Positions 1-64,000 are shown, counted from the first letter of the stretch. The stretch: DNA of 64,000 nucleotides from a virus (IMGVR_UViG_3300045988_176357:128053-192052); one strand, 5' to 3'. The notes: generated from the letters alone by a model not told the origin. Made by a program: numbers and translations.

Positions 1-21
1 AAGCAGGCCTGAAGCAAAAGG

Positions 22-106
22 AAGCCCGTAGAGGGCCGCTAAAGGGGTCACCCCCTCTCGTTATGTAGGGTTACCCTCTAACAGAAGCCAGAGAGGTCTA
101 AGAATG
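22..106 (+). promoter_or_regulatory. ~85-bp direct repeat, copy 1, ending at an ATG; contains inverted repeat aggggt-N-acccct
   Basis: Near-identical copy at 703-788; both abut ORF starts (104 and 786). Confidence 0.4.
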
Positions 107-334
107 CAAGGAACGGTCTTGGAGGAGGATATCGGAGCATGTAGAAGACAGCAGTATGCTTGCCAGACACCACTGTCGATGGTTTCGGTACTGATTTTGA
201 CGAGATTGAGGATGCACTGGCTTAACAGTTACGACGTAACTGTTACTGACATGTCGCTATTTTCAAGACACCAGAGGCAGCAGAATATCATAATCCATGC
301 CGAAAGGCTGTTTCGTGGGTATCTTCCTCCTTAA
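104..334 (+). CDS. hypothetical small protein
   Basis: ORF directly downstream of the repeated upstream element; no recognisable motif. Confidence 0.25.
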   Translation: MQGTVLEEDIGACRRQQYACQTPLSMVSVLILTRLRMHWLNSYDVTVTDMSLFSRHQRQQNIIIHAERLFRGYLPP

Positions 335-339
335 TGGTC

Positions 340-415
340 CTCCTTCTCCTCCCCTTAAGGTTCCCTGCACCTTCCTAATCCCCTCTATAGTCTCCCCTTA
401 ATGCTCCATCTGCCA
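340..415. repeat. polypyrimidine (CT-rich) tract
   Basis: Uninterrupted C/T-rich run on the + strand. Confidence 0.4.
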
Positions 416-417
416 TA

Positions 418-486
418 AGGTACTTTTTTTATTAGTTTACCTAGTGTACCTTGAAGAAGTACCGTAAGGTACTCTGAAAGGTACAC
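418..486. repeat. cluster of five GGTAC/GTACC motifs at short spacing
   Basis: ggtac...gtacc...gtacc..ggtac...ggtac seen in sequence; iteron-like. Confidence 0.35.
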
Positions 487-520
487 AAGATGGACCTGTA
501 TATTAGGTATTATTTATTAT

Positions 521-540
521 GATACCCCTAAAGGGGTATC
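521..540. promoter_or_regulatory. perfect 20-bp palindrome gataccccTAAAggggtatc
   Basis: Seen directly; followed by a second palindrome cgcgcat-a-atgcgcg near 565-580. Confidence 0.5.
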
Positions 541-702
541 GTAATAATATAATACTGCGCACGCGCATAATGCGCGACGCATATACACGTATACGCAACA
601 CATGCTGCGTCCGGGCTGCGCCCTGTCTGGCATGTGGAGCAAGGATTTTGATTTTCCTTTGTGTGGCACCATATGTTGCCAGAATCCCATCAAACCTAAA
701 AG

Positions 703-788
703 AAAGCCCGTAGAGGGCTCCCAAAGGGGTTACCCCCTCTCGTTGTGTAGGGTTACCCTCTAACAGAAGCCAGAGAGGCCTTAGAATG
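703..788 (+). promoter_or_regulatory. ~85-bp direct repeat, copy 2, immediately upstream of the Mre11-like gene
   Basis: ~93% identical to 22-106. Confidence 0.4.
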
Positions 789-1871
789 AAACGAAAGATA
801 TATCTTGTCAGTGACTGCCATGTGAAGTCACGATTATGGACCAACTTTGCTGCTGTGCAGGGCGACGCCTACATGGCAATGCGCAAGATGGCATCCGAAA
901 CCGACCCGTCAAGTGTGCTGATCTCCTGTGGAGATTTGCTCGACTCGAACAGACCCTCCAATGTCGACCTTGCCGAGACAGCCGAATTCCTGAACCACTT
1001 TCACAGGGTGCTGTACATAGCTGGCAACCATGACGACTGTCAGCCGTCTATCGTGCCTGTGATGTGTCCTTATGCGTTGCATCTGACACCTGATGATGTC
1101 GTTCGTGAAGGCAATCTCGTCATCTGCGGCATTGACTGGCAGCGCAGCAGGGAAGCATTCCTTGAGTGCCTTGCTCAGGCTGCACAAACACTCAGTGACG
1201 AGACCAAAGATGGCGGTCAACCCGTATTGATCATGCACCAGGCTGTGCACGATTTCCTGTCCATCGACGGCGCCAGCATGTGCACAGCAAAGGAAATCCT
1301 GGATACCGTAGGACAGGACGTCCTTGTGTACTCAGGCGACATCCATGTTGTGCAGCATGTCGCTTCCAGCCTTGGCAAAGGCAGAGTACAGTCTCCAGGT
1401 CCGCTCGTCCCTCAGGACACTTTGCAGGCCCGTAGACAGCAGGTTTACTGGGAACTCGACAGTGACACCGGGGTACCCACCCGGCACCCCGTCAGCGTGC
1501 GTTCTTTTGCGTTTCTTGACAGTGCCGCTCCCGACTTCGACCTTGCAGCGTCTCTGGATGCTCTTGACAGAAGCCTTGAGCTGCCGCCTGTTGCGATACT
1601 GCAGGTGCACGGTGACTATGTGCCGCCTAAAAGTCAGCTCAACAGAGAGGACTGCATTGTAGTTGTCCGTACGGAACGGACTTCGACAGAAGTAAGAACT
1701 GCAGATGAGTCCAGTGTAACTACACTGGAGGAAGCCATAGCTCAGGAAATTGAAGCTACCGAACCGCTGCTTGCTGACGTGTTGAAGCCGTTGGTGGACA
1801 GGCTGACAACTGCGGATAAACCTGACGAGCTTCTATCGACATTGCTTACGAATTGGGAGGTGACCACATGA
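786..1871 (+). CDS. Mre11/SbcD-like nuclease (calcineurin-like phosphoesterase)
   Basis: Motifs LVSDCH, GDLLD, GNHDD; sits upstream of a Rad50-like gene as in T4 gp47-gp46. Confidence 0.75.
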   Translation: MKRKIYLVSDCHVKSRLWTNFAAVQGDAYMAMRKMASETDPSSVLISCGDLLDSNRPSNVDLAETAEFLNHFHRVLYIAGNHDDCQPSIVPVMCPYALHLTPDDVVREGNLVICGIDWQRSREAFLECLAQAAQTLSDETKDGGQPVLIMHQAVHDFLSIDGASMCTAKEILDTVGQDVLVYSGDIHVVQHVASSLGKGRVQSPGPLVPQDTLQARRQQVYWELDSDTGVPTRHPVSVRSFAFLDSAAPDFDLAASLDALDRSLELPPVAILQVHGDYVPPKSQLNREDCIVVVRTERTSTEVRTADESSVTTLEEAIAQEIEATEPLLADVLKPLVDRLTTADKPDELLSTLLTNWEVTT

Positions 1872-2116
1872 TACAAGTCAAACACATGGATCTGTTTCAT
1901 TTCTGCCGGTTCGACAAGCTGTCGCTTGATGTACAGCCAGGTCTAACCAGAATAGCAGGTCCCAATGGCTCAGGTAAGACGACGGTCTTCAGAGCCCTGA
2001 TCTACGGTCTGACCGGTTGGTGTGATCCGACATGGGGCACACAAAGCGACCTGCAGCAGGACGATGAAAGCGTTCCAGGCTATGTCGAACTGACACTGTC
2101 GGTAGACGGCGAGGCT
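1853..2116 (+). CDS. Rad50/SbcC-like ATPase, exon 1 (Walker A GPNGSGKTT)
   Basis: N-terminal P-loop; ORF runs into the IStron 5' end (gct|taacaacc). Confidence 0.7.
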
Positions 2117-2605
2117 TAACAACCTCCATTGAGGAGTGATCCTCATTGCAAAGAAAGTGAATTGCTAATAGATCCCAAGAGCCTCACGATGCCTGTAACA
2201 AGGATCGAAAGAGAAAACAAAGAAGTGAGGATACCGCAAGGCGACAGTAAGCCTAAACGGGAGTGACAACGGACGTTTAGCAGCCGAGCCTTGTATCGAG
2301 AGATACCCGGTACAAGGAAGGTTCATCGACTAGGACATCGTGTCCGTACCCGAGCAGCCGTGTGCGTGATAACGCACGAAAGCAAGGGGAAGTACTCTGG
2401 CTCAGGAATGAGTCAATGAAATAGTCAGTGCTTCATGGAAACATGAAGAGTGGTCAGGAGTGACAACCTGAAACCTGCTACTGGGCGGCAACCGGTAGTG
2501 AACAGAACCATGGACTTCAATTGTATTGTTATTTCGTCAAGTTTTATTTACCGTTTTGATCTTTACAGAACGGAGTTATAATACTCTCAGTAACTGGAGA
2601 ACACT
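2117..2605 (+). ncRNA. group-I-like ribozyme portion of IStron A
   Basis: ~490 nt conserved across copies at 10680, 41443, 44361 and 51944, and the transposase-less copies at 31726 and 63703. Confidence 0.5.
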
Positions 2606-3739
2606 TTGGAACCAAGAGCACACATAATCAGATTGTACCCGACAAGGGCACAGGAGAAGCAGCTGAAGAATACCATCGGCTGCGCTCGTTATGCGTACAA
2701 TTGGGCTCTCGAGAAGTGGCGGGAGATGTATGCCGCACATGATAAGGACAAGGCTTCTCCAAAGCCAAGTGCCTTGAAGCTGACCAAGTTATGGACTCAG
2801 GAGAAGCCTGACTGGGCACATGAGACAGCTTATTGCAGCCAGCAAAGAGCGATACATAACGTAGGCGTCGCTTATCAGCGCCTTTAGAGGGGCTTATCGG
2901 CGAAGCCGAAGTTCCATAAGAAGGGCGGCAAGGAGACGTTTTACGTTGATAATGCGAAGGTCGCATGGTACGGCAATAGAATCCAGTTGCCCGACATCGG
3001 ACGTGTCCGCGTAGCGGAGCAGATCCGTTTCGAGGGCAAGGTAATGGGCTACACAGTGTCCCATTATGCCGGACAGTGGCATCTCATAGCTCAGGTCAAC
3101 GCCGAAGGCGACGTGAAACCTTACTGCGCCGATCCCGAGTCCGTCGTCGGTATCGACGTAGGACTTCTGAATCCGGCTGTAGCCTCCGATGGAACCGTCT
3201 TGCAGCTCCCCATAGAGAAGCTCCAAAAGCTTGACGCCAAGCTCAGGCGGCAGCAGAAGGCACTCTCCAGAAGTCAGCGCAACTCCAGAAACCACGCGAA
3301 GCTTCTCGTAAAGAAGCAGCGTACGCAGAATAAGATCAACAACATCCGAAAGGATGCAGTACATAAGTTCACGACCACCATTGCCAAGAGCCACGGCAAG
3401 GTAGTCATCGAAGATCTGGACATCCAAGGAATGAAGGATAAAGCTCCTTCAAGAGCCGTCAGAAGGGCGCATAACAGTTCCCTCATGGGCGCCATCCATC
3501 GGCAGCTCTCCTACAAAGTCCAGCACCTGATCAAGGTGAATCGCTTCTTCCCGTCTTCCAAGACCTGCAGCAACTGCGGGCACATAAGGAGCGCCCTTGA
3601 TTTAAGTGAACGTACATATCATTGCGACCACTGCGGAGCGGTCATCGACCGCGACCTCAATGCCGCAATCAACTTGATGAAATCAGGGCTGGTCAAGCCC
3701 GAAGCGTCTGTGGAGCAAGTCGGTACCGACTTGCGTTGA
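2606..3739 (+). CDS. tnpB: TnpB (IS605 OrfB family, RuvC-like + zinc finger CxxC..CxxC) with in-frame TAG at 2885-2887
   Basis: Same frame either side of the TAG; homologous to the intact copy at 11173-12288; C-terminal CSNCGH...CDHCG. Confidence 0.75.
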
Positions 3740-3779
3740 AGCAGAAAGTACAAACGGACGCAACGTCCGTAAGTTCATG

Positions 3780-5462
3780 ACAGAATACGTCCTGAAGAGG
3801 TTTGCAGGGACTGGTACGAAGCTGGTCGACACATTATGTAAAGACGATGCAATAATTGTTAAGAATCGTCAAAAAATAAATGCATGGTTAGAGCAGTTCA
3901 CAGGCATCTCTATGCCGGTAATGGCACAGTTGATGTGGTTGCGACAGGAAAACTCATCTTGGCTGCTGACGGCTACAGCTGCTCAGATCAACCAGTTCCT
4001 CGGTCTCATTTTCGACACCAAAAAGCTTGAGACCTACAGACAGCATCTGAAGAATGCCTGTGACAGCATACCGAAGCTGCGCGATGACTTTGACACAAGA
4101 AGGAAGCAAGCTGCAGAGACATTGCACCAGCAGTCCTCGCAGAAGGAGCTGCTGTCACAACAGCTGCAGGAACAGCAGGCACTTGTACAGGCTACACGGG
4201 AAACGCTGCAGGCATTTGGTAACAGCATGTCTGTAGCCGACCGTGACAAGATGCTGCGTCTGTGCGAACAGGAACTGGCAGTCTACAACAGAGACCTCGA
4301 CAAGTATAGGGATCTGCAGGAAGCTCCTGTCGTGGATATTGAAACCGAGACAGCAGCTGAGACTGCATTGGTCTCCAAAATATCTGCACAGCGGCTTGAA
4401 AAGTCAACTTGTGAGCGGATGCTGAACAGTGCCCGTGCCGATAGAGACAACAGCAAGTGGAGGCTTGATCAGCTGCGTCATATACATACGCCTGACACCT
4501 GTGAACTATGTGGTTGCAACCTCAGTACCAGTCCGGAAACGTACCGTAACAACAAAGTAAAACTGTTACTGCAGCAGTCTTTAAGCTACGAAGAGGCCAT
4601 CAGAACCTTTTCTGAGACCTACGAAACCAGTGCACATAAATGCATTGAACTGGAAAAGCGTATGGCCCTGCTTGAACATGCTATTGCTTCAGATAATAAA
4701 GTGCTGGAATCAATCGGACAGAAACGTGCTGAAAGACTCCGGTACATGGAACAGCTGCAGCATAAAACAGAGCTTCAACACAAGATTGAACAGGTGACTG
4801 CTGAAATCGAAAAGCTCAAGGCAACACCTGTGTACGATGCGTCTATATCGAAGCAGCAGATTGAAAGCATGCTTCGCAGTGCCGAAGCCAGAGAGACGGA
4901 ACTGAAATCCGCATATGAGACCTGTATTGCTTCTATTGCGTCTGCACAACAGATAATACATGATGCAGAAGAAGATGCTGTCAGGTATAAACGTAACGAA
5001 CGTGTGCGCCAGGTTCTGTCGACTTTGCGTGATGTTTTGTCACAAAGCAGAGCACAGGCAAGATACCTTAACAGCAAGATATCTGCCTTGAATGGCAATA
5101 TAGCTCACTATCTGCAACTGTCCGAGATGCCTTTCACAGTCTTCCTCGACCCTGCAGAGCATGTTTTCAAGTACAGGATGGATGATTGTGATGTGCAGCA
5201 TCAGGCAGGCATGCTGTCTGGTGCACAAAAGGCTGCCGCCGCAATTGCAATACAGATGTCGCTCGTTGTTACGGCAGTGCCGGATCTGACATTGCTTCTG
5301 CTGGATGAAGCGGATGCTTCGTTGTCACCGGAGAACAAAGTAATTGCTACCAAGCTTTACAGGGTCCTTGCAGAGACGCTCAGTGGAAGCGATGGCAGCA
5401 CATTCGTCATAAGTCAGTCAGACACTGTTGCTGCAGAATGTGACAGAGAAATAACACTATAA
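3780..5462 (+). CDS. Rad50/SbcC-like ATPase, exon 2 (coiled coil, CxxC zinc hook, signature motif and Walker B LLLDEAD)
   Basis: CELCGC hook in a coiled-coil region; C-terminal MLSGAQK...LLLDEADASLS. Confidence 0.7.
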   Translation, partial: TEYVLKRFAGTGTKLVDTLCKDDAIIVKNRQKINAWLEQFTGISMPVMAQLMWLRQENSSWLLTATAAQINQFLGLIFDTKKLETYRQHLKNACDSIPKLRDDFDTRRKQAAETLHQQSSQKELLSQQLQEQQALVQATRETLQAFGNSMSVADRDKMLRLCEQELAVYNRDLDKYRDLQEAPVVDIETETAAETALVSKISAQRLEKSTCERMLNSARADRDNSKWRLDQLRHIHTPDTCELCGCNLSTSPETYRNNKVKLLLQQSLSYEEAIRTFSETYETSAHKCIELEKRMALLEHAIASDNKVLESIGQKRAERLRYMEQLQHKTELQHKIEQVTAEIEKLKATPVYDASISKQQIESMLRSAEARETELKSAYETCIASIASAQQIIHDAEEDAVRYKRNERVRQVLSTLRDVLSQSRAQARYLNSKISALNGNIAHYLQLSEMPFTVFLDPAEHVFKYRMDDCDVQHQAGMLSGAQKAAAAIAIQMSLVVTAVPDLTLLLLDEADASLSPENKVIATKLYRVLAETLSGSDGSTFVISQSDTVAAECDREITL

Positions 5463-5472
5463 GGAGAACAGG

Positions 5473-6513
5473 ATGAAGTACAAGAAAGGTGAGTTCGGTT
5501 ACTGGTGGACAGTAATTAAGGGTAATAAGGATATAGAAGGCAAAGTGTATGTAGGTATTATATCTTGTCGTCGCTCTAGCTTGGTATCTCTTAAAGGCGC
5601 ACCAAAAGAGGTTGGCGGTAGTTTTTATTGCTCTGGCAACGCTCTGACATCACTTGAAGGCGCACCAAAAAAAGTTGGCGGTAATTTTGACTGTTCATAT
5701 AACAAGTTGACATCTCTTAAAGGCGCGCCAAAAGAGGTTGGCGGTGGTTTTGACTGTTCGTGCAACAAATTGACATCTCTTAAAGGCGCACCAAAAGAGG
5801 TTGGCGATGGTTTTGACTGTTCATACAACAAGTTGACATCTCTTAAAGGCGCACCGAAAAAAGTTAGTGGTTATTTTTATTGCTACAACAACGCTCTGAC
5901 AACACTTGAAGGCGCACCAAAAGAGATTGGCGATGGTTTTGACTGTTCATACAACAAGTTGACAACACTTAAAGGCGCACCAAAAGAGGTTGGTAGTTGT
6001 TTTTATTGTTCCGGCAATCCACAACTCAAAGAGCTCCTAGATAAGATGCCTACACAAGCTATATGTGGAGACGTGTATAAGTGGTGTGGAAAGATCTGGA
6101 GCTTCTTCGACGGCGTGCAGAAAGAGGTAGCAACGATACGCAAATCCGGCAGCATTACGGTGTACAAGATGAAAGACGGCACCTATGCTATGCACGACGG
6201 AGAGGCGTACGCGCATGGCAAAACACTCAAGGAAGCCAAAGCGGATCTCATCTATAAGCGCACATCAAGGGATCTCAGTGAATACAAGAAGTTCACCATG
6301 GATTCCAAGCTGCCGCTTGAGGAGTGCATCAAGATGTACCGCTCGATAACAGGAGCGTGTTCTCTGGGCACAAAGGAGTTCTGCTCGAAGAGGAAGCTCA
6401 AGAAGGCGTACACTGTTGGGGAAGTCATTGAGATCACAGATGGTGCGTATGGGAATGACAAACTTAAGGAGTTCTTTAAAGAAGGCAAATGTCTACAACA
6501 GATGAAACCGTGA
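5473..6513 (+). CDS. BspA-like leucine-rich repeat protein (22-aa repeats L.SL.GAPK.VGG.F.C..N.LTSL)
   Basis: Eight or more tandem repeats; N-terminus MKYKKGEFGYWW is shared with the gene at 9594. Confidence 0.6.
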   Translation: MKYKKGEFGYWWTVIKGNKDIEGKVYVGIISCRRSSLVSLKGAPKEVGGSFYCSGNALTSLEGAPKKVGGNFDCSYNKLTSLKGAPKEVGGGFDCSCNKLTSLKGAPKEVGDGFDCSYNKLTSLKGAPKKVSGYFYCYNNALTTLEGAPKEIGDGFDCSYNKLTTLKGAPKEVGSCFYCSGNPQLKELLDKMPTQAICGDVYKWCGKIWSFFDGVQKEVATIRKSGSITVYKMKDGTYAMHDGEAYAHGKTLKEAKADLIYKRTSRDLSEYKKFTMDSKLPLEECIKMYRSITGACSLGTKEFCSKRKLKKAYTVGEVIEITDGAYGNDKLKEFFKEGKCLQQMKP

Positions 6514-6621
6514 AAGCGATGAAAGAAGCTCTGGAAGGTGACCCTAAAGAACTGTTCAGTGCTCTGGCACACATTATGGTGCAATTCTTCAACAGAGAAC
6601 TGGTAAACTAAGGAGAACGGA

Positions 6622-7371
6622 ATGAAAGTGACAGAACTTGAAAGAAAAGAAGTTTGTACGCAAGTAAAGTATGCGTGGAATAAGAAGGTATTTGAGCTTG
6701 ACGACTGCCCTGACTGGGCTCAGTACGCAGCTGTTGACAAGGATGGAACCGCATTCTGGTGCAGTAACGAGCCAGATCTGTGTTCCTTCGGCTGGCTAAC
6801 CTCTCTGAAAGACAAATATAAGTCCATATGTGACGCTGATAAGCGTCCGCTTCTGTTCAAGACAGATGGCTGGGTCTACAGTCTGATAAAGAGACCAAAG
6901 TCTGCACACAAGAACGTATCGGCACACTTGTGCAGAGACAGCAAAGGCAGGTTTGTCAGCAGGGTCAAAGACGCCACACCCGATCTGCCTCAAACCCAGT
7001 ATCAGACAACAGAAGGCCACTATGCCTATGGCAGATGCAAATTGCTCGAATTCTCCGCACGTGAGCTCAGCGATGAGTATGGTAATGCAATGCTGCAACT
7101 GAAACTGCTGCTGAAGAACAAAAAGGGCGTTGTAGAGCTGGTCATAGATGTGCGTCCTGTCAGTAAGGAAAAAGGCGCACTGCGTTATTTTGTAGTGCAA
7201 TCAGGGCTTGAGCATGCACTCTTCAGTGCTTTGTTGCATAAAGACAAAGAGATCGACGCGGACTTATCTGCGATATGTCCTGTACTTTATATATACAGTA
7301 ATACTGACATACGTGAAATCAGGTTTCCAGCAGCATCATGCTGGAGAATCGAGCGTGAAATTGCACTGTAA
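6622..7371 (+). CDS. member of the 'CPDWAQYAAVD' small-domain paralog family (long form)
   Basis: FELDDCPDWAQYAAVDKDG...W motif. Confidence 0.5.
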   Translation: MKVTELERKEVCTQVKYAWNKKVFELDDCPDWAQYAAVDKDGTAFWCSNEPDLCSFGWLTSLKDKYKSICDADKRPLLFKTDGWVYSLIKRPKSAHKNVSAHLCRDSKGRFVSRVKDATPDLPQTQYQTTEGHYAYGRCKLLEFSARELSDEYGNAMLQLKLLLKNKKGVVELVIDVRPVSKEKGALRYFVVQSGLEHALFSALLHKDKEIDADLSAICPVLYIYSNTDIREIRFPAASCWRIEREIAL

Positions 7372-7382
7372 CAGAAAGGAGC

Positions 7383-8087
7383 GTGAAAATGAAAGTAACA
7401 GATCTCGATACAAAAGACGTCATAGTAACACGTACAGAAAAACGGTACGTACTTAATGAGAAAGTGTTCGAACTTGATGACTGTCCTGACTGGGCTCAGT
7501 ACGCAGCTGTTGATGAGTGTGGGACTGCGTACTGGCACGAGAACAAGCCATGTCATATGTTGCACCAATGGTTTCACAGATCAGATAGCAGGTATAAGGC
7601 TATTGCTGATTACAGCTTTGATACCACCGACTGGCAGCACAGTCTTATCGAGCGACCCAAGAAGGTACTCGAGGTCACTATGGCTGACCTGGAGAAGAAA
7701 TATGGGTGCAAAGTCAAGCTTGTAAAGGGCTACGATACGCAAGAAAAGATAGATGTTACATCTGACGCTGTAGCTGAGACCAGCAGTAACTTAAGTACAG
7801 ATGTTTACAAGTTGGATACGCAAGTGTTCCTGCTTAACCAGTGTCCGTCTTGGGCTAAGTGGGCTGCTGTGGATCATGACGGTATTGCAAGCTGGTACAA
7901 CACTAAGCCAGTTCTCAGCTCAGACAAAAGATGGCAATTGCCGAAAGGCGTTTTAGGGTGCTGTATGCCAATTGAACGTGTCGGTACTGGACAATACATG
8001 CGCTTCGATGCATCGTCTTACTATGATAGTGTAGTGGAAAAGAAAGCGTGTTTGAGTCCATACAAAGCACGTAAATCCAATGCCTGA
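7383..8087 (+). CDS. 'CPDWAQYAAVD' family protein with two tandem domain copies
   Basis: Two CP(D/S)WA.(Y/W)AAVD motifs; central ...EVTMADLEKKYGCKVKLVK. Confidence 0.5.
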   Translation: MKMKVTDLDTKDVIVTRTEKRYVLNEKVFELDDCPDWAQYAAVDECGTAYWHENKPCHMLHQWFHRSDSRYKAIADYSFDTTDWQHSLIERPKKVLEVTMADLEKKYGCKVKLVKGYDTQEKIDVTSDAVAETSSNLSTDVYKLDTQVFLLNQCPSWAKWAAVDHDGIASWYNTKPVLSSDKRWQLPKGVLGCCMPIERVGTGQYMRFDASSYYDSVVEKKACLSPYKARKSNA

Positions 8088-9597
8088 CAGCCTGACTATA
8101 AAGCTCAGCTATACTGTATGCTCGTGTACCCCGTGGCCTGTGAGCTTGCGGGATACAGCTCGTTTCACAATGCGTGAGCCAAAGACGCCGGAAGAACTTC
8201 GAGCAGAACGAGACGCCATTAAGCGTGCAGGCAGCACAGGCAAACCGAAGCCCTACAAGTTTACAAGTCACAGCTGCGTTGAAACAAGGAGTGGCTCAGG
8301 CTACTTCCTTATAGGCTTTTGGCCGCACCTCAAAGCAGAACTCGAAAAGCGCAATATACCTTACAGTGTAGACGACCAGCGAGATCGTTCACTCAGACCT
8401 GATCCTGATTATAGCTGCCTGTCGGGTATACAGTTCCGAGAAGGACAGGCAGAAGCATTGGCAAGTATCATATCAAGTGATGGCGGTCTGTTGTGCTCCA
8501 ATGTTTCGTTCGGTAAAAGCTTCCTTATTAAGGTGCTCTGTCAATTATATCCTACATTGAACATACTTGTCGTATGCAATGCGGGCGAAGTCGTACGGGA
8601 GCTGTACAGAGCCATCTCTGAGGTGCTTCCCGGTCAGGTTGGCCTGCTGGATATGAAACACAGCGAGATCAATGGCAAACGCATCATCGTTACCACAACG
8701 AAGTCCATGACGAAAGTCAAACCGGAACAGGTACAGCTGATGCTCGTGGATGAATGTCATTGCGCTGGGTACAACGAGACAGGATTCCAAATCCAGCAGT
8801 TCTGCTTCTGCAGACGATTCGGATTCACAGCAACCCCGATCAGAAACCAAGGCGATCATCTGTACTTTGAATCGTTATTTGGGCCTGTGCTGCAGCAGCA
8901 GACATTTGAGCAGTCTGTAGCGGCAGGTTCGGTAACTCCGATTGAGTACACTATGGTACCGATTGAGAAAAAGCTGACATATCTTGACGACATAAAGCAG
9001 CTGCCGAATGCAATTCAGTACCGACTGATGTATACCAACAACCCTGTAAGGAACAGACTTATTGCAGGTGTGTTCAACGATATCAGACAGGCGAATCCTG
9101 ATGCACAGATACTTATCATGACTCAGACTATCGAGCACTTGATACGCCTATGTGAACTTATTCCGGGTTTGCATTTCGCACACGGTGAAAGAGGCGATCT
9201 CAGTTCATATAAGCGCAAGAAGGGGCTCGAGAATGTCGACATGTTCAAGTACAGACAGTCAGCTGAGCAACTGTCGTACGTGAAAAAACAGGCCGAGCTT
9301 GGTGAGTATAAGTCGCTTATAGCTACAGGCGTCTGGTCAAAGGGCATCAACCTGCACCACTTATCCGTACTTATAAGAGCGGATGGTGCTGTATCCGGGA
9401 TACCGTCTGTGCAGATACCTGGACGACTTGCGCGGCTTGACGATGGAAAGGAAATTGCGTTTCTTGTGGACTTTTCGGACGAGTTCTGTGAGTCTGCAGG
9501 TAACAGAGCAGTAGCCAGAACCAGGCATTACAACAAGGAAGGATATGCGTGCGTATCTTATATAGATATGCTGCAGGAAATAAGAAGGACAAAATGA
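8080..9597 (+). CDS. superfamily-2 DEAD/DEAH-type helicase (true start possibly near 8170)
   Basis: Motif I-like GKSF, motif II VDECH, motif III FTATP. Confidence 0.6.
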   Translation: MPDSLTIKLSYTVCSCTPWPVSLRDTARFTMREPKTPEELRAERDAIKRAGSTGKPKPYKFTSHSCVETRSGSGYFLIGFWPHLKAELEKRNIPYSVDDQRDRSLRPDPDYSCLSGIQFREGQAEALASIISSDGGLLCSNVSFGKSFLIKVLCQLYPTLNILVVCNAGEVVRELYRAISEVLPGQVGLLDMKHSEINGKRIIVTTTKSMTKVKPEQVQLMLVDECHCAGYNETGFQIQQFCFCRRFGFTATPIRNQGDHLYFESLFGPVLQQQTFEQSVAAGSVTPIEYTMVPIEKKLTYLDDIKQLPNAIQYRLMYTNNPVRNRLIAGVFNDIRQANPDAQILIMTQTIEHLIRLCELIPGLHFAHGERGDLSSYKRKKGLENVDMFKYRQSAEQLSYVKKQAELGEYKSLIATGVWSKGINLHHLSVLIRADGAVSGIPSVQIPGRLARLDDGKEIAFLVDFSDEFCESAGNRAVARTRHYNKEGYACVSYIDMLQEIRRTK

Positions 9598-10679
9598 AGT
9601 ACAAGAAAGGTGAATTCGGTTACTGGTGGACCAGGAAAAATGAGGATATTGAAGGCGGAGAGTATGAGGGCTCCATATGTTGTCCTGAAAATCTTACGTC
9701 TTTAAGAGGAGCACCACGAATAGTGACAGGTGAATTCTTTTGTCACCGTTGCCGTATCACAACACTGAGAGGAGCGCCTGAGAAAGTAGGCGGAAATTTT
9801 AGCTGTGTTGAAACGAAGCTGACAGATCTGAAAGGAGCTCCTAAAGAAGTCGGCGGTAACTTCTACTGTGACATGTGCGGGCTGATATCTCTGGAAGGAG
9901 GTCCTCGCAGGATAGGAGGAAGCTTTTACTGCGATAACAACAAGCTCACTTCGTTAGAGGGCGGTCCCACTGAGATTTTCGGTGACTACAGATGCAGCTA
10001 TAACGAGCTTAAAAATTTGTTAGGCGCACCAGAAGTTATTCCTGGCGATTTCATCTGCAGTGAAACCACTCTTAATTCACTGGAGGGCTGTCCAAAAGTA
10101 GTGAAGGGCTCATTGATCCTGGACTATAATTCGCTCATATCCTTGGAGCATTGCGCTAAAAGTGTAGGAGGGGACTTCAATGTAAACTTCAATGGGCTTA
10201 AGTCGTTGTTAGGCGGGCCCGTATCTGTAGGAGGATCCTATAAGTGCGTGAACAATGATCTGCGTACTCTTTTTGGTTGTCCGTCAGTCATAAACGGAGA
10301 CTTTGAGTGCGCAGGCAATGCACTGAATGATCTTGCCTCCTGTCCAAGTAAAGTAACAGGTAATTTTGATTGCTGTAGTAATCATCTGGTTACCTTGGAA
10401 GGAGGTCCCACAGAGGTAGGCGGCGACTATGACTGCTCCGTCAATAATCTACAGACGCTTAAAGGAGCTCCATCGTGTGCTAACGGTGATTTTGATTGCA
10501 GCTTCAATGAATTGACAAGTCTTGAAGGCTCTCCTGATGTGGTGGCTGGAGAATTCGTCTGTCATAATAACAAATTGGAGTCTTTGGTCGGAGGACCTAG
10601 CGTAGTGTCCGCTCACTATTGCTGTTCGTACAATAACTTGAAGTCCCTGAGAGGGATTGCTCATAAAATCGGTGGAGCT
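9594..10679 (+). CDS. second BspA-like LRR protein, exon 1
   Basis: Same N-terminus and repeat pattern as 5473; ORF runs into the IStron B 5' end (gct|taacaact). Confidence 0.55.
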
Positions 10680-11172
10680 TAACAACTCCCTTTAACCAGT
10701 GATGGTTATTGAACAAGAAAGTGAATTGCTAATAGATCCCAAGAGCCTCACGACGCCAATAAAATGGATCGAAAGAGAAAACAAAGAAGTGAGGATACCG
10801 CAAGGCGACAATAAGCCTAAACGGGAGTGACAACGGACGTTTAGCAGCCGAGCCATGCGTTCGACAGAACGCCAGCGCATGGAAGGTTCATCGACTAGGA
10901 CATTGTGTCCGTACCCGAGCAGCCATGTGCGTGATAACGCACGAAAGCAAGGGGAAGTACTCTTGGTTGGGAACAACCAAATGAAATAGTCAGTGCTTCA
11001 TGGAAACATGAAGAGCGGTTAGGAGTGACAACCTGAAACCTGCTACTGGGTGGCAACCGGTAGTGAACAGAACCATGGACTTCAATTGTACTTTAATTTC
11101 ATCAAGAACATTTAACGTTTTGATCTTTACAGATACGGTGTATAATACACCTAAACTGAAGGTGTAAATTTC
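10680..11172 (+). ncRNA. group-I-like ribozyme portion of IStron B
   Basis: Conserved with the other copies. Confidence 0.5.
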
Positions 11173-12288
11173 ATGATCAGAACAAACGTCATAAGATTGT
11201 ACCCGACAAGGGCACAGGAAGCGCAGCTGAATAACACAGCTGGCGCTTGTCGTTTCGCATGGAATAAAGCCCTCAGTTACTGGGATGAGCAATATGAAGC
11301 TCATCTTAAGGATAAATCCATTCCGTTACCGATTTCTTCCAAAGTAGCAAGCTGGTATAAAGACAACCGCGAAGAATGGGCGTCCGAAACATCTTCTGTC
11401 TGTCAGCGCCAGGAAATACTTCACCTTGGCAAAGCCTTCCACAGCTACTTTAGACGTCCGGACCATTTCGCACATTCGAAGTTCCACAAGAAGGGAATTA
11501 AGGACTCATTCGAGGTTCCGAATGACAAGGCGAAAATCAAAGACGGCAGACTTTCATTGCCGAAGATAGGCGAAGTCAAAATGGCTGAGCCGCTTCGCTA
11601 CCAAGGCAAGATATGCAGCTACACAGTAAAGAAGTCAGGCGGCAACTGGTATGTTCACATACCTGTGGAAACAGGTAAGGACGAGAGAGTTCGTTGCATC
11701 AATCCAGAGTCCGTCGTCGGTATCGACGTAGGACTTCTGAATCCGGCTGTAGCCAGCGACGGCACCAAGCTGGAGCTCCCAAAGGAAACCTTGGACAAGC
11801 TCGACGCCAAACTCAGGCGACAGCAAAAGGCACTCTCCCGTTCACAAAGGAACTCCAGAAACCATGCCAAGCTTCTTCTCAAGAAGCAGCGTACTCAAAA
11901 TAAGATCAACAACATCCGAAAGGATGCAGTACACAAGTTCACGACCGCCATTGCCAAGAGCCACGGCAAGGTAGTCATTGAGGATCTGGATATAAAAGAG
12001 ATGAAGGCCAAGGCCCCCGCACGTTCAGTGCGTCGCGCCTACAACAGCTCCCTCATGGGCGCCATTCGCTGGCAGCTCTCTTACAAAGTCCAGCACCTGA
12101 TCAAGGTGAATCGTTTCTTCCCGTCTTCCAAGACCTGCAGCAACTGCGGGCACATAAAGGGCGACCTCACCGTAGGTGAACGTACATATCATTGCGACCA
12201 CTGCGGAGCGGTCATCGACCGCGACCTCAACGCCGCAATCAACTTGATGAAAGCAGGGCTGGTCAAGCCCGAAGTGTCTGTGGAGTAA
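11173..12288 (+). CDS. tnpB: TnpB, intact, 371 aa
   Basis: IS605 OrfB N-terminus MIRTNVIRLYPT; C-terminal zinc finger; Shine-Dalgarno site upstream. Confidence 0.85.
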   Translation: MIRTNVIRLYPTRAQEAQLNNTAGACRFAWNKALSYWDEQYEAHLKDKSIPLPISSKVASWYKDNREEWASETSSVCQRQEILHLGKAFHSYFRRPDHFAHSKFHKKGIKDSFEVPNDKAKIKDGRLSLPKIGEVKMAEPLRYQGKICSYTVKKSGGNWYVHIPVETGKDERVRCINPESVVGIDVGLLNPAVASDGTKLELPKETLDKLDAKLRRQQKALSRSQRNSRNHAKLLLKKQRTQNKINNIRKDAVHKFTTAIAKSHGKVVIEDLDIKEMKAKAPARSVRRAYNSSLMGAIRWQLSYKVQHLIKVNRFFPSSKTCSNCGHIKGDLTVGERTYHCDHCGAVIDRDLNAAINLMKAGLVKPEVSVE

Positions 12289-12349
12289 GCTGGTACCAGC
12301 TTACGTTGAATCAGAAAGTACAGACGGACGCAATGTCCGTAAGTTCATG

Positions 12350-12590
12350 ACAGACATATATTGCGCCGATAATGAGCTGCCTGTTGCTGACAGCAAAAGA
12401 GCAAGATACGCTTTCGAAGCCAAGGATAATCTGCTGGAGGTATGTGGTGGCTTATAACAAGAACGTCGAGTATTTGTACTCCGTCGTATTTCCTTCGTTT
12501 AGTTCCAGCAAGGCGGTGCATGATGAGCTGGTGCACAGACACAGGAAAGAGACGGAAAAGGTGGGATATGTCCGAAGCAAGTTTGACTGA
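12350..12590 (+). other. 3' exon of LRR gene 2, with an apparent frame discontinuity
   Basis: Frame starting at 12350 continues the LRR pattern (IGGATDIYCADNELP) but stops at ~12457; a different frame (12372-12590) matches the LRR C-terminal domain (AVHDELVH vs AMHDGEAYAH). Confidence 0.35.
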
Positions 12591-13014
12591 GTTCACGATG
12601 TTCGGCAATGAATACGAGGCTGTCGACAGCAACATATGCGATGGCTGCGTCTTTTTCAGTAAAGAGGGGCGTAGGTGTCACAGATACGAGATTGTACGGT
12701 CAGCTTCCGTTCACGGCGATCTTTCTTGTAGCAGCGTCGAAAGGACTGACGGCAGGGATGTTATTTTCGTAAAGAAGAGCAGCAAACCCTATAAGACTGA
12801 CTGCGGTTCAGTTACCAATGGCGACCTGCTCAGGCGTATGAACAACAGGGAGCTGGCAGATGTCATAGGGTTCTTTGCCCGCTGGATGCAGAGGGCCGAC
12901 ATAGGCGAGGACAACTACAGTGAATATATGCTGCGCTGGCTGAGCTCGTTGGGAACACCTGGAGATGCTGACGCAAAATCAAGGGGTTTTTATGAGAATC
13001 AAAAAGGTAACTGA
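12442..13014 (+). CDS. hypothetical protein
   Basis: ORF only. Confidence 0.35.
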   Translation: MWWLITRTSSICTPSYFLRLVPARRCMMSWCTDTGKRRKRWDMSEASLTEFTMFGNEYEAVDSNICDGCVFFSKEGRRCHRYEIVRSASVHGDLSCSSVERTDGRDVIFVKKSSKPYKTDCGSVTNGDLLRRMNNRELADVIGFFARWMQRADIGEDNYSEYMLRWLSSLGTPGDADAKSRGFYENQKGN

Positions 13015-13300
13015 CGACTATATAGAGTTCGACACAGGTGATACGTTGCGTTCGTATCACATGCCTGCATGCTGTGAAGACAACTACGCTGCATTTAAGG
13101 AGGTCGATGATCTTGCTCTTGAGGCCGACTTCGATCAGCCTCTGATGTTTGAGGCTGTATTTGGCGGGTTTCGTTTCGGCAACGAAGGCAAGATGTTCTT
13201 TGTTCCTTGCTATTCAGAGCAGAACGGATACTACACAAACGAGGTCGATATCGAGCTCAATGGGAGTCGGGTGCTCAGCTGCGAAGGTACGCTTATCTGA
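12965..13300 (+). CDS. hypothetical protein
   Basis: ORF only. Confidence 0.3.
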   Translation: MLTQNQGVFMRIKKVTDDYIEFDTGDTLRSYHMPACCEDNYAAFKEVDDLALEADFDQPLMFEAVFGGFRFGNEGKMFFVPCYSEQNGYYTNEVDIELNGSRVLSCEGTLI

Positions 13301-13415
13301 TGTCAGATGTGAAACATGTAAAAGTAAACAAGGACAGAAAGAGGGGACTTAAGATGCCTAAGAAAGCGGCAGGCTTACATAGTCAACAATAAGGAGCACA
13401 AGAAAGGAGAACAAA

Positions 13416-13766
13416 ATGAAAATAACAGACCTCGACACAAAAAATGTACAGGTAACACGTACAGAAAAACGGTACATATTGAACGATAAGGTCTTCCAGC
13501 TTGACTGCTGCCCTGACTGGGCTCAGTATGCAGCTGTGGATGAGGATGGACATGCTTACTGGTACGAGTATAAACCGAACCAATATTCTGCCAGTTGGAG
13601 AAATACGGCACCTCGTTTAGTGTCGCACATACATACTGACACACTTTTCGATGCCACCGACTGGTGGAATAGCCTTATCAGGCGCCCACAGAAGGTACTT
13701 GAGGTTACTATGGCAGACCTGGAGAAGAAGTTTGGATGTAAAGTGAAAATTGTAAAGGATATTTGA
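13416..13766 (+). CDS. 'CPDWAQYAAVD' family small protein
   Basis: MKITDLDTKNV...CCPDWAQYAAVDEDG...EVTMADLEKKFGCKVKIVKD. Confidence 0.5.
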   Translation: MKITDLDTKNVQVTRTEKRYILNDKVFQLDCCPDWAQYAAVDEDGHAYWYEYKPNQYSASWRNTAPRLVSHIHTDTLFDATDWWNSLIRRPQKVLEVTMADLEKKFGCKVKIVKDI

Positions 13767-13767
13767 T

Positions 13768-14157
13768 ATGCTGACTGCAGATGATGTCTTGTGGCGTCTG
13801 GAACGTAACGCATATGAATGTGATGCAATCATACTGGACGGTCAGCTGGAGACTGTAAAGATCAGCTGCGAATCACGTGACTATATCTTATTAGACATCT
13901 CCATAGATGTTAAGCAGAAAACCCAGCGCCTTTTGGTTAGGCTGTATTACAGTGAATTGTTCAAGCGTAAACTCTCACAGAAAGATATCAAAGACACTGT
14001 GTCAAACCTTGTATGCAGGTTGCTTGAATATCCGAATTCATATATTACTGTAAGCAGTATAGACACTGATGGAGTGGTTATCACTGATGGTAACAACAGT
14101 AATATCTGGTTACCTTCTGGTGATTGGCAGCTGCTGCCTCCTGTGAAGGAAGCATAA
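13768..14157 (+). CDS. hypothetical protein
   Basis: ORF only. Confidence 0.4.
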   Translation: MLTADDVLWRLERNAYECDAIILDGQLETVKISCESRDYILLDISIDVKQKTQRLLVRLYYSELFKRKLSQKDIKDTVSNLVCRLLEYPNSYITVSSIDTDGVVITDGNNSNIWLPSGDWQLLPPVKEA

Positions 14158-14256
14158 GCCGTGATCTTCTTGAACGGCAACAGTAAATTAACTTACAGTG
14201 ATCTTTTCAAGCATGAATGCCTGTTGCAACTTGGACAAGATCAGAAAAATAAACTC

Positions 14257-14284
14257 TTGACAAACGTCAATTTTGTGCTATATT
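14257..14284 (+). promoter_or_regulatory. sigma70-like promoter: -35 TTGACA, 16-bp spacer, extended -10 TGcTATATT
   Basis: Seen directly; followed by Shine-Dalgarno aaaggag and an ATG at 14308. Confidence 0.5.
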
Positions 14285-14307
14285 ACCTCACATAGAAAGG
14301 AGACGAT

Positions 14308-14493
14308 ATGGAAGATACAACCTACAGCGCTACAGTCAATACACCTGTGGAAGACATCAGCGATGTCAAAACGGTCAGTGCGGATCAGTTCGACGCAGGA
14401 GCATCAGTCAGTGTTAAGGCATCTTGTGCAGGAGATATCACTGTGGATGACTTCAAGGCTACCAGAGAAACAGCAACAATTACAGTAAAGTAA
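14308..14493 (+). CDS. hypothetical small protein
   Basis: ORF with promoter and Shine-Dalgarno site. Confidence 0.4.
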   Translation: MEDTTYSATVNTPVEDISDVKTVSADQFDAGASVSVKASCAGDITVDDFKATRETATITVK

Positions 14494-14505
14494 GAAAGGA
14501 ACAGT

Positions 14506-14883
14506 ATGCAGAAGAGAGACAGTAAAGGAAGATTCATGAAAGCTGATAAGGCATATGGCAGAGGCTGCAAGCGCAATCACGACACTTGTAAGTGCAACAA
14601 GCCCGCTGACAGTGTCAAGGACGAAGGTCCGCAGCTCCCTGTCGACTGCTCAAATATGAGTGATGACGAGCTTGAACAATTCATCAAATCGCTTGTAGCA
14701 GAACTCGCCAATGCAGTCTATATCCCAGGCAAAACCATGACCATCGATGTTACCATCGAGGATAACGACGAAGCTGCTTGTACAGGTGACGATGCTGACG
14801 CAGATGACGACAAAGGTCACAGTGATAACTTCATGGATTCCTTCAGAGCCTTCTTGAAGGAGCGTGGAGTGGCACTTGATTAA
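14506..14883 (+). CDS. hypothetical acidic protein
   Basis: ORF with Shine-Dalgarno site. Confidence 0.4.
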   Translation: MQKRDSKGRFMKADKAYGRGCKRNHDTCKCNKPADSVKDEGPQLPVDCSNMSDDELEQFIKSLVAELANAVYIPGKTMTIDVTIEDNDEAACTGDDADADDDKGHSDNFMDSFRAFLKERGVALD

Positions 14884-15400
14884 GGCGGCAGCTGCCGGTT
14901 TCCTGATAAGCATTGGTTGCAAAGTGGCCGTTATGGAAGGATCGTTCTTAGGGGCGATCCTTTTTTCTTTGGCCCTGTTGTGTATCATTCACTACAAGTT
15001 GCCTTTGTTTACAGGAAAGGTCGGTTACAGGACGCCTGTGACGATACTCGTGGTCGTACTTGTGTTCAACATGATTGGCGCATTCTCCGGCAGCCTGTTG
15101 TTCGATGCCCAGCTGTCTGCTGTAAATCTGTATCAGAGATGCAACGCGCCCTGGTACAAGGTATTGTGCAACGGTATAGGTTGCGGAGTGCTCATGTTCA
15201 TCGCAGTGGATTACGGTAAGCGCAACCCGTTGATTGTTATCATGGCGATCACCACGTTTATACTGTGCGGTTTTGAGCACTGTATTGCAGACATGTCTTA
15301 CATAGCTACGAAAGTCGATACATATTGGGCATTCTTGTTGCTTGTTATTGCAGGCAACGCAATAGGCGGCAAGCTTGCGTACTATTTAACAGGAGCACAT
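14864..15400 (+). CDS. formate/nitrite transporter (FNT) family channel-like protein, short form
   Basis: LFTG, GFEHCIADM (compare FocA GFEHSIANMF) and GNAIGG motifs; the frame stays open to 15679 but the tail is low-complexity and overlaps the next gene. Confidence 0.5.
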
Positions 15401-15401
15401 A

Positions 15402-15878
15402 ATGACAGAACGAGAATTGCGGCTCCGACTGAAGCGTCTCCTGGGTACGGACAGGGGACTGCCGGTCGAGAAGCTCGCTGCAGAACTGACGACACACAAG
15501 GTGGACATTTTTCCGTACATGACATGGCTGTGGAAAACGCAGGGACAGAAGTTTCGAGTGCTGCTGACAAAGAAAGTGGCGGACTACGCAAAAGCAGCGG
15601 AAAAGGAAAAACAGAGCCTTCCGCAGCTGATCGTAAATGCTGGCACAATTTTCTTGCATCTCTCAGAAGGCTCGCTTGAATCCGACAGGACAATTGAGAT
15701 ACTAGGCGACATGTGTGAACCTTATGCACTGTACTTCTTGTTTGCAGGCGTAGGATTGCCTTGCGACAAGTACCGTGCAGCTGCCAAGGAATACGCAGCC
15801 ATGTTTCCGGATGCAGTACGTGCTCTGCCTGAACCATATAAGAAACTTGGAGAGGCACTGACACATGATACCACTTGA
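15402..15878 (+). CDS. hypothetical protein
   Basis: ORF with balanced composition. Confidence 0.45.
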   Translation: MTERELRLRLKRLLGTDRGLPVEKLAAELTTHKVDIFPYMTWLWKTQGQKFRVLLTKKVADYAKAAEKEKQSLPQLIVNAGTIFLHLSEGSLESDRTIEILGDMCEPYALYFLFAGVGLPCDKYRAAAKEYAAMFPDAVRALPEPYKKLGEALTHDTT

Positions 15879-18363
15879 CAAGCATGACTTGACTATGCTG
15901 CATGTGCTAAGTTCCGAGAAACTGATGCTGAAGTCACTGAAGGCGGCTAAGGCAGGACAGGAACTGTTCCCTCCGAGACGTGTGCCTCATCTTGATCTGT
16001 TGTGGCGGCACTTCATACGTTTCGCCATACAGTCCAAGAAAGAAGGACACTGGCTGCAGTGGGACAGACAGGCATATGTAGCCGATTGTCTTGAAGAGCT
16101 GAAGCAGCGTGACGACATCAGCGACGAATGCAAGGCGCGATTCCAGGCAATATGCGTGCAGTATATCGGCGCTGAGCCGTTGGATGCAGCGGCAGGTGAT
16201 AAGCTGCTGATGGATGCTGTAAACGAGGCAATCAGAACACAGATCAGCAGAGCTGTGTACAACTCCGAGGCCTTTGACGGTATCAGACAGCTGGTCAATA
16301 AAGGCGTCGAGCTGAAGGAATCTCTTGAGACAGCGGATGAGAAGCAGAAATTGTTTGTGAATCCGTTGCTTGACGTCGAGACTTACCTGCATGTACTGCC
16401 TAAGATGCCAACAGGTGTACGCTATTTCGACAGGGTGACTAACGGTGGTATGTCTGAAGGTGAGGTAGCGTTGATTGCTGGCTTGATGGGCGGTGGAAAG
16501 TGCCTTGGGAAAGACACACCCGTTCTCATGTACGACGGAACTGTAAAGAAAGTTCAGGATGTACGTGTAGGTGATCAGCTCATTGGTATGGACTCTACAC
16601 CAAGGACAGTATTGTCTTTAGGTAGAGGCCGTAGTGAGATGTATAAAGTCACACCAGTAAAAGGTGACTCATTTACAGTTAACAGGTATCATATTTTGAC
16701 GATGATATGCAGCGGTCCTGTGTTGTGGAAAGGAGTTAGATATAAACCAGGCGAGCTTATTGATATCTGTGTTGAAGATTTGTACGCGCAGTCCGACAGC
16801 TTTAAATCACTCCTTAAGGTGGTCAGAACAGGTGTGGACTTTAAATCCAAGTCTGCGCCTGAGTTAGACCCTTACTTTGTAGGTCTGTATTTGGGTGATG
16901 GCACAAAGGGAAAGGCACAGATCACAACTGCCGACACGGAAGTTGTTGGCTACTGTGTTAAGTATATGCAAGGTCTAGGGTTTAATTGCAACATACATAA
17001 AGATCCCAGACACAATTGCATTTATGTAAATATAAGTAAAGTCAGCAACAAAACCGAAGGGGCGTTAACTATAATCCGTAGGAATACGTTTATAGATGGT
17101 GAGAAGCGAATTCTGGATGTGTATAAGACTGGAAGCAGAGAGGTTCGCATGAAAATACTTGCGGGTCTAATTGACTCCGATGGATACACGCACCATGGTT
17201 TCCATGAGATAGTTACGAAGTATAGCAGTCTAGCAGATGATATATGTTTCGTAGCGAGATCATTAGGGTATGCAGCATATGTTAAAAAGTGTGAGAAAAC
17301 ATGCTATAATACAGGTGCTGCAGGCACGTACTATAAGGTCAGTATATCTGGAGATTTCTCAGACTTACCTGTTTTGTTACCTAGACATAAGTTGTCAAAA
17401 CGTAAGCAAGTTAAATCTGTGCTGAGGACAGGGTATACTATAACCAAATTACCCGAGGATGAGTATTATGGGTTTACCATAGATGGTGATCACAGATTTC
17501 TTCTGGGTGACTTTACAATTACACATAACACAGCAACAGCAATCCAACTTGTCGGCAGTCAGTTGCTTGTAGGCAATCCAGTAGCATGGTTCACCTTTGA
17601 GCAGCCATTCGATCAGGACCTGATGCAGCGTATGGTATCCTTCATCACAGGCTACAGCCTGGACATCATACGTGGCCGAGAGTTTAAGGATCTGCCAGAG
17701 GATATCCGAACAAAGTTCCTTGCACTCAGCAACCAGATGTCGGACAAGCTGATAGCAGCAGACTTCTCGAACAACAACATGCTTGACAAGAACGATCCTG
17801 AAGACGATGGCTCTGTGTACAGTCTGTGCAAGCGACTTGACATATGGGCGGACCAAGGTAAAGTGCCAAGTTACATCATGTTCGACTGGGTAGGCGCGGC
17901 AGTAAAGAGACTGGCTGCTGTACGCAGCATAGACATTGGGCAGATCACCAATTACATCGCGCTTGCCAATGAGATCATCGATGGTCTTGTGCAGCTTGCC
18001 AAGCAGTACCATACGCGTGTGATCTTCTTTCATCAGCTGGACCCGGCGATCAAGAAGTCGCCTCCGTCCAGAAAGCCCACAACTGTAGAGCTTCAAATGA
18101 TGAAGACCATGTCGAACTACACGCAGTATGCAATGGCAATCGGCAAGCGCGACGAAAACCAGCGCTGTTGGTTCATCTGCGACAAGTGTCGTAACAGTTA
18201 TCCATCGGAATGCGTGATCGAACTTGATGGCGCACATGCCAAGTTCAATCTGCTGGAAGGCTATGCACCGGGTCGCAATGGTCAGTTCATCAACATCAAC
18301 GAGCTGCAGGAAGAGCTCAGTGAGAACAGCGACACGGAAAACAGCTACCAGCCTATAATCTGA
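15865..18363 (+). CDS. DnaB-like replicative helicase interrupted by an intein
   Basis: P-loop GLMGGGK|C...HN|TATAIQL; downstream RecA-fold motifs. Confidence 0.75.
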   Translation: MIPLDKHDLTMLHVLSSEKLMLKSLKAAKAGQELFPPRRVPHLDLLWRHFIRFAIQSKKEGHWLQWDRQAYVADCLEELKQRDDISDECKARFQAICVQYIGAEPLDAAAGDKLLMDAVNEAIRTQISRAVYNSEAFDGIRQLVNKGVELKESLETADEKQKLFVNPLLDVETYLHVLPKMPTGVRYFDRVTNGGMSEGEVALIAGLMGGGKCLGKDTPVLMYDGTVKKVQDVRVGDQLIGMDSTPRTVLSLGRGRSEMYKVTPVKGDSFTVNRYHILTMICSGPVLWKGVRYKPGELIDICVEDLYAQSDSFKSLLKVVRTGVDFKSKSAPELDPYFVGLYLGDGTKGKAQITTADTEVVGYCVKYMQGLGFNCNIHKDPRHNCIYVNISKVSNKTEGALTIIRRNTFIDGEKRILDVYKTGSREVRMKILAGLIDSDGYTHHGFHEIVTKYSSLADDICFVARSLGYAAYVKKCEKTCYNTGAAGTYYKVSISGDFSDLPVLLPRHKLSKRKQVKSVLRTGYTITKLPEDEYYGFTIDGDHRFLLGDFTITHNTATAIQLVGSQLLVGNPVAWFTFEQPFDQDLMQRMVSFITGYSLDIIRGREFKDLPEDIRTKFLALSNQMSDKLIAADFSNNNMLDKNDPEDDGSVYSLCKRLDIWADQGKVPSYIMFDWVGAAVKRLAAVRSIDIGQITNYIALANEIIDGLVQLAKQYHTRVIFFHQLDPAIKKSPPSRKPTTVELQMMKTMSNYTQYAMAIGKRDENQRCWFICDKCRNSYPSECVIELDGAHAKFNLLEGYAPGRNGQFININELQEELSENSDTENSYQPII
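16501..17529 (+). other. intein (343 aa) with LAGLIDADG homing endonuclease domain
   Basis: Starts with Cys, block A CLGKDTPV, LAGLIDSDGY, ends FTITHN followed by Thr; inserted in the Walker A motif. Confidence 0.75.
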
Positions 18364-18364
18364 C

Positions 18365-18392
18365 TTGCATTTTGTTGAATCTGTGCTATATT
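18365..18392 (+). promoter_or_regulatory. sigma70-like promoter: -35 TTGCAT, extended -10 TGcTATATT
   Basis: Shares the tgtgctatattac box with the promoter at 14257. Confidence 0.5.
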
Positions 18393-18416
18393 ACTATCCC
18401 TAAAAAGGAGACAGAT

Positions 18417-18920
18417 ATGGACAGATTCAGCACGATATTGCAGACAGCCAAGGCAAACTACAGCACAACACATGGCGTTATTCTGAACCTGAGGAGCTCG
18501 AATAAACGCATACCGATCACGTTATGCGTATCCACAAGGCGCAACAGAAGCAAGATTGTACCTACAGACTGCATTGTCTGGAGTAAGGATCGCATACTGT
18601 ATCAGGGAACGTTGAATGGCAAGCGACTCAGGAACCTTATAGAGAAGTCTGACTTGTGCTGCATAGAGGTGACAAATGCTGTGGACATGGATTATGGTCC
18701 TGGCAAGTATATATGTCTTAATGATAAGAATACCTGTCAGTGTACATCATGTTTGTGCCACAAGCAGGAGGACATAAGCTCAGTTCAGTGTTCAGATGCT
18801 GTATCATACAGAACAAATGTACTGGATGAACTGTGGCGGCAAGGAATAAAAGAATCACGAAAAACACTAAAAGCAAAAAGAAAGGAAGCATTGCGTTATG
18901 CAACTGCTTTTTCTGGCTGA
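18417..18920 (+). CDS. hypothetical protein (Cys-rich)
   Basis: ORF with Shine-Dalgarno aaaaggag. Confidence 0.4.
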   Translation: MDRFSTILQTAKANYSTTHGVILNLRSSNKRIPITLCVSTRRNRSKIVPTDCIVWSKDRILYQGTLNGKRLRNLIEKSDLCCIEVTNAVDMDYGPGKYICLNDKNTCQCTSCLCHKQEDISSVQCSDAVSYRTNVLDELWRQGIKESRKTLKAKRKEALRYATAFSG

Positions 18921-19197
18921 TGCCGGATCAACAATACACGCCTTTAAGAGCCCTGAAGCATGCGTTAATCATGTCTTCAGGGTTTTTGCTGATGCCGGTA
19001 AAGGGCCGCATATAGAGAAACAATTGTTCAGCAACTCAGACGGACTCCACATGGTAACAGTGAAGTCGTTCGACAAGAAGAAGGTGACAGACTTCATCAA
19101 ACAGATGCACCTGCACGCCTCATTCATTGTCGTACTGAGAAACAGAGAGCTGGATACAGAGGAACGGTACACCATCCGTAAGTCGTACTTAATGTGA
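18898..19197 (+). CDS. hypothetical protein
   Basis: ORF only. Confidence 0.3.
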   Translation: MQLLFLADAGSTIHAFKSPEACVNHVFRVFADAGKGPHIEKQLFSNSDGLHMVTVKSFDKKKVTDFIKQMHLHASFIVVLRNRELDTEERYTIRKSYLM

Positions 19198-20594
19198 ACA
19201 AAATAAGGAGCACTATGCAGAAAGACATTACAAGATCAACACAGACAACATCTTACATAAGAACCAGCATTGTAGACAACGAAGCTGCCGGAACTGATTT
19301 CCAGCAGGTTTTCCCATATCAGAAGAAGCTGTTCGGCCGCATTCTGTGGCCCAGCAAGGACAGCATATTGCGTATTGTGCCAGGCAATGACGGTACGCAT
19401 ACATTCCCGCAGGTTATCAACGCAGACACCTGGACCACAGACGGTGACCAGACAAATTACCTGTCTGACACCTTCTACATGACATATACCCTTAGTGGTT
19501 TCGGTGACAGCAAGTGCGATATCTGCAGCAACTTGAAACCCGGCAGCGATGAAGCTGCCATGTACCCAGAATCTCCGCTAAATTACTTCTGCAACAAGAT
19601 ACATCGTACCATGAGGTATGTCTTGCAGGGCAAGGGCACCAAAGTCAGGTACAATGACAAGTGGCGCATGTGGACAGGGCTGCAAGGTACATTGCCGTTC
19701 CCGAGACCTACACTCATGTTCCAGGCTATCTGTGTACATCTGTGCGGAAGGGACTGTCTCAAAGAAGGGGAAGGAACCGATCCGGCACCTTTGTATGGTG
19801 TTATAGGCATCAACAACAAGACATCCATTGGCGAACTTGTCAAAGCGCTTGTCGCACCTATGGACAGACGTAGACCGATCGGGACAAACAACAATACATA
19901 TGGTGCACTTGCTGAGGCGTCAGGGAATGTGCTGTATCTGAACAGTGTACTGGATACGCAAGGTCATAAGTATCTTCAGCCCAGTATCCAGAGTTCGTCC
20001 GCACCGGCAAACAGCTGGGAACCTCAGCAGTACGACCTGACAGAGGATCTGTGCAAGCAGCTGTGGGTTCCATGGGACAAGGTGCTGAAATATTACACAG
20101 TAAAGGAACAGCTCGAACTGATAGCATCTGAGTTTGGCGCCGATACTGTTAATTATGTGTTCTCTCTGTCCCCGCAATGGGAAGGGCTGCAGATTCCTGA
20201 GCGTATTGCCGCTGTAGGTATGGGGCAGTATGCAGAGAATGCTCAGAGAGCCCCTTCATACAGTGCTTTCGGACAGAACATGCAGAAACAGGCATTTGGC
20301 AGTACTCAAAGACAGGCAGCGCCAGCTTCAGTATCAAGCGCTGTTCCTGGCTTCGGCAGGGCTGCCCAGCCGTCTTTTGCACCGCCGAACACGACACCGT
20401 CAGCCGGTGCTTCAGCAAGTCCTGCTGTAAGCATGGACAGCATCAAAGCAGAGCTGGCAAAGATCAGAGCGGCCGCCAACACTGTACCTAGTGGTGCGGG
20501 AGCATTGGCAAGCGCTATGCTGAACGATCTCGAACTGCCGCCTGATGATGACGTATACGAAGCTACAGGTGAGGAGAGCTTGGGAATCGAATAA
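19194..20594 (+). CDS. possible ssDNA-binding protein (gp32-like architecture: Cys/His cluster, Q/A/S-rich linker, acidic C-terminus DDDVYE)
   Basis: Architecture only; weak. Confidence 0.3.
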   Translation: MNKIRSTMQKDITRSTQTTSYIRTSIVDNEAAGTDFQQVFPYQKKLFGRILWPSKDSILRIVPGNDGTHTFPQVINADTWTTDGDQTNYLSDTFYMTYTLSGFGDSKCDICSNLKPGSDEAAMYPESPLNYFCNKIHRTMRYVLQGKGTKVRYNDKWRMWTGLQGTLPFPRPTLMFQAICVHLCGRDCLKEGEGTDPAPLYGVIGINNKTSIGELVKALVAPMDRRRPIGTNNNTYGALAEASGNVLYLNSVLDTQGHKYLQPSIQSSSAPANSWEPQQYDLTEDLCKQLWVPWDKVLKYYTVKEQLELIASEFGADTVNYVFSLSPQWEGLQIPERIAAVGMGQYAENAQRAPSYSAFGQNMQKQAFGSTQRQAAPASVSSAVPGFGRAAQPSFAPPNTTPSAGASASPAVSMDSIKAELAKIRAAANTVPSGAGALASAMLNDLELPPDDDVYEATGEESLGIE

Positions 20595-20643
20595 CTAAAA
20601 CATTCAGCCGGGTACTTATGTGCCCGGCATAAGGACAAACGAA

Positions 20644-21891
20644 ATGAAAACAGAAAAAGTGCTGAAGAAGAACGCAATCAAGGCCTATAAAGCCTTTAAC
20701 AGTGACCTTACCTGCAAAGGCTTCCAATATGAAGTCGGGAAGGAATACCACCATATAGGCGAGATTACAGTATGTTGGGCAGGCTTCCATGCTTGTGAAA
20801 GTTTGGCTGACTGCTTCCGCTTTTACCCGTTCAGTGAAACTAAAACCAGAGTGGCCGAGGTGCTCGCCTGGGGTAAAGTCAAGTACGAAGATACAGGTGT
20901 AAAACTCTGCGCCTCAAATATCAAGGTAGTCAGAGAACTCACATGGAGCGAGGTGTTGTCTCTGTGTAACAGCGGCGACAATAATACCGGCGACTGTAAT
21001 AGCGGCAACCATAACACCGGTGACTGGAACAGTGGCAGCCGTAACAGTGGCAATTGGAATACAGGCAACTGGAACAGCGGCAACAATAACACCGGTGACT
21101 GGAATAGCGGCGACTATAACACCGGCAACTATAACAGCGGCTACTGGAATTCCGGCAACAGTAACAGTGGCGAAGATAATAGCGGCAACAGTAACACCGG
21201 CAAGCGGAATAGCGGTGACAATAATAGCGGCAACAGTAACACCGGCAACTATAATACAGGCAACGGTAACAGCGGCAACCAGAACACCGGCTGCGGTAAC
21301 AGCGGCGACTGTAACAGCGGCGACTGTAACAGCGGCGACTGTAACAGCGGCAACCATAACAGAGGCTGCGGTAACAGCGGCGACTGGAATAGCGGCAACT
21401 GGAACATTGGCAACTGGAACATTGGCGACCGGAACAGCGGATACTTAAATACTTCGGCACAGAAATATTGCTTTATCTTTAACAAACAAGTTGAAAAGTC
21501 AGTCTTGGCTCAGATTGAGTTTCCGGAGTTCATGTGCTTCACTTTGATAGAGTGGATACCTGACTACAAAATGTCACAGCAGGAGAAAGAGCGGCACCCT
21601 GAATACGTCACAACAGGAGGATACCTAAAGGAGTACACATATAAGGAAGCCTTCAGGAAGTCCTTCGAGAAGGCCAGACGCAAATCTGACTGGCCCAAGC
21701 AGCGTCAGAAGCTGCTGGATCTGCCCAACTTCGATGCCAAGGTATTCGAGGAGATATCAGGCATCACATCTGAGGAACTTGGTGTCAGCGCTAAGGAGCT
21801 GGCAGACAAGCCAAAGACAGCCATGGAAGTCACAATGGCGGACATAGAGAAGGTATTCGGTTGTAAAATCAAGATTGTAAAGGATAGGTGA
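20644..21891 (+). CDS. NxGxx pentapeptide-like repeat protein, paralog 1 (~30 repeats); C-terminus carries the EVTMADIEKVFGCKIKIVKD motif
   Basis: Conserved N-terminal domain KAYKAFNSDLTCKGFQYEVGK..FHAC; conserved C-terminal domain HPEYVTTGGYLK..KEAFRKSFE. Confidence 0.6.
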   Translation: MKTEKVLKKNAIKAYKAFNSDLTCKGFQYEVGKEYHHIGEITVCWAGFHACESLADCFRFYPFSETKTRVAEVLAWGKVKYEDTGVKLCASNIKVVRELTWSEVLSLCNSGDNNTGDCNSGNHNTGDWNSGSRNSGNWNTGNWNSGNNNTGDWNSGDYNTGNYNSGYWNSGNSNSGEDNSGNSNTGKRNSGDNNSGNSNTGNYNTGNGNSGNQNTGCGNSGDCNSGDCNSGDCNSGNHNRGCGNSGDWNSGNWNIGNWNIGDRNSGYLNTSAQKYCFIFNKQVEKSVLAQIEFPEFMCFTLIEWIPDYKMSQQEKERHPEYVTTGGYLKEYTYKEAFRKSFEKARRKSDWPKQRQKLLDLPNFDAKVFEEISGITSEELGVSAKELADKPKTAMEVTMADIEKVFGCKIKIVKDR

Positions 21892-21892
21892 T

Positions 21893-22291
21893 ATGTCCGT
21901 AAATTCTTTCTATCCACATACAGAAAGGGAGCAGCTAGCTCCTTTTGCAAACAAACGTGTGTTGGTAACTGGAAAAGTGCAGCATATTGCGGCTTGGATG
22001 TCGGGTAAAAGGTGGGGGTTGCGAGCTAACCTGGTTCAGTGCAAAGTAAAGCATGGTAATATTCAAGTAAGTGTCGACCATTTTACAGTCAATGTCGGGA
22101 AACAATTTATCGCTGTTCGAGCCAAAAGGAACACAACAGTATCTTTCTATGCCACAGTCAAGGCATATCAGCCTGACAAACAACTGAAATATGTACCTGA
22201 TGACGTCAAGATCGCTCTCGGTCTTACACCAAGAGTACCATCATATGGCATCAAGTGGCCTACAAGGGTCGAGGTGGTCAGTAGATGTTAG
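21893..22291 (+). CDS. hypothetical protein (one of only two ORFs here ending in TAG)
   Basis: ORF; its stop overlaps the next start (ATGTTAG). Confidence 0.4.
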   Translation: MSVNSFYPHTEREQLAPFANKRVLVTGKVQHIAAWMSGKRWGLRANLVQCKVKHGNIQVSVDHFTVNVGKQFIAVRAKRNTTVSFYATVKAYQPDKQLKYVPDDVKIALGLTPRVPSYGIKWPTRVEVVSRC

Positions 22292-22773
22292 TACGTGTAA
22301 TTCCAAGGTACCTTATGGTACAGCTGTATAACAAGCATGTAGAAACTGGAGATACTGATGCCTTTCTTGACGGAAACCACTTTATTTCCGTTTACAGCAC
22401 CAGAGACACGTCACCTTTGCCGGACCATCCACATGTACTTAAATTGATGTGTGATGACCTGACACTTGCTGATATGCGTACATTTACAGAGGATGGCTGG
22501 AATCATGTTACACTGTTTGACGAGGACATGGCAGACAAGACCGCAGCTTTCATAAAGAGTATTCCCAGTACATGCAATTCACTTATAGTACACTGCGACG
22601 CAGGTGTCTCAAGATCTGGGGCCATAGGCATACTTGCCAACAGATATTTTAACGAAGAAGGCAGTGCTGACGATGAAAAGTTTCAACATGACTCAATGCC
22701 CTGGCTGTCGCCAAATCCGCACATATTGATGCTTCTCAGACCAAAGTTACAGAGAAAGGAAAACAATGTCTAA
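22285..22773 (+). CDS. protein-tyrosine/dual-specificity phosphatase-like
   Basis: CX5R motif VHCDAGVSRSGA. Confidence 0.6.
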   Translation: MLVRVIPRYLMVQLYNKHVETGDTDAFLDGNHFISVYSTRDTSPLPDHPHVLKLMCDDLTLADMRTFTEDGWNHVTLFDEDMADKTAAFIKSIPSTCNSLIVHCDAGVSRSGAIGILANRYFNEEGSADDEKFQHDSMPWLSPNPHILMLLRPKLQRKENNV

Positions 22774-23719
22774 CTTAATCAAAATCGGACGCAACAACGA
22801 ACTTAAGAGAGCCACACTGGAACTGCCTAAGTACGGTGAGCTCACGGACGAGCGTGTAGTACAGGAAATGCGTGGTGTGTTTGACGGTTTCGAGTACGAC
22901 CCAGACACGCAGGTCGAGACTGTGTTCAAGACAGTCGAACAGATCGAGACTTATGCCGCCGAAGTCAGTAAAGAGCTTGAACAGGCTGACAACGACTTCA
23001 AGATGGCCGCAATCACCAATGCAGGGGCCATTGCAGCTAAACGCTGGCACTTTGGCTTTATGATCAGCAAGTGCCTCAAGGCTTCCAAGTACGGTGAAGG
23101 CGTCGCCAATAAGATCGCAGCCGCAGCCAATATTTCGCTGCCGTACCTTTATCAGTACAGAGCAGTCGGAGACAATCTCAGCATCAGAGACGCCTATATC
23201 CTTGGTATGTACGGCGCTGGCTGGGACTGCATTCGTCAGGTTGCCGCAGTAAACGATCCCGATACAAGACAGAACCTCATTCAGTACTTTGTCCAGTCTA
23301 TCACCGACTGGAACAACAGTGTCGCCAAAGAGCAGGCGAAAGAGGCACTCAAGTCGGCATTGTCCATGCTGAAGCACGGTCCTGCCGAACTTGATGTTTC
23401 CAGTCCGGCCAAGATCGAGACAGCGGTCAACTTCGAATCCGAAGCGCCTGAATTCATGGAAGCCAAGAAGCAGCTGCAGAAGCTGATGACAGCATGCAGA
23501 GGGATTGTCAAAGATAACAAGTTGTCTCCGATGCTGAAGTCCTTTGGCGATTGTTACCTTGCGGATAATGTCCCTGATGCCGAGGCGCACCTCGATACAC
23601 TGCACGAAGATGCGACATCAGCATTGGAGCTTCTGCAGCAGGTCGAGAGCGTGCTGCCGCAACTCAAGGAAGAAGTCACAAGCTTGCAAAATATGGGGCT
23701 CAGTCATGCAGACAGTTAA
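22766..23719 (+). CDS. hypothetical protein
   Basis: ORF. Confidence 0.45.
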   Translation: MSNLIKIGRNNELKRATLELPKYGELTDERVVQEMRGVFDGFEYDPDTQVETVFKTVEQIETYAAEVSKELEQADNDFKMAAITNAGAIAAKRWHFGFMISKCLKASKYGEGVANKIAAAANISLPYLYQYRAVGDNLSIRDAYILGMYGAGWDCIRQVAAVNDPDTRQNLIQYFVQSITDWNNSVAKEQAKEALKSALSMLKHGPAELDVSSPAKIETAVNFESEAPEFMEAKKQLQKLMTACRGIVKDNKLSPMLKSFGDCYLADNVPDAEAHLDTLHEDATSALELLQQVESVLPQLKEEVTSLQNMGLSHADS

Positions 23720-23945
23720 GGTGGAAGTCGATGTGTCGGCCCTTATGTGTCCTCATTGCGGTTCTGTCGACAGTGTCAAGTTGATCGACCTTGGACCGGA
23801 AAGAGATGCAGAAGGTGAATACGGTAACTTTAGGTGCACCTGTTTCGAGTGCGGCTGGTCGACATGTGACATGGATACCGCAGAGGATGCAGTGTACGCT
23901 TTTATCACGGGTCTCGACTGTGATGTCAGGCATGACATAATATGA
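23706..23945 (+). CDS. small zinc-ribbon protein
   Basis: CPHCG...C.C..CG. Confidence 0.35.
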   Translation: MQTVKVEVDVSALMCPHCGSVDSVKLIDLGPERDAEGEYGNFRCTCFECGWSTCDMDTAEDAVYAFITGLDCDVRHDII

Positions 23946-24661
23946 AACCAATAGGCTACGGGAAGCTCATTAAGCTCCTCAAAGCCACAGCACCAATATC
24001 AAAGCAGTTCGAAAATGAAGTTCTGCGGGATCAGCGTCTCGCAGAACTTTTTTCTTGTGTAGCCGAGGTCGTGCTGCCGAAAGCTACAGAACCGCAGAGA
24101 TGGGCGTTGTGGCAGTGTTTCAAGGGTCTGAACGGCGTGCGTGTAACACAGCGACATATAGTGTCCTGTGTGTGCAGAGCAGCAGCAAATATGCACTACA
24201 TCCACGAGGGTATCGCACCCTTCTATTGGGATGGCAACAGCACAGCTGCTGTAATGAATTGCTTAGGTATAGAACAAGATGTAGCAGCTAAAGGAAAGCG
24301 CAGATTGATAGTGCATTTGATGTGTCTTCTTGGCGAACCTGCTGGACTAATATTCAAGGTGTCTCTAAGTTGTAACATGCTTGAGTATCTACTGGGTAAG
24401 CAGTTTGGCGTCTCTTTTCGCAAGTACAATGCAGCAGCCGAAGAGATCGCCGGTTGTGTCTTCAAGTGTACATTAAGTGAAGACACAGCAGGAGCCTATC
24501 TAGCGGATTTCAGCGCAACGCAAGCTATGAAAGACCATAACAGAAAGCTGGCAGAGATGCGCGTAAATCCAAGAAAATGCAAAACACCTGCAATGCCATG
24601 CGCGTCCTGTACCAAAACAAGGGCTCAGTGCATTTTGGCATGCAGAGTTGAGGACAAATGA
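23942..24661 (+). CDS. hypothetical protein
   Basis: ORF. Confidence 0.45.
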   Translation: MKPIGYGKLIKLLKATAPISKQFENEVLRDQRLAELFSCVAEVVLPKATEPQRWALWQCFKGLNGVRVTQRHIVSCVCRAAANMHYIHEGIAPFYWDGNSTAAVMNCLGIEQDVAAKGKRRLIVHLMCLLGEPAGLIFKVSLSCNMLEYLLGKQFGVSFRKYNAAAEEIAGCVFKCTLSEDTAGAYLADFSATQAMKDHNRKLAEMRVNPRKCKTPAMPCASCTKTRAQCILACRVEDK

Positions 24662-24662
24662 A

Positions 24663-25625
24663 ATGAAAACAGAAAGAGTACTGAAGAAGAACGCAATCAA
24701 GGCTTACAAAGCCTTTAACAGTGACCTGACTTGCAAAGGCTTCCAATATGAAGTCGGCAAGACCTACAGGCATAATGCTGTCTTGAAACTGTGCGAGTCA
24801 GGCTTCCATGCTTGCGAAAGGCTGGTTGACTGCTTCAGTTATTATGAGCCAAACCGAGCAAAAACTCGAATTTGCGAGATTCTGGCTTGGGGCGATATCC
24901 AGAGAAATACCGAAGACACCAAGTTATGTGCATCCAGAATCCACATTGTAAAGGAGTTGTCCTGGGATAACGTATGCTGTCTATGCAATAATATCGGCAT
25001 CGGAAATCAAGGATTGGGTAACTCTGGAAATTACAACAGTGGAAACTCAAATTCCGGTAACTGGAATACAGGTAATAACAACGAAGGTAAGTACAATTCA
25101 GGCAATTGTAACGCTGGCTTAGGGAATGTAGGCACAGGCAATATAGGCAATAATAACTGTGGCCACTATAATTACGGTCATAGGAATTCCGGAAACAATA
25201 ACATAGGATGTCGCAATGTAGGAAACCACAATACGGGCTACTATAATGTCGGTAACTGGAACAAAGGGTCGTTTAATATCGGCTGCTTCAATACAACAGA
25301 TGCCACTGTACATATGTTTAACAAGCCTGTTATCGGAATCAGGCCATTTGATATTTTAGTCCCAGGTTTCTGCATCTTCGATACGACAGAATGGGTATCG
25401 GCCAGATGTATGACAGCTGAAGAAAAGAGGTGGCATCCCGAGTACGTTACAACAGGAGGGTACCAAAAACAATACGACTACAAGGAAGCCTTCAGAAAGT
25501 CCTTCGAGGAGGCAAAGCGCCTTCCGGACTGGCCCGAACAGCTTAAGAGGCTGAAGGCGCTGCCCAACTTCGATGCCAAGGTATTCGAGGAGATATCAGG
25601 CATCAAGGAAGAGGAACTTGTTTAA
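24663..25625 (+). CDS. NxGxx repeat protein, paralog 2
   Basis: Same N- and C-terminal domains as 20644. Confidence 0.6.
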   Translation: MKTERVLKKNAIKAYKAFNSDLTCKGFQYEVGKTYRHNAVLKLCESGFHACERLVDCFSYYEPNRAKTRICEILAWGDIQRNTEDTKLCASRIHIVKELSWDNVCCLCNNIGIGNQGLGNSGNYNSGNSNSGNWNTGNNNEGKYNSGNCNAGLGNVGTGNIGNNNCGHYNYGHRNSGNNNIGCRNVGNHNTGYYNVGNWNKGSFNIGCFNTTDATVHMFNKPVIGIRPFDILVPGFCIFDTTEWVSARCMTAEEKRWHPEYVTTGGYQKQYDYKEAFRKSFEEAKRLPDWPEQLKRLKALPNFDAKVFEEISGIKEEELV

Positions 25626-25640
25626 AGAAAGGAGGACAAA

Positions 25641-25985
25641 ATGAAAGTAACAGATCTCGACACAAAAGAAGTAACAGTAACAGTAACACGCTACATACTG
25701 AATGAGAAGGTCTTTGACCTTGAAGAGTGCCCCGACTGGGCTCAGTATGCAGCTGTGGATGCTGATGGGAAAGCGCATTGGTTTGGTTCTCAGCCGTGTA
25801 TTCGAGCAAAGTGGTGGAGACGCCAACCATGTAGTAGCTCAAGTCATGTATGCTTTGGTTGGCTTTTCGACGCTACCGACTGGCAGCACAGCCTTATCGA
25901 GCGGCCAAAGAAGGTGCTCGAGGTCACCATGTCGGATATCGAGAAGAAATATGGATGCAAAGTCAAGCTTGTACGGGAGGAGTGA
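25641..25985 (+). CDS. 'CPDWAQYAAVD' family small protein
   Basis: Motif present; follows a repeat-protein paralog. Confidence 0.5.
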   Translation: MKVTDLDTKEVTVTVTRYILNEKVFDLEECPDWAQYAAVDADGKAHWFGSQPCIRAKWWRRQPCSSSSHVCFGWLFDATDWQHSLIERPKKVLEVTMSDIEKKYGCKVKLVREE

Positions 25986-25987
25986 AA

Positions 25988-26524
25988 ATGACTACAAAAG
26001 AATTTGTTACAAAATATGGGACTCAGATTAGCGGTGATTTGGTCGATGAGCTGTCGCATCATTCAGATGTACGCAGTTTCGTTTACTGGTTGCTGTATGC
26101 GTGCGGTTATCTTGAATCTCTGAAACTGGAGTGGCTGGTCCAGTTGCTTAGAACCAGAGATGCAGACAGCTTGAGACCTTATGTTGCCGAAGCTGTACTC
26201 AAATCCTGGCAGCAGCCAGTGTCCATCGGTATTCCGTCATCACTGTCGACTGAAGCTGAAGCATTGCTTACGACAATGATAAATGACCATGAACATACGC
26301 AAGATGTATATGCACATGCAGTGAGCATGAAAGAGCTCTCTGTGCAGAATGTACAGGTGGCCTATTGCGCCTCACCAGATATCAAGCGGTTGCTGTGGCA
26401 AATCCTGCATGGTATTGTTGTCTGGAAATCTCTTGATTATCGGTTATCAGAAGCTTATGTAACAAATCAGGTGCTTAAGTACATGCAACCAGTTGTATCT
26501 TTGTTCGAGGAGAACCTGGAATGA
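25988..26524 (+). CDS. hypothetical protein
   Basis: ORF. Confidence 0.4.
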   Translation: MTTKEFVTKYGTQISGDLVDELSHHSDVRSFVYWLLYACGYLESLKLEWLVQLLRTRDADSLRPYVAEAVLKSWQQPVSIGIPSSLSTEAEALLTTMINDHEHTQDVYAHAVSMKELSVQNVQVAYCASPDIKRLLWQILHGIVVWKSLDYRLSEAYVTNQVLKYMQPVVSLFEENLE

Positions 26525-27162
26525 CTGTAGACGATTTGGTTATGTTCGATAACAAGAAGCTCCTTGATTTCTTTAAGCTCGATCAGTGCCCTGACTGGGC
26601 AGAGTGGGTCGCTGTAGATAAGGATGGAACAGTCTGTTATTATTCTGGCGAACCTATTATATTTACTTGTGCGGGTGAATGGACACGTAACTCACCGAGC
26701 CATACATTGCAAGCTGTCAAGATAAACGGCATTAATATCAAAATTACTGTCGATGACTGGACAAAAGCGAAAGTCAAGAGGCCTCCTACAGGCAATGAAA
26801 TGTTTCTTGGTAAGTGCAGAAACATCCATGTTCTCATGAAAGACTCTAAGTATGTAGTTTCTTTCGAGTGCCGTACAGAGGACACCCACGACAACGATAG
26901 CTATTATTTGGAACTGACAGTCGAACATAGATTGGCAGCAGAGATACTCGAGAGAGACTTAGGGCATATCATTGCTGAGTGGCTGGGTAAGGATGTGTCT
27001 GTAGAAACCATAGGTTCATATATTCGCAGTGCTCTTCAGTCCAGTATACCTGAAGCTTTCTTAGCCGCAGTCACTGATGTTCGTCTGTTTCAGGGCCAGG
27101 CACGAAAGGTCTGTGAAAACTATGAAAACACTCAAAGATTTGATAATGTACAGCAACGATGA
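26521..27162 (+). CDS. 'CPDW' family divergent member (KLDQCPDWAEWVAVDKDG)
   Basis: Motif present. Confidence 0.45.
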   Translation: MTVDDLVMFDNKKLLDFFKLDQCPDWAEWVAVDKDGTVCYYSGEPIIFTCAGEWTRNSPSHTLQAVKINGINIKITVDDWTKAKVKRPPTGNEMFLGKCRNIHVLMKDSKYVVSFECRTEDTHDNDSYYLELTVEHRLAAEILERDLGHIIAEWLGKDVSVETIGSYIRSALQSSIPEAFLAAVTDVRLFQGQARKVCENYENTQRFDNVQQR

Positions 27163-27424
27163 GCTCCTGGCGTTTTTCGAGCTGAACATATGTCCGACAT
27201 GGGCGACTTGGCTAGCAGTCGATATTGATGGGTTGGTGACATTTTTCGACGCTGAACCGGAGATGCACTGTGGTTATTGGCAGCCAGCACAAGGGCGTGG
27301 TAAATTTTATACGTTGAAACTTAATGACGTGTATGTACGTATTTATGTCGCTGACTTTAATTTGGCAAAGGTCAGTCGACAGTTGCAACGTACAATAGAA
27401 AATAACAGAGAGGAGAATACATGA
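27122..27424 (+). CDS. 'CPDW' family divergent member (ELNICPTWATWLAVDIDG)
   Basis: Motif present. Confidence 0.4.
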   Translation: MKTLKDLIMYSNDELLAFFELNICPTWATWLAVDIDGLVTFFDAEPEMHCGYWQPAQGRGKFYTLKLNDVYVRIYVADFNLAKVSRQLQRTIENNREENT

Positions 27425-28761
27425 AAAAAGGACTCGGAAACCTGCTGGATGCACTTAGCAAGGCAGATGGCGGCGTCAGTATGTCCATCACAGAATTCAA
27501 AGAAGCCCAGTATGGTATTCCACTTAAGCATTACTGTCTGCAGTATCTTTTCGGCAGCACTGGGCTCAGGTACGGCGGTTTCTATCTGCTTGCAGGTAAG
27601 CCGAAGTCGTGCAAGTCGCCGTTTGCTTTCTTTCTCGCACATCTCAGCTGTGAGAATGATGGCATTGCATATGTGTACGAACTTGAAGGCAAAGCGTCAC
27701 CGACGTTGCTCAACAGCATGTTTGCAGACAAGCCCGAATGGCGAGAGGATGGCGGCCCTTTCAAGCTCATCAGAGGATTGACCTTGGATGGTGCAGAGAA
27801 GCACCTTACAAAGTCCGTGCTTAAATTATTCAAGCAGTATGAAGTCTACGACACTCCGCTGCTGATCGACTGGGACTCCATCTCAGGGGCTGCGATGTCA
27901 GATGTCGTGTCCAAGATCGAGAAGGAAGGTGTAGCCAGTAAAGGCTACTACGAGAAAGCACACATCATGAAGCATCTGACAGAGAGCTGGGTGGCACTTA
28001 CCAATAACCTGCCTGTCGTATTCGTCGGCGTCCTGCAGGAAAAAGAAAAGGCTGCAGAAGGATGGGCACCTGCAGGCGGACCGCAGAAGTCATATGGCGG
28101 CGGCGATTCGCAGCTGTTCAAGGCAGGTACATTGCTGTCATTCTCTCACAGCACGCTGCAGAACGGCGCAGGCAAACTTGTGCGTATCAAAACTGCACTG
28201 AATGGGTTCGCAGACAGCAGAGGCATTGAAGTCAAGTTTGTCTGGGACCAGTTCGGAGATCTTGAAACTGATTCACAGGGACATAAGTGGCTCTTCGCAG
28301 AGGCGACGGCAAAGTGTCTCGCACAGCCGAAGATCGTCGGCGAACTCAGAGACATCATTGATGTGAAGATCAACGACTCCGGCGACAGAGTGACATGCAA
28401 GACGTTCGGTCTTGACAAGGTTACAGCAACAGAGTTCGAGGAGGCCTTGTTCGCACCTGAGAACGCCAAGGTGCTGGAAGACCTCTACAGGTATCAGAAA
28501 ATCGAGAAGATCAAGCTGCCCTCAGAGTACGCAGCTTACGCCGAGAAAGCAGGTGACAAAGAGGCTGCGTACAAAGAGGCGCAGAAACAGGCACAGCTCG
28601 AAGAGCGTGAGGCCAAGGCGGCTGAAGCTGCAGCAAAGGAAGCAGCCAAGCAGGCAAAACGAGAGGCGAAAGCCAAGAAGTCAGCTGCGGCATCCAACCC
28701 GTTAGCTGCCTTGGCAGATATGGCTAAGAAAGCGGAGGCATCCGATGCAAAAGCTGAATAA
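27421..28761 (+). CDS. UvsX/RecA-family recombinase
   Basis: LLAGKPKSCKSPFAFF versus T4 UvsX ILAGPSKSFKSNFGL; Lys/Ala/Glu-rich C-terminal tail. Confidence 0.7.
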   Translation: MKKGLGNLLDALSKADGGVSMSITEFKEAQYGIPLKHYCLQYLFGSTGLRYGGFYLLAGKPKSCKSPFAFFLAHLSCENDGIAYVYELEGKASPTLLNSMFADKPEWREDGGPFKLIRGLTLDGAEKHLTKSVLKLFKQYEVYDTPLLIDWDSISGAAMSDVVSKIEKEGVASKGYYEKAHIMKHLTESWVALTNNLPVVFVGVLQEKEKAAEGWAPAGGPQKSYGGGDSQLFKAGTLLSFSHSTLQNGAGKLVRIKTALNGFADSRGIEVKFVWDQFGDLETDSQGHKWLFAEATAKCLAQPKIVGELRDIIDVKINDSGDRVTCKTFGLDKVTATEFEEALFAPENAKVLEDLYRYQKIEKIKLPSEYAAYAEKAGDKEAAYKEAQKQAQLEEREAKAAEAAAKEAAKQAKREAKAKKSAAASNPLAALADMAKKAEASDAKAE

Positions 28762-29086
28762 CAAGCGCGTGTTCTGTACACCTTACGACGATCAGCGTAT
28801 CGTGACAGCAAAAATCAAGAACGAAAAGCACTATGTACTGAAAGCATGTCCGTTCTGCGGCCGCAAGCCTGTAATCGAGACAGTAGAACCGATATTCCAT
28901 GCCGATAAAGTCCAGTACTTTGTATCATGTGCGCACCACGGCTGCGACTGCTACACAAGAACCTATCGCAGTCCGGGTGAGGCAATCGCGAAATGGAACA
29001 GACGCATCAGTCCACTTGACCGTATTGTAGCTTCTGACTTGAAACGCAGTCTTAAAGCAGCACAGAAAGAGGCGACAAATGAGTGA
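28745..29086 (+). CDS. Lar-like zinc-finger protein (possible restriction alleviation)
   Basis: CPFCG...C.HHGC motif. Confidence 0.35.
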   Translation: MQKLNNKRVFCTPYDDQRIVTAKIKNEKHYVLKACPFCGRKPVIETVEPIFHADKVQYFVSCAHHGCDCYTRTYRSPGEAIAKWNRRISPLDRIVASDLKRSLKAAQKEATNE

Positions 29087-29780
29087 CACACCAGAGTGGC
29101 CCACGACAGCACAGGCTGTCAAGGAAATGATGACCGAAGTCTGCGACAAGAATTTGTTCGACTCCGGCGGAGCTTACGGCTACGCTTATGAACGCAGAGC
29201 CAATTGTGACAAGGAACCTGAATTCAAGGTACATTACGAGCTCCTTGATACTGGGAAATTGTGTATCGAAGTCACAAAGAGCATGTACTGGCATCTTGTG
29301 AACACCTGCCAGTACAGACACGACCTCACTGTTATGCTGGACGCATATGCAGATCTCAAAGACGAGCGCTACGGAGCATGGCTTGGCGAGGATTTCTTCA
29401 CCTCGTTTGGTCTCAAGTCAGGATCCGACAATACATGCAACACTGAAACGATGCTAGACGGTACGTTTCTGTTCACACAGGCGTACACCAGCGATGAATC
29501 GACAGACCTGTTCGTGATCAGCACACACAATGGCTGCGATGTGCGCTCTGGTTACAGCAGCGCCAAAGTCTTTGAGAGTCCGGACGCTGAAGTTCTGTAT
29601 GGCTTGGACAGTGCAAGTCTTATGTGTCACGGTTGTGATAGACAGTTCTATCTGTCAGCCAGCGGCACTCTGACACTCGATCCTGACCAGTTCAGCCTCG
29701 AGCAGAACGACGACTTGCCGTACTTTGTTGACGGCAAGCTTTACTGTCCGAAGTGCCATGAGCCGCTGGAGGTGTACTGA
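29079..29780 (+). CDS. hypothetical protein
   Basis: ORF. Confidence 0.45.
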   Translation: MSDTPEWPTTAQAVKEMMTEVCDKNLFDSGGAYGYAYERRANCDKEPEFKVHYELLDTGKLCIEVTKSMYWHLVNTCQYRHDLTVMLDAYADLKDERYGAWLGEDFFTSFGLKSGSDNTCNTETMLDGTFLFTQAYTSDESTDLFVISTHNGCDVRSGYSSAKVFESPDAEVLYGLDSASLMCHGCDRQFYLSASGTLTLDPDQFSLEQNDDLPYFVDGKLYCPKCHEPLEVY

Positions 29781-30256
29781 TGCCGAATGCACAACTCATG
29801 GCTGCGCTGCATGCGAGTACTAAAGCGTTGCGAGAAATGGCACGTGACGACGCTACGTACGACTTCGTATACGCGCACAGGAACATGTTCGTCAGCAACA
29901 GAGAGTCCTTCAAGGCTGCTGTATCTGCATGCCAGGAGCGCTCAGGCAGAGAGCTGTTGGACAGATTGGATCTGCAGGAGATCTGCATCGAGAAAGTAAC
30001 CGAAGCGGAGCTGCTGCACAGCTGCTACTACTTTGTCGACAGTCCACTGTACAAGCGTTTCATTCAGCTCGTCAGCAAGCACGGCGGCATAGGTACGGCA
30101 ATCTTCGTCGTCAACAAGCGAGGCATCGTCGTTACCAATAAGTACAGTCTGGACGCCTATGTGCGGGTCAAGCATGTACTCGGCAGCACAGGTAAATTGC
30201 CAGACATCATGTGGGCGCCCATAGAAGACCTTAAAGGCTTCACGTTTTACAACTAA
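29780..30256 (+). CDS. hypothetical protein
   Basis: ORF. Confidence 0.45.
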   Translation: MPNAQLMAALHASTKALREMARDDATYDFVYAHRNMFVSNRESFKAAVSACQERSGRELLDRLDLQEICIEKVTEAELLHSCYYFVDSPLYKRFIQLVSKHGGIGTAIFVVNKRGIVVTNKYSLDAYVRVKHVLGSTGKLPDIMWAPIEDLKGFTFYN

Positions 30257-30265
30257 GGAGGTTGA

Positions 30266-31725
30266 ATGCTGGAAACAAAAGTCATGTTCAATGCTACAGA
30301 GATCACGATCAAAGTGTCTGTGTGGGCGCGGGGTGATCCGTTCCCTGCTATTGGACATGCTGTAGGTATAGACACAGAAACCGAACTGATTACAGACGCC
30401 GAGCTTACGCCTCCGTTGGTTGTACTCGGCGTTTTTAATCCTGCTGACATGACCTGCTACCAGATATCCTGGACCGACGCGCAGTACTTCATGCAGGAAC
30501 TGCTTAAGCGTGACTGCAAGCTGTACTTCGCCAATGCAGGATTTGATTACTTCGAGCTTGAAAGCGATGAACTTCGAGATGCGGTCAGCAATGACCGTCT
30601 CGTAGACTTGCTCATCAGGGCTCCGCTGAAAGAGATCGCTACGATAGGTTACATCAGAACGCACAGCCTGAAGGATGCCTGCCAGTGGCATCTCAATTAC
30701 GAGATGGACAAGCACGAGGATGAAGGCGACCAGGCAGCTCGTGTCACGTTCCGAAGGAACAAGGACATTACAGATGAGCAGCGCATTTACCTGACAATCG
30801 ACTGTGCGTCCACCTATTATGCATGCGAGGCGATCGGGCCTCAGGCGACAGAGTGCACGCATACACGTGGGCAGATCGTCCTGTATCATATCAGCAAGAA
30901 CGGCTTTCCGTATGATCCGTACATGTTTGATTACTGCGAGAAGCTGTTACAGCAGCATATGGACCAGTACCGTGCAGAGCTCATCACGTACGGGTATCCT
31001 GATCCATACAAGAAGGACATGCCGACAGATATCAAGCAGCTGCAGGACGGCTGGCCGATGTTCAGGGACGCCTGGTTCGCCGCTCATATCAAAGAGAAGT
31101 ACCAGTTCGAGGACTCGCTGCCAGGCAAGAGCACTGTAAAGCGCATATTGCTGTACGGCACTGCGTATATGCAGCACGGTACCGATAAAGGCACTCTGGC
31201 ACGAGTGTTCGCAGCATTGCTGCTGCAGGACAAGAACCTGTCCAAGAAGGAACAGGCTGCATATGACCAATTGGTGGAGGAGCACGACTTTCTGGATGCC
31301 TGCAACGGTGTTGGCAAGAAGGAGGTTTGGCCGACGCTGCTGGTTGCGTGGATGCGTGCCGAGCTGGATGGCAAGGACATTGCTGGCATCTGGCAGGCAG
31401 TGGACGATGCGGTGCAGGACCACCCGCAGTGGTTCTGTACTGAGGAGCCTGTCAAGCCCAAGGCGTTCATGCAGGACCATCTGCGGGAACTGCAGGAAAA
31501 GTACCCTGGACTGGAGTTCGACAAGACGCTCAAGTCAGGTGAACTGAAGTGCTCCAAGAAGGACGCGTGGAAGTTGGCGGATGCGGGAGTGAACGATCCG
31601 CTGCTGACCGCGTACGTAAACTTTGGCCATGTGCAAAAGTATAAGTCGTCGTTTACCAATAGGGAATACCTGAGGAGCGACGGCAGAGTGCGGTGCCGCT
31701 TTGGCATCGTGGAGAGCGGTCGGTT
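30266..31725 (+). CDS. family-A DNA polymerase, exon 1 (3'-5' exonuclease domain plus N-terminal polymerase domain)
   Basis: Exo I GIDTETE, Exo II FANAGFDYFEL; ORF then reads into intron 1. Confidence 0.75.
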
Positions 31726-32051
31726 TGGCCGCTTCACACCGCGAGGTGTGTCGAACAAGAAAGTGAATTGCTGGGACACCTTAACGGGTAACGCCGAAGG
31801 CAATCAGCAGCCGAGCCATGCGTTCGACAGAACGCCAGCGCATGGAAGGTTCATCGACTATCCCGTACGTAATGGGAGTACCCGAGTAGCCATGTGCGTG
31901 ATAACGCACGAAAGCAAGGGGAAGCACTCTGGCTCAGGAATGAGTCAATGATATAGTCAGTGCGCTTATGGAAACATAAGGAGTGGTCAGGAGTGACAAC
32001 CTGAAACCTGCTACTGGGCGGCAACCGGTAGTGAACAAGATCCTTGGTGTG
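31726..32051 (+). ncRNA. polA intron 1: transposase-less IStron-type group-I-like intron
   Basis: Hairpin cacacc-gcga-ggtgtg plus the conserved core; ends ...ccttggtgtg; junction restores ..SGRFT|ISSLRTSASKPNLQQYP (PolA TGRLSS..PNLQNIP region). Confidence 0.55.
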
Positions 32052-32183
32052 TACAATATCAAGCCTGCGTACATCGGCATCTAAGCCGAATCTCCAACAA
32101 TATCCGTCACACGATCCGGTGTTTGCCTTGAAAAACATGTACAAGCCACCGGATGGAACCATTTTTGTCAGCGTAGACTATAG
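32052..32183 (+). CDS. polA exon 2 (through motif A ..VSVDYS)
   Basis: PNLQQYP and VSVDYS motifs. Confidence 0.6.
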
Positions 32184-33227
32184 CTTCGAAGCGGAGCCTT
32201 CACACCGCGAGGTGTGTCGAACAAGAAAGTGAATTGCTGGGAGTGCATAATGCCTGCGAGGCTACAGCGTAACCGCAAGGTAAGCGCGACAGCTGCGAAA
32301 GCAGAAAGAACACGCAGGATGGCATAAGGTGACAGTAAGCCTAAGTGCTGTGACAATTGCTGATCAGCAGCCGATCAAGGGATCTCCTAAGGCGAAAGCT
32401 ATGGAGCCCGGAAAGGGTTCAGAGACTAAGCGCTCCTTCTCTGGAAACGGAGAAGATGATATAGTCCGATTGTATTTAAATATTATTGCTGTATAATTAG
32501 AATATATAAGGCATTAACCACACAGAATTAACATGGACACAAAACCCGTTGGTTTCATTTACAGAATATATTGTACGTTGTAGTACTGTAGCAAAAGCTA
32601 TATAGGGCAGACACGACACAGCATATAGAAAAGGTTCGCTCAGCACTGTTGTCCTGGAGCGAAGCGAAAGACTTACATAGACAGAGCTATCGCATATCTA
32701 GGTAAATAGCATTTTTGTATCGAGTAGCTTGCAGAAGCACAAACGCTTCAGTAGTTAAATAAGCTGTAGATCTAGTATATAGAGAAGTACGGTAGTTTGT
32801 TTCCGGGTGGATTTAATATATCTAAAGGAGGTACAGTACCGTAGTTTACTTACTCTGGTAAGCCTGTAGTGCATTACTAGACCGGTATTGTATATAGAAA
32901 CAGTCAGTAGGCTGCATAGGCTACAGGTTGTAATGCTTCAGATATTCGTAGTATAGCCAACAAACGTATAAAGTCTACAAAAGGGAATCACTTTTATTGG
33001 TAGTTTACAGCTTTATAGGCTTATTTGGACTTTTGGAATACTCCGGATAAGAATGGTCCGAAGCGTATTATCAATGTCAGTACTGGATAGGTGTTTTAGT
33101 CACAGATAGCTGTATGCAGAAAATACAACCTAACTAAGTCACAGGTATCCAGAATGTGCCTAGGCAAAACAGCTAGTCTGAAGTCGTGTCCTTATGTATT
33201 TGAGTTTTACCAGCAATAAGCAGTTAG
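32184..33227 (+). ncRNA. polA intron 2: second type of group-I-like core (32186-32468, sharing the 5' module) plus a GIY-YIG HEG
   Basis: Core has a close homolog at 34910-35194; ends with G at 33227; junction restores DYS|AELVALAES (compare DYSQIELRILAHLS). Confidence 0.55.
32533..33219 (+). CDS. GIY-YIG homing endonuclease with NUMOD1 DNA-binding module; 15 in-frame TAG codons, no TAA/TGA
   Basis: With TAG read as a sense codon: MDTKPVGFIYRIYCTL.YCSKSYIGQTRHSI.KRFAQH ... STG.VF.SQIAVCRKYNLTKSQVSRMCLGKTASLKSCPYVFEF; stops with TAA 9 nt before the 3' splice site. Confidence 0.7.
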
Positions 33228-33465
33228 CGCAGAGTTGGTCGCGCTGGCAGAATCGTGCATAACAAAGTACGGCGAGTCCGTATTAGGCACTATTATCAAC
33301 GCGGATGTATGTCCGCATTACTTCTTCGCCGGTGTCATGATGGGTCTCATAGACGCCGACGTCAGCTTTTGCAGGGATCCCCAGGAAGTGGATCGTGTCA
33401 AGAAGTTCCTTAAAGAGCACGTAAGCAAGGAAGAAAGACAGAGAGCAAAAGCAGTTAATTTCGGT
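33228..33465 (+). CDS. polA exon 3 (O-helix / motif B up to ..RQRAKAVNFG)
   Basis: Motif B RRxAKxxNFG. Confidence 0.65.
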
Positions 33466-34498
33466 TAAATAATGTAAAGGAATGTAAAATGTAGTATAGA
33501 TGTTTGGAGTGTGGGTGTCTGTTCTAGGCTAAGCAACCGGCTAAATACTGCTCGCAAGCACATAAACAAAGGAAACAGAACCACAAAAGATAGGTGTATA
33601 TCTGTTTAAATTGCGGTTGTAAATTTTAGAGAGCAAAGCGTTCTGATTATGTTTTTTGCGGGCATAAATGCCGGTGTGCATATAGATAGAGTCATCCTTA
33701 GTTCGACTAGAGATAGTTCGTAGTTAGTAGAATGCAAGCGGATAACACACTGAAGTTCAGTAATAGATAGGCAAAAGCTAAAGCTAATGACATATATTGT
33801 GGTAAAACCCGGTTACGGTGGTCATAGGAAGCTTTAGATGCTTAGCTGTAGAGACGTGGTATATCAGTAACAGATTTTGGTCATAGGTGCTACAATAAAA
33901 CTTTAGCCCAATCGCCCTACGCATAGGTAATTGCGTCTAAATAGAAAACTTTAGATAAGCGTAGACGTATATATGCAAAGAAGAAAGCACTCGGCCTTAT
34001 TGTTACTGAAAAGTCTACTAACCAGAAGGTAAGATAGGCTATAATTAAATAGAGATATGGAATATGCTAGTGCTGTGGTTACTGTCAAAATGTCGATGCT
34101 TTGCAGTTACATCATGCAGATATGGATAGAAGCCACAATAATAAAGCTAATCTAGTTCTCTTATGCGCTAATTGTCATCAGATACTGCATACACGTATAA
34201 AGCGCAATTGGCATATGTATACGTAGCCTAAAGTCACATGTATATTACAATAGTTGCAAAGTATGTAGGCCGAAGTAAAAGAGCGGAATAAAGCGGGAAC
34301 TGCCGACAGGCAAACCCGAACCGAAGGCACGCAGGAATGCGTGTCAGGGGCAACGCGTAGCAGTACGTCCAGCTCGGATATGAACTGCCAAGAGGCCGCT
34401 CCTCTGCAGCCTATGCTGCAAAAATGTACGCTGAACACCGGTGTATGGACAGAAAGACCGGGAGCTATGGGATAAAAAGCCCGTAGGATAACAAATTG
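33466..34498 (+). ncRNA. polA intron 3 carrying an HNH HEG
   Basis: 5' splice site after ggT, 3' splice site after ttG; junction restores NFG|LPGGMKGKRLYQHL (compare NFGLIYGMSAFGLARQL). Confidence 0.55.
33489..34475 (+). CDS. HNH homing endonuclease with N-terminal CxxC zinc-ribbon repeats; 20 in-frame TAG codons, no TAA/TGA
   Basis: With TAG as sense: ..YRCLECGCLF..YCS..YICLNCGCKF... CQCCGYCQNVDALQLHHADMDRSHNNKANLVLLCANCHQILH; ends with TAA ~25 nt before the 3' splice site. Confidence 0.65.
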
Positions 34499-34909
34499 CT
34501 GCCAGGTGGCATGAAAGGCAAACGCCTATATCAGCACCTGAGAGAATGCGGCATCAAGGCTACGTTGCAGGAAGCCTTTCAGCTCAGGGAAACCTGGCTG
34601 CGAACCTTTAAGGAAATGAACCTGCACTTCGCCAGAACGCCGCTAAGACAAGACCCAAGGGAAAGGTACGCCTGGATACCTGCAAGTGACGACGACACAA
34701 GTACAGAGGACGCTGACCCGAAGGCAGATAAGCGCAAGGGTCGTCAGCTGTATGAAGTCACAACAATTACAGGCTTCAGACGTAACCGTACCGTAATCAA
34801 CAGCTGCCTGAACACAGAGTTTCAGAACCCAGTTGCACATCTTGCAAAGGAGGCTCTATGGAACTTCGAGAGGGCAGGACTCGGTAATCGTCTGCTGAAT
34901 TTTGTCCAT
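34499..34909 (+). CDS. polA exon 4 (to ..LLNFVH of motif C)
   Basis: Ends with the H of the VHDE motif. Confidence 0.65.
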
Positions 34910-35194
34910 GGCATCGTGGACGTTAAAGAAAGTGAATTGCTGGGAGTGCATAATGCCCGACTGCCTGATACAGGAGCGAAAGCAGAAACAAGTGTCGGGA
35001 TGCCTCAAGCTGAAACAAGTACCCGTGAGGGGCGCTAAAAGGTGGTGCAATTGCTAATCAGCAGCCGATCAAGGGATCTCCTAAGGCGAAAGCTATGGAG
35101 CCCGGAAAGGGTTCAGAGACTATCCCGCAAGGGAGTAGGGCGAAAGTCCGAAGCACTCCTTCTCTGGAAACGGAGAAGATGATATAGTCCGAAG
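34910..35194 (+). ncRNA. polA intron 4: compact group-I-like intron (same core type as 32186-32468)
   Basis: 5' splice site after caT, terminal G at 35194; splicing restores motif C FVH|DEADYW. Confidence 0.65.
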
Positions 35195-35440
35195 GATGAA
35201 GCAGACTACTGGGCCTACCCAAAAGAGGTCAGGCAGCTAGCTCCGATAGTGGAGCGATTGTGGCTGGAGCCTGGTCGCCGTGTGTTCCCTCATGTCATGC
35301 TCAAGTGCGAGACATCACTGAGCCTGTACTGGGACAAAGGCGGCGTCGAATTTCCAGATGTCAAGTGGAACGATAACGGGGAGCCGATACTGGAACTCCC
35401 GCCGTTCGTTCAACAGGCGTATGCCGCAAAAAGTACATAA
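35195..35440 (+). CDS. polA exon 5 (C-terminus)
   Basis: In frame from DEADYW to the TAA stop. Confidence 0.65.
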   Translation, partial: DEADYWAYPKEVRQLAPIVERLWLEPGRRVFPHVMLKCETSLSLYWDKGGVEFPDVKWNDNGEPILELPPFVQQAYAAKST

Positions 35441-35447
35441 ACATGGT

Positions 35448-35482
35448 CCCCCTGTGAGGTAACTCTTGCAGGGGGCTTTTCT
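35448..35482 (+). terminator. rho-independent terminator after polA
   Basis: cccccTG-loop-CAggggg followed by cttttct. Confidence 0.55.
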
Positions 35483-35497
35483 ATTGAGGAAACGAGC

Positions 35498-35746
35498 ATG
35501 AAAACAATTACAAAATGTACGTTGCTTGCAGCAGCTGCAGCTTGTACCATGTTAACTGGCTGCGATAGCGAAGAGGATTTGCAGAGATATAAATGCGAGG
35601 AGATTACGCGTCTATGCGAAGACCTGAAGGTGATTGAGTACGACGGATGTGAGTACTTGCTTTTTGGTCCGTACTCCTATGCTGGACTTCTAACACATAA
35701 AGGTAACTGCAAGTACTGTGAACAGCGAAGGAACAAAACGAAATGA
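35498..35746 (+). CDS. small Cys-rich putative lipoprotein
   Basis: Signal peptide with lipobox LTGC. Confidence 0.45.
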   Translation: MKTITKCTLLAAAAACTMLTGCDSEEDLQRYKCEEITRLCEDLKVIEYDGCEYLLFGPYSYAGLLTHKGNCKYCEQRRNKTK

Positions 35747-36831
35747 GAACAAAAAGAGTACTGAAGAAAAATGCAATCAAGGCCTATAAAGCCTTTAACA
35801 GTGACATGACTTGCAAAGGCTTCCAATATGAAGTCGGCAAGACCTACAGGCATAATGCTGTCTTGAAACTGTGCGAGGCAGGCTTCCATGCTTGCGAAAG
35901 GCTGGCTGACTGTTTCAGTTTTTACCCGTTCAGGGAAGCTGAAACCAGAGTGGCCGAGGTGCTAGTCTGGGGTAAAGTCGAGTATGCAGATACAGGTGTA
36001 AAACTCTGCGCCTCAAATATCAAGATAGTCAGAGAACTTGCATGGAGCGAGGTGTTATCTCTGTGTAACACTGGCTACGATAACAGCGGCCACAGTAACA
36101 GCGGCAACCATAATAGCGGCAGCTGGAACAGTGGCAGCTTTAATAGCAGCAACTGGAACAGCGGCGACTGGAACAGTGGCGGCTTTAATAGCGGCAGCTG
36201 TAATAGCGGCAGCTGTAATAGCGGCAACTGGAACAGTGGCAGCCGTAACAGCGGCGACTATAATATAGGCAACTATAATATAGGCTACGGTAACAGCGGC
36301 AACCAGAACAGCGGCGACTATAATACAGGCGACTGTAACAGCGGCAACAATAACACCGGTGACTGGAATAGCGGCGACTATAACACCGGCAACTATAATA
36401 TAGGCAACTGGAATGCAGGTATATTCAATACAGGGGCTTGTGAATATGCTTTTGCGTTCAATCAGCTTGTCAAGAAACAAGACTTAGAATGTCTTCCAAG
36501 TATACCATTCCTACGTTTTAAGCTTGTCGAATGGATACCGGAAAAGCATATGTTGCCGGAAGAGAAAGAGCAGCACCCTAAGTATGCGACAGCCGGAGGT
36601 TATCTCAAGAAGTACGACTACAAGGAAGCCTTCAGAAAGTCCTTCGAGGAGGCAAAGCGCCTTCCGGATTGGCCCGAACAGCTTAAGAGGCTGAAGGCGC
36701 TGCCCAACTTCAACTTCAAAATCTTTGAAGAGATATCGGGTATCACTGCCGAGGAGTTAACAGGCAGCACTGTCGAGAAGTTGACTACGAAACCGAAACG
36801 CAAACGGGAAAAGAGCACTAAGGGTGCTTAA
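35743..36831 (+). CDS. NxGxx repeat protein, paralog 3
   Basis: Same family as 20644. Confidence 0.6.
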   Translation: MRTKRVLKKNAIKAYKAFNSDMTCKGFQYEVGKTYRHNAVLKLCEAGFHACERLADCFSFYPFREAETRVAEVLVWGKVEYADTGVKLCASNIKIVRELAWSEVLSLCNTGYDNSGHSNSGNHNSGSWNSGSFNSSNWNSGDWNSGGFNSGSCNSGSCNSGNWNSGSRNSGDYNIGNYNIGYGNSGNQNSGDYNTGDCNSGNNNTGDWNSGDYNTGNYNIGNWNAGIFNTGACEYAFAFNQLVKKQDLECLPSIPFLRFKLVEWIPEKHMLPEEKEQHPKYATAGGYLKKYDYKEAFRKSFEEAKRLPDWPEQLKRLKALPNFNFKIFEEISGITAEELTGSTVEKLTTKPKRKREKSTKGA

Positions 36832-36848
36832 CTTAGAAGGATATTCAT

Positions 36849-37733
36849 ATGTATGTAAAACGTAAAGACGCAATCATAGCGTTCAAAGTGTTTTCTGATG
36901 CGGAACTGAATATGCATCATATTGTTCCAGGTACAATTCTTGACACTAAGTCCATGACCTCAGATGATAAAAGAATGTTCACTGTGTTCAAACATGCTGA
37001 GGATGCAATATCGTTGGCAGTGCATATGTGTATGCAGACTGTTTGCAGAGTGCGCGTATCAGGTAACGTACGAGAGCTGGAAGGTGGAAGGCTGTTAGTG
37101 CAGCATATGCAAGTAGACTGCGATGGACTGATACCGCTCAGAAAGCTGCTTGTTACAGTGAATAAAGGTTCTGCCAACTACGGTATATACAATGAAGGAA
37201 CTCGGAATGATGGTAACCACAATGTTGGCTGCAATAATGTCGGTAACTGGAACTTCGGCTCATACAATCTGGGCTCCTTTAATTTTGGCACTGGTAATAT
37301 CGGCAATCATAATAGTGGCGACTATAACTATGGTGACTTAAACGAAGCCGGATATTGCAATGTGGCTAAACGCACACGCTCGTGCGTCTTTACCACAGTA
37401 AATAACACCGGATATTTGAGCTTTAATAAGCCTTATACAGTTAATCTCTATACTTGTCAAATTCCTGATTTCTGCAGAGTAAAAGTCATTGAATGGATTC
37501 CTGTTTCCAGCCTGGCTACAGTTAAGGATACAAAAGAGAAATGCATGTATGCATGCTGCGGAGGTCGATTGAAAATCACCAGTTATCGGGAAGCCTTCAG
37601 GATCTCTTTTGAGGTAGCCAGACGCAAACCGGATTGGCCCAAGCAGCGGCAAATGCTGCTGGATCTGCCCAACTTCGATGCCGAGGTATTCGAGGAGATA
37701 TCAGGTATCACACCAAATGAACTTGGATTGTAA
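36849..37733 (+). CDS. NxGxx repeat protein with a divergent N-terminal domain
   Basis: NxGxx repeats plus the conserved C-terminal domain. Confidence 0.5.
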   Translation: MYVKRKDAIIAFKVFSDAELNMHHIVPGTILDTKSMTSDDKRMFTVFKHAEDAISLAVHMCMQTVCRVRVSGNVRELEGGRLLVQHMQVDCDGLIPLRKLLVTVNKGSANYGIYNEGTRNDGNHNVGCNNVGNWNFGSYNLGSFNFGTGNIGNHNSGDYNYGDLNEAGYCNVAKRTRSCVFTTVNNTGYLSFNKPYTVNLYTCQIPDFCRVKVIEWIPVSSLATVKDTKEKCMYACCGGRLKITSYREAFRISFEVARRKPDWPKQRQMLLDLPNFDAEVFEEISGITPNELGL

Positions 37734-37749
37734 CAGAAAGGAGAACGAA

Positions 37750-38112
37750 ATGAAAGCAGCAGATCTTGACACAAAAGACGTCACAGTAATACGTACAGAA
37801 AAGCGGTGCGTGCTGAATGAGAAGGTATTCGACCTTGACAACTGCCCTGACTGGGCGGAATGGGCGGCTGTGGATGAGGATGGTACGGCGTCTTGGTATG
37901 GAGCTAAGCCGGAGACCGTTGGAAGCGTTTGGATTAACGATGGTAGTAGCGGTTTAATCGGGGATGAGGATAGGATTGTAGCAATCATTTTCGATGCTGC
38001 CGACTGGAAGCGCAGCCTTATCGAGCGACCCAAGAAGGTGCTTGAGGTTACCATGTCGGATATTGAGAAGCAGTTTGGTTGTAAAGTGAAAATTGTAAAG
38101 GAGGCAGAATGA
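37750..38112 (+). CDS. 'CPDW' family small protein
   Basis: DNCPDWAEWAAVDEDG. Confidence 0.5.
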   Translation: MKAADLDTKDVTVIRTEKRCVLNEKVFDLDNCPDWAEWAAVDEDGTASWYGAKPETVGSVWINDGSSGLIGDEDRIVAIIFDAADWKRSLIERPKKVLEVTMSDIEKQFGCKVKIVKEAE

Positions 38113-38315
38113 AGCATCAGGAAACTATTATGTGGTGTCTCACAGGACATACTTGCAGTATATCGTACAATGCAGGGAAAGACAGGTACGATTGGGATAT
38201 CAGGAAAGGCGAAGAGTTGCAGGCAAAGGGATCAGCGGTGACTCTGTCGGAAGCGCGCAGTACAGCCATGTCCGCATATCAGATTGTCCGTGACGGCGCA
38301 GCATTGTCGAGGTGA
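38109..38315 (+). CDS. hypothetical small protein
   Basis: ORF. Confidence 0.3.
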   Translation: MKHQETIMWCLTGHTCSISYNAGKDRYDWDIRKGEELQAKGSAVTLSEARSTAMSAYQIVRDGAALSR

Positions 38316-38318
38316 CTT

Positions 38319-38648
38319 ATGATTGCAAAATTTAAGTATCCCGATATGTATGTTGGTTACGGCGTATGGCGCATTGTCGGTAATGCTGTGCGTAAAGATA
38401 AAATCACATTTGCGAACTTTCTATATGGTCCTGACGGAATCGAAATTACAACACTGTACTTCGACAAAGAGTGTACTGATTTTGAGCGTCCTGAAGATCT
38501 CTATATGACCAAAGCGGAAGCTGTCAATGTTTTGCGTAAACGCACCGAACGTGCATATGAGATAAGCAAAAAAGAGCTGTCAGAAGCAGAGCAGGATATG
38601 AAATTTGTTTCCAGCTACTGCAGCAAAAAGTATCCGAAAGATGCGTAA
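38319..38648 (+). CDS. hypothetical protein
   Basis: ORF. Confidence 0.35.
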   Translation: MIAKFKYPDMYVGYGVWRIVGNAVRKDKITFANFLYGPDGIEITTLYFDKECTDFERPEDLYMTKAEAVNVLRKRTERAYEISKKELSEAEQDMKFVSSYCSKKYPKDA

Positions 38649-38842
38649 GTGCAACTGCCGTGTGTGTAAGAGATCTCGGAAGCTCGAAGCTGTGCTGAGC
38701 AGGTACAACATGAAGCCAAAGGATGTAAATTTCCTGCACGCCATACTGACCAGCCTGATGACAGCAGAACTGGACAGAGACTGGGCACTGGTCGAGCTGA
38801 AGGAGGTGGCGTAGAAAATGACACAAGAAAAAGGAAAGCAAA

Positions 38843-39721
38843 ATGAGAGTACTGAAAAGTAGACCGATGACAGGATTCAAGGCAGTACAGTCCGATATGG
38901 CTGTCGACAATCCAAGAAGAATGGACGTCGGAACTGTGTACTCAACGAAATCTATGGCGTTGGCAGATCACAGTATGTTCTGTTTCGATGAGGAACTTGA
39001 AGACGCTGTGCGTGCATGCCTGTACAGTACGGCATTTAAGGTGTACAGATGCAAAGTCTGGGGCACAGTGCTGGATGTTGAAGGTCGCAAAATCGCACAG
39101 CACATACAGCTGGAATGCGAGTTGTCTATGCGCAAGCTTCTTAAATTGTGCAACAAGGGCGCAAGCAATTTAGGTCTCCATAACAGCGGCAGCTTCAATT
39201 TCGGAGACTGTAATGATGGCAACCAGAATTACGGGGACCACAATTTCGGCAGTAACAATGTAGGAAGCTACAACGATGGAAGCGGCAACTGCGGCAGTCA
39301 TAATTCCGGTAACTACAATTTAGGCAGCTACAATGCGGGCGGTGGATGGAATGCTGCCTGTCACACAGAGAGTTGCTTCTTTACAACAAAGAGTCATGTT
39401 GCGTTCAGGTTCTTCAATAAGCCGTACAGGGATGCCAGCATTACTGTACACACGCCTGATTTTCTTAACATCAGACCTGCTGTGTGGATTCCAGGTAAGT
39501 ATATGACTGACAAACTCAAAAGGCTTATGCCAAGAGGCGCGGATGTAGGCGGCTGCACTGTGTACTTTGACTACAAGACAGCCTTCATGAAGTCCTTCGC
39601 GGACGCCAGACGCAAACCTGACTGGCCCAAGCAACGCCAGATGCTGCTGGATCTGCCAAATTTCGACGCAAAGATATTCGAGGAGATATCAGGCATCAAG
39701 GAGGAGGAACTTGGATTGTAA
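38843..39721 (+). CDS. NxGxx repeat protein with a divergent N-terminal domain
   Basis: Repeats plus the conserved C-terminus. Confidence 0.5.
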   Translation: MRVLKSRPMTGFKAVQSDMAVDNPRRMDVGTVYSTKSMALADHSMFCFDEELEDAVRACLYSTAFKVYRCKVWGTVLDVEGRKIAQHIQLECELSMRKLLKLCNKGASNLGLHNSGSFNFGDCNDGNQNYGDHNFGSNNVGSYNDGSGNCGSHNSGNYNLGSYNAGGGWNAACHTESCFFTTKSHVAFRFFNKPYRDASITVHTPDFLNIRPAVWIPGKYMTDKLKRLMPRGADVGGCTVYFDYKTAFMKSFADARRKPDWPKQRQMLLDLPNFDAKIFEEISGIKEEELGL

Positions 39722-39737
39722 CAGAAAGGAGAACAAA

Positions 39738-40082
39738 ATGAAAGCAGCAGATCTCGACACAAAAGAAGTAACAGTAACAGTAACACTGTATATCTTGAAC
39801 GAAAAGGTCTTCGAACTGGACGGGTGCCCGGACTGGGCTCAATGGGCTGCTGTAGATAAGGATGGCAGTGCATACTGGTACGAGGATGAGCCGGAAACAG
39901 ACTGCGTCTACTGGACATCTGCGTATGAATGTAGCCGCTCCAAGTGTATTGTCGACATATCCTTTGATGCTACCAATTGGCAGCACAGCCTTATCAAGCG
40001 ACCTGAGAAGGTACTTGAGGTTACCACAGCGGACATTGAGAAGAAGTTTGGTTGCAAAGTGAAAATTGTAAAGGAGAAGTGA
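39738..40082 (+). CDS. 'CPDW' family small protein
   Basis: DGCPDWAQWAAVDKDG. Confidence 0.5.
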   Translation: MKAADLDTKEVTVTVTLYILNEKVFELDGCPDWAQWAAVDKDGSAYWYEDEPETDCVYWTSAYECSRSKCIVDISFDATNWQHSLIKRPEKVLEVTTADIEKKFGCKVKIVKEK

Positions 40083-40083
40083 A

Positions 40084-40815
40084 ATGACAGAAAGTAAATC
40101 AGAATTGCATTTCGTACGTATCAGAGAGAAAGACTCCAAAGAGCCGTTCTGTGATCCGTATGCGGACATCAAGTTTGTTGTTACGTCTTTCTTTAAGGAG
40201 CTGCCTCAGTTGTATGGAATCAAACTGCAGCCTGCCGAGGACAAGATAGACTACTTGAAGGCATGTCTTAAAGTGTTTCTCACCAGGTTGGAAGAGGATC
40301 CGCAGCCGGTCAAGGCACAGCTGGAAGCCTTTATTGCAGCAATGCAGAAGGCGTTTACTCCTGCCGAGATTCTGTTCTTCGGAGAGGAGTTCCTGTCCTA
40401 TGTGTTCTGCACCTTTGTGCTCCATTACAGACGCGACGCAAAGGTGGATAAACCGACCACTATGCGGCTCGCAAGCCTGCTGCTCACGCTGTCGGGATCC
40501 GTACCTGCTGATGTGTGGGCACGCATGATGAACGGTACACAGGAAGAGCTTAAAGCCAAATTGGAGTGTGCGGCCTCACATCTGGAAGAGGTGCGTGCAG
40601 AGTGTGTAGAAGACGCCTCGAAGACCATTCCTGACATCAAGGATCTGGCAGCTCAGGCAATGGGCGCTACAGGAAGCCAGAAATGGGAAGATGTTGCGGC
40701 AGCATGCGACAAGTATGTACAGGAAGCTGCAGAAGATGACGACAAGGTTATTGCAGCTGCACTCGCGTATCCTGACTATCCTACGCCGTACTTTGAGGTC
40801 ACAAAAGATGCTTGA
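40084..40815 (+). CDS. hypothetical protein
   Basis: ORF. Confidence 0.45.
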   Translation: MTESKSELHFVRIREKDSKEPFCDPYADIKFVVTSFFKELPQLYGIKLQPAEDKIDYLKACLKVFLTRLEEDPQPVKAQLEAFIAAMQKAFTPAEILFFGEEFLSYVFCTFVLHYRRDAKVDKPTTMRLASLLLTLSGSVPADVWARMMNGTQEELKAKLECAASHLEEVRAECVEDASKTIPDIKDLAAQAMGATGSQKWEDVAAACDKYVQEAAEDDDKVIAAALAYPDYPTPYFEVTKDA

Positions 40816-41431
40816 GATGTTGTTGCAGAAACTGAAGATCGCGCGCGAAAGCAGTTCGCGTGTTGTCTTCTGCTATAAGTATGTCTGGTCCCGAATCGAC
40901 GACTATGTGTCACTGACCAATCTGAGACTGGAAGCAATACAGGTCCGCGACGGCAAGGTCTTCCATACACAGGCCGCTCCAGTGCTTGATGTGAACCATG
41001 GTAAGCCCAGAGTCGCATTCGCAGATTCCGGTATCGTGCAGGTCACCTCAGGACCCCGATCGAACATTGTCTTGAGAGAACGTCTGCTGCACGCCAACGA
41101 GACAGCAGCTCCGGTTCCCTTTTGTGGAACCAGGGAAATTACAGAAAGCAGCGATGAGAAGGATCTTCAGGTAGTCTATGACTTCCTGACATCCGCAGCC
41201 TTTCCTGGCGTGGATATGCGCATGCCGCAGTTGTTCCGGATCACGAAGAACCCTGAAAGGCTGCGCCTGAACATCACACCTGACTTGCTGCAGGCTCTTG
41301 ATCTGGATCCCGGAACACCCAGTAAGGAGATACAGGATGCGTTCCTGAACAAACTGCCTTCCATTTCAGCGCAGACATCCGAAGGATACGTGTTGCCGTT
41401 CAACGTGTGCCGCATGTGTTTCACATGCTGA
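40803..41431 (+). CDS. hypothetical protein
   Basis: ORF. Confidence 0.4.
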
Positions 41432-41442
41432 CCAGCACACAA

Positions 41443-43010
41443 AGGACTCCTTGGCGCGTGAGCGCCATTGAACAAGAAAGTGAATTGCTGGAACACCTTA
41501 ACGGGTCATGCCGAAGGCAATCAGCAGCCGAGCTTATGGATGCCCAGACCGGGCGCCGTGAGAAGGTTCATCGACTATCCCGGAAGGGAGTACCCGAGCA
41601 GCCATGTGACCGGCAGGTCACGAAAGCAAGGGGAAGCACTCTGGCTCAGGAATGAGTCAATGATATAGTCAGTGCGCTTATGGAAACATAAGGAGTGGTC
41701 AGGAGTGACAACCTGAAACCTGCTACTGGGCGGCAACCGGTAGTGAACAGAACCATGGTCTCAAAATAGCAACATTATTTTGACGTTTTGATTTTCATAA
41801 AGGTGATGTATATTATCTGTATACAATAAGGAGCGCCATGTACAGAGCCCATAAGATACGCATAGATTGCACAAAAGAGCAGCACAGTCTGTTAATGCAG
41901 ACTGCAGGCTGCGCTCGTTATGCGTACAACTGGGGACTCGAGAAGTGGGGCAAGCAGTACGAAGCCTGGAAGGCTGATAGCAGCTTGGAGGAACCCAACT
42001 GGGTTAACATATCCAGACAGTGGACACAAGAGAAACCTGAATGGGCAAACAAGACAGCACGCAGTGCTGTTACCTGCTCACTGCGTAATCTCGGCACCGC
42101 CTTCAAGAACTTCTCAAGGCGCAAAGCAAAGTACCCGAAGAGGCATAAGAGGTCTCAAGGAATCTCCTTCCAGCTTGGAAACGATACCTGCAGTATCGAA
42201 GGCAACCGCATCAGGCTGCCTATCATAGACTACGTAAAGCTCCGTGAGACTCCACGATTCCAAGGCAAGATAACAGGCTACACAGTGCAGCTCATCGCTT
42301 CCCACTGGTACGTGACAGTCGCCTTCGACTGTCCAGACGTCCCCAAAGAAGCTCCAGAGTCCGTCGTCGGTATCGACGTAGGACTCCAGCACCCGGCTGT
42401 AGCCTCCGATGGAACAGTACTCCAGCTCCCTCTTGAGAAACTACAGAAGCTCGAAGCCAAACGGCGCAGAGCTCAGCGAGCCCTTTCAAGGAGCAAACGC
42501 AATTCCAATGCGCGAGAGCGCAAGCGTGATAGACTCCAACGTATACAGCAGAGGATCACCAACATCCGACAGGATGCAGTTCACAAGTTTACGACTGCAG
42601 TGTGCAAAAACCACGCCACTGTAGTCACCGAAGATCTGGACATAAACGAGCTCAAAGACAAGGCCCCCGCACGTTCAGTGCGCAGAGCCTACAACAGCTC
42701 CCTTATGGGACTCATTTTGTTCCAGATCTCGTACAAGGCGGTGCACCACGTAAAGGCACCCAAGTTCTTCCCGAGCACCAAGAGATGCTCAACTTGTGGA
42801 CACATTAAGGAGGCCATGCCTCCGCAAATCAGAACATACCATTGCGACCACTGCGGAGCCCATCTCGACAGAGATGAGAACGCAGCTCGCAACTTGATGT
42901 TGCAACCGTGGGTCACACGGTAAGAGGCGCGGTGATGGTACAGGCAGCGTCAGCTGCAGGTACCAGATGATCCGCGAAGACAGTCCGGTGCAACGCCGGA
43001 TGAGATCATG
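41443..43010 (+). mobile_element. IStron copy 4 (subfamily 2), apparently intergenic
   Basis: Hairpin ggcgc-gtga-gcgcc then the core; right-end hairpin atccgg-tgcaacg-ccggat + gagatcatg. Confidence 0.65.
41838..42923 (+). CDS. tnpB: TnpB, intact, 361 aa
   Basis: OrfB N-terminus; zinc finger. Confidence 0.85.
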   Translation: MYRAHKIRIDCTKEQHSLLMQTAGCARYAYNWGLEKWGKQYEAWKADSSLEEPNWVNISRQWTQEKPEWANKTARSAVTCSLRNLGTAFKNFSRRKAKYPKRHKRSQGISFQLGNDTCSIEGNRIRLPIIDYVKLRETPRFQGKITGYTVQLIASHWYVTVAFDCPDVPKEAPESVVGIDVGLQHPAVASDGTVLQLPLEKLQKLEAKRRRAQRALSRSKRNSNARERKRDRLQRIQQRITNIRQDAVHKFTTAVCKNHATVVTEDLDINELKDKAPARSVRRAYNSSLMGLILFQISYKAVHHVKAPKFFPSTKRCSTCGHIKEAMPPQIRTYHCDHCGAHLDRDENAARNLMLQPWVTR

Positions 43011-43119
43011 ACAGTGACTGGGTATATGCAGGCGGCATGATCGCTGCAAGTATAACAGGCATCGGCAAGCATAAGCCTAAGGTACTGTACACCAGAGGTA
43101 TGGACTTCTTCCGTAACTG

Positions 43120-43761
43120 GTGCGCCGCAAAACAGTGGAGTATCCAATGCTGCTGACAGAGTTGTTCGATACATGGGGAACCAAGCCTCTGCTGATGACG
43201 ACTGCGACCAACGGCTTGACACCCGGCAAAGACAAGCTGCTTGGGGTCTGTGTCAAGGACCCTGAGTTCAGCTCAGGTGACAGGCTGCTGCTCAACTACA
43301 CAACAGGCGTAGAACTTCAGCAGTCGTCGAAGTTTCATGGCATCAGTCAGCAGGACATGCAGAGCGCAGGCTTGCAGGAAGCCCAGTTCAAAGACGAGTT
43401 GGACAAGCTGCTATCAGAGAACAGCGTCGCGGTACTCACTTATAATGTACCTTTCCAGAGCAGCTTCTTAGGCGAATGTCTTCCGGAACTGGAAAGCTTG
43501 CCCCTCTATGACCTGACGATCATCGAGAAGGCAATCAGAAACGCCTATGCCTTCGACACTGAAGAGCTGGCGACGTTCAGCTCTTTCTACGCTGCCTGCT
43601 GCCACGCGGCTATGCCTGTACCTCTGGCTACACTGTGCAGGAATCTGAAGATGACTCGACAGCCTCCGCCAGGACAGCTTCCAATGGAACGGATGCTGGA
43701 CGTTTTGCAAGCGCTTTACAACGTAGCTTGCCTTGAAGATATTTCTGTGCTTCCGAGTTGA
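43120..43761 (+). CDS. DnaQ-like (DEDD) exonuclease-fold protein with substituted catalytic residues
   Basis: MTTATNGL in place of FDTETTGL; YN in place of HN; Exo III YDL retained. Confidence 0.35.
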   Translation: MRRKTVEYPMLLTELFDTWGTKPLLMTTATNGLTPGKDKLLGVCVKDPEFSSGDRLLLNYTTGVELQQSSKFHGISQQDMQSAGLQEAQFKDELDKLLSENSVAVLTYNVPFQSSFLGECLPELESLPLYDLTIIEKAIRNAYAFDTEELATFSSFYAACCHAAMPVPLATLCRNLKMTRQPPPGQLPMERMLDVLQALYNVACLEDISVLPS

Positions 43762-44260
43762 AGCTGGGAGTGACGAATCCTGTACCCAAAGCAGTCATCT
43801 ATATCTGCACCTGGGTACAGGGCTTAATGACAGGTGTGCAGGTCTAATCGATTTGCAGCATGCTGTCCTGTTTGTCAAAATTAACCCACAGGAATGTCTA
43901 TCCCACCGGACAATACAGAAGTACGAATCCCTAGCAGGCATCAAGCAACAGTGATTTGTCCGTGGCCTGATCAGCCGGTTTGACAAATTTGGTTTGAACC
44001 TACACGATGCAGCCGGACTTGGAAACTGTGCAGTTAGTCTGTGGTGCAGGTGTCACATAGTTGACCGATAACTGTACCATAGTCTAAGAGACAGAGGATA
44101 CCTGCTATTCGGGATACAGAGGGTATGAAGCTATCATCCCTTTAGTCGTTACTTCCTGCTTCTGTACGTGCGCAGCCTTATACTTGCTCAAGTCTATGCC
44201 GGATGAGACTGCGCCATCTTTAATTGAATACAATTTATGATACTACATAGGAGCTCCTAT
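43762..44260 (+). ncRNA. candidate retron msr/msd-type structured region (speculative)
   Basis: ORF-free ~500 nt directly upstream of the RT 5' exon; 10-bp inverted repeat cctgtaccca/tgggtacagg (43779-43821) and others. Confidence 0.2.
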
Positions 44261-44261
44261 T

Positions 44262-44360
44262 GTGTTGGATACATCTATCAGACCTCCGGATAAATGGAGG
44301 GCAGCAGCAATACCAAAGAAAGACGGATCGTTCAAAATATACTACATATTAGGTATACGT
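44262..44360 (+). CDS. retron-type reverse transcriptase, 5' exon (..AIPKKDGSF..)
   Basis: IPKKDGSF finger motif in a frame open from 44241; start codon uncertain (GTG or TTG). Confidence 0.45.
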
Positions 44361-45928
44361 AAAGGACGCCTTGGCGCGTGAGCGCCATTGAACAAGAAAG
44401 TGAATTGCTGGGACACCTTAACGGGTAATGCCGAAGGCAATCAGCAGCCGAGCTTATGGATGCCCAGACCGGGCGCCATGAGAAGGTTCATCGACTATCC
44501 CATATGGGAGTACCCGAGCAGCCTGGCTGCGACAGCAGCGAAAGCAAGGGGAAGCACTCTGGCTCAGGAATGAGTCAATGATATAGTCAGTGCGCTTATG
44601 GAAACATAAGGAGTGGTCAGGAGTGACAACCTGAAACCTGCTACTGGGCGGCAACCGGTAGTGAACAGAACCATGGTCTCAAAATAGCAACATTATTTTG
44701 ACGTTTTGATTTTCATAAAGGTGATGTATATTATCTGTATACAATAAGGAGCGCCATGTACAGAGCCCATAAGATACGCATAGATTGCACAAAAGAGCAG
44801 CACAGTCTGTTAATGCAGACTGCAGGCTGCGCTCGTTATGCGTACAATTGGGGTCTCGAGAGGTGGGGCAAGATGTACGAAGCCTGGAAGGCTGACAACA
44901 GCTTGGAGAAACCCAACTGGAAAAACATATCCAGACAGTGGACACAAGAGAAACCTGAATGGGCGAACAAGACGACACGCAGTGCTGTCACTTGCTCACT
45001 AAGCAATCTCGGTACTGCCTTCAAGAACTTCATAAGGCGCAAAGCAAAGTACCCGAAGAAGCACAAGAGGTCCCAAGGAATCTCATTCCAGCTTGGAAAC
45101 GATACCTGCAGTATCGAAGGCAACCGCATCAGGCTGCCTATCATAGACTACGTAAAGCTCAGAGAGCTTCCGCGCTTCCAAGGCAAAATCACAGGCTACA
45201 CAGTTCAGTACATAGCTTCCCACTGGTACGTGATAGTCGCCTTCGACTGTCCAGACGTCCCCAAAGAAGCGCCAGAGTCCGTCGTCGGTATCGACGTAGG
45301 ACTCCAGCAACCAGCTGTAGCCTCAGATGGAACCAAGCTAGAGCTACCCATAGAGAAGCTCCAGAAGCTCGAAGCCAAACGACGCAGAGCTCAGCGAGCC
45401 CTTAGCAGGAGCAAGAGGAATTCCAATGCGCGAGAGCGCAAACGGGCCAAGCTTCAACGTATACAACAGAAGATCATCAACATCCGTCAGGATGCAGTTC
45501 ACAAGTTTACGACTGCAGTGTGCAAAAACCACGCAACTGTAGTCACCGAAGATCTGAACATAAACGAGCTCAAAGACAAGGCCCCCGCACGTTCAGTGCG
45601 CAGAGCCTACAACAGCTCCCTTATGGGACTCATTTTGTTCCAGATCTCGTACAAGGCGGTGCACCACGTAAAGGCACCCAAGTTCTTCCCGAGCACCAAG
45701 AGATGCTCAACTTGTGGACACATTAAGGAGGCCATGCCTCCGCAAATCAGAACATACCATTGCGACCACTGCGGAGCCCATCTCGACAGAGATGAGAACG
45801 CAGCTCGCAACTTAATGTTGCAACCGTGGGTCACACGGTAAGATGCGCGGTGATGGTGCTTGTGACATTCGTCACGAGCTCCAGACGATCCGCGAAGACA
45901 ATCCGGTGCAACGCCGGATGAGATCATG
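44361..45928 (+). mobile_element. IStron copy 5 (subfamily 2) inside the RT gene
   Basis: ~93% identical to copy 4; same ends. Confidence 0.65.
44756..45841 (+). CDS. tnpB: TnpB, intact, 361 aa
   Basis: Near-identical to 41838. Confidence 0.85.
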   Translation: MYRAHKIRIDCTKEQHSLLMQTAGCARYAYNWGLERWGKMYEAWKADNSLEKPNWKNISRQWTQEKPEWANKTTRSAVTCSLSNLGTAFKNFIRRKAKYPKKHKRSQGISFQLGNDTCSIEGNRIRLPIIDYVKLRELPRFQGKITGYTVQYIASHWYVIVAFDCPDVPKEAPESVVGIDVGLQQPAVASDGTKLELPIEKLQKLEAKRRRAQRALSRSKRNSNARERKRAKLQRIQQKIINIRQDAVHKFTTAVCKNHATVVTEDLNINELKDKAPARSVRRAYNSSLMGLILFQISYKAVHHVKAPKFFPSTKRCSTCGHIKEAMPPQIRTYHCDHCGAHLDRDENAARNLMLQPWVTR

Positions 45929-46791
45929 ACAGAAGGTACCTGTTGATACCTAACGACGAACTGAAACAAAGACAAAGAGAAATCCTCGACTACCTGTACA
46001 AGGCGCATCTGAGAGTGCACGAGGCTGCTGTCGGCTTCATGCCGAACAAGTGTACTCTCAACGGCTGCTTGCAGCATGCTGCCGATGCACAGGTAATTAT
46101 CAACCTTGATGTACATGATTTCTTCCCCAGCTTTCCTGTAGATAAAGTCAGGTCAGTGTTGACAGCCCAGCTAGGCGCGGCAGTTGCAGACTACATTGTC
46201 GATATAGCAACTTTTAAAGGTAAGCATAGACAGCAGTTGCCTCAAGGTGCGCCGACTAGCCCGTATCTTACCAACATTGCACTTTACAAGTTCGATTGCA
46301 ATATGGCGGCAAATGCGAAACGCAGAGGATTCACGTATACGCGATATGCGGATGACATCACATTGGCGAGCAGCAGCGAGATGCGTGTCAACTACATCAA
46401 GACTCTGATTCACGGAACTGAAAGAAGGTTGCGTGCGCTCGGTCTTACGCTGTCCAGGAAGAAAACAAATGTCATATTCAGGAACAGTCCGCGTGTTCCG
46501 AGACGCATAACAGGGGTAACTGTTCGTAAGGATGGATTCGGATTCAATGCACCTATCGGCTTGCGCAAGCAGGCTCGGGCAATGATACACAACCTGTACA
46601 CAGCACTTAAGAGCGGTGTGCCTGCACAGGAACTTGTACCTGAATATCGCAGTGCAATGGGTACTGTGCAGTATTGCGACTTTATTCGCAGTGCCAGTAT
46701 TGTTCCTGAATGTGCAACAGCCGACCCGGCTATAAAAACACATGAACTCGAATATGTAAAGGGGGTCTTCCGTGCCTATAGACATTATTGA
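45929..46791 (+). CDS. retron-type reverse transcriptase, 3' exon
   Basis: Aligns with Ec86 RT: NLDVHDFFPS, QLPQGAPTSPYLTN, RYADDITL, ITGVTV. Confidence 0.75.
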
Positions 46792-47692
46792 TGGCAATAC
46801 ATCACAATCAGAAATACGCGTTGGCGAAATCTTCAAAGAGTATGGCAATGTAGCTATAAACTTTAATGTCAGCGGCTACCGGACTATGTCGCTTGACGAG
46901 TTCAGGAAGGACGTGCTGCCGTCTTTACAGCCAGCAAAGTGCAGCCAGGCTATGTCGTATTATGTAATACGCGACTTGTCGCACAAAACCTGCTATTGTC
47001 TTCTTCCTGACTGTGTCGAAGAATTCCGTGTCTCATCCTGGTATGAGATCACAACAGACAAGGTGAGAGAAAAGCTCCTGCAGGAAGCCGGACCAAGTGC
47101 AGAGACGGAAATTGTCTTTGACTTGCCTGTGCCTTTGCTCAAGTATCGGTACAATGAGACCTCATGGACCGCGATCGTAAAGATCCCGCATACTAAATTC
47201 ATGTACAGGTCGACATTGCTGGCAGAATGCATTGGCGACGGCATTCTCATCAACTTGCCTCCGTGTATCTTCAAAGTCAAAGCCAACAACAATGACGTAG
47301 TCCAGCAAGTCGCAGTATATGTCATTAAAGCAGACAGTGTTGTTTTTGACAACATCAAACTGGCACATTTGCCTTTACCGAACATATACAACGATGGCAG
47401 CGTGTGCATGGGCAGCACACGCATTGAGGATCAGGCTAGCATTAAGTCAAAGGGGCAGTTGGTGATGGCTGTATGGGATTTGTTCATCAACTCTAACTGG
47501 AACTTGGATCTGCTGACATCAAGTATATTGCCGGACAACTTGATCGACGTGTATGAGTCATTGCCAGTACATGCAGTAGATACAGGGTGCAGCGCCGGAC
47601 GTGTTTTGTCCTTGCTGCAGTTGCTGGATTGTCTGCACGACGATACCGCTTACCTTAATTTGAACTGGGCAGGTCTATATGTTCACGTCTGA
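46772..47692 (+). CDS. E2-like ubiquitin-conjugating enzyme homolog (C-terminal UBC-like domain)
   Basis: LPLPNIYNDGSVCMG matches HPN-x3-4-G-x-[IV]-C; start overlaps the RT stop by 20 nt. Confidence 0.5.
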   Translation: MPIDIIDGNTSQSEIRVGEIFKEYGNVAINFNVSGYRTMSLDEFRKDVLPSLQPAKCSQAMSYYVIRDLSHKTCYCLLPDCVEEFRVSSWYEITTDKVREKLLQEAGPSAETEIVFDLPVPLLKYRYNETSWTAIVKIPHTKFMYRSTLLAECIGDGILINLPPCIFKVKANNNDVVQQVAVYVIKADSVVFDNIKLAHLPLPNIYNDGSVCMGSTRIEDQASIKSKGQLVMAVWDLFINSNWNLDLLTSSILPDNLIDVYESLPVHAVDTGCSAGRVLSLLQLLDCLHDDTAYLNLNWAGLYVHV

Positions 47693-47933
47693 TCTGTTTG
47701 CACGCGCTCCCGAAGCTGCGTTTAGGCAAAGGGCAATGAAGCCGATCAGACAGCGCCCACTTAAGTACATCATCCTGTCCGGTACAGAGATTGATGGAAC
47801 CATGAGCGGTACCTTGATACGTAGCTTAGTCGTGCTCCAATTACGCTCGAAAAGATCAAAGGACGTTATGCGTGCTGTGCTGGAAGTACCAGTCAACGAT
47901 GACGGCCTTAACATTAAAACACTTGAAAACTGA
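47679..47933 (+). CDS. hypothetical small protein
   Basis: ORF within the cassette. Confidence 0.25.
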   Translation: MFTSDLFARAPEAAFRQRAMKPIRQRPLKYIILSGTEIDGTMSGTLIRSLVVLQLRSKRSKDVMRAVLEVPVNDDGLNIKTLEN

Positions 47934-47944
47934 AAGGAAAAACG

Positions 47945-48361
47945 ATGGTAAAAATCTACACTAAAGGGCACGATACTGTGCATCATCCTTCGCATTATGC
48001 AACACAGGCACTCCCATGTCACATAGAGTGTCAGGATATCAGGCGGCATTTACCGCAGGCGGTTGCGGACGCTTTCAAGTATGTATGGCGTTCCGGCTCA
48101 AAGGGCACACCTAAAGATGCAGAGACAGACATCAGGAAAGCCGTCTGGTATCTTGACGATTTCTTTGAGCACTTTACAGTCAGTCAGTTCGACTTCACAA
48201 CAGCAAAAGCTGTATTCGATCTGGTTGCCCTGGTATCACAGGAGACATGGCGAGCAGAGGCATTGACATACCTTGTACATGGCAAAGTCAATGAGGCACG
48301 TGAAGTTCTTGTGAAATATCTTGATGAGAAGGAGAAAGTTTATGCGCAGCAAAGTGTTTGA
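47945..48361 (+). CDS. hypothetical protein
   Basis: ORF within the cassette. Confidence 0.35.
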   Translation: MVKIYTKGHDTVHHPSHYATQALPCHIECQDIRRHLPQAVADAFKYVWRSGSKGTPKDAETDIRKAVWYLDDFFEHFTVSQFDFTTAKAVFDLVALVSQETWRAEALTYLVHGKVNEAREVLVKYLDEKEKVYAQQSV

Positions 48362-49262
48362 AACCGGCGGGTACATTTACATCGACAGCCCCAACGCAAA
48401 GGGCTGGCATCAATGCGAACCGGAAGAGTTCTTTGCCAACCAGCGTCCATACGATACAGAGCTCAACAAGGATCTGCTGAAGTGGACAGGCGCCAAAGTC
48501 GGAAAGGATCTGCTGCTGCAGGTAGCGGCACTGGCAAACTGTTTTCCCAGAATGGAAATCATGGTCTGCCTGTATTACAGCAGCGCAGAACAGAAGTGGC
48601 TGGCGAATGTACCTAAGCAGAAGGGTTCCGGTGCGCACGTCAAGTACGATGATGAGGATTTTGCGCCGCCGAAAGGCTACGAGTTCCTCGGCACCATACA
48701 CACTCATCCTGAAATGTCGGCTTTCTGGTCATGTGTCGATCGCAATGATCAGAACCGTAAGAACGGGTTGCATCTTGTACTCGGTCTGAGAAACGGAAAG
48801 ATCAACGAGGTCCTGTGCAGCCTGTTCTACAACGGTAAGCAGTACGATCAGCCTGATGCGTATGAGCTGCCTGCAGCGGATGACCCGCTGCCTGAAGTCA
48901 ATGAGGACTGGAAAGCGAAAGTGACCATACAGGAGCTTGCAGAACCTAAACTGAATATCATAAAGGACACTGACGCATTTCTCGAACCCAGATGGTTGCC
49001 TGATGCAGATGGCAGGTATAAGTTCAGTTACGACAGTGACAGCATCAGTCCATGCCTGTCAGACACAGCCAGTTACTTCGATGTTCTGCACGCTGCAGTC
49101 AAGCTCAATGAGCAACAGATGTATGATCTTTGTGGCCAACTGCTCGAGATACTTGGTCAACAAGAACTGGCCGACGAAGTTGATGTAGCAGCCTTTGATG
49201 CAGCTCTTGGAGATGAAGATGATACATGTTGTGAGGCACGGTATGATCAGGAATCCACTTAA
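48342..49262 (+). CDS. JAB/MPN (JAMM) metalloprotease-like
   Basis: HTHPEMSAFWSCVD matches HxHx7Sx2D. Confidence 0.65.
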   Translation: MRSKVFETGGYIYIDSPNAKGWHQCEPEEFFANQRPYDTELNKDLLKWTGAKVGKDLLLQVAALANCFPRMEIMVCLYYSSAEQKWLANVPKQKGSGAHVKYDDEDFAPPKGYEFLGTIHTHPEMSAFWSCVDRNDQNRKNGLHLVLGLRNGKINEVLCSLFYNGKQYDQPDAYELPAADDPLPEVNEDWKAKVTIQELAEPKLNIIKDTDAFLEPRWLPDADGRYKFSYDSDSISPCLSDTASYFDVLHAAVKLNEQQMYDLCGQLLEILGQQELADEVDVAAFDAALGDEDDTCCEARYDQEST

Positions 49263-50148
49263 TGTCGTAGTGATTGGGTGCGGAGGTATCGGCGGCTATC
49301 TTTGTCGACTGCTTCCACAGACAATGGCATGCCTGTATGTCGATTCCCTGGGTGCCGACCAGGCTCAGCAGCTCATGCAGTCGGAAGGGATGTCTGATGA
49401 CGTGCGAGCTTCAGGCGCAGTCTTCAGCTCCCTTACCCTTATAGATGGCGACACGTTCTCAGGACATAACGCACTTAGGCAGGAAGGAACGGCTGGCAGC
49501 AAGCTGGCAACTGTCATGTCTATGATACGCAGCACAGACGCCTTCAGTACCTGGCTCAACGCCACGGAACTTGTCGGGTATAACAACTACATCACGCCCA
49601 GGAACATACATAAAATCTTAGATCCCTTGTATAACGTCGTCATATTCCTGTGTGTCGACAACCATAAAACAAGGTACGAAGTGACCAGATGGGCAGTGGA
49701 TCAGAAAACACAGAATATCCTGATCATTAACGGCGGCAATAAGAAAACAGCCGGGAATGTCACGGTATTCCAGAATAACGCAGGCAAGCTTCTCGATCCC
49801 CCTATCTACAAGCTGTATCCTGAAGTGACGGACAAGTTTGATCGTCGTCCCGACGAGATAGACTGCGGCTCAGTGTCGGTAACCAACGACCAGACAGCAG
49901 TGACCAACAATATGATAGCATCTATAATGCTCGCCATGTTCAGCAAGTATGTTCGCACAGGGGGCTTCGACCAGAAAACCAGACATAAAGATGCCAATGG
50001 AAACAACATTGTAGTCAGGAAAAATGAAGTCGTAGTCGACTTCGAAACCATGACTATGCAATCGTTCGCACATTCACCGGACACAGACAATACGCCTTTG
50101 CAGTCGGCACTCGAGGGAGTTCCGGAAGGCGAGACAGAAATCATATAA
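49195..50148 (+). CDS. E1-like (ThiF/MoeB family) adenylyltransferase
   Basis: VIGCGGIGG Rossmann motif; LIDGDTFSGHNALRQ compared with DxDxVExSNLNRQ. Confidence 0.6.
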   Translation: MMQLLEMKMIHVVRHGMIRNPLNVVVIGCGGIGGYLCRLLPQTMACLYVDSLGADQAQQLMQSEGMSDDVRASGAVFSSLTLIDGDTFSGHNALRQEGTAGSKLATVMSMIRSTDAFSTWLNATELVGYNNYITPRNIHKILDPLYNVVIFLCVDNHKTRYEVTRWAVDQKTQNILIINGGNKKTAGNVTVFQNNAGKLLDPPIYKLYPEVTDKFDRRPDEIDCGSVSVTNDQTAVTNNMIASIMLAMFSKYVRTGGFDQKTRHKDANGNNIVVRKNEVVVDFETMTMQSFAHSPDTDNTPLQSALEGVPEGETEII

Positions 50149-50162
50149 GAAAGGAAACACAA

Positions 50163-50483
50163 ATGCACAAACTCACAATCAACGGATCCACCTCCACCCA
50201 GATCAAACTCGGACGTTACACCACAGTGCTCAATCTCAGGAAGGCCCTGCAGGAAGTAGGGTACAACGTTAAAGGCAAGGCGTGCCTTATCAAGCAGACG
50301 CACAGCAGCATGCCCGCCAGAGCCAGAGACAATTACGTCATCCAGTACGGAGACGAGATCGAGTTTACCAACGTGCCGCCCAAGATCGGAGCCAGAAAAG
50401 AGCGTGGTTCAGGAACCACTGTCACTGTAGGACGCAACACATTCACGTTCAATGACGGCGTTCTCATCATCTGCAGCCTGTGA
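50163..50483 (+). CDS. small protein, possible ubiquitin-like beta-grasp
   Basis: Size and operon position only. Confidence 0.3.
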   Translation: MHKLTINGSTSTQIKLGRYTTVLNLRKALQEVGYNVKGKACLIKQTHSSMPARARDNYVIQYGDEIEFTNVPPKIGARKERGSGTTVTVGRNTFTFNDGVLIICSL

Positions 50484-50521
50484 TTACAACTAACAAACTA
50501 TAATACGAAAGGAAAACACAT

Positions 50522-51943
50522 ATGATCATCATTGCAACTGCTAACAACAACGAAAACCTCAACAACATCAGGATCAACCTTGACAACAGCATCTCTCTCG
50601 GTCAGCTTCTCGACAGAGATGATGTTCGTGCATTCTTCCACAATGCCAGCAAAGAGAGCATTCTGGCAAGCCTCGTTACCATTGACGGACTCGATGCCTA
50701 TGCCATTACGAATGCGAGCTCTCTGACTGTTGACAATACTATGGAATTGCAGTTCGACATCTACGGCAGAGCACCGGAGACCGCACATACAGCTGCTGCT
50801 TCCGCCGGGTTCGTCACAATTACTCAGGGCGGAGGTTTCAACAGCAAGCGTGTGCCTATTGTGTCAGATACGACAAGAGCAGGGGATGTGCTTACACAGG
50901 ATGTGGCCAATTTCTTCGCCACAACTGTGGATACTCTGCACAATATGCGTATTCTTATCAATGATGTCGAGGCGGAAACAACAGCTGTACTGCACGACGG
51001 CGACGCGATTACTCTCATGTCCAGAAAGTGCGGCGACAAGGGGGCATGTGTACCCATTCTTGCAATTACGCATACTGACGGATCTGTGACGAGACATGCA
51101 GTCCTTGCAGGTTCCAGGCTCAAGGAATGTCTCTCCAGGATTGTTCCCGGTGCGGTAGTGCTGTCTATCGACGGTACAGCGGTACCCATGAACTTCTATG
51201 ATGCTATTGTAGAAGGCAAGCTGGTTGACAAGGACATGCAAGTGACTGTCAACGATAACAAGAAGTGCACGGTGCATTGCTGCGCCAATGACGGCAGTGA
51301 TCCGGTCGACATGATCCTGGATGATGGCAGTTCTGTGATGGACCTGCTTACCAAAGTACAGGACAAGTTTGAAAACGCTGAGATCTATGTCTTTGACGTG
51401 GACGGCGATCTGGTACCGGAAGCTTTCGCCGATACCATCCTGACTAATACACTTGTCGTTGATGGTATGTATGTAACTTTCAGTTCGCTGCGTGAGATGC
51501 CTGTTGTACATGGCTATATGAACATGGAAGACGACAGCGAAGAAGATGAAGAAGATGAAGAAGATGGTGCTGAGTATGCAGATGACGAGCAGGTACTTGA
51601 AGGTCCTGCAGAAGATGCTGTAGGCGCCGTAACAGTCGTTCTTCCCGGGGGCTTCAGCACCTCTCAGGTCGCAATCAGGAACAATGTGACGAAGCTTCGT
51701 GATGTTGTTCTCAGCGCACGTATTCTGAATATGTCTGCGATGAACGAAAGCCAGGCGCAGACTCTCGTATACACAGTGAACGATGTCGAGAGCAATCTCG
51801 ATGATACTCTGAGCATCGGTGATGTGATCCGGATGTCTGCACGTAAAGCAGGCGACAAAGGAAGTGCATTGAAAGTTACTGTCAAGCTGATGGATGCCAC
51901 CGAATTCCGGTATGACGTGGAGCCGGGGACAAGGCTCGAGGCT
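50522..51943 (+). CDS. multi-domain ubiquitin-like protein, exon 1
   Basis: Repeated ~90-aa modules ending (I/M)S(R/A)K(C/A)GDKG; acidic linker; ORF runs into the IStron E 5' end. Confidence 0.45.
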
Positions 51944-53606
51944 TAACAACCTCCATTGAGGAGTGATCCTCAATGCAAAGAAAGTGAATTGCTAATAGAT
52001 CCCAAGAGTCTCACGACGCCTTTAACAAGGATCGAAAGAGAAAACAAAGAAGTGAGGATACCGCAAGGCGACAGTAAGCCTAAACGGGAGTGACAACGGA
52101 CGTTTAGCAGCCGAGCCTTGTATCGAGAGATACCCGGTACAAGGAAGGTTCATCGACTAGGACATCGTGTCCGTACCCGAGCAGCCGTGTGCGTGATAAC
52201 GCACGAAAGCAAGGGGAAGTACTCTGGCTCAGGAATGAGTCAATGAAATAGTCAGTGCTTCATGGAAACATGAAGAGTGGTCAGGAGTGACAACCTGAAA
52301 CCTGCTACTGGGCGGCAACCGGTAGTGAACAGAACCATGGACTTCAATTGTATTGTTATTTCGTCAAGTTTTATTTACCGTTTTGATCTTTACAGAACGG
52401 AGTTATAATACTCTCAGTAACTGGAGAACACTTTGGAACCAAGAGCACACATAATCAGATTGTACCCGACAAGGGCACAGGAGAAGCAGCTGAAGAATAC
52501 CATCGGCTGCGCTCGTTATGCGTACAATTGGGCTCTCGAGAAGTGGCGGGAGATGTATGCCGCACATGATAAGGACAAGGCTTCTCCAAAGCCAAGTGCC
52601 TTGAAGCTGACCAAGTTATGGACTCAGGAGAAGCCTGACTGGGCACATGAGACAGCTTATTGCAGCCAGCAAAGAGCGATACATAACGTAGGCGTCGCTT
52701 ATCAGCGCCTTTAGAGGGGCTTATCGGCGAAGCCGAAGTTCCATAAGAAGGGCGGCAAGGAGACGTTTTACGTTGATAATGCGAAGGTCGCATGGTACGG
52801 CAATAGAATCCAGTTGCCCGACATCGGACGTGTCCGCGTAGCGGAGCAGATCCGTTTCGAGGGCAAGGTAATGGGCTACACAGTGTCCCATTATGCCGGA
52901 CAGTGGCATCTCATAGCTCAGGTCAACGCCGAAGGTGATGTGAAACCTTATTGTGCCAATCCAGAGTCCGTCGTCGGTATCGACGTAGGACTTCTGAATC
53001 CTGCTGTAGCCTCCGATGGAACCGTCTTGGAGCTCCCTATTGAGAAGCTTCAGAAGCTCGACGCCAAACTCAGGCGACAGCAGAAGGCACTCTCCCGTTC
53101 ACAAAGAAACTCCAGAAACCACGCGAAGCTTCTCATAAAGAAGCAGCGTACACAGAATAAGATCAACAACATCCGTAAGGATGCAGTACATAAGTTCACG
53201 ACCACCATTGCCAAGAGCCACGGCAAGGTAGTCATCGAAGATCTGGACATCCAAGGAATGAAGGATAAAGCTCCTTCAAGAGCCGTCAGAAGGGCGCATA
53301 ACAGTTCCCTCATGGGCGCCATCCATCGGCAGCTCTCCTACAAAGTCCAGCACCTGATCAAGGTGAATCGCTTCTTCCCGTCTTCCAAGACCTGCAGCAA
53401 CTGCGGGCACATAAGGAGCGCCCTTGATTTAAGTGAACGTACATATCATTGCGACCACTGCGGAGCGGTCATCGACCGCGACCTCAATGCCGCAATCAAC
53501 TTGATGAAATCAGGGCTGGTCGAGCCCGAAGCGTCTGTGGAGCAAGTCGGTACCGACTTGCGTCGAAGCAGAAAGTACAAACGGATGCAATGTCCGTAAG
53601 TTCATG
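51944..53606 (+). mobile_element. IStron copy E (~98% identical to copy A) inside the multi-ubiquitin-like gene
   Basis: Same 5' end (gaggct|taacaacctccattgaggagtgatcctca) and right end; junction ...RLEA|TDFLMS is in frame. Confidence 0.7.
52433..53599 (+). CDS. tnpB: TnpB with in-frame TAG at 52712-52714
   Basis: Same TAG position as copy A. Confidence 0.75.
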
Positions 53607-54017
53607 ACAGATTTCCTTATGTCTAATTATCCGGACTCCATTGTACTTGGCATCAATGGTGTCAGGGTAGATCCTGAGTTCTATGTGCCTGTTCTTGATG
53701 GCTTCACCCTGAACAGAGATACTGTGCTGATTGTGAAGGCCAGCCCGAAGATGACAGTGCACTGTTACTCCGGACATGTCGAGCCAAGCCTCTACTGCAC
53801 ATCTTATAAGATGAATTACGACAGTACCGTACAGGACTTGCTTAAACTGGTACAGAAGGACTTCGGCAATGAAGACATACGCGTGACGCAGATTGATCTC
53901 AAGGACGTACCGGAAGACTTTATGCAGGTTATCCTGGCAGGCACGTTTATTACAGAGCAAATGGTTGTTACTTTCAATGAGCTCAATGGAGCGGGAAAGG
54001 CACGCAAGACACTGTAA
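53607..54017 (+). CDS. multi-ubiquitin-like protein, exon 2 (ends ..NGAGKARKTL)
   Basis: In-frame continuation after the IStron. Confidence 0.45.
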   Translation, partial: TDFLMSNYPDSIVLGINGVRVDPEFYVPVLDGFTLNRDTVLIVKASPKMTVHCYSGHVEPSLYCTSYKMNYDSTVQDLLKLVQKDFGNEDIRVTQIDLKDVPEDFMQVILAGTFITEQMVVTFNELNGAGKARKTL

Positions 54018-54058
54018 AGCAAGGAGATCAGGCGCCCTGAGATATGGGCGCCTTTACC

Positions 54059-54580
54059 ATGGAAACATATACGCCTAAAACATTCACATTTGATATTCCG
54101 ATAAGGGCAAAGGCAGTACAGAGCACACGCTTTGCCAGAGGCCACTCTTTTGTCGACGCAAAGACAAAGAAATGGAAAAAGGCTGTCGGAGACTGTATCA
54201 AGTTACACGCTCCAGATGTACCCAGCGAGCTTCCTTTTGAGGTCGTAGAGGCGGTATACACATTCAAGCTGCCTCAGGCACTGACAAAGAAAGCTCGTGC
54301 TCGCATTGAAGGTGCATGGGCCAGAGGAGAAGATGTCGCGTACATCAGCACACCGGACCTCGATTCCAACATAAACAAGGGTCTGTCTGACCTGCTCACC
54401 GACATGGGCGTGTGGGCAGATGACAGGCGCATGTGGCGTGTGGCAAAGGACGCTGTCATCAAGAAAGTGTACGGAAAGGTGGACAGCATCCGCATCACAG
54501 TAAGAGAGACGCCATTTGTTCTTCTGAGCAACGGCAAGACAGCCTTGGAACACTTCTATGGACATCCTGGAACTGCGTAA
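54059..54580 (+). CDS. rusA: RusA-like Holliday junction resolvase
   Basis: PDLDSNINKGLSDLLTDMGVWADDRRM. Confidence 0.6.
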   Translation: METYTPKTFTFDIPIRAKAVQSTRFARGHSFVDAKTKKWKKAVGDCIKLHAPDVPSELPFEVVEAVYTFKLPQALTKKARARIEGAWARGEDVAYISTPDLDSNINKGLSDLLTDMGVWADDRRMWRVAKDAVIKKVYGKVDSIRITVRETPFVLLSNGKTALEHFYGHPGTA

Positions 54581-54908
54581 ACGGCTGCACGAAATGCTCG
54601 ACCCGTTGTGGCAGACAGGTCAGTACAGACGCGATGATCTGTATCAGGAGCTCAGCAGCCTGCTGAAAAAGGATGCACATGTGTCCAAGATGACTGAGCA
54701 GGAGATATCAAAGTGTGCGGAATATCTTGCTGCCAGAACAGCTGTAGCGTATCCATGCTACAGATGCGTCCACCATATAACAGACATCAATAACATACCA
54801 GTGTGCGCTAAGCACATAGAAAGGGGGAATCGTTGTGAGCGTTTCTGCGCTTCAGAAAATTTTCGATCAGGCACTTACAACAGCAACCGAAGCACAGTAT
54901 TGGGTTGA
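54558..54908 (+). CDS. hypothetical protein
   Basis: ORF. Confidence 0.3.
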   Translation: MDILELRKRLHEMLDPLWQTGQYRRDDLYQELSSLLKKDAHVSKMTEQEISKCAEYLAARTAVAYPCYRCVHHITDINNIPVCAKHIERGNRCERFCASENFRSGTYNSNRSTVLG

Positions 54909-56052
54909 CAGCGGCCAGAAGTGGCAGTACTGCAAGACGTGTATCTATGCAGTGCCCACGCAGACAAATGACAGCAGGCCCACAGCTTTTGCGAACAAGA
55001 AAATGAATGCCAACCTGGCAGCCAATCCTACGCTGTGTTATCCTGAGAACATGGTAACGCAGGTATGTGAACTGACAGGAGAATACACAGACTTTATTTT
55101 CGGAGGCGGCTTTGTTGTTGCTGCAGGCAAGGGCAGCATAAGGCACGAGCTCTTGAATGACCTTCCCATAAGGCATTACAAGTTCACACAGCCACGTGCA
55201 TTTTCATATATGCAGGAACATGGCGGCATGCTGTGTGTTGTAAAAACCACAGGTTTTCCAATCGTAAGGCTGATGGAAGGCGACGAGATGCTGTTCGTAC
55301 TGCCTGCATATGAGAAAGAAATCGAAGATATCACATTCGAACATGAAGGTCGACAATACAAGTGCATAGGCTGGATCGATGACACAAGAAGCTATGCAAG
55401 AATAGAGGAGGTAACAGTGGCAGATTTCTCAAATCTTATCGGGCTTGGCAACAAGCAGGTAGCCGAGGTTCTCGGGGAAACACAGGAAACTTTGCAGGAG
55501 CAGGGCGTCATCCCGTCTGATTCCGGCAGCAGTGAAATGTCCTTCGCAAAGGATAAGGATGCGATGCTGAAAGTACTCAACAGCATTCCGACAGGCGCAA
55601 ACAGAGCTCGCAAGAAACCTGTACAGGAACCAGAGCAACCCAAACAGACAGAGAAAGAAGATCCTGTCAAGGACTTCAAGCAGGTTGAAGCAGGCAAGGT
55701 GACAGGCACGATTGTCACTTCAGTGCCTTCCGACTCTGCAACACCTGCCGAACAGGCAGAAGCACCTAAAGCAGAGCCTAAGGCTGAACCTGTGCAGGAA
55801 GAAACAAAGAAGAGCACACGCAGGAAGACACCTAAGGGAAAGTGCACGGATCTTACAGACATCATTGAACAGGTTGCACAGGATGTTCCTGAAGATATGC
55901 CTGTCGAAGATGTGCTTAAGGAAATCAGACAGCTCAGAGACCTGATGATCGCGGCTTCAAGGCGCTCGGCGAATCTTGCTCTGAAGTATCTCGACAAAGC
56001 GTCTGACGCTGAGATCAAGATCACGCAGCTCAAGGAATTGCTTAAATGCTGA
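54835..56052 (+). CDS. hypothetical protein
   Basis: ORF. Confidence 0.45.
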   Translation: MSVSALQKIFDQALTTATEAQYWVDSGQKWQYCKTCIYAVPTQTNDSRPTAFANKKMNANLAANPTLCYPENMVTQVCELTGEYTDFIFGGGFVVAAGKGSIRHELLNDLPIRHYKFTQPRAFSYMQEHGGMLCVVKTTGFPIVRLMEGDEMLFVLPAYEKEIEDITFEHEGRQYKCIGWIDDTRSYARIEEVTVADFSNLIGLGNKQVAEVLGETQETLQEQGVIPSDSGSSEMSFAKDKDAMLKVLNSIPTGANRARKKPVQEPEQPKQTEKEDPVKDFKQVEAGKVTGTIVTSVPSDSATPAEQAEAPKAEPKAEPVQEETKKSTRRKTPKGKCTDLTDIIEQVAQDVPEDMPVEDVLKEIRQLRDLMIAASRRSANLALKYLDKASDAEIKITQLKELLKC

Positions 56053-56684
56053 TATCCGATCTGCAAAGGGCGGTGACGCGCAGTGCCTTACAGCGTAACG
56101 ACTATATGCTGCAAGACATATCTATGCTACCTGAGGTTAACAGTGAAGTCATTGCACCGCGTTCAACAGCGGTACGCTATATGACCAGATATGAGCACAT
56201 AGATTTTAGTTCTGCCGACGATGGTCCAGGGTGCGTCATGATCCCGCATGAACAATATCTTCGCATAGGTGAAAATGGGCAGTTCACATTGCTTGATCAG
56301 CACATACCAGAGAGGCGCTACATTGAGTTCGGCGACAACTGCTTTTTCAGTATGTACAGTGTAACTGAGCATGCCAAGAATGTTGTCATTACCGGTAAAA
56401 ATGACTGCAGTGTCATAATCAAAGACCGCTTGTGCGATGATTTTCGGCTGGAAGGCGACAGTTATGTATGCAAGATCCTGAGGGAAGATTTAACAATAAT
56501 AGTAGTGTTGAAAGGAACTCTGACAATGACTATAGATGGGGAATCCTTGATTTTCCCCGAGCATACGAGACACACGTTTTATCCTGGTTTTATAGATACT
56601 GGTAAACTTGATGCGGTTAAAGTCCGCATAAATACTGATCTCGGCATGCAGAGAGCTGAAAATAACAGGTTCCGCTATGCCTAA
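56046..56684 (+). CDS. hypothetical protein
   Basis: ORF. Confidence 0.4.
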   Translation: MLISDLQRAVTRSALQRNDYMLQDISMLPEVNSEVIAPRSTAVRYMTRYEHIDFSSADDGPGCVMIPHEQYLRIGENGQFTLLDQHIPERRYIEFGDNCFFSMYSVTEHAKNVVITGKNDCSVIIKDRLCDDFRLEGDSYVCKILREDLTIIVVLKGTLTMTIDGESLIFPEHTRHTFYPGFIDTGKLDAVKVRINTDLGMQRAENNRFRYA

Positions 56685-57264
56685 TGCTGAACACGAATCA
56701 GATCGGCACAGCAGCAACCGGCAATCCGAGATGCCCATAGAGCTGTATGATCCAGACTATCCAGAAGGTGATCCTGAAGAGGCGGCCAAGGCCAGAATAA
56801 AGAACGAGGATCTGGTGCGACAGCTTACAGCAGCCAGGTCAGAGTTCTGCGGCATAGGTACGAACAAGGTCAAGAGACGCCTCAATCGGATTGCTGTCAG
56901 AGATCCCGATGCTATGTACGTCAGAAAGCTCCTCGAAATAGAGGACACGAATATACGTGCAAAGCAGTGCAGCAAGTATAAGTACAAGAACAAGATATAC
57001 GGCACTAAGGAATATCTGCTGAAGGAACTTGTGGCATTCTGCATAGAGCACAATTATGTGCACGGCATGCAGGAAACAGATAACTTCAGTACATCCAAAG
57101 TGCTGTACTTTGAGCTGCCCGACGGCACTCAAGTGTCTTTCCACTGCAACGATGCCAGAGCCAGACCCTATAAAGGTACATGGGACGGTCTTGTGAACTC
57201 GACGCTGCCCAAGCTTGAAAAGTACATAAGGCAGCACTACGGAAAGGAACTCGATGTCCACTAA
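56677..57264 (+). CDS. hypothetical protein
   Basis: ORF. Confidence 0.4.
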   Translation: MPNAEHESDRHSSNRQSEMPIELYDPDYPEGDPEEAAKARIKNEDLVRQLTAARSEFCGIGTNKVKRRLNRIAVRDPDAMYVRKLLEIEDTNIRAKQCSKYKYKNKIYGTKEYLLKELVAFCIEHNYVHGMQETDNFSTSKVLYFELPDGTQVSFHCNDARARPYKGTWDGLVNSTLPKLEKYIRQHYGKELDVH

Positions 57265-57781
57265 CCTGGAAAAGGAAATAGCAAGACTCGATATCAGGCA
57301 GCAGCCTGTGGACGGCCTTGAAATTGCCCCTGGCTGTGTGCGCACTTCAGGCGGGTTCGTTATTCGAACACCAAAATCCAAGCTGAAGAAACAGACGATA
57401 AAACAGCAGACACAACCGGAGGCGCCGGTAACCAAGACTGCAACACGGTCTGTGCTGCCTGCACCTGAACCCGCAGCTCCTGTACATGTGCAGACCGAGA
57501 CGCGTCCTGTGTACAGAGAGCCTGAACAGCAGGTCACTTTTACTACTCCTGTAGGAAGCATATCCGGCAAGTACTGGCCGGTCATAGATGCAGGTGACTA
57601 TGTTGTTCTTGGGCTGACGGAGCAGTCGTTTGTTCCGTCCACGTACAAGGATGCGCCTGATATGAAGCTGCAGTTAAAGTCCGGCAAGATGGATGCTTGT
57701 GTTGTTTACACAGGCTGCAGGTTCACTGATCCTGATATTGAGAGAGAATACATTGTAATGCTGAAGGTAAACAATGCTTAA
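57254..57781 (+). CDS. hypothetical protein
   Basis: ORF. Confidence 0.4.
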   Translation: MSTNLEKEIARLDIRQQPVDGLEIAPGCVRTSGGFVIRTPKSKLKKQTIKQQTQPEAPVTKTATRSVLPAPEPAAPVHVQTETRPVYREPEQQVTFTTPVGSISGKYWPVIDAGDYVVLGLTEQSFVPSTYKDAPDMKLQLKSGKMDACVVYTGCRFTDPDIEREYIVMLKVNNA

Positions 57782-57937
57782 CAAACAAAGTAACAAAGGA
57801 ATTCCCTGCACATATTGTGACGAGAAGGCGCTGCCGGATACGCAGCCGCCAGTGTGTGCAAAACACAAGGGAATCAAGAAAAAGGCTTCCGGAGCGGTAA
57901 CGCTTAAGGAACTCGAAAACAAACCCGCAGGTCAATA

Positions 57938-58492
57938 ATGTTGGCATACCTGACGGTCGTAGGCACTCTGCTTATCATATGGATACTCGCAGCACCTCTG
58001 TATTATTGGATCGCTGCAGGCATAGAGTGTAACGCAAAATACGCTTCCGCAAGGGAGCGCAGAGAAGCGGAATACGCATACATGAACGAACAGTTCAAGC
58101 TGTTTGAAAATGCTGTCCGCGATGAAGCTGATAAGCGACTGTCAGGTCTTGACCGGGAACAAGACAGCCGCCGCAATGCTTTAATACGTGCCAATAAGGC
58201 GCACAAAACACAGAGCAATAAGGTGTACCAAGGTAAACAGGATAAGGCGTACTCAGATAAGGCGCACAAACAGAAAAAGCATATGCGGCAGCTGCCCAAA
58301 CCACAGAAACAAGGAAAGGGCAACAATGCTGGTAAAAAGACCAAGTGCAGCAATAGTAAACGAACCGGACATCTTCCGGCAGATGGAATACGCGGGCAGG
58401 GTGTGCACAAACACTCTGCACAGAATGGACGAAAACAAGGCGCTCGACTTTGTAACAAAAAGGGCGCAGACAAGAGAGTTCAGCGTTCTTGA
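57938..58492 (+). CDS. hypothetical membrane protein (N-terminal TM helix; the 3' part overlaps thyX and may be spurious)
   Basis: Hydrophobic N-terminus. Confidence 0.3.
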   Translation: MLAYLTVVGTLLIIWILAAPLYYWIAAGIECNAKYASARERREAEYAYMNEQFKLFENAVRDEADKRLSGLDREQDSRRNALIRANKAHKTQSNKVYQGKQDKAYSDKAHKQKKHMRQLPKPQKQGKGNNAGKKTKCSNSKRTGHLPADGIRGQGVHKHSAQNGRKQGARLCNKKGADKRVQRS

Positions 58493-59129
58493 GCATGCAG
58501 GCATCGATGTCACAAATGAGATGCCGAAGCTTGACCTGCTCGACGAAGATTCGCCTGAATTCGGCCTTGTAATGTCCAGAGCGGTGCTGGGCGGTATCAG
58601 ATGCAGCGACCTTGCACAATACAGCTCACATCACAGAGATCCGTCCACATGGGCAGACCTGCCCAGAGACCGTACAATTCTGACATTCGATGTTACATGT
58701 TCAAGGGCTACAGCTCAACAGCTCGAAAGACATAGGAACCTGTCCTTCTGTGAGAGATCGCTGCGATATGTCAAGCTGTCGAAGGATACCTTCGAGATGT
58801 GCACGGCAGATCCGGAAAGCAACTCCAATAACAAGGCATTCATGAAGGCGGCGGAAACGGCGCTTGACTGTTATCTCGAGCTGCTTGATTCGGGGTACTC
58901 TGCAGACGATGCAAGAAAAGTGCTTCCTCTCGGAACAGCTACACGTGTCGTAGTCACTGCCCAATGGTCATGGTGGTTAGACGTGCTCAGCAAGCGCTAC
59001 CACAGACGTGCGTCCAGAGAGATGATCCTGCTGATGCAGGAACTGTACAAGCTGATGCCTGAGCAGATCAATCACGTCGTCGACAACAACTTGCAGAAGC
59101 AGTTCGACGAGGCCGACAGGTATGTTTGA
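58326..59129 (+). CDS. thyX: flavin-dependent thymidylate synthase ThyX
   Basis: ThyX signature RHRNLSFCERSLRY (RHR-x7-S). Confidence 0.7.
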   Translation: MLVKRPSAAIVNEPDIFRQMEYAGRVCTNTLHRMDENKALDFVTKRAQTREFSVLEHAGIDVTNEMPKLDLLDEDSPEFGLVMSRAVLGGIRCSDLAQYSSHHRDPSTWADLPRDRTILTFDVTCSRATAQQLERHRNLSFCERSLRYVKLSKDTFEMCTADPESNSNNKAFMKAAETALDCYLELLDSGYSADDARKVLPLGTATRVVVTAQWSWWLDVLSKRYHRRASREMILLMQELYKLMPEQINHVVDNNLQKQFDEADRYV

Positions 59130-59430
59130 CCGACATCGTGATTTTGCGGTAGTCGGCAAACCCGGAATGTCAGGTCGTGTGGTGGGCGAAAAGTCGGTGA
59201 AACAGGAAACGCAGCCAAGGTCGCAAGACGTGCTAAGTGACATCAAGGCTGCGATGTTATCTGTCCAACCGACTGATATAAGTGCAGGTATAAGCAACCT
59301 GCCATTCACATACATAAAGAAACTTGCGTATCTGCGTTCCGTTGAGACCTTCCTCAGCGCACAGCTCAACAGCGTGCGCAAAGAGATACAATCTATACAG
59401 GAAGACTCACTGCTGGATACAGACAATTAA
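59122..59430 (+). CDS. hypothetical protein
   Basis: ORF. Confidence 0.35.
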   Translation: MFDRHRDFAVVGKPGMSGRVVGEKSVKQETQPRSQDVLSDIKAAMLSVQPTDISAGISNLPFTYIKKLAYLRSVETFLSAQLNSVRKEIQSIQEDSLLDTDN

Positions 59431-59475
59431 AACATTCAGCCGGGTACTTATGTGCCCGGCATAAGGACAAACGAA

Positions 59476-60483
59476 ATGAAAACAGAAAAAGTGCTGAAGA
59501 AGAACGCAATCAAGGCCTATAAAGCCTTTAACAGTGACCTTACCTGCAAAGGCTTCCAATATGAAGTCGGGAAGGAATACCACCATATAGGCAAGCTTGA
59601 GCTGTGTGAGTCGGGTTTCCATGCCTGCCCAAAGCTGACCGACTGCTTCTACTTTTACCCATTCAACAAAACTAAAACCAGAGTAGCTGAGGTGCTGGTC
59701 TGGGGTAAAGTCGAGTACGAAGACAGAGGTAACAAGCTCTGCGCCTCAAACATCAAGGTAGTCAGAGAACTTGCATGGGGCGATGTGTTGTTTCTGTGCA
59801 ACAGCGGCTACGGTAACAGCGGTTACGGTAACACCGGCAACGATAACACCGGCAACTGGAATAGCGGTGACTGTAATAGCGGCAACCTTAACAACGGCAA
59901 CAATAACACCGGCAACCGTAACTCCGGCGACTGTAATAGCGGCAACTGGAATAGCGGCAACTATAACAGCGGCGCCTATAATACAGGCGACTGGAACAGC
60001 GGCAACCTTAACAACGGCAACAATAACAGCGGTTACCGTAACAGCGGCGCCTATAATACAGGCGACTGGAACAGCGGCAACCTTAACAACGGCAACAATA
60101 ACAGCGGCAACTGGAATAGCGGTGACTGGAACAGCGGACACTTAAACACTCCGGCACAGAAATATACATTTATCTTCAACAAACAAGTTAAAAAGTCAGT
60201 GTTGGAAAGTACTGAGTTTCCGTCATTCATGTTCTTTGTTCTGACAGAGTGGGTTCCTGCCCGCGACATGTCACAGGTGGAGAAAGAGCAGCATCCTGAG
60301 TATGCTATTACAGGCGGTTACCTAAAGAGGTACGACTACAAGGAAGCCTTCAGGAAGTCCTTCGAGGAGGCAAAGCGACTCCCGGATTGGCCTGAACAAC
60401 TTAAGAGACTGAAGGCGCTGCCGAATTTCGATGCCAAGATATTCGAGGAAATATCAGGCATCAAGGAAGAGGAACTTGTTTAA
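59476..60483 (+). CDS. NxGxx repeat protein, paralog 6
   Basis: Upstream ~60 nt and N-terminus identical to 20594-20700. Confidence 0.6.
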   Translation: MKTEKVLKKNAIKAYKAFNSDLTCKGFQYEVGKEYHHIGKLELCESGFHACPKLTDCFYFYPFNKTKTRVAEVLVWGKVEYEDRGNKLCASNIKVVRELAWGDVLFLCNSGYGNSGYGNTGNDNTGNWNSGDCNSGNLNNGNNNTGNRNSGDCNSGNWNSGNYNSGAYNTGDWNSGNLNNGNNNSGYRNSGAYNTGDWNSGNLNNGNNNSGNWNSGDWNSGHLNTPAQKYTFIFNKQVKKSVLESTEFPSFMFFVLTEWVPARDMSQVEKEQHPEYAITGGYLKRYDYKEAFRKSFEEAKRLPDWPEQLKRLKALPNFDAKIFEEISGIKEEELV

Positions 60484-60498
60484 AGAAAGGAGGACAAA

Positions 60499-60957
60499 AT
60501 GATAACAGCAAGTGAACTTTATTGGATTTTCAGATGCGACAGCATACATGACATGCTGACAGCAAGTCTTATCGTGCTTGGTATCGCATCAGCAATAGGT
60601 TGTATCATTATCTTAGCTATGTGCTTTAGCAGCCCCTGGGATGATGACGTAAGGTCGTGGTTCGAACCTGACAGTGATACAAGTACCGAGCGTAAACAGA
60701 TACTTACAGCTGTTAAGTGCGTTGCATGTCTGCTTGGTATTGTATGTATGCTGGCTGTCGGCAAGATTATGCTGCCTACAACGAAAGAGCTTGTGCTGAT
60801 AAAGGTACTGCCTGAAGTGGTAAACAGCAAGTTTGTCCAGGAAGATCTGCCCAGTGATATCCGTAAATTGTACACAGCAGCGGTACAGTCAACTTTGAAT
60901 ACATTGACAGACTCACAACAAAACACAAAGAAAGGAAAAGAATATGCTGACCATTGA
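60499..60957 (+). CDS. hypothetical membrane protein
   Basis: Two hydrophobic segments. Confidence 0.4.
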   Translation: MITASELYWIFRCDSIHDMLTASLIVLGIASAIGCIIILAMCFSSPWDDDVRSWFEPDSDTSTERKQILTAVKCVACLLGIVCMLAVGKIMLPTTKELVLIKVLPEVVNSKFVQEDLPSDIRKLYTAAVQSTLNTLTDSQQNTKKGKEYADH

Positions 60958-61219
60958 CGACTATTTCGATAACTGCGAGAATCCCGACTACACATATAGC
61001 TGTCCCGAATGTGGAAGCACCGTTGAGCGCGATGACATTGAATGTCCCGAGTGCGGCTATCGGTTTGAAGACCCTGCAGATGTGTCAGAAATAGACGGCA
61101 TGATATCTGACTCTGTCTCAGGTCAGCTGCTTGTAGACAGCGCATACAGTATGCCTGACAGTGAGGATCTTGATGATATCATGGATGACATTATGAAAGA
61201 GGCCCGAAATGAAGCATAA
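60944..61219 (+). CDS. small acidic zinc-ribbon protein
   Basis: CPECG..x..CPECGY. Confidence 0.35.
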   Translation: MLTIDDYFDNCENPDYTYSCPECGSTVERDDIECPECGYRFEDPADVSEIDGMISDSVSGQLLVDSAYSMPDSEDLDDIMDDIMKEARNEA

Positions 61220-61589
61220 AGTCGGCGTACCGGTAGTGGCTCAGGTGCGTAGGTTTCTTGCACTCTCAATCAAGGAACATACAGACATCAAGCGTGACTA
61301 TAGAACTCGCGATTCCAAGTGTGACGAGCATGCAGAAAGCTGTACGAAGTACCAACGACGCCTATATGCTTCAGTATACTATGACAGCTGCAAGTTTATT
61401 TGCGCAATGAATGGGCTGCAGAGAGCAATCAATTACAGGCTCAGACATAAAGATATGAGCGGGTATGTCGACAAGATCACCCAGGATAAGTGGTACGCCG
61501 AGTTGACACGAATTCTTCTCCGATCACTCTTGGCCGAAGACACAATAGAACAGTTCATCAACTACATGGAGGGAAAGAGCACAAAATAA
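61209..61589 (+). CDS. hypothetical protein
   Basis: ORF. Confidence 0.35.
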   Translation: MKHKVGVPVVAQVRRFLALSIKEHTDIKRDYRTRDSKCDEHAESCTKYQRRLYASVYYDSCKFICAMNGLQRAINYRLRHKDMSGYVDKITQDKWYAELTRILLRSLLAEDTIEQFINYMEGKSTK

Positions 61590-61601
61590 AGGACACAGCC
61601 T

Positions 61602-62342
61602 ATGTTGCAGGCAATCAAACGACTCATCAAACGTATCACAATCAACCTAATCAGAGCAGTAAGGAAACTATTCACAACAAACACAACGGCAAGCGTTGCC
61701 ACTAAAACAAAGAAAGAAGAAAGAATGAAAAACACGAAAACAACCGCAATCACTCTCGCATCCGCAACCTCCTACAACCTCCAGTTCTTCCGTAAGGATG
61801 GACAGCGCTGGTTCGCCCAGAGAGACGTCACGTGCGTCTACGGGGCCAACTACTATCCCGGTGCTAACATTGGCCGCCCTGTGATAGTGTCCAAGACAGA
61901 TTTCGAGTACTTCGCCAACAACAAGAGAGCCTACAGAGGCCGTGTGTACCTTCCTGAGAAGGAACTTGTACAGTACATCAAGGACAGAACCGAAGTCGCT
62001 CTGGACGCACGCAAGATGCACATGAAAGGCAACCACACAGCAGGCTGGTCGACTTTCGCAGCTGACGCAATCGAGCAGCTGTTTGGTATGAAGGTACCTG
62101 TCAGTGCTGTGGCAACCAAAGCACTCAGCCCGTCCACTAACCCGGAGAGAAGGAGAGTGGAGGAGGCGCTCGCCAACGACAGCAACGCACGCAGAGCATA
62201 TGTCTCCGGTCGTCGCGCACGCGCGTACGCGAGAGCGATCACGTTCAACATGGACAAACAGGAGTCGCTGCTGTACAGCGTCTTCGGAAAGGAAAGTAAT
62301 GACAGTAATAGAAATCGCAATCGGCAGACCAAAGGAAAATGA
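61602..62342 (+). CDS. Bro-N-like domain protein (phage antirepressor family)
   Basis: LQFFRKDGQRWFAQRDVTCVYG resembles Bro-N. Confidence 0.4.
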   Translation: MLQAIKRLIKRITINLIRAVRKLFTTNTTASVATKTKKEERMKNTKTTAITLASATSYNLQFFRKDGQRWFAQRDVTCVYGANYYPGANIGRPVIVSKTDFEYFANNKRAYRGRVYLPEKELVQYIKDRTEVALDARKMHMKGNHTAGWSTFAADAIEQLFGMKVPVSAVATKALSPSTNPERRRVEEALANDSNARRAYVSGRRARAYARAITFNMDKQESLLYSVFGKESNDSNRNRNRQTKGK

Positions 62343-62607
62343 AGCTTCCGAGACTGTATTCGTCAGTGATACCTATGTAGCTGCAAATTGGCTGCTGGCA
62401 AAGGCTGCGCGTACATTGGAATCAGGCAGCTTCAAGAAACTGGAGGGCAGACGGCGCTTCAATGTCGAGCTGACTCAGCAGTATCTTGACAAGCAACTGG
62501 AAGAGGACAGTGTGTATCTTGAATTCGGGAAGCAGAACGACATTCTGTTCTGGGTCAATCTGAATGTTGTCGAAGTGATCGACACAGCAGAAGTCGCCGA
62601 AGCTTAA
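62299..62607 (+). CDS. hypothetical small protein
   Basis: ORF. Confidence 0.3.
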   Translation: MTVIEIAIGRPKENEASETVFVSDTYVAANWLLAKAARTLESGSFKKLEGRRRFNVELTQQYLDKQLEEDSVYLEFGKQNDILFWVNLNVVEVIDTAEVAEA

Positions 62608-62754
62608 CAGCACCAGTCGTAGAGATTCACTGTGCACACGTATAAGTGCACAATTCCTGCAGGGGCATCGGATACAAGTCCGGTGTCCCTGCTCTTTAGT
62701 ACGCTACAGCATTTGTTACCGGCCAATAAGACCGGCAGCAACAAAAGAGGTATT

Positions 62755-63700
62755 ATGACAAAGACTATTGTCAAAAGAGACGGACGCACAGAAGCGTTCG
62801 ATGCCGCCAAAATCAAAGCAGCAATCGAAGCAGCAATGGTAGCTGTGCACAAAGGGCTGACAGGTGACCTCGCACAGAAAGCTGTGCAGCTGTCAGAGCA
62901 GATCGCACAGAGCACAGAAGACGGTGCCAGCATAGAAAGCATCCAGGACAGGGTCGAGAAGGGTCTGATGGATGCAGATCTGATAGAGGAAGCCAAAGCC
63001 TACATCAAGTACAGAGCGGCGCGTACGGATATACGTGAGGCCCGCACGCACCTGATGAAGATCATCGACAGCTTCTTCACAGAGAAGCAGGACGACGGCA
63101 GCTCGCACAAAGAAAATGCGAACATCAATGCGTCCTCAGTATCTGGAGCCTTCTACAGAATCGGCTCGGAGGCAAGCAAGGACTATTATACCAGGTGTCT
63201 GATTCCGTCTGAATTCGTAGAAGCGCATACGAACGGATATTTGCATTATCACGATGCAGACTATTATGGTCTCAGTCTCAACTGTATGCAGCATGACCTC
63301 GGTAAGATGTTTAAGAAAGGTTTCTCCACAGGCAACGCCTATATAGGGGAGCCTCAGAGCATCACATCAGCAATGGCGCTGACTTGTGTTATTCTGCAGA
63401 GCGGGCAGACGGACCTGTTCGGCGGCGAGAGCATTCCGGCATGGGACTTCTACATGGAACCCTATGTTGAGAAGAGCTTTAAGAAGGCGCTGAAGAAGCA
63501 TCTCGAGAACATGGCCTTTGCGCCTGCGAACATGCAGGAGCTGTGGGTCAAGGAAAACGGGTACCAGGAACACACACCTGTGTTCGAGAACGACGACTTA
63601 TACAAGGCCTACAAGTGGGCCAAGCGTGACGTCGAAGCTGAGACGTACCAGGCTGCACAAGCCATGGTGTATAACTTGAATTCCTTAGCCAGCAGGGCCT
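62755..63700 (+). CDS. nrdD: anaerobic ribonucleotide reductase NrdD (class III), 5' exon with ATP cone
   Basis: NGYLHYHDADYYG...GNAYIGEPQSI aligns with T4 NrdD; ORF ends at a TGA that straddles the intron 5' end. Confidence 0.75.
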
Positions 63701-63702
63701 GA

Positions 63703-64000
63703 TTGGCCCCTTCACACCGCGAGGTGTGTCGAACAAGAAAGTGAATTGCTGGGACACCTTAACGGGTCATGCCGAAGGCAATCAGCAGCCGAGCCTTGTA
63801 TCGAGAGCTACCCGGTACAAGAAAGGTTCATCGACTATCCCATAAGGAATGGGAGTACCCGACAAGTGAAGGGGAAGCACTCTTGGTTGGGAACAACCAA
63901 ATGATATAGTCAGTGCTTCATGGAAACATGAAGAGTGGTCTCGAAAGAGAAACCTGGCGGTACGTAACGAGTACCGTTGAACAGAACCTTGGTGTGTACA
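63703..64000 (+). ncRNA. transposase-less IStron-type group-I-like intron in nrdD (runs to the window edge)
   Basis: ttggccccttcacaccgcgaggtgtgtcgaacaagaaagtgaattgctggg...; same type as polA intron 1; window ends at ...ccttggtgtgtaca. Confidence 0.5.

What the first reader, a model, noticed from the sequence alone, without database searches (positions are those of the whole stretch)
41443..45928. Two ~93%-identical IStron copies in direct orientation bracket a 1.35-kb segment; the downstream copy splits the reverse transcriptase gene
Copy 4 (41443-43010) follows a gene stop and copy 5 (44361-45928) sits inside the RT N-terminal coding region. Between them lie the degenerate DnaQ-like ORF and an ORF-free structured region. 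RT expression therefore requires IStron splicing, and the tnpB guide (omega) RNA at the right end of copy 5 would be transcribed into the RT exon. This is the IStron intron-versus-guide-RNA conflict, here in a defence-like gene.
Basis: partly seen in the sequence, partly recalled or inferred. Interest (0 to 1): 0.6.

Follow-up and report, generated by a model that had tools for sequence, protein, structure and literature searches.

The report
Two IStrons splitting neighbouring phage genes
Two copies of a known kind of selfish element (a self-splicing intron fused to an RNA-guided TnpB nuclease gene) sit inside two neighbouring genes of a gut or rumen phage, one of them a retron-type reverse transcriptase, so both genes can only be made whole by RNA splicing; this is a clear new example of a known phenomenon rather than a new one.

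Summary
Two direct repeats, 41441-43014 and 44361-45932, are 93.2% identical. Each carries a group I ribozyme core, an intact tnpB gene and a structured right end.

Three closely related contigs lack both elements and give the exact insertions: 41401-43014 (1614 bp) and 44333-45932 (1600 bp), which flank 1318 bp. Copy 5 splits a retron-type reverse transcriptase (RT). Exon 1 (44262-44332) joined to exon 2 (45933-46791) restores a 309-aa protein that is 98% identical to uninterrupted homologues.

- Copy 4 does not follow a gene stop. It also splits a conserved 244-aa gene, and that stop codon lies inside the intron.
- The "ORF-free structured region" is a minus-strand protein gene whose only in-frame stops are TAG. 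The phage appears to read TAG as an amino acid: none of 42 long ORFs ends in TAG.

Both elements insert after xGTT and end in UCAUGACAG. Neither carries tnpA. Their tnpB is under purifying selection (dN/dS 0.18).

The intron-versus-guide-RNA conflict is a reasonable inference from published IStron work, but it is not shown here. Verdict: new member of a known kind, moderate interest.

The parts
40808..41400 (+). Exon 1 of a conserved 244-aa gene of unknown function ('gene A'), ending in codon phase 2 with ..CCG TT
   Evidence: Empty-site alignment. The spliced product ...SEGYVLPFDWVYAGGMIAAS... matches the uninterrupted L004 ORF.
41401..43014 (+). IStron copy 4 (1614 bp). It comprises a 40-nt P1-extension hairpin (41401-41440), the internal guide sequence (IGS) GGACUCC (41444-41450), the ribozyme core to about 41745, a promoter-like site (41788-41816), tnpB (41838-42923), and a three-stem-loop right end ending UCAUGACAG at 43014.
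43015..43156 (+). Exon 2 of gene A. Its first ~16-18 nt (TGACTGGGTATATGCAGG) would be the omega-RNA guide of copy 4.
43147..43761 (+). 204-aa DEDDh/DnaQ-like ORF. By eye the Exo I, II and III acidic residues look replaced (LLMTTATNGL in place of DxETTGL).
   Evidence: PADLOC DEDDh E=1e-6, NCBIfam Pol III epsilon E=0.004. No Pfam, PHROGs or PDB sequence hit.
43577..44248 (-). 223-aa minus-strand gene whose only in-frame stops are TAG (11 TAG between the upstream stop at 44440 and the TGA at 43577).
   Evidence: In the 43700-44300 stretch all eight in-frame stops are TAG. Substitutions concentrate at the third codon position: 28/14/68 against L002 and 6/2/19 against L001. The protein is conserved in L002, L030, L032 and L033, and Q is the residue most often aligned with TAG.
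44262..44332 (+). RT exon 1: GTG start, codons 1-23 plus TT of codon 24.
44333..45932 (+). IStron copy 5 (1600 bp). It comprises a variant 28-nt P1-extension hairpin (44333-44360), the IGS GGACGCC (44364-44370), the ribozyme core to about 44663, a promoter-like site (44706-44734), tnpB (44756-45841), and a right end / putative omega-RNA scaffold (about 45815-45932) ending UCAUGACAG.
45933..46791 (+). RT exon 2. Its first ~16-18 nt (AAGGTACCTGTTGATACC) would be the omega-RNA guide of copy 5.
   Evidence: RVT_1 79.5 bits, starting at profile position 14. Retron Ec86 RT is the best PDB relative, E=1e-24.

Best explanation
The two repeats are non-autonomous IS200/IS605-type IStrons. Each is a group I self-splicing intron fused to a tnpB gene and a right end that encodes the TnpB guide-RNA scaffold. 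Neither carries tnpA.

Each has inserted without a target duplication immediately 3' of an xGTT motif inside a protein-coding gene of a large gut or rumen phage that appears to read TAG as an amino acid. Copy 4 sits in a conserved 244-aa gene. Copy 5 sits in codon 24 of a retron-type reverse transcriptase. Both are in codon phase 2.

Inferred mechanism, step by step:
1. The last 4-6 exon nucleotides plus the first intron C pair with the IGS GGAC(U/G)CC to form P1, with a U.G wobble at the 5' splice site.
2. The ribozyme excises the element at the terminal G of UCAUGACAG. This restores TT+T (Phe) in gene A and TT+A (Leu) in the RT.
3. Transcripts that are not spliced, or that start at the internal tnpB promoter-like site, supply TnpB and an omega-RNA. 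Its scaffold is the right end and its guide is the first ~16 nt of the downstream exon.
4. That ribonucleoprotein would cut intron-less alleles (xGTT followed by the guide match) and promote retention or copying of the element.
5. Because splicing cuts the scaffold from the guide, the two fates of the RNA exclude each other.

Shown here: the anatomy, the exact boundaries, restoration of the reading frames, conservation of the RNA structures, and purifying selection on TnpB and the RT. Inferred from published IStron work: splicing activity, omega-RNA production and the antagonism between them.
For: Exact insertions and restored genes:
- Contigs L004, L001 and L002 lack the elements and are collinear across both junctions.
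- The spliced RT equals the 309-aa homologues. The spliced gene A equals the L004 ORF.

Ribozyme:
- Full-length Intron_gpI matches at E about 1e-9.
- RNAalifold on seven related cores gives 83 pairs, 36 of them with compensatory double changes.
- MFE folds recover P1 (exon GUU plus intron C against GGAC), the P1-extension hairpin and P2 at three different insertion sites.
- The 5' exon ends in U and the intron ends in G.

P1 and target co-adaptation:
- G44368 in the copy 5 IGS pairs with exon C44329. Other family members have U there, opposite an exon A.
- The window has CCGTT where all three empty relatives have CCATT, a synonymous difference at a position that pairs with the IGS.

TnpB:
- Pfam OrfB_IS605, HTH and TNB domains all hit. 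NCBIfam guided_TnpB scores 212.7 bits against a cut-off of 100.
- Full-length match to ISDra2 TnpB, E=2e-42. The GIDVG, TEDLN and DRDENAA motifs align to the corresponding motifs of the best-scoring PDB relative.
- dN/dS is 0.18 between the copies and 0.14-0.17 against L006.

Right end:
- Three stem-loops are predicted, z = -3.5 to -4.7.
- The stems differ by compensatory changes between copies 4/5 and the second subfamily (copies 1-3): ACCGUG/CACGGU against GGGCU/AGCCC, and AUCCGG/CCGGAU against ACGGAC/GUCCGU.
- The GGUCA loop (GGUCG in copy 3) and the UCAUGACAG terminus are conserved.

Other support:
- Four independent insertion sites share xGTT.
- RT dN/dS against L004 is 0.065.
- Published mechanism: bioRxiv 10.1101/2023.11.20.567912; PMC13521648; PMC4227781.
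Against: - No RNA data exist, so splicing and the omega-RNA are unproven.
- The Rfam scores are below the gathering threshold.
- P1 of copy 4 has only 4 base pairs, and I found no convincing P10.
- No tnpA was found in the window (the queries were recalled from memory), so how the elements moved is unknown.
- The left-end hairpin of copy 5 differs from the canonical 40-nt one, with unknown effect.
- The TAM is inferred from only four sites.
Confidence: 0.85

Rival explanations
1. The insertions do not splice, or splice negligibly. The RT and gene A would then simply be disrupted, and the locus would be a recently inactivated module littered with IS elements.
For: The Rfam scores fall below the gathering threshold. 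P1 of copy 4 is weak. Most relatives carry uninterrupted genes: the P0001 cluster has 430 members.
Against: The exon junctions restore both reading frames exactly. The ribozyme structure is kept by compensatory changes. The copy 5 IGS has a change that lengthens P1 with its own exon. No frameshift or stop has accumulated in either split gene. The RT differs from L004 mostly at synonymous sites, with dN/dS 0.065.
Confidence: 0.08
2. The RT is made without splicing, by internal initiation at TTG 45943. An AAGG lies 7 nt upstream. The product would be a 282-aa protein lacking the first 27 residues.
For: An open frame runs from 45943 and there is an SD-like AAGG at 45933-45936.
Against: The product would lack the conserved IPKKDGSLRxL finger motif, which is present in all homologues and aligned in the retron Ec86 RT. 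Exon 1 is kept intact and nearly identical to that of the uninterrupted relatives.
Confidence: 0.05
3. The tandem arrangement is an assembly artefact produced by collapsing or mis-joining repeats.
For: Repeats of 1.6 kb are a classic cause of mis-assembly, and contig L035 breaks inside both copies.
Against: L035 independently links the right end of copy 4, the 1318-bp segment and the left end of copy 5 at 99% identity. The copies differ by 7% and have different left ends, so they are distinguishable. Both junctions fit the empty sites to the nucleotide.
Confidence: 0.02

Closest known systems
Group A (IS200/IS605-type) IStrons such as CdISt1 / CdiIStron of Clostridioides difficile (PMC4227781; bioRxiv 10.1101/2023.11.20.567912)
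   Same: - The group I ribozyme is at the 5' end, tnpB follows, and a structured right end carries the 3' splice site.
- Insertion is 3' of a short T-ending motif with no target duplication, and the 5' exon ends in U.
- The U.G pair is flanked by base pairs within P1.
- The element ends in ..CAG.
- The splice sites coincide with the transposon ends.
- Many copies lack tnpA.
- Copies differ in the P1/P2 region.
   Different: - The target is xGTT rather than TTGAT, ATTAT or TTTAT.
- The terminus is ACAG rather than TCAG.
- TnpB is only about 33% identical to any TnpB in cultured-phage records.
- The host is an uncultured phage that appears to recode TAG, not a Firmicute chromosome.
- There are no tnpA remnants inside the element.
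CboIStron (IS607-type) of Clostridium botulinum, the system in which the intron versus omega-RNA antagonism was measured
   Same: The right end serves as both the omega-RNA scaffold and the 3' splice-site determinant. A nexus-loop to 3'-tail pseudoknot is possible here too: loop GUCA against UGAC, two nucleotides before the terminal G. The TAM doubles as the 5' strand of P1.
   Different: CboIStron carries the serine recombinase TnpA(S), has a GG-ending TAM (TGGG), a 5' exon ending in G and a CGG terminus. None of these applies here.
ISDra2 TnpB-omegaRNA (PDB 8BF8/8EXA)
   Same: There is full-length homology, E=2e-42. The RuvC-region motifs and the zinc-finger cysteines are present. The guide is taken from the DNA flanking the right end.
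   Different: ISDra2 has no intron and its TAM is TTGAT.
Phage group I introns carrying homing endonuclease genes (T4 td/nrdB, Twort orf142), including recoded intron endonucleases in alternative-code phages (bioRxiv 10.1101/2021.08.26.457843)
   Same: These are self-splicing introns inside phage genes, and a nuclease cuts intron-less alleles of co-infecting relatives. The window also carries such introns, with TAG-rich GIY-YIG and HNH-like ORFs.
   Different: Here the nuclease is RNA-guided (TnpB), and its guide RNA overlaps the 3' splice site.
Retron reverse transcriptases (Ec86; St85 family)
   Same: These are the best PDB, NCBIfam and PADLOC relatives. The RT has the YADD motif and the retron-typical VTG motif (RRITGVTV).
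   Different: The RT is below every curated cut-off (155.7 bits against 235). No msr-msd was found; the upstream 500 bp is a protein gene on the other strand. The gene is phage-borne and syntenic with a Prok-E2 / JAB / ThiF cassette.

Membership tests
Group I intron (Rfam RF00028) | Match to the covariance model at the curated gathering score | tested here: not met
   46.5 and 43.2 bits against a gathering score of 50. The matches are full-length (model 1-253), E about 1e-9 in a 5.5-kb search.
Group I intron (Rfam RF00028) | Conserved paired core supported by covariation | tested here: met
   RNAalifold on 7 related cores gives 83 pairs, 36 with changes on both sides that keep the pair.
Group I intron (Rfam RF00028) | 5' splice site after a U that forms a U.G wobble in P1 with an internal guide sequence, and a terminal G at the 3' end | tested here: met
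   The exons end ..GTT and the introns end ..ACAG. The MFE folds pair GUU|C with GGAC.
Group I intron (Rfam RF00028) | Self-splicing activity | not testable with these tools
   This needs RNA data or an in vitro assay.
IStron, IS200/IS605 type (group A) | A group I intron and an IS200/IS605 ORF (tnpB) within one mobile unit whose DNA ends coincide with the splice sites | tested here: met
   Empty sites in L004, L001 and L002 define ends that restore both ORFs. The same unit, with the same 40-nt left end, sits at different sites in L006 and L029.
IStron, IS200/IS605 type (group A) | Insertion 3' of a conserved short motif, no target-site duplication, variable 3' flank | tested here: met
   The four sites are GCCGTT, ATCGTT, AGAGTT and TTAGTT. 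The 3' flanks are unrelated.
IStron, IS200/IS605 type (group A) | Y1 (HUH) TnpA, or remnants of it, placing the IS in IS200/IS605 rather than IS607 | tested here: not met
   No ORF lies between the ribozyme and tnpB. tblastn with IS200 and IS608 TnpA found nothing below E=0.7 in the window. Assignment to the IS605 type rests on the T-ending target, the ..CAG terminus and NCBIfam IS200_TnpB as the best model (238 bits, below its 425 cut-off).
TnpB RNA-guided nuclease | HTH, OrfB_IS605 (RuvC) and zinc-ribbon TNB domains above curated cut-offs | tested here: met
   Pfam scores are 72-73, 52-53 and 49-50 bits, all above the gathering scores. NCBIfam guided_TnpB scores 212.7 against 100.
TnpB RNA-guided nuclease | Intact RuvC D-E-D triad | tested here: met
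   GIDVG, TEDLN and DRDENAA align to GVDLG, VEDLN and DRDENAA of the best PDB relative. Both copies retain them.
TnpB omega-RNA | Structured scaffold that overlaps the 3' end of tnpB and runs to the right end, with the guide taken from the flank | tested here: inconclusive
   Three stem-loops are predicted, z = -3.5 to -4.7. Stem covariation between the subfamilies was read by eye. No curated model exists, none was built here, and there are no small-RNA data.
Retron (RT plus msr-msd ncRNA) | RT passing a curated retron model | tested here: not met
   retron_St85_RT scores 155.7 bits against a cut-off of 235. The best PADLOC model is RT_XIII at 161 bits, and many retron types score similarly.
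Retron (RT plus msr-msd ncRNA) | Adjacent structured msr-msd ncRNA | tested here: not met
   The 500 bp upstream evolves as a minus-strand coding sequence. No Rfam hit.
DEDDh (DnaQ-like) exonuclease | Family-model match with the catalytic D-E-D-D-h residues | tested here: inconclusive
   The matches are weak: PADLOC DEDDh E=1e-6 and NCBIfam E=0.004. No Pfam or PDB hit. By eye the Exo I, II and III acidic residues are replaced.
Stop-codon-recoded phage (TAG read as an amino acid, code 15-like) | TAG absent as a terminator and present in-frame in conserved genes | tested here: met
   None of 42 long + strand ORFs ends in TAG (TGA 22, TAA 20). ORFs with 11, 15 and 20 in-frame TAG exist. Codon-position bias and cross-contig protein conservation support the minus-strand gene. 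A GIY-YIG domain is recovered after translating TAG as Q.
Stop-codon-recoded phage (TAG read as an amino acid, code 15-like) | Suppressor tRNA(CUA) | tested here: not met
   No tRNA gene was found in this 64-kb window. The rest of the genome is not available.

The most novel reading that the evidence does not exclude
The two phase-matched IStrons lie in the same orientation, apparently within one transcription unit, and might act as more than passive passengers. They have nearly identical internal guide sequences and identical 31-nt 3' termini. Three possibilities follow:
1. TnpB and omega-RNA occupancy of the right end of copy 5 could gate production of the retron-type RT.
2. Splicing from the 5' splice site of copy 4 to the 3' splice site of copy 5, or recombination between the copies, would give an in-frame fusion of gene A to the RT. 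It would remove the 1.3-kb cassette that holds the DEDDh-like gene, the TAG-containing gene and RT exon 1.
3. The TnpB ribonucleoproteins could cut intron-less RT alleles of co-infecting relatives. L004 has the TAM plus a 17/18 guide match. That would be an RNA-guided form of the intron-mediated competition between phages.
Probability: 0.15. Interest if true: 0.65.

Novelty: new member of a known kind. Interest (0 to 1): 0.38.

Why it matters
IStrons are the only known elements in which one RNA must serve both as a self-splicing intron and as a nuclease guide. Almost all experimental work uses Clostridial copies.

This locus offers a divergent family:
- its target is xGTT and its terminus ACAG;
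- its TnpB is about 33% identical to any TnpB in cultured-phage records;
- it sits in an uncultured large phage that appears to recode TAG.

The boundaries are fixed to the nucleotide by natural empty sites. There are two diverged copies in adjacent genes, and there are signs that the internal guide sequence and the exon have adapted to each other. All of this makes the splicing-versus-guide trade-off, and RNA-guided homing between co-infecting phages, testable in a second, independent system.

The locus also shows that a gap with no ORFs in such a phage can be a TAG-containing gene rather than a non-coding RNA. That matters for anyone annotating these genomes.

Tried and rejected
- **Retron msr-msd in the 500-bp gap upstream of the RT.** Rejected. 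The gap evolves with third-codon-position bias on the minus strand and encodes a conserved protein if TAG is read through. That protein has no Pfam or PHROGs hit.
- **Rfam at gathering threshold.** No hits. The E-value mode was needed.
- **Close relatives among cultured phages.** megablast of 43000-50000 found none. blastn of copy 4 found only a 110-nt intron-core match in Alteromonas phages. TnpB by tblastn reached at most 34% identity.
- **Host or an autonomous copy in bacterial genomes.** The right-end pattern gave 0 hits. The ribozyme-core pattern gave one 1.6-kb MAG contig, which is not informative.
- **Metagenome scan.** My left-end pattern was one base short for the copy 4/5 type. As a result the TAM rests on four sites only.
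- **tnpA.** tblastn with IS200 and IS608 TnpA sequences recalled from memory found nothing.
- **Long-range pairing (P9.0/P10 or an ORF-enclosing stem) by RNAduplex.** The output was uninterpretable and no conserved helix emerged.
- **Origin of the variant 28-nt left end of copy 5.** There is no other copy in the window.
- **Exact copy 5 TnpB protein in the public gene index.** Not on record.

Full report
**1. The observation**

blastn aligns window 41441-43014 with 44361-45932 at 93.2% identity over 1581 columns, in direct orientation. Identity is uneven across the element:

| Segment | Identity |
|---|---|
| Ribozyme core | 94.8% |
| 92-nt spacer before tnpB | 100% |
| tnpB | 92.9% |
| 91 nt after tnpB | 83% |

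The last 31 nt are identical. A 300-nt block, 41621-41920 = 44539-44838, is 100% identical. An independent assembly contig, L035 (UMGV01070832.1, 99% identical), runs from inside copy 4 to inside copy 5 (window 41635-44579). The tandem arrangement is therefore not an assembly artefact.

**2. Exact boundaries from natural empty sites**

A search with the 282-aa RT ORF found uninterrupted 309-aa homologues: P0001 (98% identical, a cluster of 430 sequences), P0002 (90%) and P0003 (78%). Their contigs L004, L001 and L002 share gene order with the window but lack both elements.

In L004 the alignment is collinear with window ..41400 | 43015-44332 | 45933.., with no nucleotide lost or duplicated. 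The elements are therefore 41401-43014 (1614 bp) and 44333-45932 (1600 bp), and they flank 1318 bp. The first 40 nt of copy 4 and the first 28 nt of copy 5 differ from each other, which explains the miss at the left ends.

The 40-nt left end of copy 4 (CAACGTGTGCC...GCACAC) belongs to the mobile unit. It recurs at two unrelated insertion sites in other phage contigs, L006 and L029. Copy 5 carries a different 28-nt hairpin at this position.

**3. Both copies split genes**

*Copy 5 and the RT.*
- Exon 1 runs from a GTG start at 44262 to 44332. It encodes (M)LDTSIRPPDKWRAAAIPKKDGS plus TT.
- Exon 2 starts at A45933. The join gives TTA (Leu) and then RYLLIPNDELKQ.., exactly as in P0001-P0003.
- Unspliced, the frame runs into the intron and stops at 44379-44381.

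*Copy 4 and gene A.*
- Joining 40808-41400 to 43015-43156 gives a 244-aa product ending ..SEGYVLPFDWVYAGGMIAAS..QCC.
- This matches the uninterrupted ORF of L004.

Both 5' exons end in codon phase 2 with TT.

**4. What the elements are**

*Ribozyme.*
- Each copy gives a full-length Rfam Intron_gpI match (46.5 and 43.2 bits; E about 1e-9; gathering score 50).
- Related cores occur at 2116, 31711, 32177, 51931 and 63690. A further copy 2 core lies near 10683; blastn similarity to copy 5 starts at 10878.
- RNAalifold on seven cores predicts 83 pairs, 36 of which keep pairing through changes on both sides.
- MFE folds of three different exon-intron junctions recover three features. These are P1 (exon ..GUU plus intron C paired with the IGS GGAC, with U.G at the splice site), a P1-extension hairpin, and P2 with a GUGA loop.
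- The elements end in G, within the conserved UCAUGACAG. That motif occurs exactly five times in the window, once at each IStron right end.

*TnpB.*
- Both 361-aa ORFs pass the Pfam HTH_OrfB_IS605, OrfB_IS605 and Cas12f1-like_TNB models. They also pass NCBIfam guided_TnpB, 212.7 bits against a cut-off of 100.
- They match ISDra2 TnpB over its full length, E=2e-42. The GIDVG, TEDLN and DRDENAA motifs align to the corresponding motifs of the best-scoring PDB relative.
- dN/dS is 0.18 between the copies, with dS 0.22, so the protein is under selection.

*Promoter.* A conserved promoter-like site (TTGATT, 17 nt, TATTAT) precedes each tnpB. This is a consensus match only.

*Right end.*
- Three stem-loops are predicted between the last codons of tnpB and the terminus, z = -3.5 to -4.7.
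- Compared with the second IStron subfamily in the window (copies 1-3), the stems differ by compensatory changes. SL1 is ACCGUG/CACGGU against GGGCU/AGCCC. SL3 is AUCCGG/CCGGAU against ACGGAC/GUCCGU.
- The SL1 loop GGUCA (GGUCG in copy 3), the SL3 loop GCAAC (GCAAU in copies 2 and 3) and the tail UCAUGACAG are conserved.
- The loop GUCA is complementary to UGAC, which lies two nucleotides before the terminal G.
- This is the layout in which a nexus pseudoknot overlaps the 3' splice-site determinants in the studied IStron.
- I read the covariation by eye and did not build a model.

*No transposase.* No tnpA lies inside the elements, and none was detected in the window.

**5. Target and P1**

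Four independent insertion sites read GCCGTT, ATCGTT, AGAGTT and TTAGTT before the element. The shared motif is therefore xGTT, and it is also the 5' strand of P1. Two details suggest selection for P1 pairing:
- The copy 5 IGS is GGACGCC where the other members have GGACUCC. Its G pairs with C at -4 of the RT exon.
- At the gene A site the window has CCGTT, where all three empty relatives have the synonymous CCATT. The G pairs with the IGS.

The empty RT site of L004 keeps the TAM and matches the would-be guide at 17 of 18 positions. The empty gene A sites match the guide but lack GTT.

**6. What lies between the copies**

1. Gene A exon 2 (43015-43156).
2. A 204-aa ORF (43147-43761) with a weak DEDDh signal: PADLOC E=1e-6 and NCBIfam E=0.004. 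It has no Pfam, PHROGs or PDB hit. By eye the catalytic acidic residues are replaced, so 'degenerate DnaQ-like' is fair but weakly supported.
3. This gap is conserved in length upstream of the RT in distant relatives, and the invariant alignment columns fall three bases apart.
   - On the minus strand one frame is interrupted only by TAG, in the window and in all six relatives.
   - Substitutions concentrate at the third codon position: 28/14/68 against L002 and 6/2/19 against L001.
   - The TAG-read-through protein is conserved across five loci, and Q is the residue most often opposite TAG.
   - This is a 223-aa gene running from 44248 down to 43577, not an RNA element.
4. RT exon 1 (44262-44332).

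**7. Context**

No long + strand ORF in the window ends in TAG (TGA 22, TAA 20). Several ORFs carry many in-frame TAG codons. One of them is a GIY-YIG endonuclease lying just downstream of the group I intron core at 32177-32485. The window therefore comes from a phage that appears to read TAG as an amino acid. Recoded intron endonucleases have been described in alternative-code phages.

The RT belongs to the retron clade. Its best PDB relative is the Ec86 RT, E=1e-24. Its best PADLOC model is RT_XIII, and it scores 155.7 bits on NCBIfam retron_St85 against a cut-off of 235. It passes no curated model and has no adjacent ncRNA.

The RT sits in a module conserved across phage contigs of 41-181 kb. 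Downstream lie Prok-E2_D, JAB and ThiF genes that resemble a PRTRC cassette. 'Defence-like' is a resemblance, not a finding.

**8. Mechanism and comparison**

The anatomy fits group A (IS200/IS605-type) IStrons. These insert after a T-ending motif without a duplication, have a 5' exon ending in U that pairs inside P1, end in ..CAG, and vary in P1/P2 between copies.

Published experiments on other IStrons show three relevant things:
- the splice sites coincide with the transposon ends;
- the right end is both the omega-RNA scaffold and the 3' splice-site determinant;
- TnpB and omega-RNA structure repress splicing.

By inference the same trade-off applies here. Full-length RT and gene A need splicing, and RNA that keeps scaffold and guide joined cannot have spliced. 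None of this is measured here.

The differences from described IStrons are the target (xGTT), the ACAG terminus, a distant TnpB (at most 34% identity to any in cultured-phage records), the absence of tnpA, and the phage host.

**9. History of the pair**

dS between the two tnpB copies (0.22) exceeds dS between the window RT and the empty L004 RT (0.15). The copies were therefore probably acquired separately, rather than one copying from the other in this genome.

The 300-nt block of perfect identity indicates later gene conversion between them. Recombination across the repeats, or splicing from the 5' site of copy 4 to the 3' site of copy 5, would give an in-frame gene A-RT fusion. This is possible in principle, since duplicated 3' determinants can be used as alternative sites. 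I found no evidence that it happens.

**10. Verdict**

The locus is a well-defined new member of a known kind of element, and its interest is moderate.

Noticed in passing
Its start lies 14 nt from the divergent RT start, across a palindromic GGAGCTCC that could serve as a ribosome-binding site for both genes. Its last ~60 codons overlap the 3' end of the DEDDh-like gene on the other strand.
   Followed up: yes
whole window: None of 42 long + strand ORFs ends in TAG (TGA 22, TAA 20), and several ORFs carry many in-frame TAG codons. The phage appears to read TAG as an amino acid, probably Gln. No tRNA gene lies in the window.
   Followed up: partly
window 32518-33219 and 33459-34475 (+): Two TAG-rich ORFs (15 and 20 in-frame TAG) lie downstream of the group I intron cores at 31711-31981 and 32177-32485. 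The first is a GIY-YIG endonuclease once TAG is read as Q (Pfam 24.6 bits). The second has an HNH-like motif by eye only, with no Pfam hit.
   Followed up: partly
window ~2118-3783, ~10683-12353, ~51933-53610 (right ends exact; left ends not determined): Three further IStrons belong to a second subfamily, whose tnpB is about 65-70% identical in DNA to that of copies 4 and 5. In every copy 1-type copy found in metagenomes the sequence upstream of P2 begins GAGGCTTAACAACCTCC. Copy 2 has GGAGCTTAACAACTCC, so the two sides of that hairpin co-vary. I did not determine their left boundaries or target.
   Followed up: partly
window 2594-3739 and 52421-53599: The tnpB genes of IStron copies 1 and 3 each carry one in-frame TAG at the same codon (..AYQRL[TAG]RGLSAK..). 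They are full-length only if TAG is read through. Copies 2, 4 and 5 have none.
   Followed up: partly
window 41621-41920 = 44539-44838: This 300-nt block is 100% identical between two copies that otherwise differ by about 7% (tnpB dS 0.22). That suggests recent gene conversion between the copies.
   Followed up: partly
L005 (IMGVR_UViG_3300045988_177579) 2436-3677; L007 9245-9506: Related phage contigs carry a tnpB plus right end with no ribozyme; in L005 the homology starts at the tnpB promoter-like region. They also carry a 262-nt right-end remnant. The family therefore also exists in intron-less or truncated forms.
   Followed up: no
window 46772-50148; L001, L002, L030-L033: The retron-type RT is always followed by Prok-E2_D, JAB and ThiF/E1-like genes, with weak matches to the PRTRC system proteins B, A and ThiF. 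It is always preceded by the same three small genes. This RT-E2-JAB-E1 module is conserved in phage contigs of 41-181 kb, and I know of no description of it.
   Followed up: partly
window 20905-21504, 35989-36400 and others: Arrays with a 15-nt period lie inside several paralogous ORFs that look like pentapeptide-repeat proteins, for example 38843-39721 with ..NSGSFNFGDCNDGNQNYGDHNFGSNN...
   Followed up: no
L014, L018, L022, L023, L025: Metagenome contigs carry a related group I intron core inserted after GACGGGTT in a conserved gene (..GGGYDGL..). These came up only because my search pattern was mis-designed.
   Followed up: no

What the first reader, a model, noticed from the sequence alone, without database searches (positions are those of the whole stretch)
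44262..54017. Retron-type RT translationally coupled to an E2 / JAB / E1 / ubiquitin-like cassette: candidate new RT-associated ubiquitin-like conjugation system
The RT is clearly Ec86-like (QLPQGAPTSP, RYADDITL, ITGVTV). Its stop codon lies 20 nt inside the start of the next gene. That gene has a UBC-type active-site motif (LPNIYNDGSVCMG). It is followed on the same strand, with short overlaps, by two small ORFs, a JAMM protease (HTHPEMSAFWSCVD), a ThiF-like E1 (VIGCGGIGG; GDTFSGHNALRQ), a ~106-aa candidate ubiquitin-like protein and a large protein made of repeated beta-grasp-like modules, which is itself split by IStron E.

E1/E2/JAB/ubiquitin-like sets resemble the bacterial Bil-type anti-phage systems, but I know of no described retron type with such effectors. 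Here the set is phage-borne. The linkage suggests a reverse-transcriptase-triggered or RT-dependent ubiquitin-like conjugation system, or two defence/offence systems fused into one operon.
Basis: partly seen in the sequence, partly recalled or inferred. Interest (0 to 1): 0.9.

Follow-up and report, generated by a model that had tools for sequence, protein, structure and literature searches.

The report
Phage ubiquitin-like tagging operon with reverse transcriptase
A large gut phage carries a complete ubiquitin-like protein-tagging kit (E1, E2, trimming protease, poly-ubiquitin-like precursor) in one operon with a retron-type reverse transcriptase; this pairing recurs in unrelated large phages and one bacterium and I found no description of it in the papers searched.

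Summary
On the + strand, 44262-54017 encodes a retron-type RT (309 aa once a 1.6-kb IStron is removed). It overlaps by 20 nt a Prok-E2_D E2, which is followed by a conserved ~80-aa protein, a DUF3310 insert, a JAMM peptidase, a ThiF-type E1, a 106-aa protein that looks beta-grasp-like, and a 608-aa poly-Ubl precursor split by a second IStron. Catalytic residues are invariant across relatives. The Ubl modules end in ...GDxIxLxxRKAGxKG at or near the C-terminus, which fits trimming by the JAB peptidase.

The block is syntenic in all 14 sampled loci of a large clade of uncultured phages on 170-190-kb contigs. A ligase sits between RT and E2 in two of those lineages. RT and E2/JAB/E1 are also neighbours in other gene orders: E2-JAB-E1-RT on two ~200-kb viral contigs, and RT-structured spacer-E2-JAB-E1-Ubl in an Omnitrophota MAG. 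Many related cassettes have no RT nearby.

No retron ncRNA could be shown. The apparent gap upstream of the RT is a minus-strand gene interrupted only by TAG codons, which points to a TAG-recoded phage.

The Ubl enzymes are only distant relatives of PRTRC and Bil, and no described retron type has such partners. Verdict: a real, apparently undescribed RT-associated Ubl system; its mechanism is inferred, not shown.

The parts
43577..44248 (-). ORF-X: conserved minus-strand gene directly upstream of the RT. Its ATG at 44248 is 13 nt from the RT start. Readable only if TAG is a sense codon.
   Evidence: Homologous minus-strand ORFs of 176-194 aa share 22-33% identity in L005, L023, L024 and L025. 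Minus-strand ORFs of 143-202 aa are called at the same position in L029-L031 but were not compared. In the window, L003, L004 and L008 this frame is interrupted only by TAG within the ORF (8/8, 6/6, 8/8, 6/6), and 0 of 51 + strand genes end in TAG. No Pfam family.
44262..44332 (+). RT exon 1 (GTG start; encodes ...AAAIPKKDGS)
   Evidence: Colinear with the uninterrupted RT of L001; spliced translation.
44333..45932 (+). IStron inside the RT gene: group I intron (44333-44611 match) plus TnpB ORF 44756-45841; ends ...TCATGACAG
   Evidence: Insertion limits. Rfam Intron_gpI E=4e-9, 43.2 bits, below gathering score. TnpB families. Absent from 10 near-identical metagenome loci; L021 matches only RT residues 1-29, which may mean another interrupted copy.
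45933..46791 (+). RT exon 2 (palm motifs QGAPTSP and YADD, VTG-like ITGVTV)
   Evidence: RVT_1 3.7e-22. Spliced RT: best PADLOC models are retron RTs, RT_XIII 161 bits. NCBIfam retron_St85_RT 155.7 bits, below the 235 cutoff.
46772..47692 (+). E2: N-terminal beta-rich domain plus UBC-like domain with catalytic Cys212 (LPNIYNDGSVCMG)
47679..47933 (+). Conserved small protein (73-97 aa in all cassettes) with a shared C-terminal D-x-x-x-L-(N/D)-I motif; function unknown
   Evidence: A small ORF is called between E2 and JAB in every cassette sampled, including bacterial L027. The sequences of nine phage-clade loci are compared. No family hit.
47945..48361 (+). DUF3310-like gene: a lineage-specific insertion, probably not part of the system
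   Evidence: DUF3310 2.7e-4; PHROG 'nucleotide kinase' families. An ORF of this size is present only in the window, L001, L003 and L004 and is absent elsewhere.
48321..49262 (+). JAMM/JAB metallopeptidase with an N-terminal domain and a variable C-terminal tail
   Evidence: Prok-JAB 1.4e-5. E79, H127, H129, S137 and D140 invariant in 10 homologues. NCBIfam PRTRC_A 1.1e-7, below cutoff.
49195..50148 (+). ThiF-type E1, single adenylation domain, about 300 aa; the true start is probably about 49243
   Evidence: ThiF 4.6e-12. G28/G30/G31/G33, N92, R95, Q96, D155, C224 invariant. PRTRC_ThiF 9e-11, below cutoff. More than 227 homologues, many on 170-190-kb contigs.
50163..50483 (+). 106-aa protein, beta-grasp-like by sequence pattern only (...YGDEIEF...), with a C-terminal extension and no terminal Gly; probably not conjugated
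   Evidence: Homologues of 106-183 aa sit at the same position in relatives. No family hit.
50522..51941 (+). Poly-Ubl precursor, exon 1: N-domain, Ubl module A (...RKCGDKG), two further modules, acidic linker, Ubl module B (...RKAGDKG)
   Evidence: Spliced 608 aa versus 607 aa in L001. Module alignment. Weak beta-grasp signals: MoaD 0.034; hhalign against E. coli MoaD 3e-4; TGS, ThiS, RnfH and Mut7-C hits; thiS 0.0047.
51942..53610 (+). Second IStron ('IStron E'), with TnpB ORF 52433-53599 containing one in-frame TAG; ends ...TCATGACAG
   Evidence: Insertion limits. The element also occurs at 2110-3740 and 10715-12288. TAG count.
53611..54017 (+). Poly-Ubl precursor, exon 2: two extra modules after the second GDKG site
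   Evidence: L003 and L004 end right after the second ...AGDKGK.

Best explanation
The region is one early or middle operon of a large, TAG-recoded, uncultured gut phage. It encodes a complete ubiquitin-like conjugation pathway together with a retron-type reverse transcriptase.

Shown or directly read from sequence:
- All four enzymes keep their catalytic residues.
- The precursor carries Ubl modules that end in a conserved Gly. That Gly is at the very C-terminus or followed by 1-22 residues (or by further modules) in relatives.
- Two self-splicing IStrons interrupt the RT and the precursor. Close relatives lack them, so the insertions are recent.

Inferred mechanism:
1. The JAMM peptidase trims the precursor after the ...KG site, as with polyubiquitin or BilA processing.
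2. The ThiF-type E1 adenylates the exposed Gly, and the Ubl may pass through the invariant E1 Cys.
3. The Ubl moves to Cys212 of the E2 and then onto lysines of target proteins. The JAB can also reverse this step.
4. The RT works in the same pathway. The RT, or a cDNA it makes, most likely regulates the E1/E2 machinery or gives it target specificity, as RT-msDNA does for retron effectors. No E3 is encoded.

The cassette is a core syntenic feature of a phage clade, sits among replication and repair genes, and avoids TAG codons. I therefore favour use by the phage during infection, either to modify host proteins (counter-defence) or its own replication proteins, over classical host defence.
For: Components.

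Ubl C-terminal Gly pattern: L006 ends ...AANKG*, L003 and L004 end ...AGDKGK*, L027 ends ...GGVKGN*, and the L026 Ubl frame reads ...AGEKG followed by further residues.

Operon structure: 20-nt or shorter overlaps between genes, conserved in relatives.

RT linkage:
- 14/14 phage-clade loci, with E1 down to 31% and E2 down to 23% identity.
- Different gene orders elsewhere. L063: Prok-E2_D, JAB, ThiF, 110 aa, RT. L058: JAB, ThiF, RT, with the RT start overlapping the E1 stop. L061: RT about 3 kb upstream of E2-JAB.
- Omnitrophota MAG L027: RT, a 412-nt strongly folded spacer (z -4.7, 14-15-bp terminal stem), E2, 97 aa, JAB, E1, 71-aa Ubl.
- In a crude NJ tree, the cassette-linked RTs fall into at least two or three groups.

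Phage origin: IMG/VR contigs and 170-190-kb contigs.

TAG-free + strand genes next to the TAG-rich ORF-X.
Against: - No conjugation, cleavage or cDNA product has been observed.
- No retron-like ncRNA could be established. The only gap next to the RT is a minus-strand coding gene. Fold z-scores of the + strand there vary (-4.9, -6.0, -2.7, -0.4). There is no Rfam match.
- Within the phage clade the whole neighbourhood is syntenic, so adjacency there is weak evidence on its own.
- LigA sits between RT and E2 in L023 and L024.
- Many related cassettes have no RT within the DNA fetched: 11 environmental viral contigs with upstream sequence (L035-L044, L047), Acidobacteria MAG L026 (an AAA+ ATPase instead), and two Bacillales plasmids.
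- Three RT relatives have no cassette.
- The beta-grasp assignment rests on weak profile signals. The single-sequence AF2 model failed (pLDDT 33).
Confidence: 0.55

Rival explanations
1. Two independent modules sit side by side. The RT belongs to the phage's replication and recombination module (DEDDh exonuclease, NAD-ligase, RusA, RNase H), for example making cDNA or primers. The E2/JAB/E1/Ubl cassette is a separate insertion, and adjacency reflects conserved synteny and operon packing only.
For: - The whole region is colinear across the clade.
- LigA lies between RT and E2 in L023 and L024.
- RusA and RNase H are nearby.
- Most environmental E2/JAB/E1 cassettes lack an RT.
- RT relatives occur without the cassette.
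Against: The RT is again next to the cassette after rearrangement: 3' of E1 in L058 and L063, and in a bacterial MAG without the phage replication genes. Chance adjacency of a retron-type RT in several unrelated arrangements is unlikely.
Confidence: 0.3
2. This is a phage-borne defence system in the retron sense. RT-msDNA holds the Ubl machinery in check. A competing phage disturbs it, and the Ubl is then conjugated to the invader's proteins, as Bil does to tail proteins. The result would be superinfection exclusion.
For: - Retron-type RT.
- Bil-like logic: a Ubl with Gly plus a short tail, and a JAB that trims it.
- The bacterial L027 locus is flanked by RadC and DUF6573 genes, which are typical of mobile elements.
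Against: - The cassette is a universal, syntenic core feature of the phage clade, inside the replication module, rather than a variable accessory island.
- No ncRNA was demonstrated.
- No PADLOC model matches the E2 or the Ubl proteins.
Confidence: 0.12
3. This is a sulphur-carrier or cofactor pathway (ThiS/MoaD-ThiF type) or a decayed, non-functional remnant, not protein conjugation.
For: The Ubl modules hit MoaD and ThiS best, though weakly. Two genes are interrupted by IStrons.
Against: - There is an E2 with an invariant Cys and a UBC fold, plus a JAMM peptidase.
- The gene calls of relatives carry no sulphur-transfer family.
- All ORFs are intact after intron removal, and close relatives lack the introns.
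- Conservation is deep.
Confidence: 0.03

Closest known systems
BilABCD (type I/II Bil; Iyer 2006 operon types 6c/6d), a bacterial anti-phage ubiquitin-like conjugation system
   Same: The same four activities: Ubl, E2 with catalytic Cys, JAB deubiquitinase-type peptidase, and E1. The Ubl carries a conserved Gly followed by a few residues that the JAB removes. Multi-beta-grasp Ubls occur in both (PMC10557695 read).
   Different: - Gene order here is E2-small-JAB-E1-Ubl, not Ubl-E2-DUB-E1.
- The E1 is about 300 aa with a single ThiF domain, not the inactive-plus-active adenylation domain E1 with a PF14459 N-terminus.
- The E2 is Prok-E2_D with an extra N-terminal domain.
- It is encoded by phages.
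- It is linked to an RT.
PRTRC cassette (ParB-related, ThiF-related cassette; TIGR03734-03742) of plasmids and ICEs; function unknown
   Same: It is the best-named NCBIfam match for three components at once: E2 to PRTRC_B, JAB to PRTRC_A, E1 to PRTRC_ThiF. Both are borne by mobile elements.
   Different: All three scores are far below the curated cutoffs (21.6 vs 131; 31.6 vs 101.8; 41.6 vs 144.75). No ParB-related partner was seen. I found no RT described for PRTRC (one search lists only annotation-level mentions).
Retrons (types I-XIII of Mestre et al. 2020): RT + msr/msd ncRNA + effector
   Same: The RT scores best against retron RT models, with YADD, a VTG-like motif and an NAxxH-like motif. 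It sits in one operon with candidate effector genes.
   Different: No msr/msd RNA was found. The effector set (E1/E2/JAB/Ubl) is in none of the 13 types: 0 mentions of ubiquitin, ThiF or JAB in PMC7736814. It is a core gene of a phage clade. It scores below the cutoff of the St85 RT family.
Type II CBASS Cap2/Cap3 and Bub operons
   Different: No CD-NTase and no E1-E2 fusion. PADLOC Cap2 and Cap3 models match only marginally (E about 1e-3).
IStrons (group I intron + IS200/605 TnpB)
   Same: Both interruptions have a 5' group I ribozyme part, a TnpB ORF and a 3' end ...TCATGACAG, and both are precise insertions in coding sequence.
   Different: They are passengers, not part of the RT-Ubl system. 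The Rfam score is below gathering (43.2 vs 50).

Membership tests
Retron | RT belongs to the retron/retron-like RT clade | tested here: met
   The top 25 PADLOC hits are all retron RT models (RT_XIII 161 bits, III-A 146, II-A 146). The best NCBIfam hit is retron_St85_RT, but at 155.7 bits it is below the family cutoff of 235. Group II intron and DRT models score much lower.
Retron | Adjacent msr/msd non-coding RNA with flanking inverted repeats | tested here: inconclusive
   There is no non-coding gap inside the cassette. The 500 nt upstream of the RT are a minus-strand TAG-recoded gene. The + strand there folds with z -4.9, -6.0, -2.7 and -0.4 in four loci. RNAalifold covariation term is only -2. 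No Rfam hit. Bacterial L027 does have a 412-nt folded spacer with a terminal stem.
Retron | Production of msDNA (branched RNA-DNA) | not testable with these tools
   Needs nucleic-acid extraction and sequencing from cells expressing the RT.
Retron | Effector of a described retron type (I-XIII) | tested here: not met
   The neighbours are E2, JAB, E1 and Ubl. Mestre 2020 contains no mention of ubiquitin, ThiF or JAB.
BilABCD | Ubl with a conserved Gly followed by a short tail; E2 Cys; JAB DUB | tested here: met
BilABCD | E1 with tandem inactive and active adenylation domains (N-terminus annotated PF14459) and operon order Ubl-E2-DUB-E1 | tested here: not met
   The E1 is about 300 aa with a ThiF domain only. 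The order is E2-small-JAB-E1-Ubl. Definition taken from PMC10557695.
PRTRC cassette | Components reach the curated cutoffs of TIGR03735, TIGR03736 and TIGR03737 | tested here: not met
   31.6 vs 101.8; 41.6 vs 144.75; 21.6 vs 131.45 bits.
PRTRC cassette | ParB-related protein in the cassette | not tested
   No ParB family appears among the Pfam calls of neighbouring genes in relatives, but no dedicated search was made.
Type II CBASS (Cap2/Cap3) | CD-NTase plus an E1-E2 fusion protein | tested here: not met
   E1 and E2 are separate genes and there is no CD-NTase. PADLOC E1-E2 and JAB models match only at E about 1e-3.
IStron | Group I intron with embedded TnpB, inserted in frame-restoring fashion in a gene | tested here: met
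   Splicing itself cannot be tested here.
Diversity-generating retroelement | TR/VR repeat pair near the RT and a DGR-type RT | tested here: not met
   No repeat pair involves 43.6-47 kb other than the IStron copies. The RT has the QGxxxSP retron/group-II type motif and scores best on retron models.

The most novel reading that the evidence does not exclude
The RT makes a cDNA (msDNA-like, possibly templated by the + strand RNA antisense to ORF-X, or in L027 by the folded RT-E2 spacer). This cDNA acts as the missing 'E3': a nucleic-acid bait or switch that brings DNA-binding proteins of the opponent (host defence or repair proteins, or a rival phage's proteins) to the charged E2, or that licenses the E1/E2. 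That would be nucleic-acid-guided ubiquitin-like tagging, used offensively by large phages. ORF-X could only be translated where TAG is read as a sense codon, which would fit a late off-switch.
Probability: 0.2. Interest if true: 0.95.

Novelty: new variant of a known kind. Interest (0 to 1): 0.78.

Why it matters
Bacterial ubiquitin-like conjugation (Bil, Bub, CBASS Cap2) and retrons are two of the most active topics in phage-bacteria conflict, and they have been treated as separate systems owned by the host.

- **A combined system on the virus side.** Here a full E1/E2/DUB/Ubl cascade is a core gene set of a very large clade of uncultured gut phages, and related cassettes are common in other large environmental phages. 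It has repeatedly become linked to a retron-type RT.
- **If the link is functional.** It would define a new retron-like effector class, give a first example of a reverse transcriptase working with a protein-tagging pathway, and show that phages use ubiquitin-like tagging themselves.
- **It is directly testable.** Obvious point mutants are available: RT YADD, E2 Cys212, the invariant E1 Cys, the JAB His residues, and the Ubl C-terminal Gly.
- **Annotation lesson.** The apparent non-coding gap next to the RT is a TAG-recoded antisense gene, so standard-code gene calls mislead in this phage group.

Tried and rejected
- **Rfam at gathering thresholds:** nothing in the window. Group I introns appear only with the E-value threshold.
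- **GenBank phages:** no DNA match to the region and no E1 protein match. The RT finds only 24-33% identical retron-type RTs.
- **Word-index protein search with the E2:** only 4-7 relatives. The exhaustive profile search was needed.
- **Retron ncRNA in the 500 nt upstream of the RT:** I first read this region as a conserved structured RNA. I dropped that as a firm claim after finding the homologous minus-strand ORFs and the TAG-only interruptions and the inconsistent z-scores.
- **My own shuffle script:** timed out.
- **PDB sequence search with the E2 profile:** nothing.
- **AF2 of the poly-Ubl precursor:** The beta-grasp claim therefore rests on weak profile hits.
- **Plasmid search:** the L027 E2 has no match. 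E1 matches on three plasmids have no retron RT. The 'reverse transcriptase-like' gene in Cytobacillus pN497 is an RVT_3 RNase-H-type domain.
- **Subdoligranulum 168-kb 'plasmid' (L032):** not a member of the window's clade.
- **DGR and sulphur-carrier readings:** rejected (see the membership tests and rival explanations).

Full report
**1. What is there**

Pfam finds:
- RVT_1 in 45943-46791 (3.7e-22)
- Prok-E2_D in 46772-47692 (6.4e-8, above its cutoff)
- Prok-JAB in 48321-49262 (1.4e-5, at its cutoff)
- ThiF in 49195-50148 (4.6e-12)

A close IMG/VR relative, L001 (a 95-kb contig), aligns colinearly except for two insertions in the window, at 44333-45932 and 51942-53610.

The first insertion begins exactly where a full-length match to Rfam's group I intron model begins. 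That match has E=4e-9 and 43.2 bits, below the gathering score of 50. The insertion also contains a TnpB. Both inserts end in ...TCATGACAG.

Removing the inserts gives a 309-aa RT with the motif IPKKDGSLRYLLIPNDELK and a 608-aa multi-module protein. These match the uninterrupted 309-aa and 607-aa ORFs of L001. Ten near-identical metagenome loci lack the RT insertion, and L021 matches only RT residues 1-29, as if it too were interrupted. The insertion is therefore recent and polymorphic.

**2. Are the assignments sound?**

*RT.* The best PADLOC models are all retron RTs: RT_XIII 161 bits, III-A and II-A 146 bits. The best NCBIfam model is retron_St85_RT at 155.7 bits, under its cutoff of 235. 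Group II intron and DRT models score far lower. YADD is invariant among relatives. The RT is therefore retron-type, but it is not assignable to the Ec86 type or to any other described type.

*JAB.* E79, H127, H129, S137 and D140, the full JAMM motif, are invariant in ten homologues, including bacterial ones.

*E1.* The Gly-rich loop, the DxDxxxxxNxxRQ motif, the VDN motif and a Cys (C224) are invariant.

*Ubl.* The large protein and its relatives share a module of about 82 aa ending ...GDxIxLxxRxAxxKG.
- This Gly is the last residue in L006 (...AANKG*).
- It is followed by one residue in L003 and L004, by 2-22 residues in other relatives, and by further modules in the window.
- The window has two such sites: RKCGDKG and RKAGDKG.
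- Profile signals for a beta-grasp fold are weak but all point the same way: MoaD 0.034 in the PDB; hhalign against the E. coli MoaD C-terminus 3e-4; TGS 7.6e-4 plus ThiS, RnfH and Mut7-C hits; thiS 0.0047.
- A structural test failed.

The 106-aa protein has a GDEIEF-type core but no terminal Gly.

**3. Distribution**

An E1 profile search recovers more than 227 clusters, many on contigs of 170-190 kb. Metagenome relatives come from human gut samples, and one sits on a 191.6-kb contig.

In all 14 loci of this clade with enough sequence, the order is: ORF-X (minus strand), RT, E2, small protein, JAB, E1, Ubl-like protein, Ubl precursor, RusA. These loci are the window/L001, L003, L004, L005, L008, L023, L024, L025, L029, L030, L031, L055, L056 and L057. 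E2 identity falls to 23% and E1 identity to 31%.

In L023/L055 and L024, an NAD-dependent ligase lies between RT and E2, with each gene overlapping the next. In L006, the truncated gene just upstream of the E2 has no similarity to the RT. I read its C-terminus as BRCT-like, which would fit a ligase.

Because the whole neighbourhood is syntenic, adjacency within this clade is only weak evidence for function.

Evidence from outside the clade:
- **L027, an Omnitrophota MAG.** RT (34% identical to the window RT), a 412-nt spacer, E2-like protein, 97-aa protein, JAB, E1, a 71-aa Ubl ending GGVKGN, then RadC. The spacer folds with z -4.7 and has a 14-15-bp terminal stem.
- **L063, a 198.6-kb viral contig.** Prok-E2_D, JAB, ThiF, a 110-aa protein, then an RVT_1 RT.
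- **L058, a 204-kb viral contig.** E2-like protein, JAB, ThiF, RT, with the RT start overlapping the E1 stop.
- **L061.** The RT lies about 3 kb upstream of E2-JAB.

In a crude NJ tree, the cassette-linked RTs form at least two or three groups.

Against a universal link:
- 11 environmental viral contigs with upstream sequence (L035-L044, L047) show a JAB and an E1 by tblastn, and 10 of them an E2, but no RT within the 7-kb flank that was fetched. One of them, L040, was also checked with Pfam.
- The Acidobacteria MAG L026 has an AAA+ ATPase in place of the RT.
- Two Bacillales plasmids have no RT. The 'RT-like' gene in one of them is an RVT_3 RNase-H-type domain.
- Three RT relatives have no cassette nearby.

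Adjacency that survives rearrangement is the classical sign of functional linkage. I put functional coupling at roughly 0.6-0.65.

**4. The missing ncRNA and the recoded gene**

A retron needs an msr/msd RNA. The cassette has no intergenic space. The only apparent gap is 43762-44261, upstream of the RT. It is well conserved and folds well (z -4.9).

In L005, L023, L024 and L025, however, gene callers place a 176-194-aa minus-strand ORF in the corresponding region, and these ORFs are homologous at 22-33% identity. Minus-strand ORFs of 143-202 aa are called at the same position in L029-L031 but were not compared. In the window, L003, L004 and L008, the same frame is open except for TAG codons (8/8, 6/6, 8/8 and 6/6 of the in-frame stops within the ORF). 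None of 51 + strand genes in the window ends in TAG.

Two homing-endonuclease ORFs contain 15 and 20 in-frame TAG codons. TAG is therefore very probably a sense codon in this phage, and the 'gap' is a gene, ORF-X (43577-44248, minus strand). Its start is 13 nt from the RT start.

ORF-X could be translated only where TAG is read as a sense codon, whereas the RT-Ubl operon has no in-frame TAG.

The + strand RNA antisense to ORF-X could still serve as a template. The fold z-scores in relatives are inconsistent, though (-6.0, -2.7, -0.4). The minus strand also folds (z -3.35). Covariation is negligible. The ncRNA criterion is therefore inconclusive.

**5. Mechanism**

Shown: intact catalytic motifs, the C-terminal Gly architecture of the Ubl, the operon packing, and the recurrence of the RT linkage.

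Inferred:
1. The JAB trims the precursor after KG.
2. The E1 adenylates the exposed Gly.
3. The Ubl passes as a thioester to E2 Cys212 and is then transferred to lysines of target proteins.

No E3 is recognisable. I infer that the RT, or its cDNA product, regulates or directs this cascade, by analogy with the way RT-msDNA controls retron effectors.

The cassette is a core feature of the clade, it sits in the replication module, and it avoids TAG codons. I therefore favour use by the phage during infection (counter-defence, or control of its own proteins) over classical defence.

**6. Comparison with known systems**

Bil has the same four activities and the same Gly-plus-tail Ubl logic. It differs in gene order and in E1 architecture (PMC10557695).

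NCBIfam's best-named matches for E2, JAB and E1 are PRTRC_B, PRTRC_A and PRTRC_ThiF. All three are far below their cutoffs. PRTRC itself is uncharacterised.

None of the 13 retron types has such effectors. Iyer 2006 does not mention a reverse transcriptase. Literature searches that combined retron or RT terms with ubiquitin, ThiF or JAB found nothing relevant.

I rate this a new variant of known kinds: a retron-type RT joined to a PRTRC/Bil-like Ubl cascade, on phages.

**7. Verdict**

- The defence role and the retron RNA are unproven.
- Interest 0.78.

Noticed in passing
window 43577-44248 (-), 32533-33219 (+), 33489-34475 (+); whole window: TAG appears to be a sense codon. 0 of 51 + strand genes end in TAG (27 TGA, 24 TAA). 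ORF-X has at least 8 in-frame TAG codons and no TAA or TGA. A GIY-YIG and an HNH homing-endonuclease ORF carry 15 and 20 in-frame TAG codons. No suppressor tRNA lies in the window.
   Followed up: partly
window 786-1871, ~2110-3740, ~10715-12288, ~41400-43050, 44333-45932, 51942-53610; also 31718-32286 and 63696-63798: At least six TnpB or IStron copies of two sequence families, plus intron-like 5' parts without a TnpB. The NrdD ORF (62632-63702) ends where the last of these starts, so NrdD is probably also split. Two TnpB ORFs (2606-3739 and 52433-53599) each contain one in-frame TAG.
   Followed up: partly
window 15865-18363: A helicase/KaiC-like ORF contains an intein (Hint domain plus LAGLIDADG homing endonuclease).
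   Followed up: no
window 20905-21504 and 35989-36400; repeat families D4, D5, D7, D8, D11, D12: 15-nt tandem repeats lie inside paralogous genes. Several gene families are repeated 4-5 times along the window (for example around 20.6, 24.6, 35.7 and 59.4 kb).
   Followed up: no
window 47945-48361: A DUF3310-like gene sits inside the cassette only in the window's own subclade (window, L001, L003, L004). L029 instead has an extra 174-aa gene between JAB and E1.
   Followed up: partly
L058 9773-10153; L063 9783-10124: The gene right after the RT encodes a protein of about 115-125 aa whose C-terminus ends ...DDIPF or ...DGIPF. By eye, from recall and untested, the N-terminus looks SpoVG-like and the tail resembles the acidic tip of bacterial SSBs. 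If so, this would be a possible nucleic-acid-binding partner of the RT.
   Followed up: no
L035-L047 (IMG/VR contigs of 18-240 kb), e.g. L040 3357-9718: JAB and E1 homologues, with an E2 homologue in 10 of the 11 loci that have upstream sequence, are common in large environmental viral contigs. In L040 the E2 is the N-terminus of an 829-aa protein, a second ThiF gene follows, and a multisubunit RNA polymerase beta'-like gene is adjacent.
   Followed up: partly
L026 4920-10201 (Acidobacteria MAG): A bacterial version of the cassette has an AAA+ ATPase directly upstream of E2-JAB-E1. A ThiS-like Ubl whose frame reads ...AGEKG follows, with further residues after it. There is no RT.
   Followed up: no
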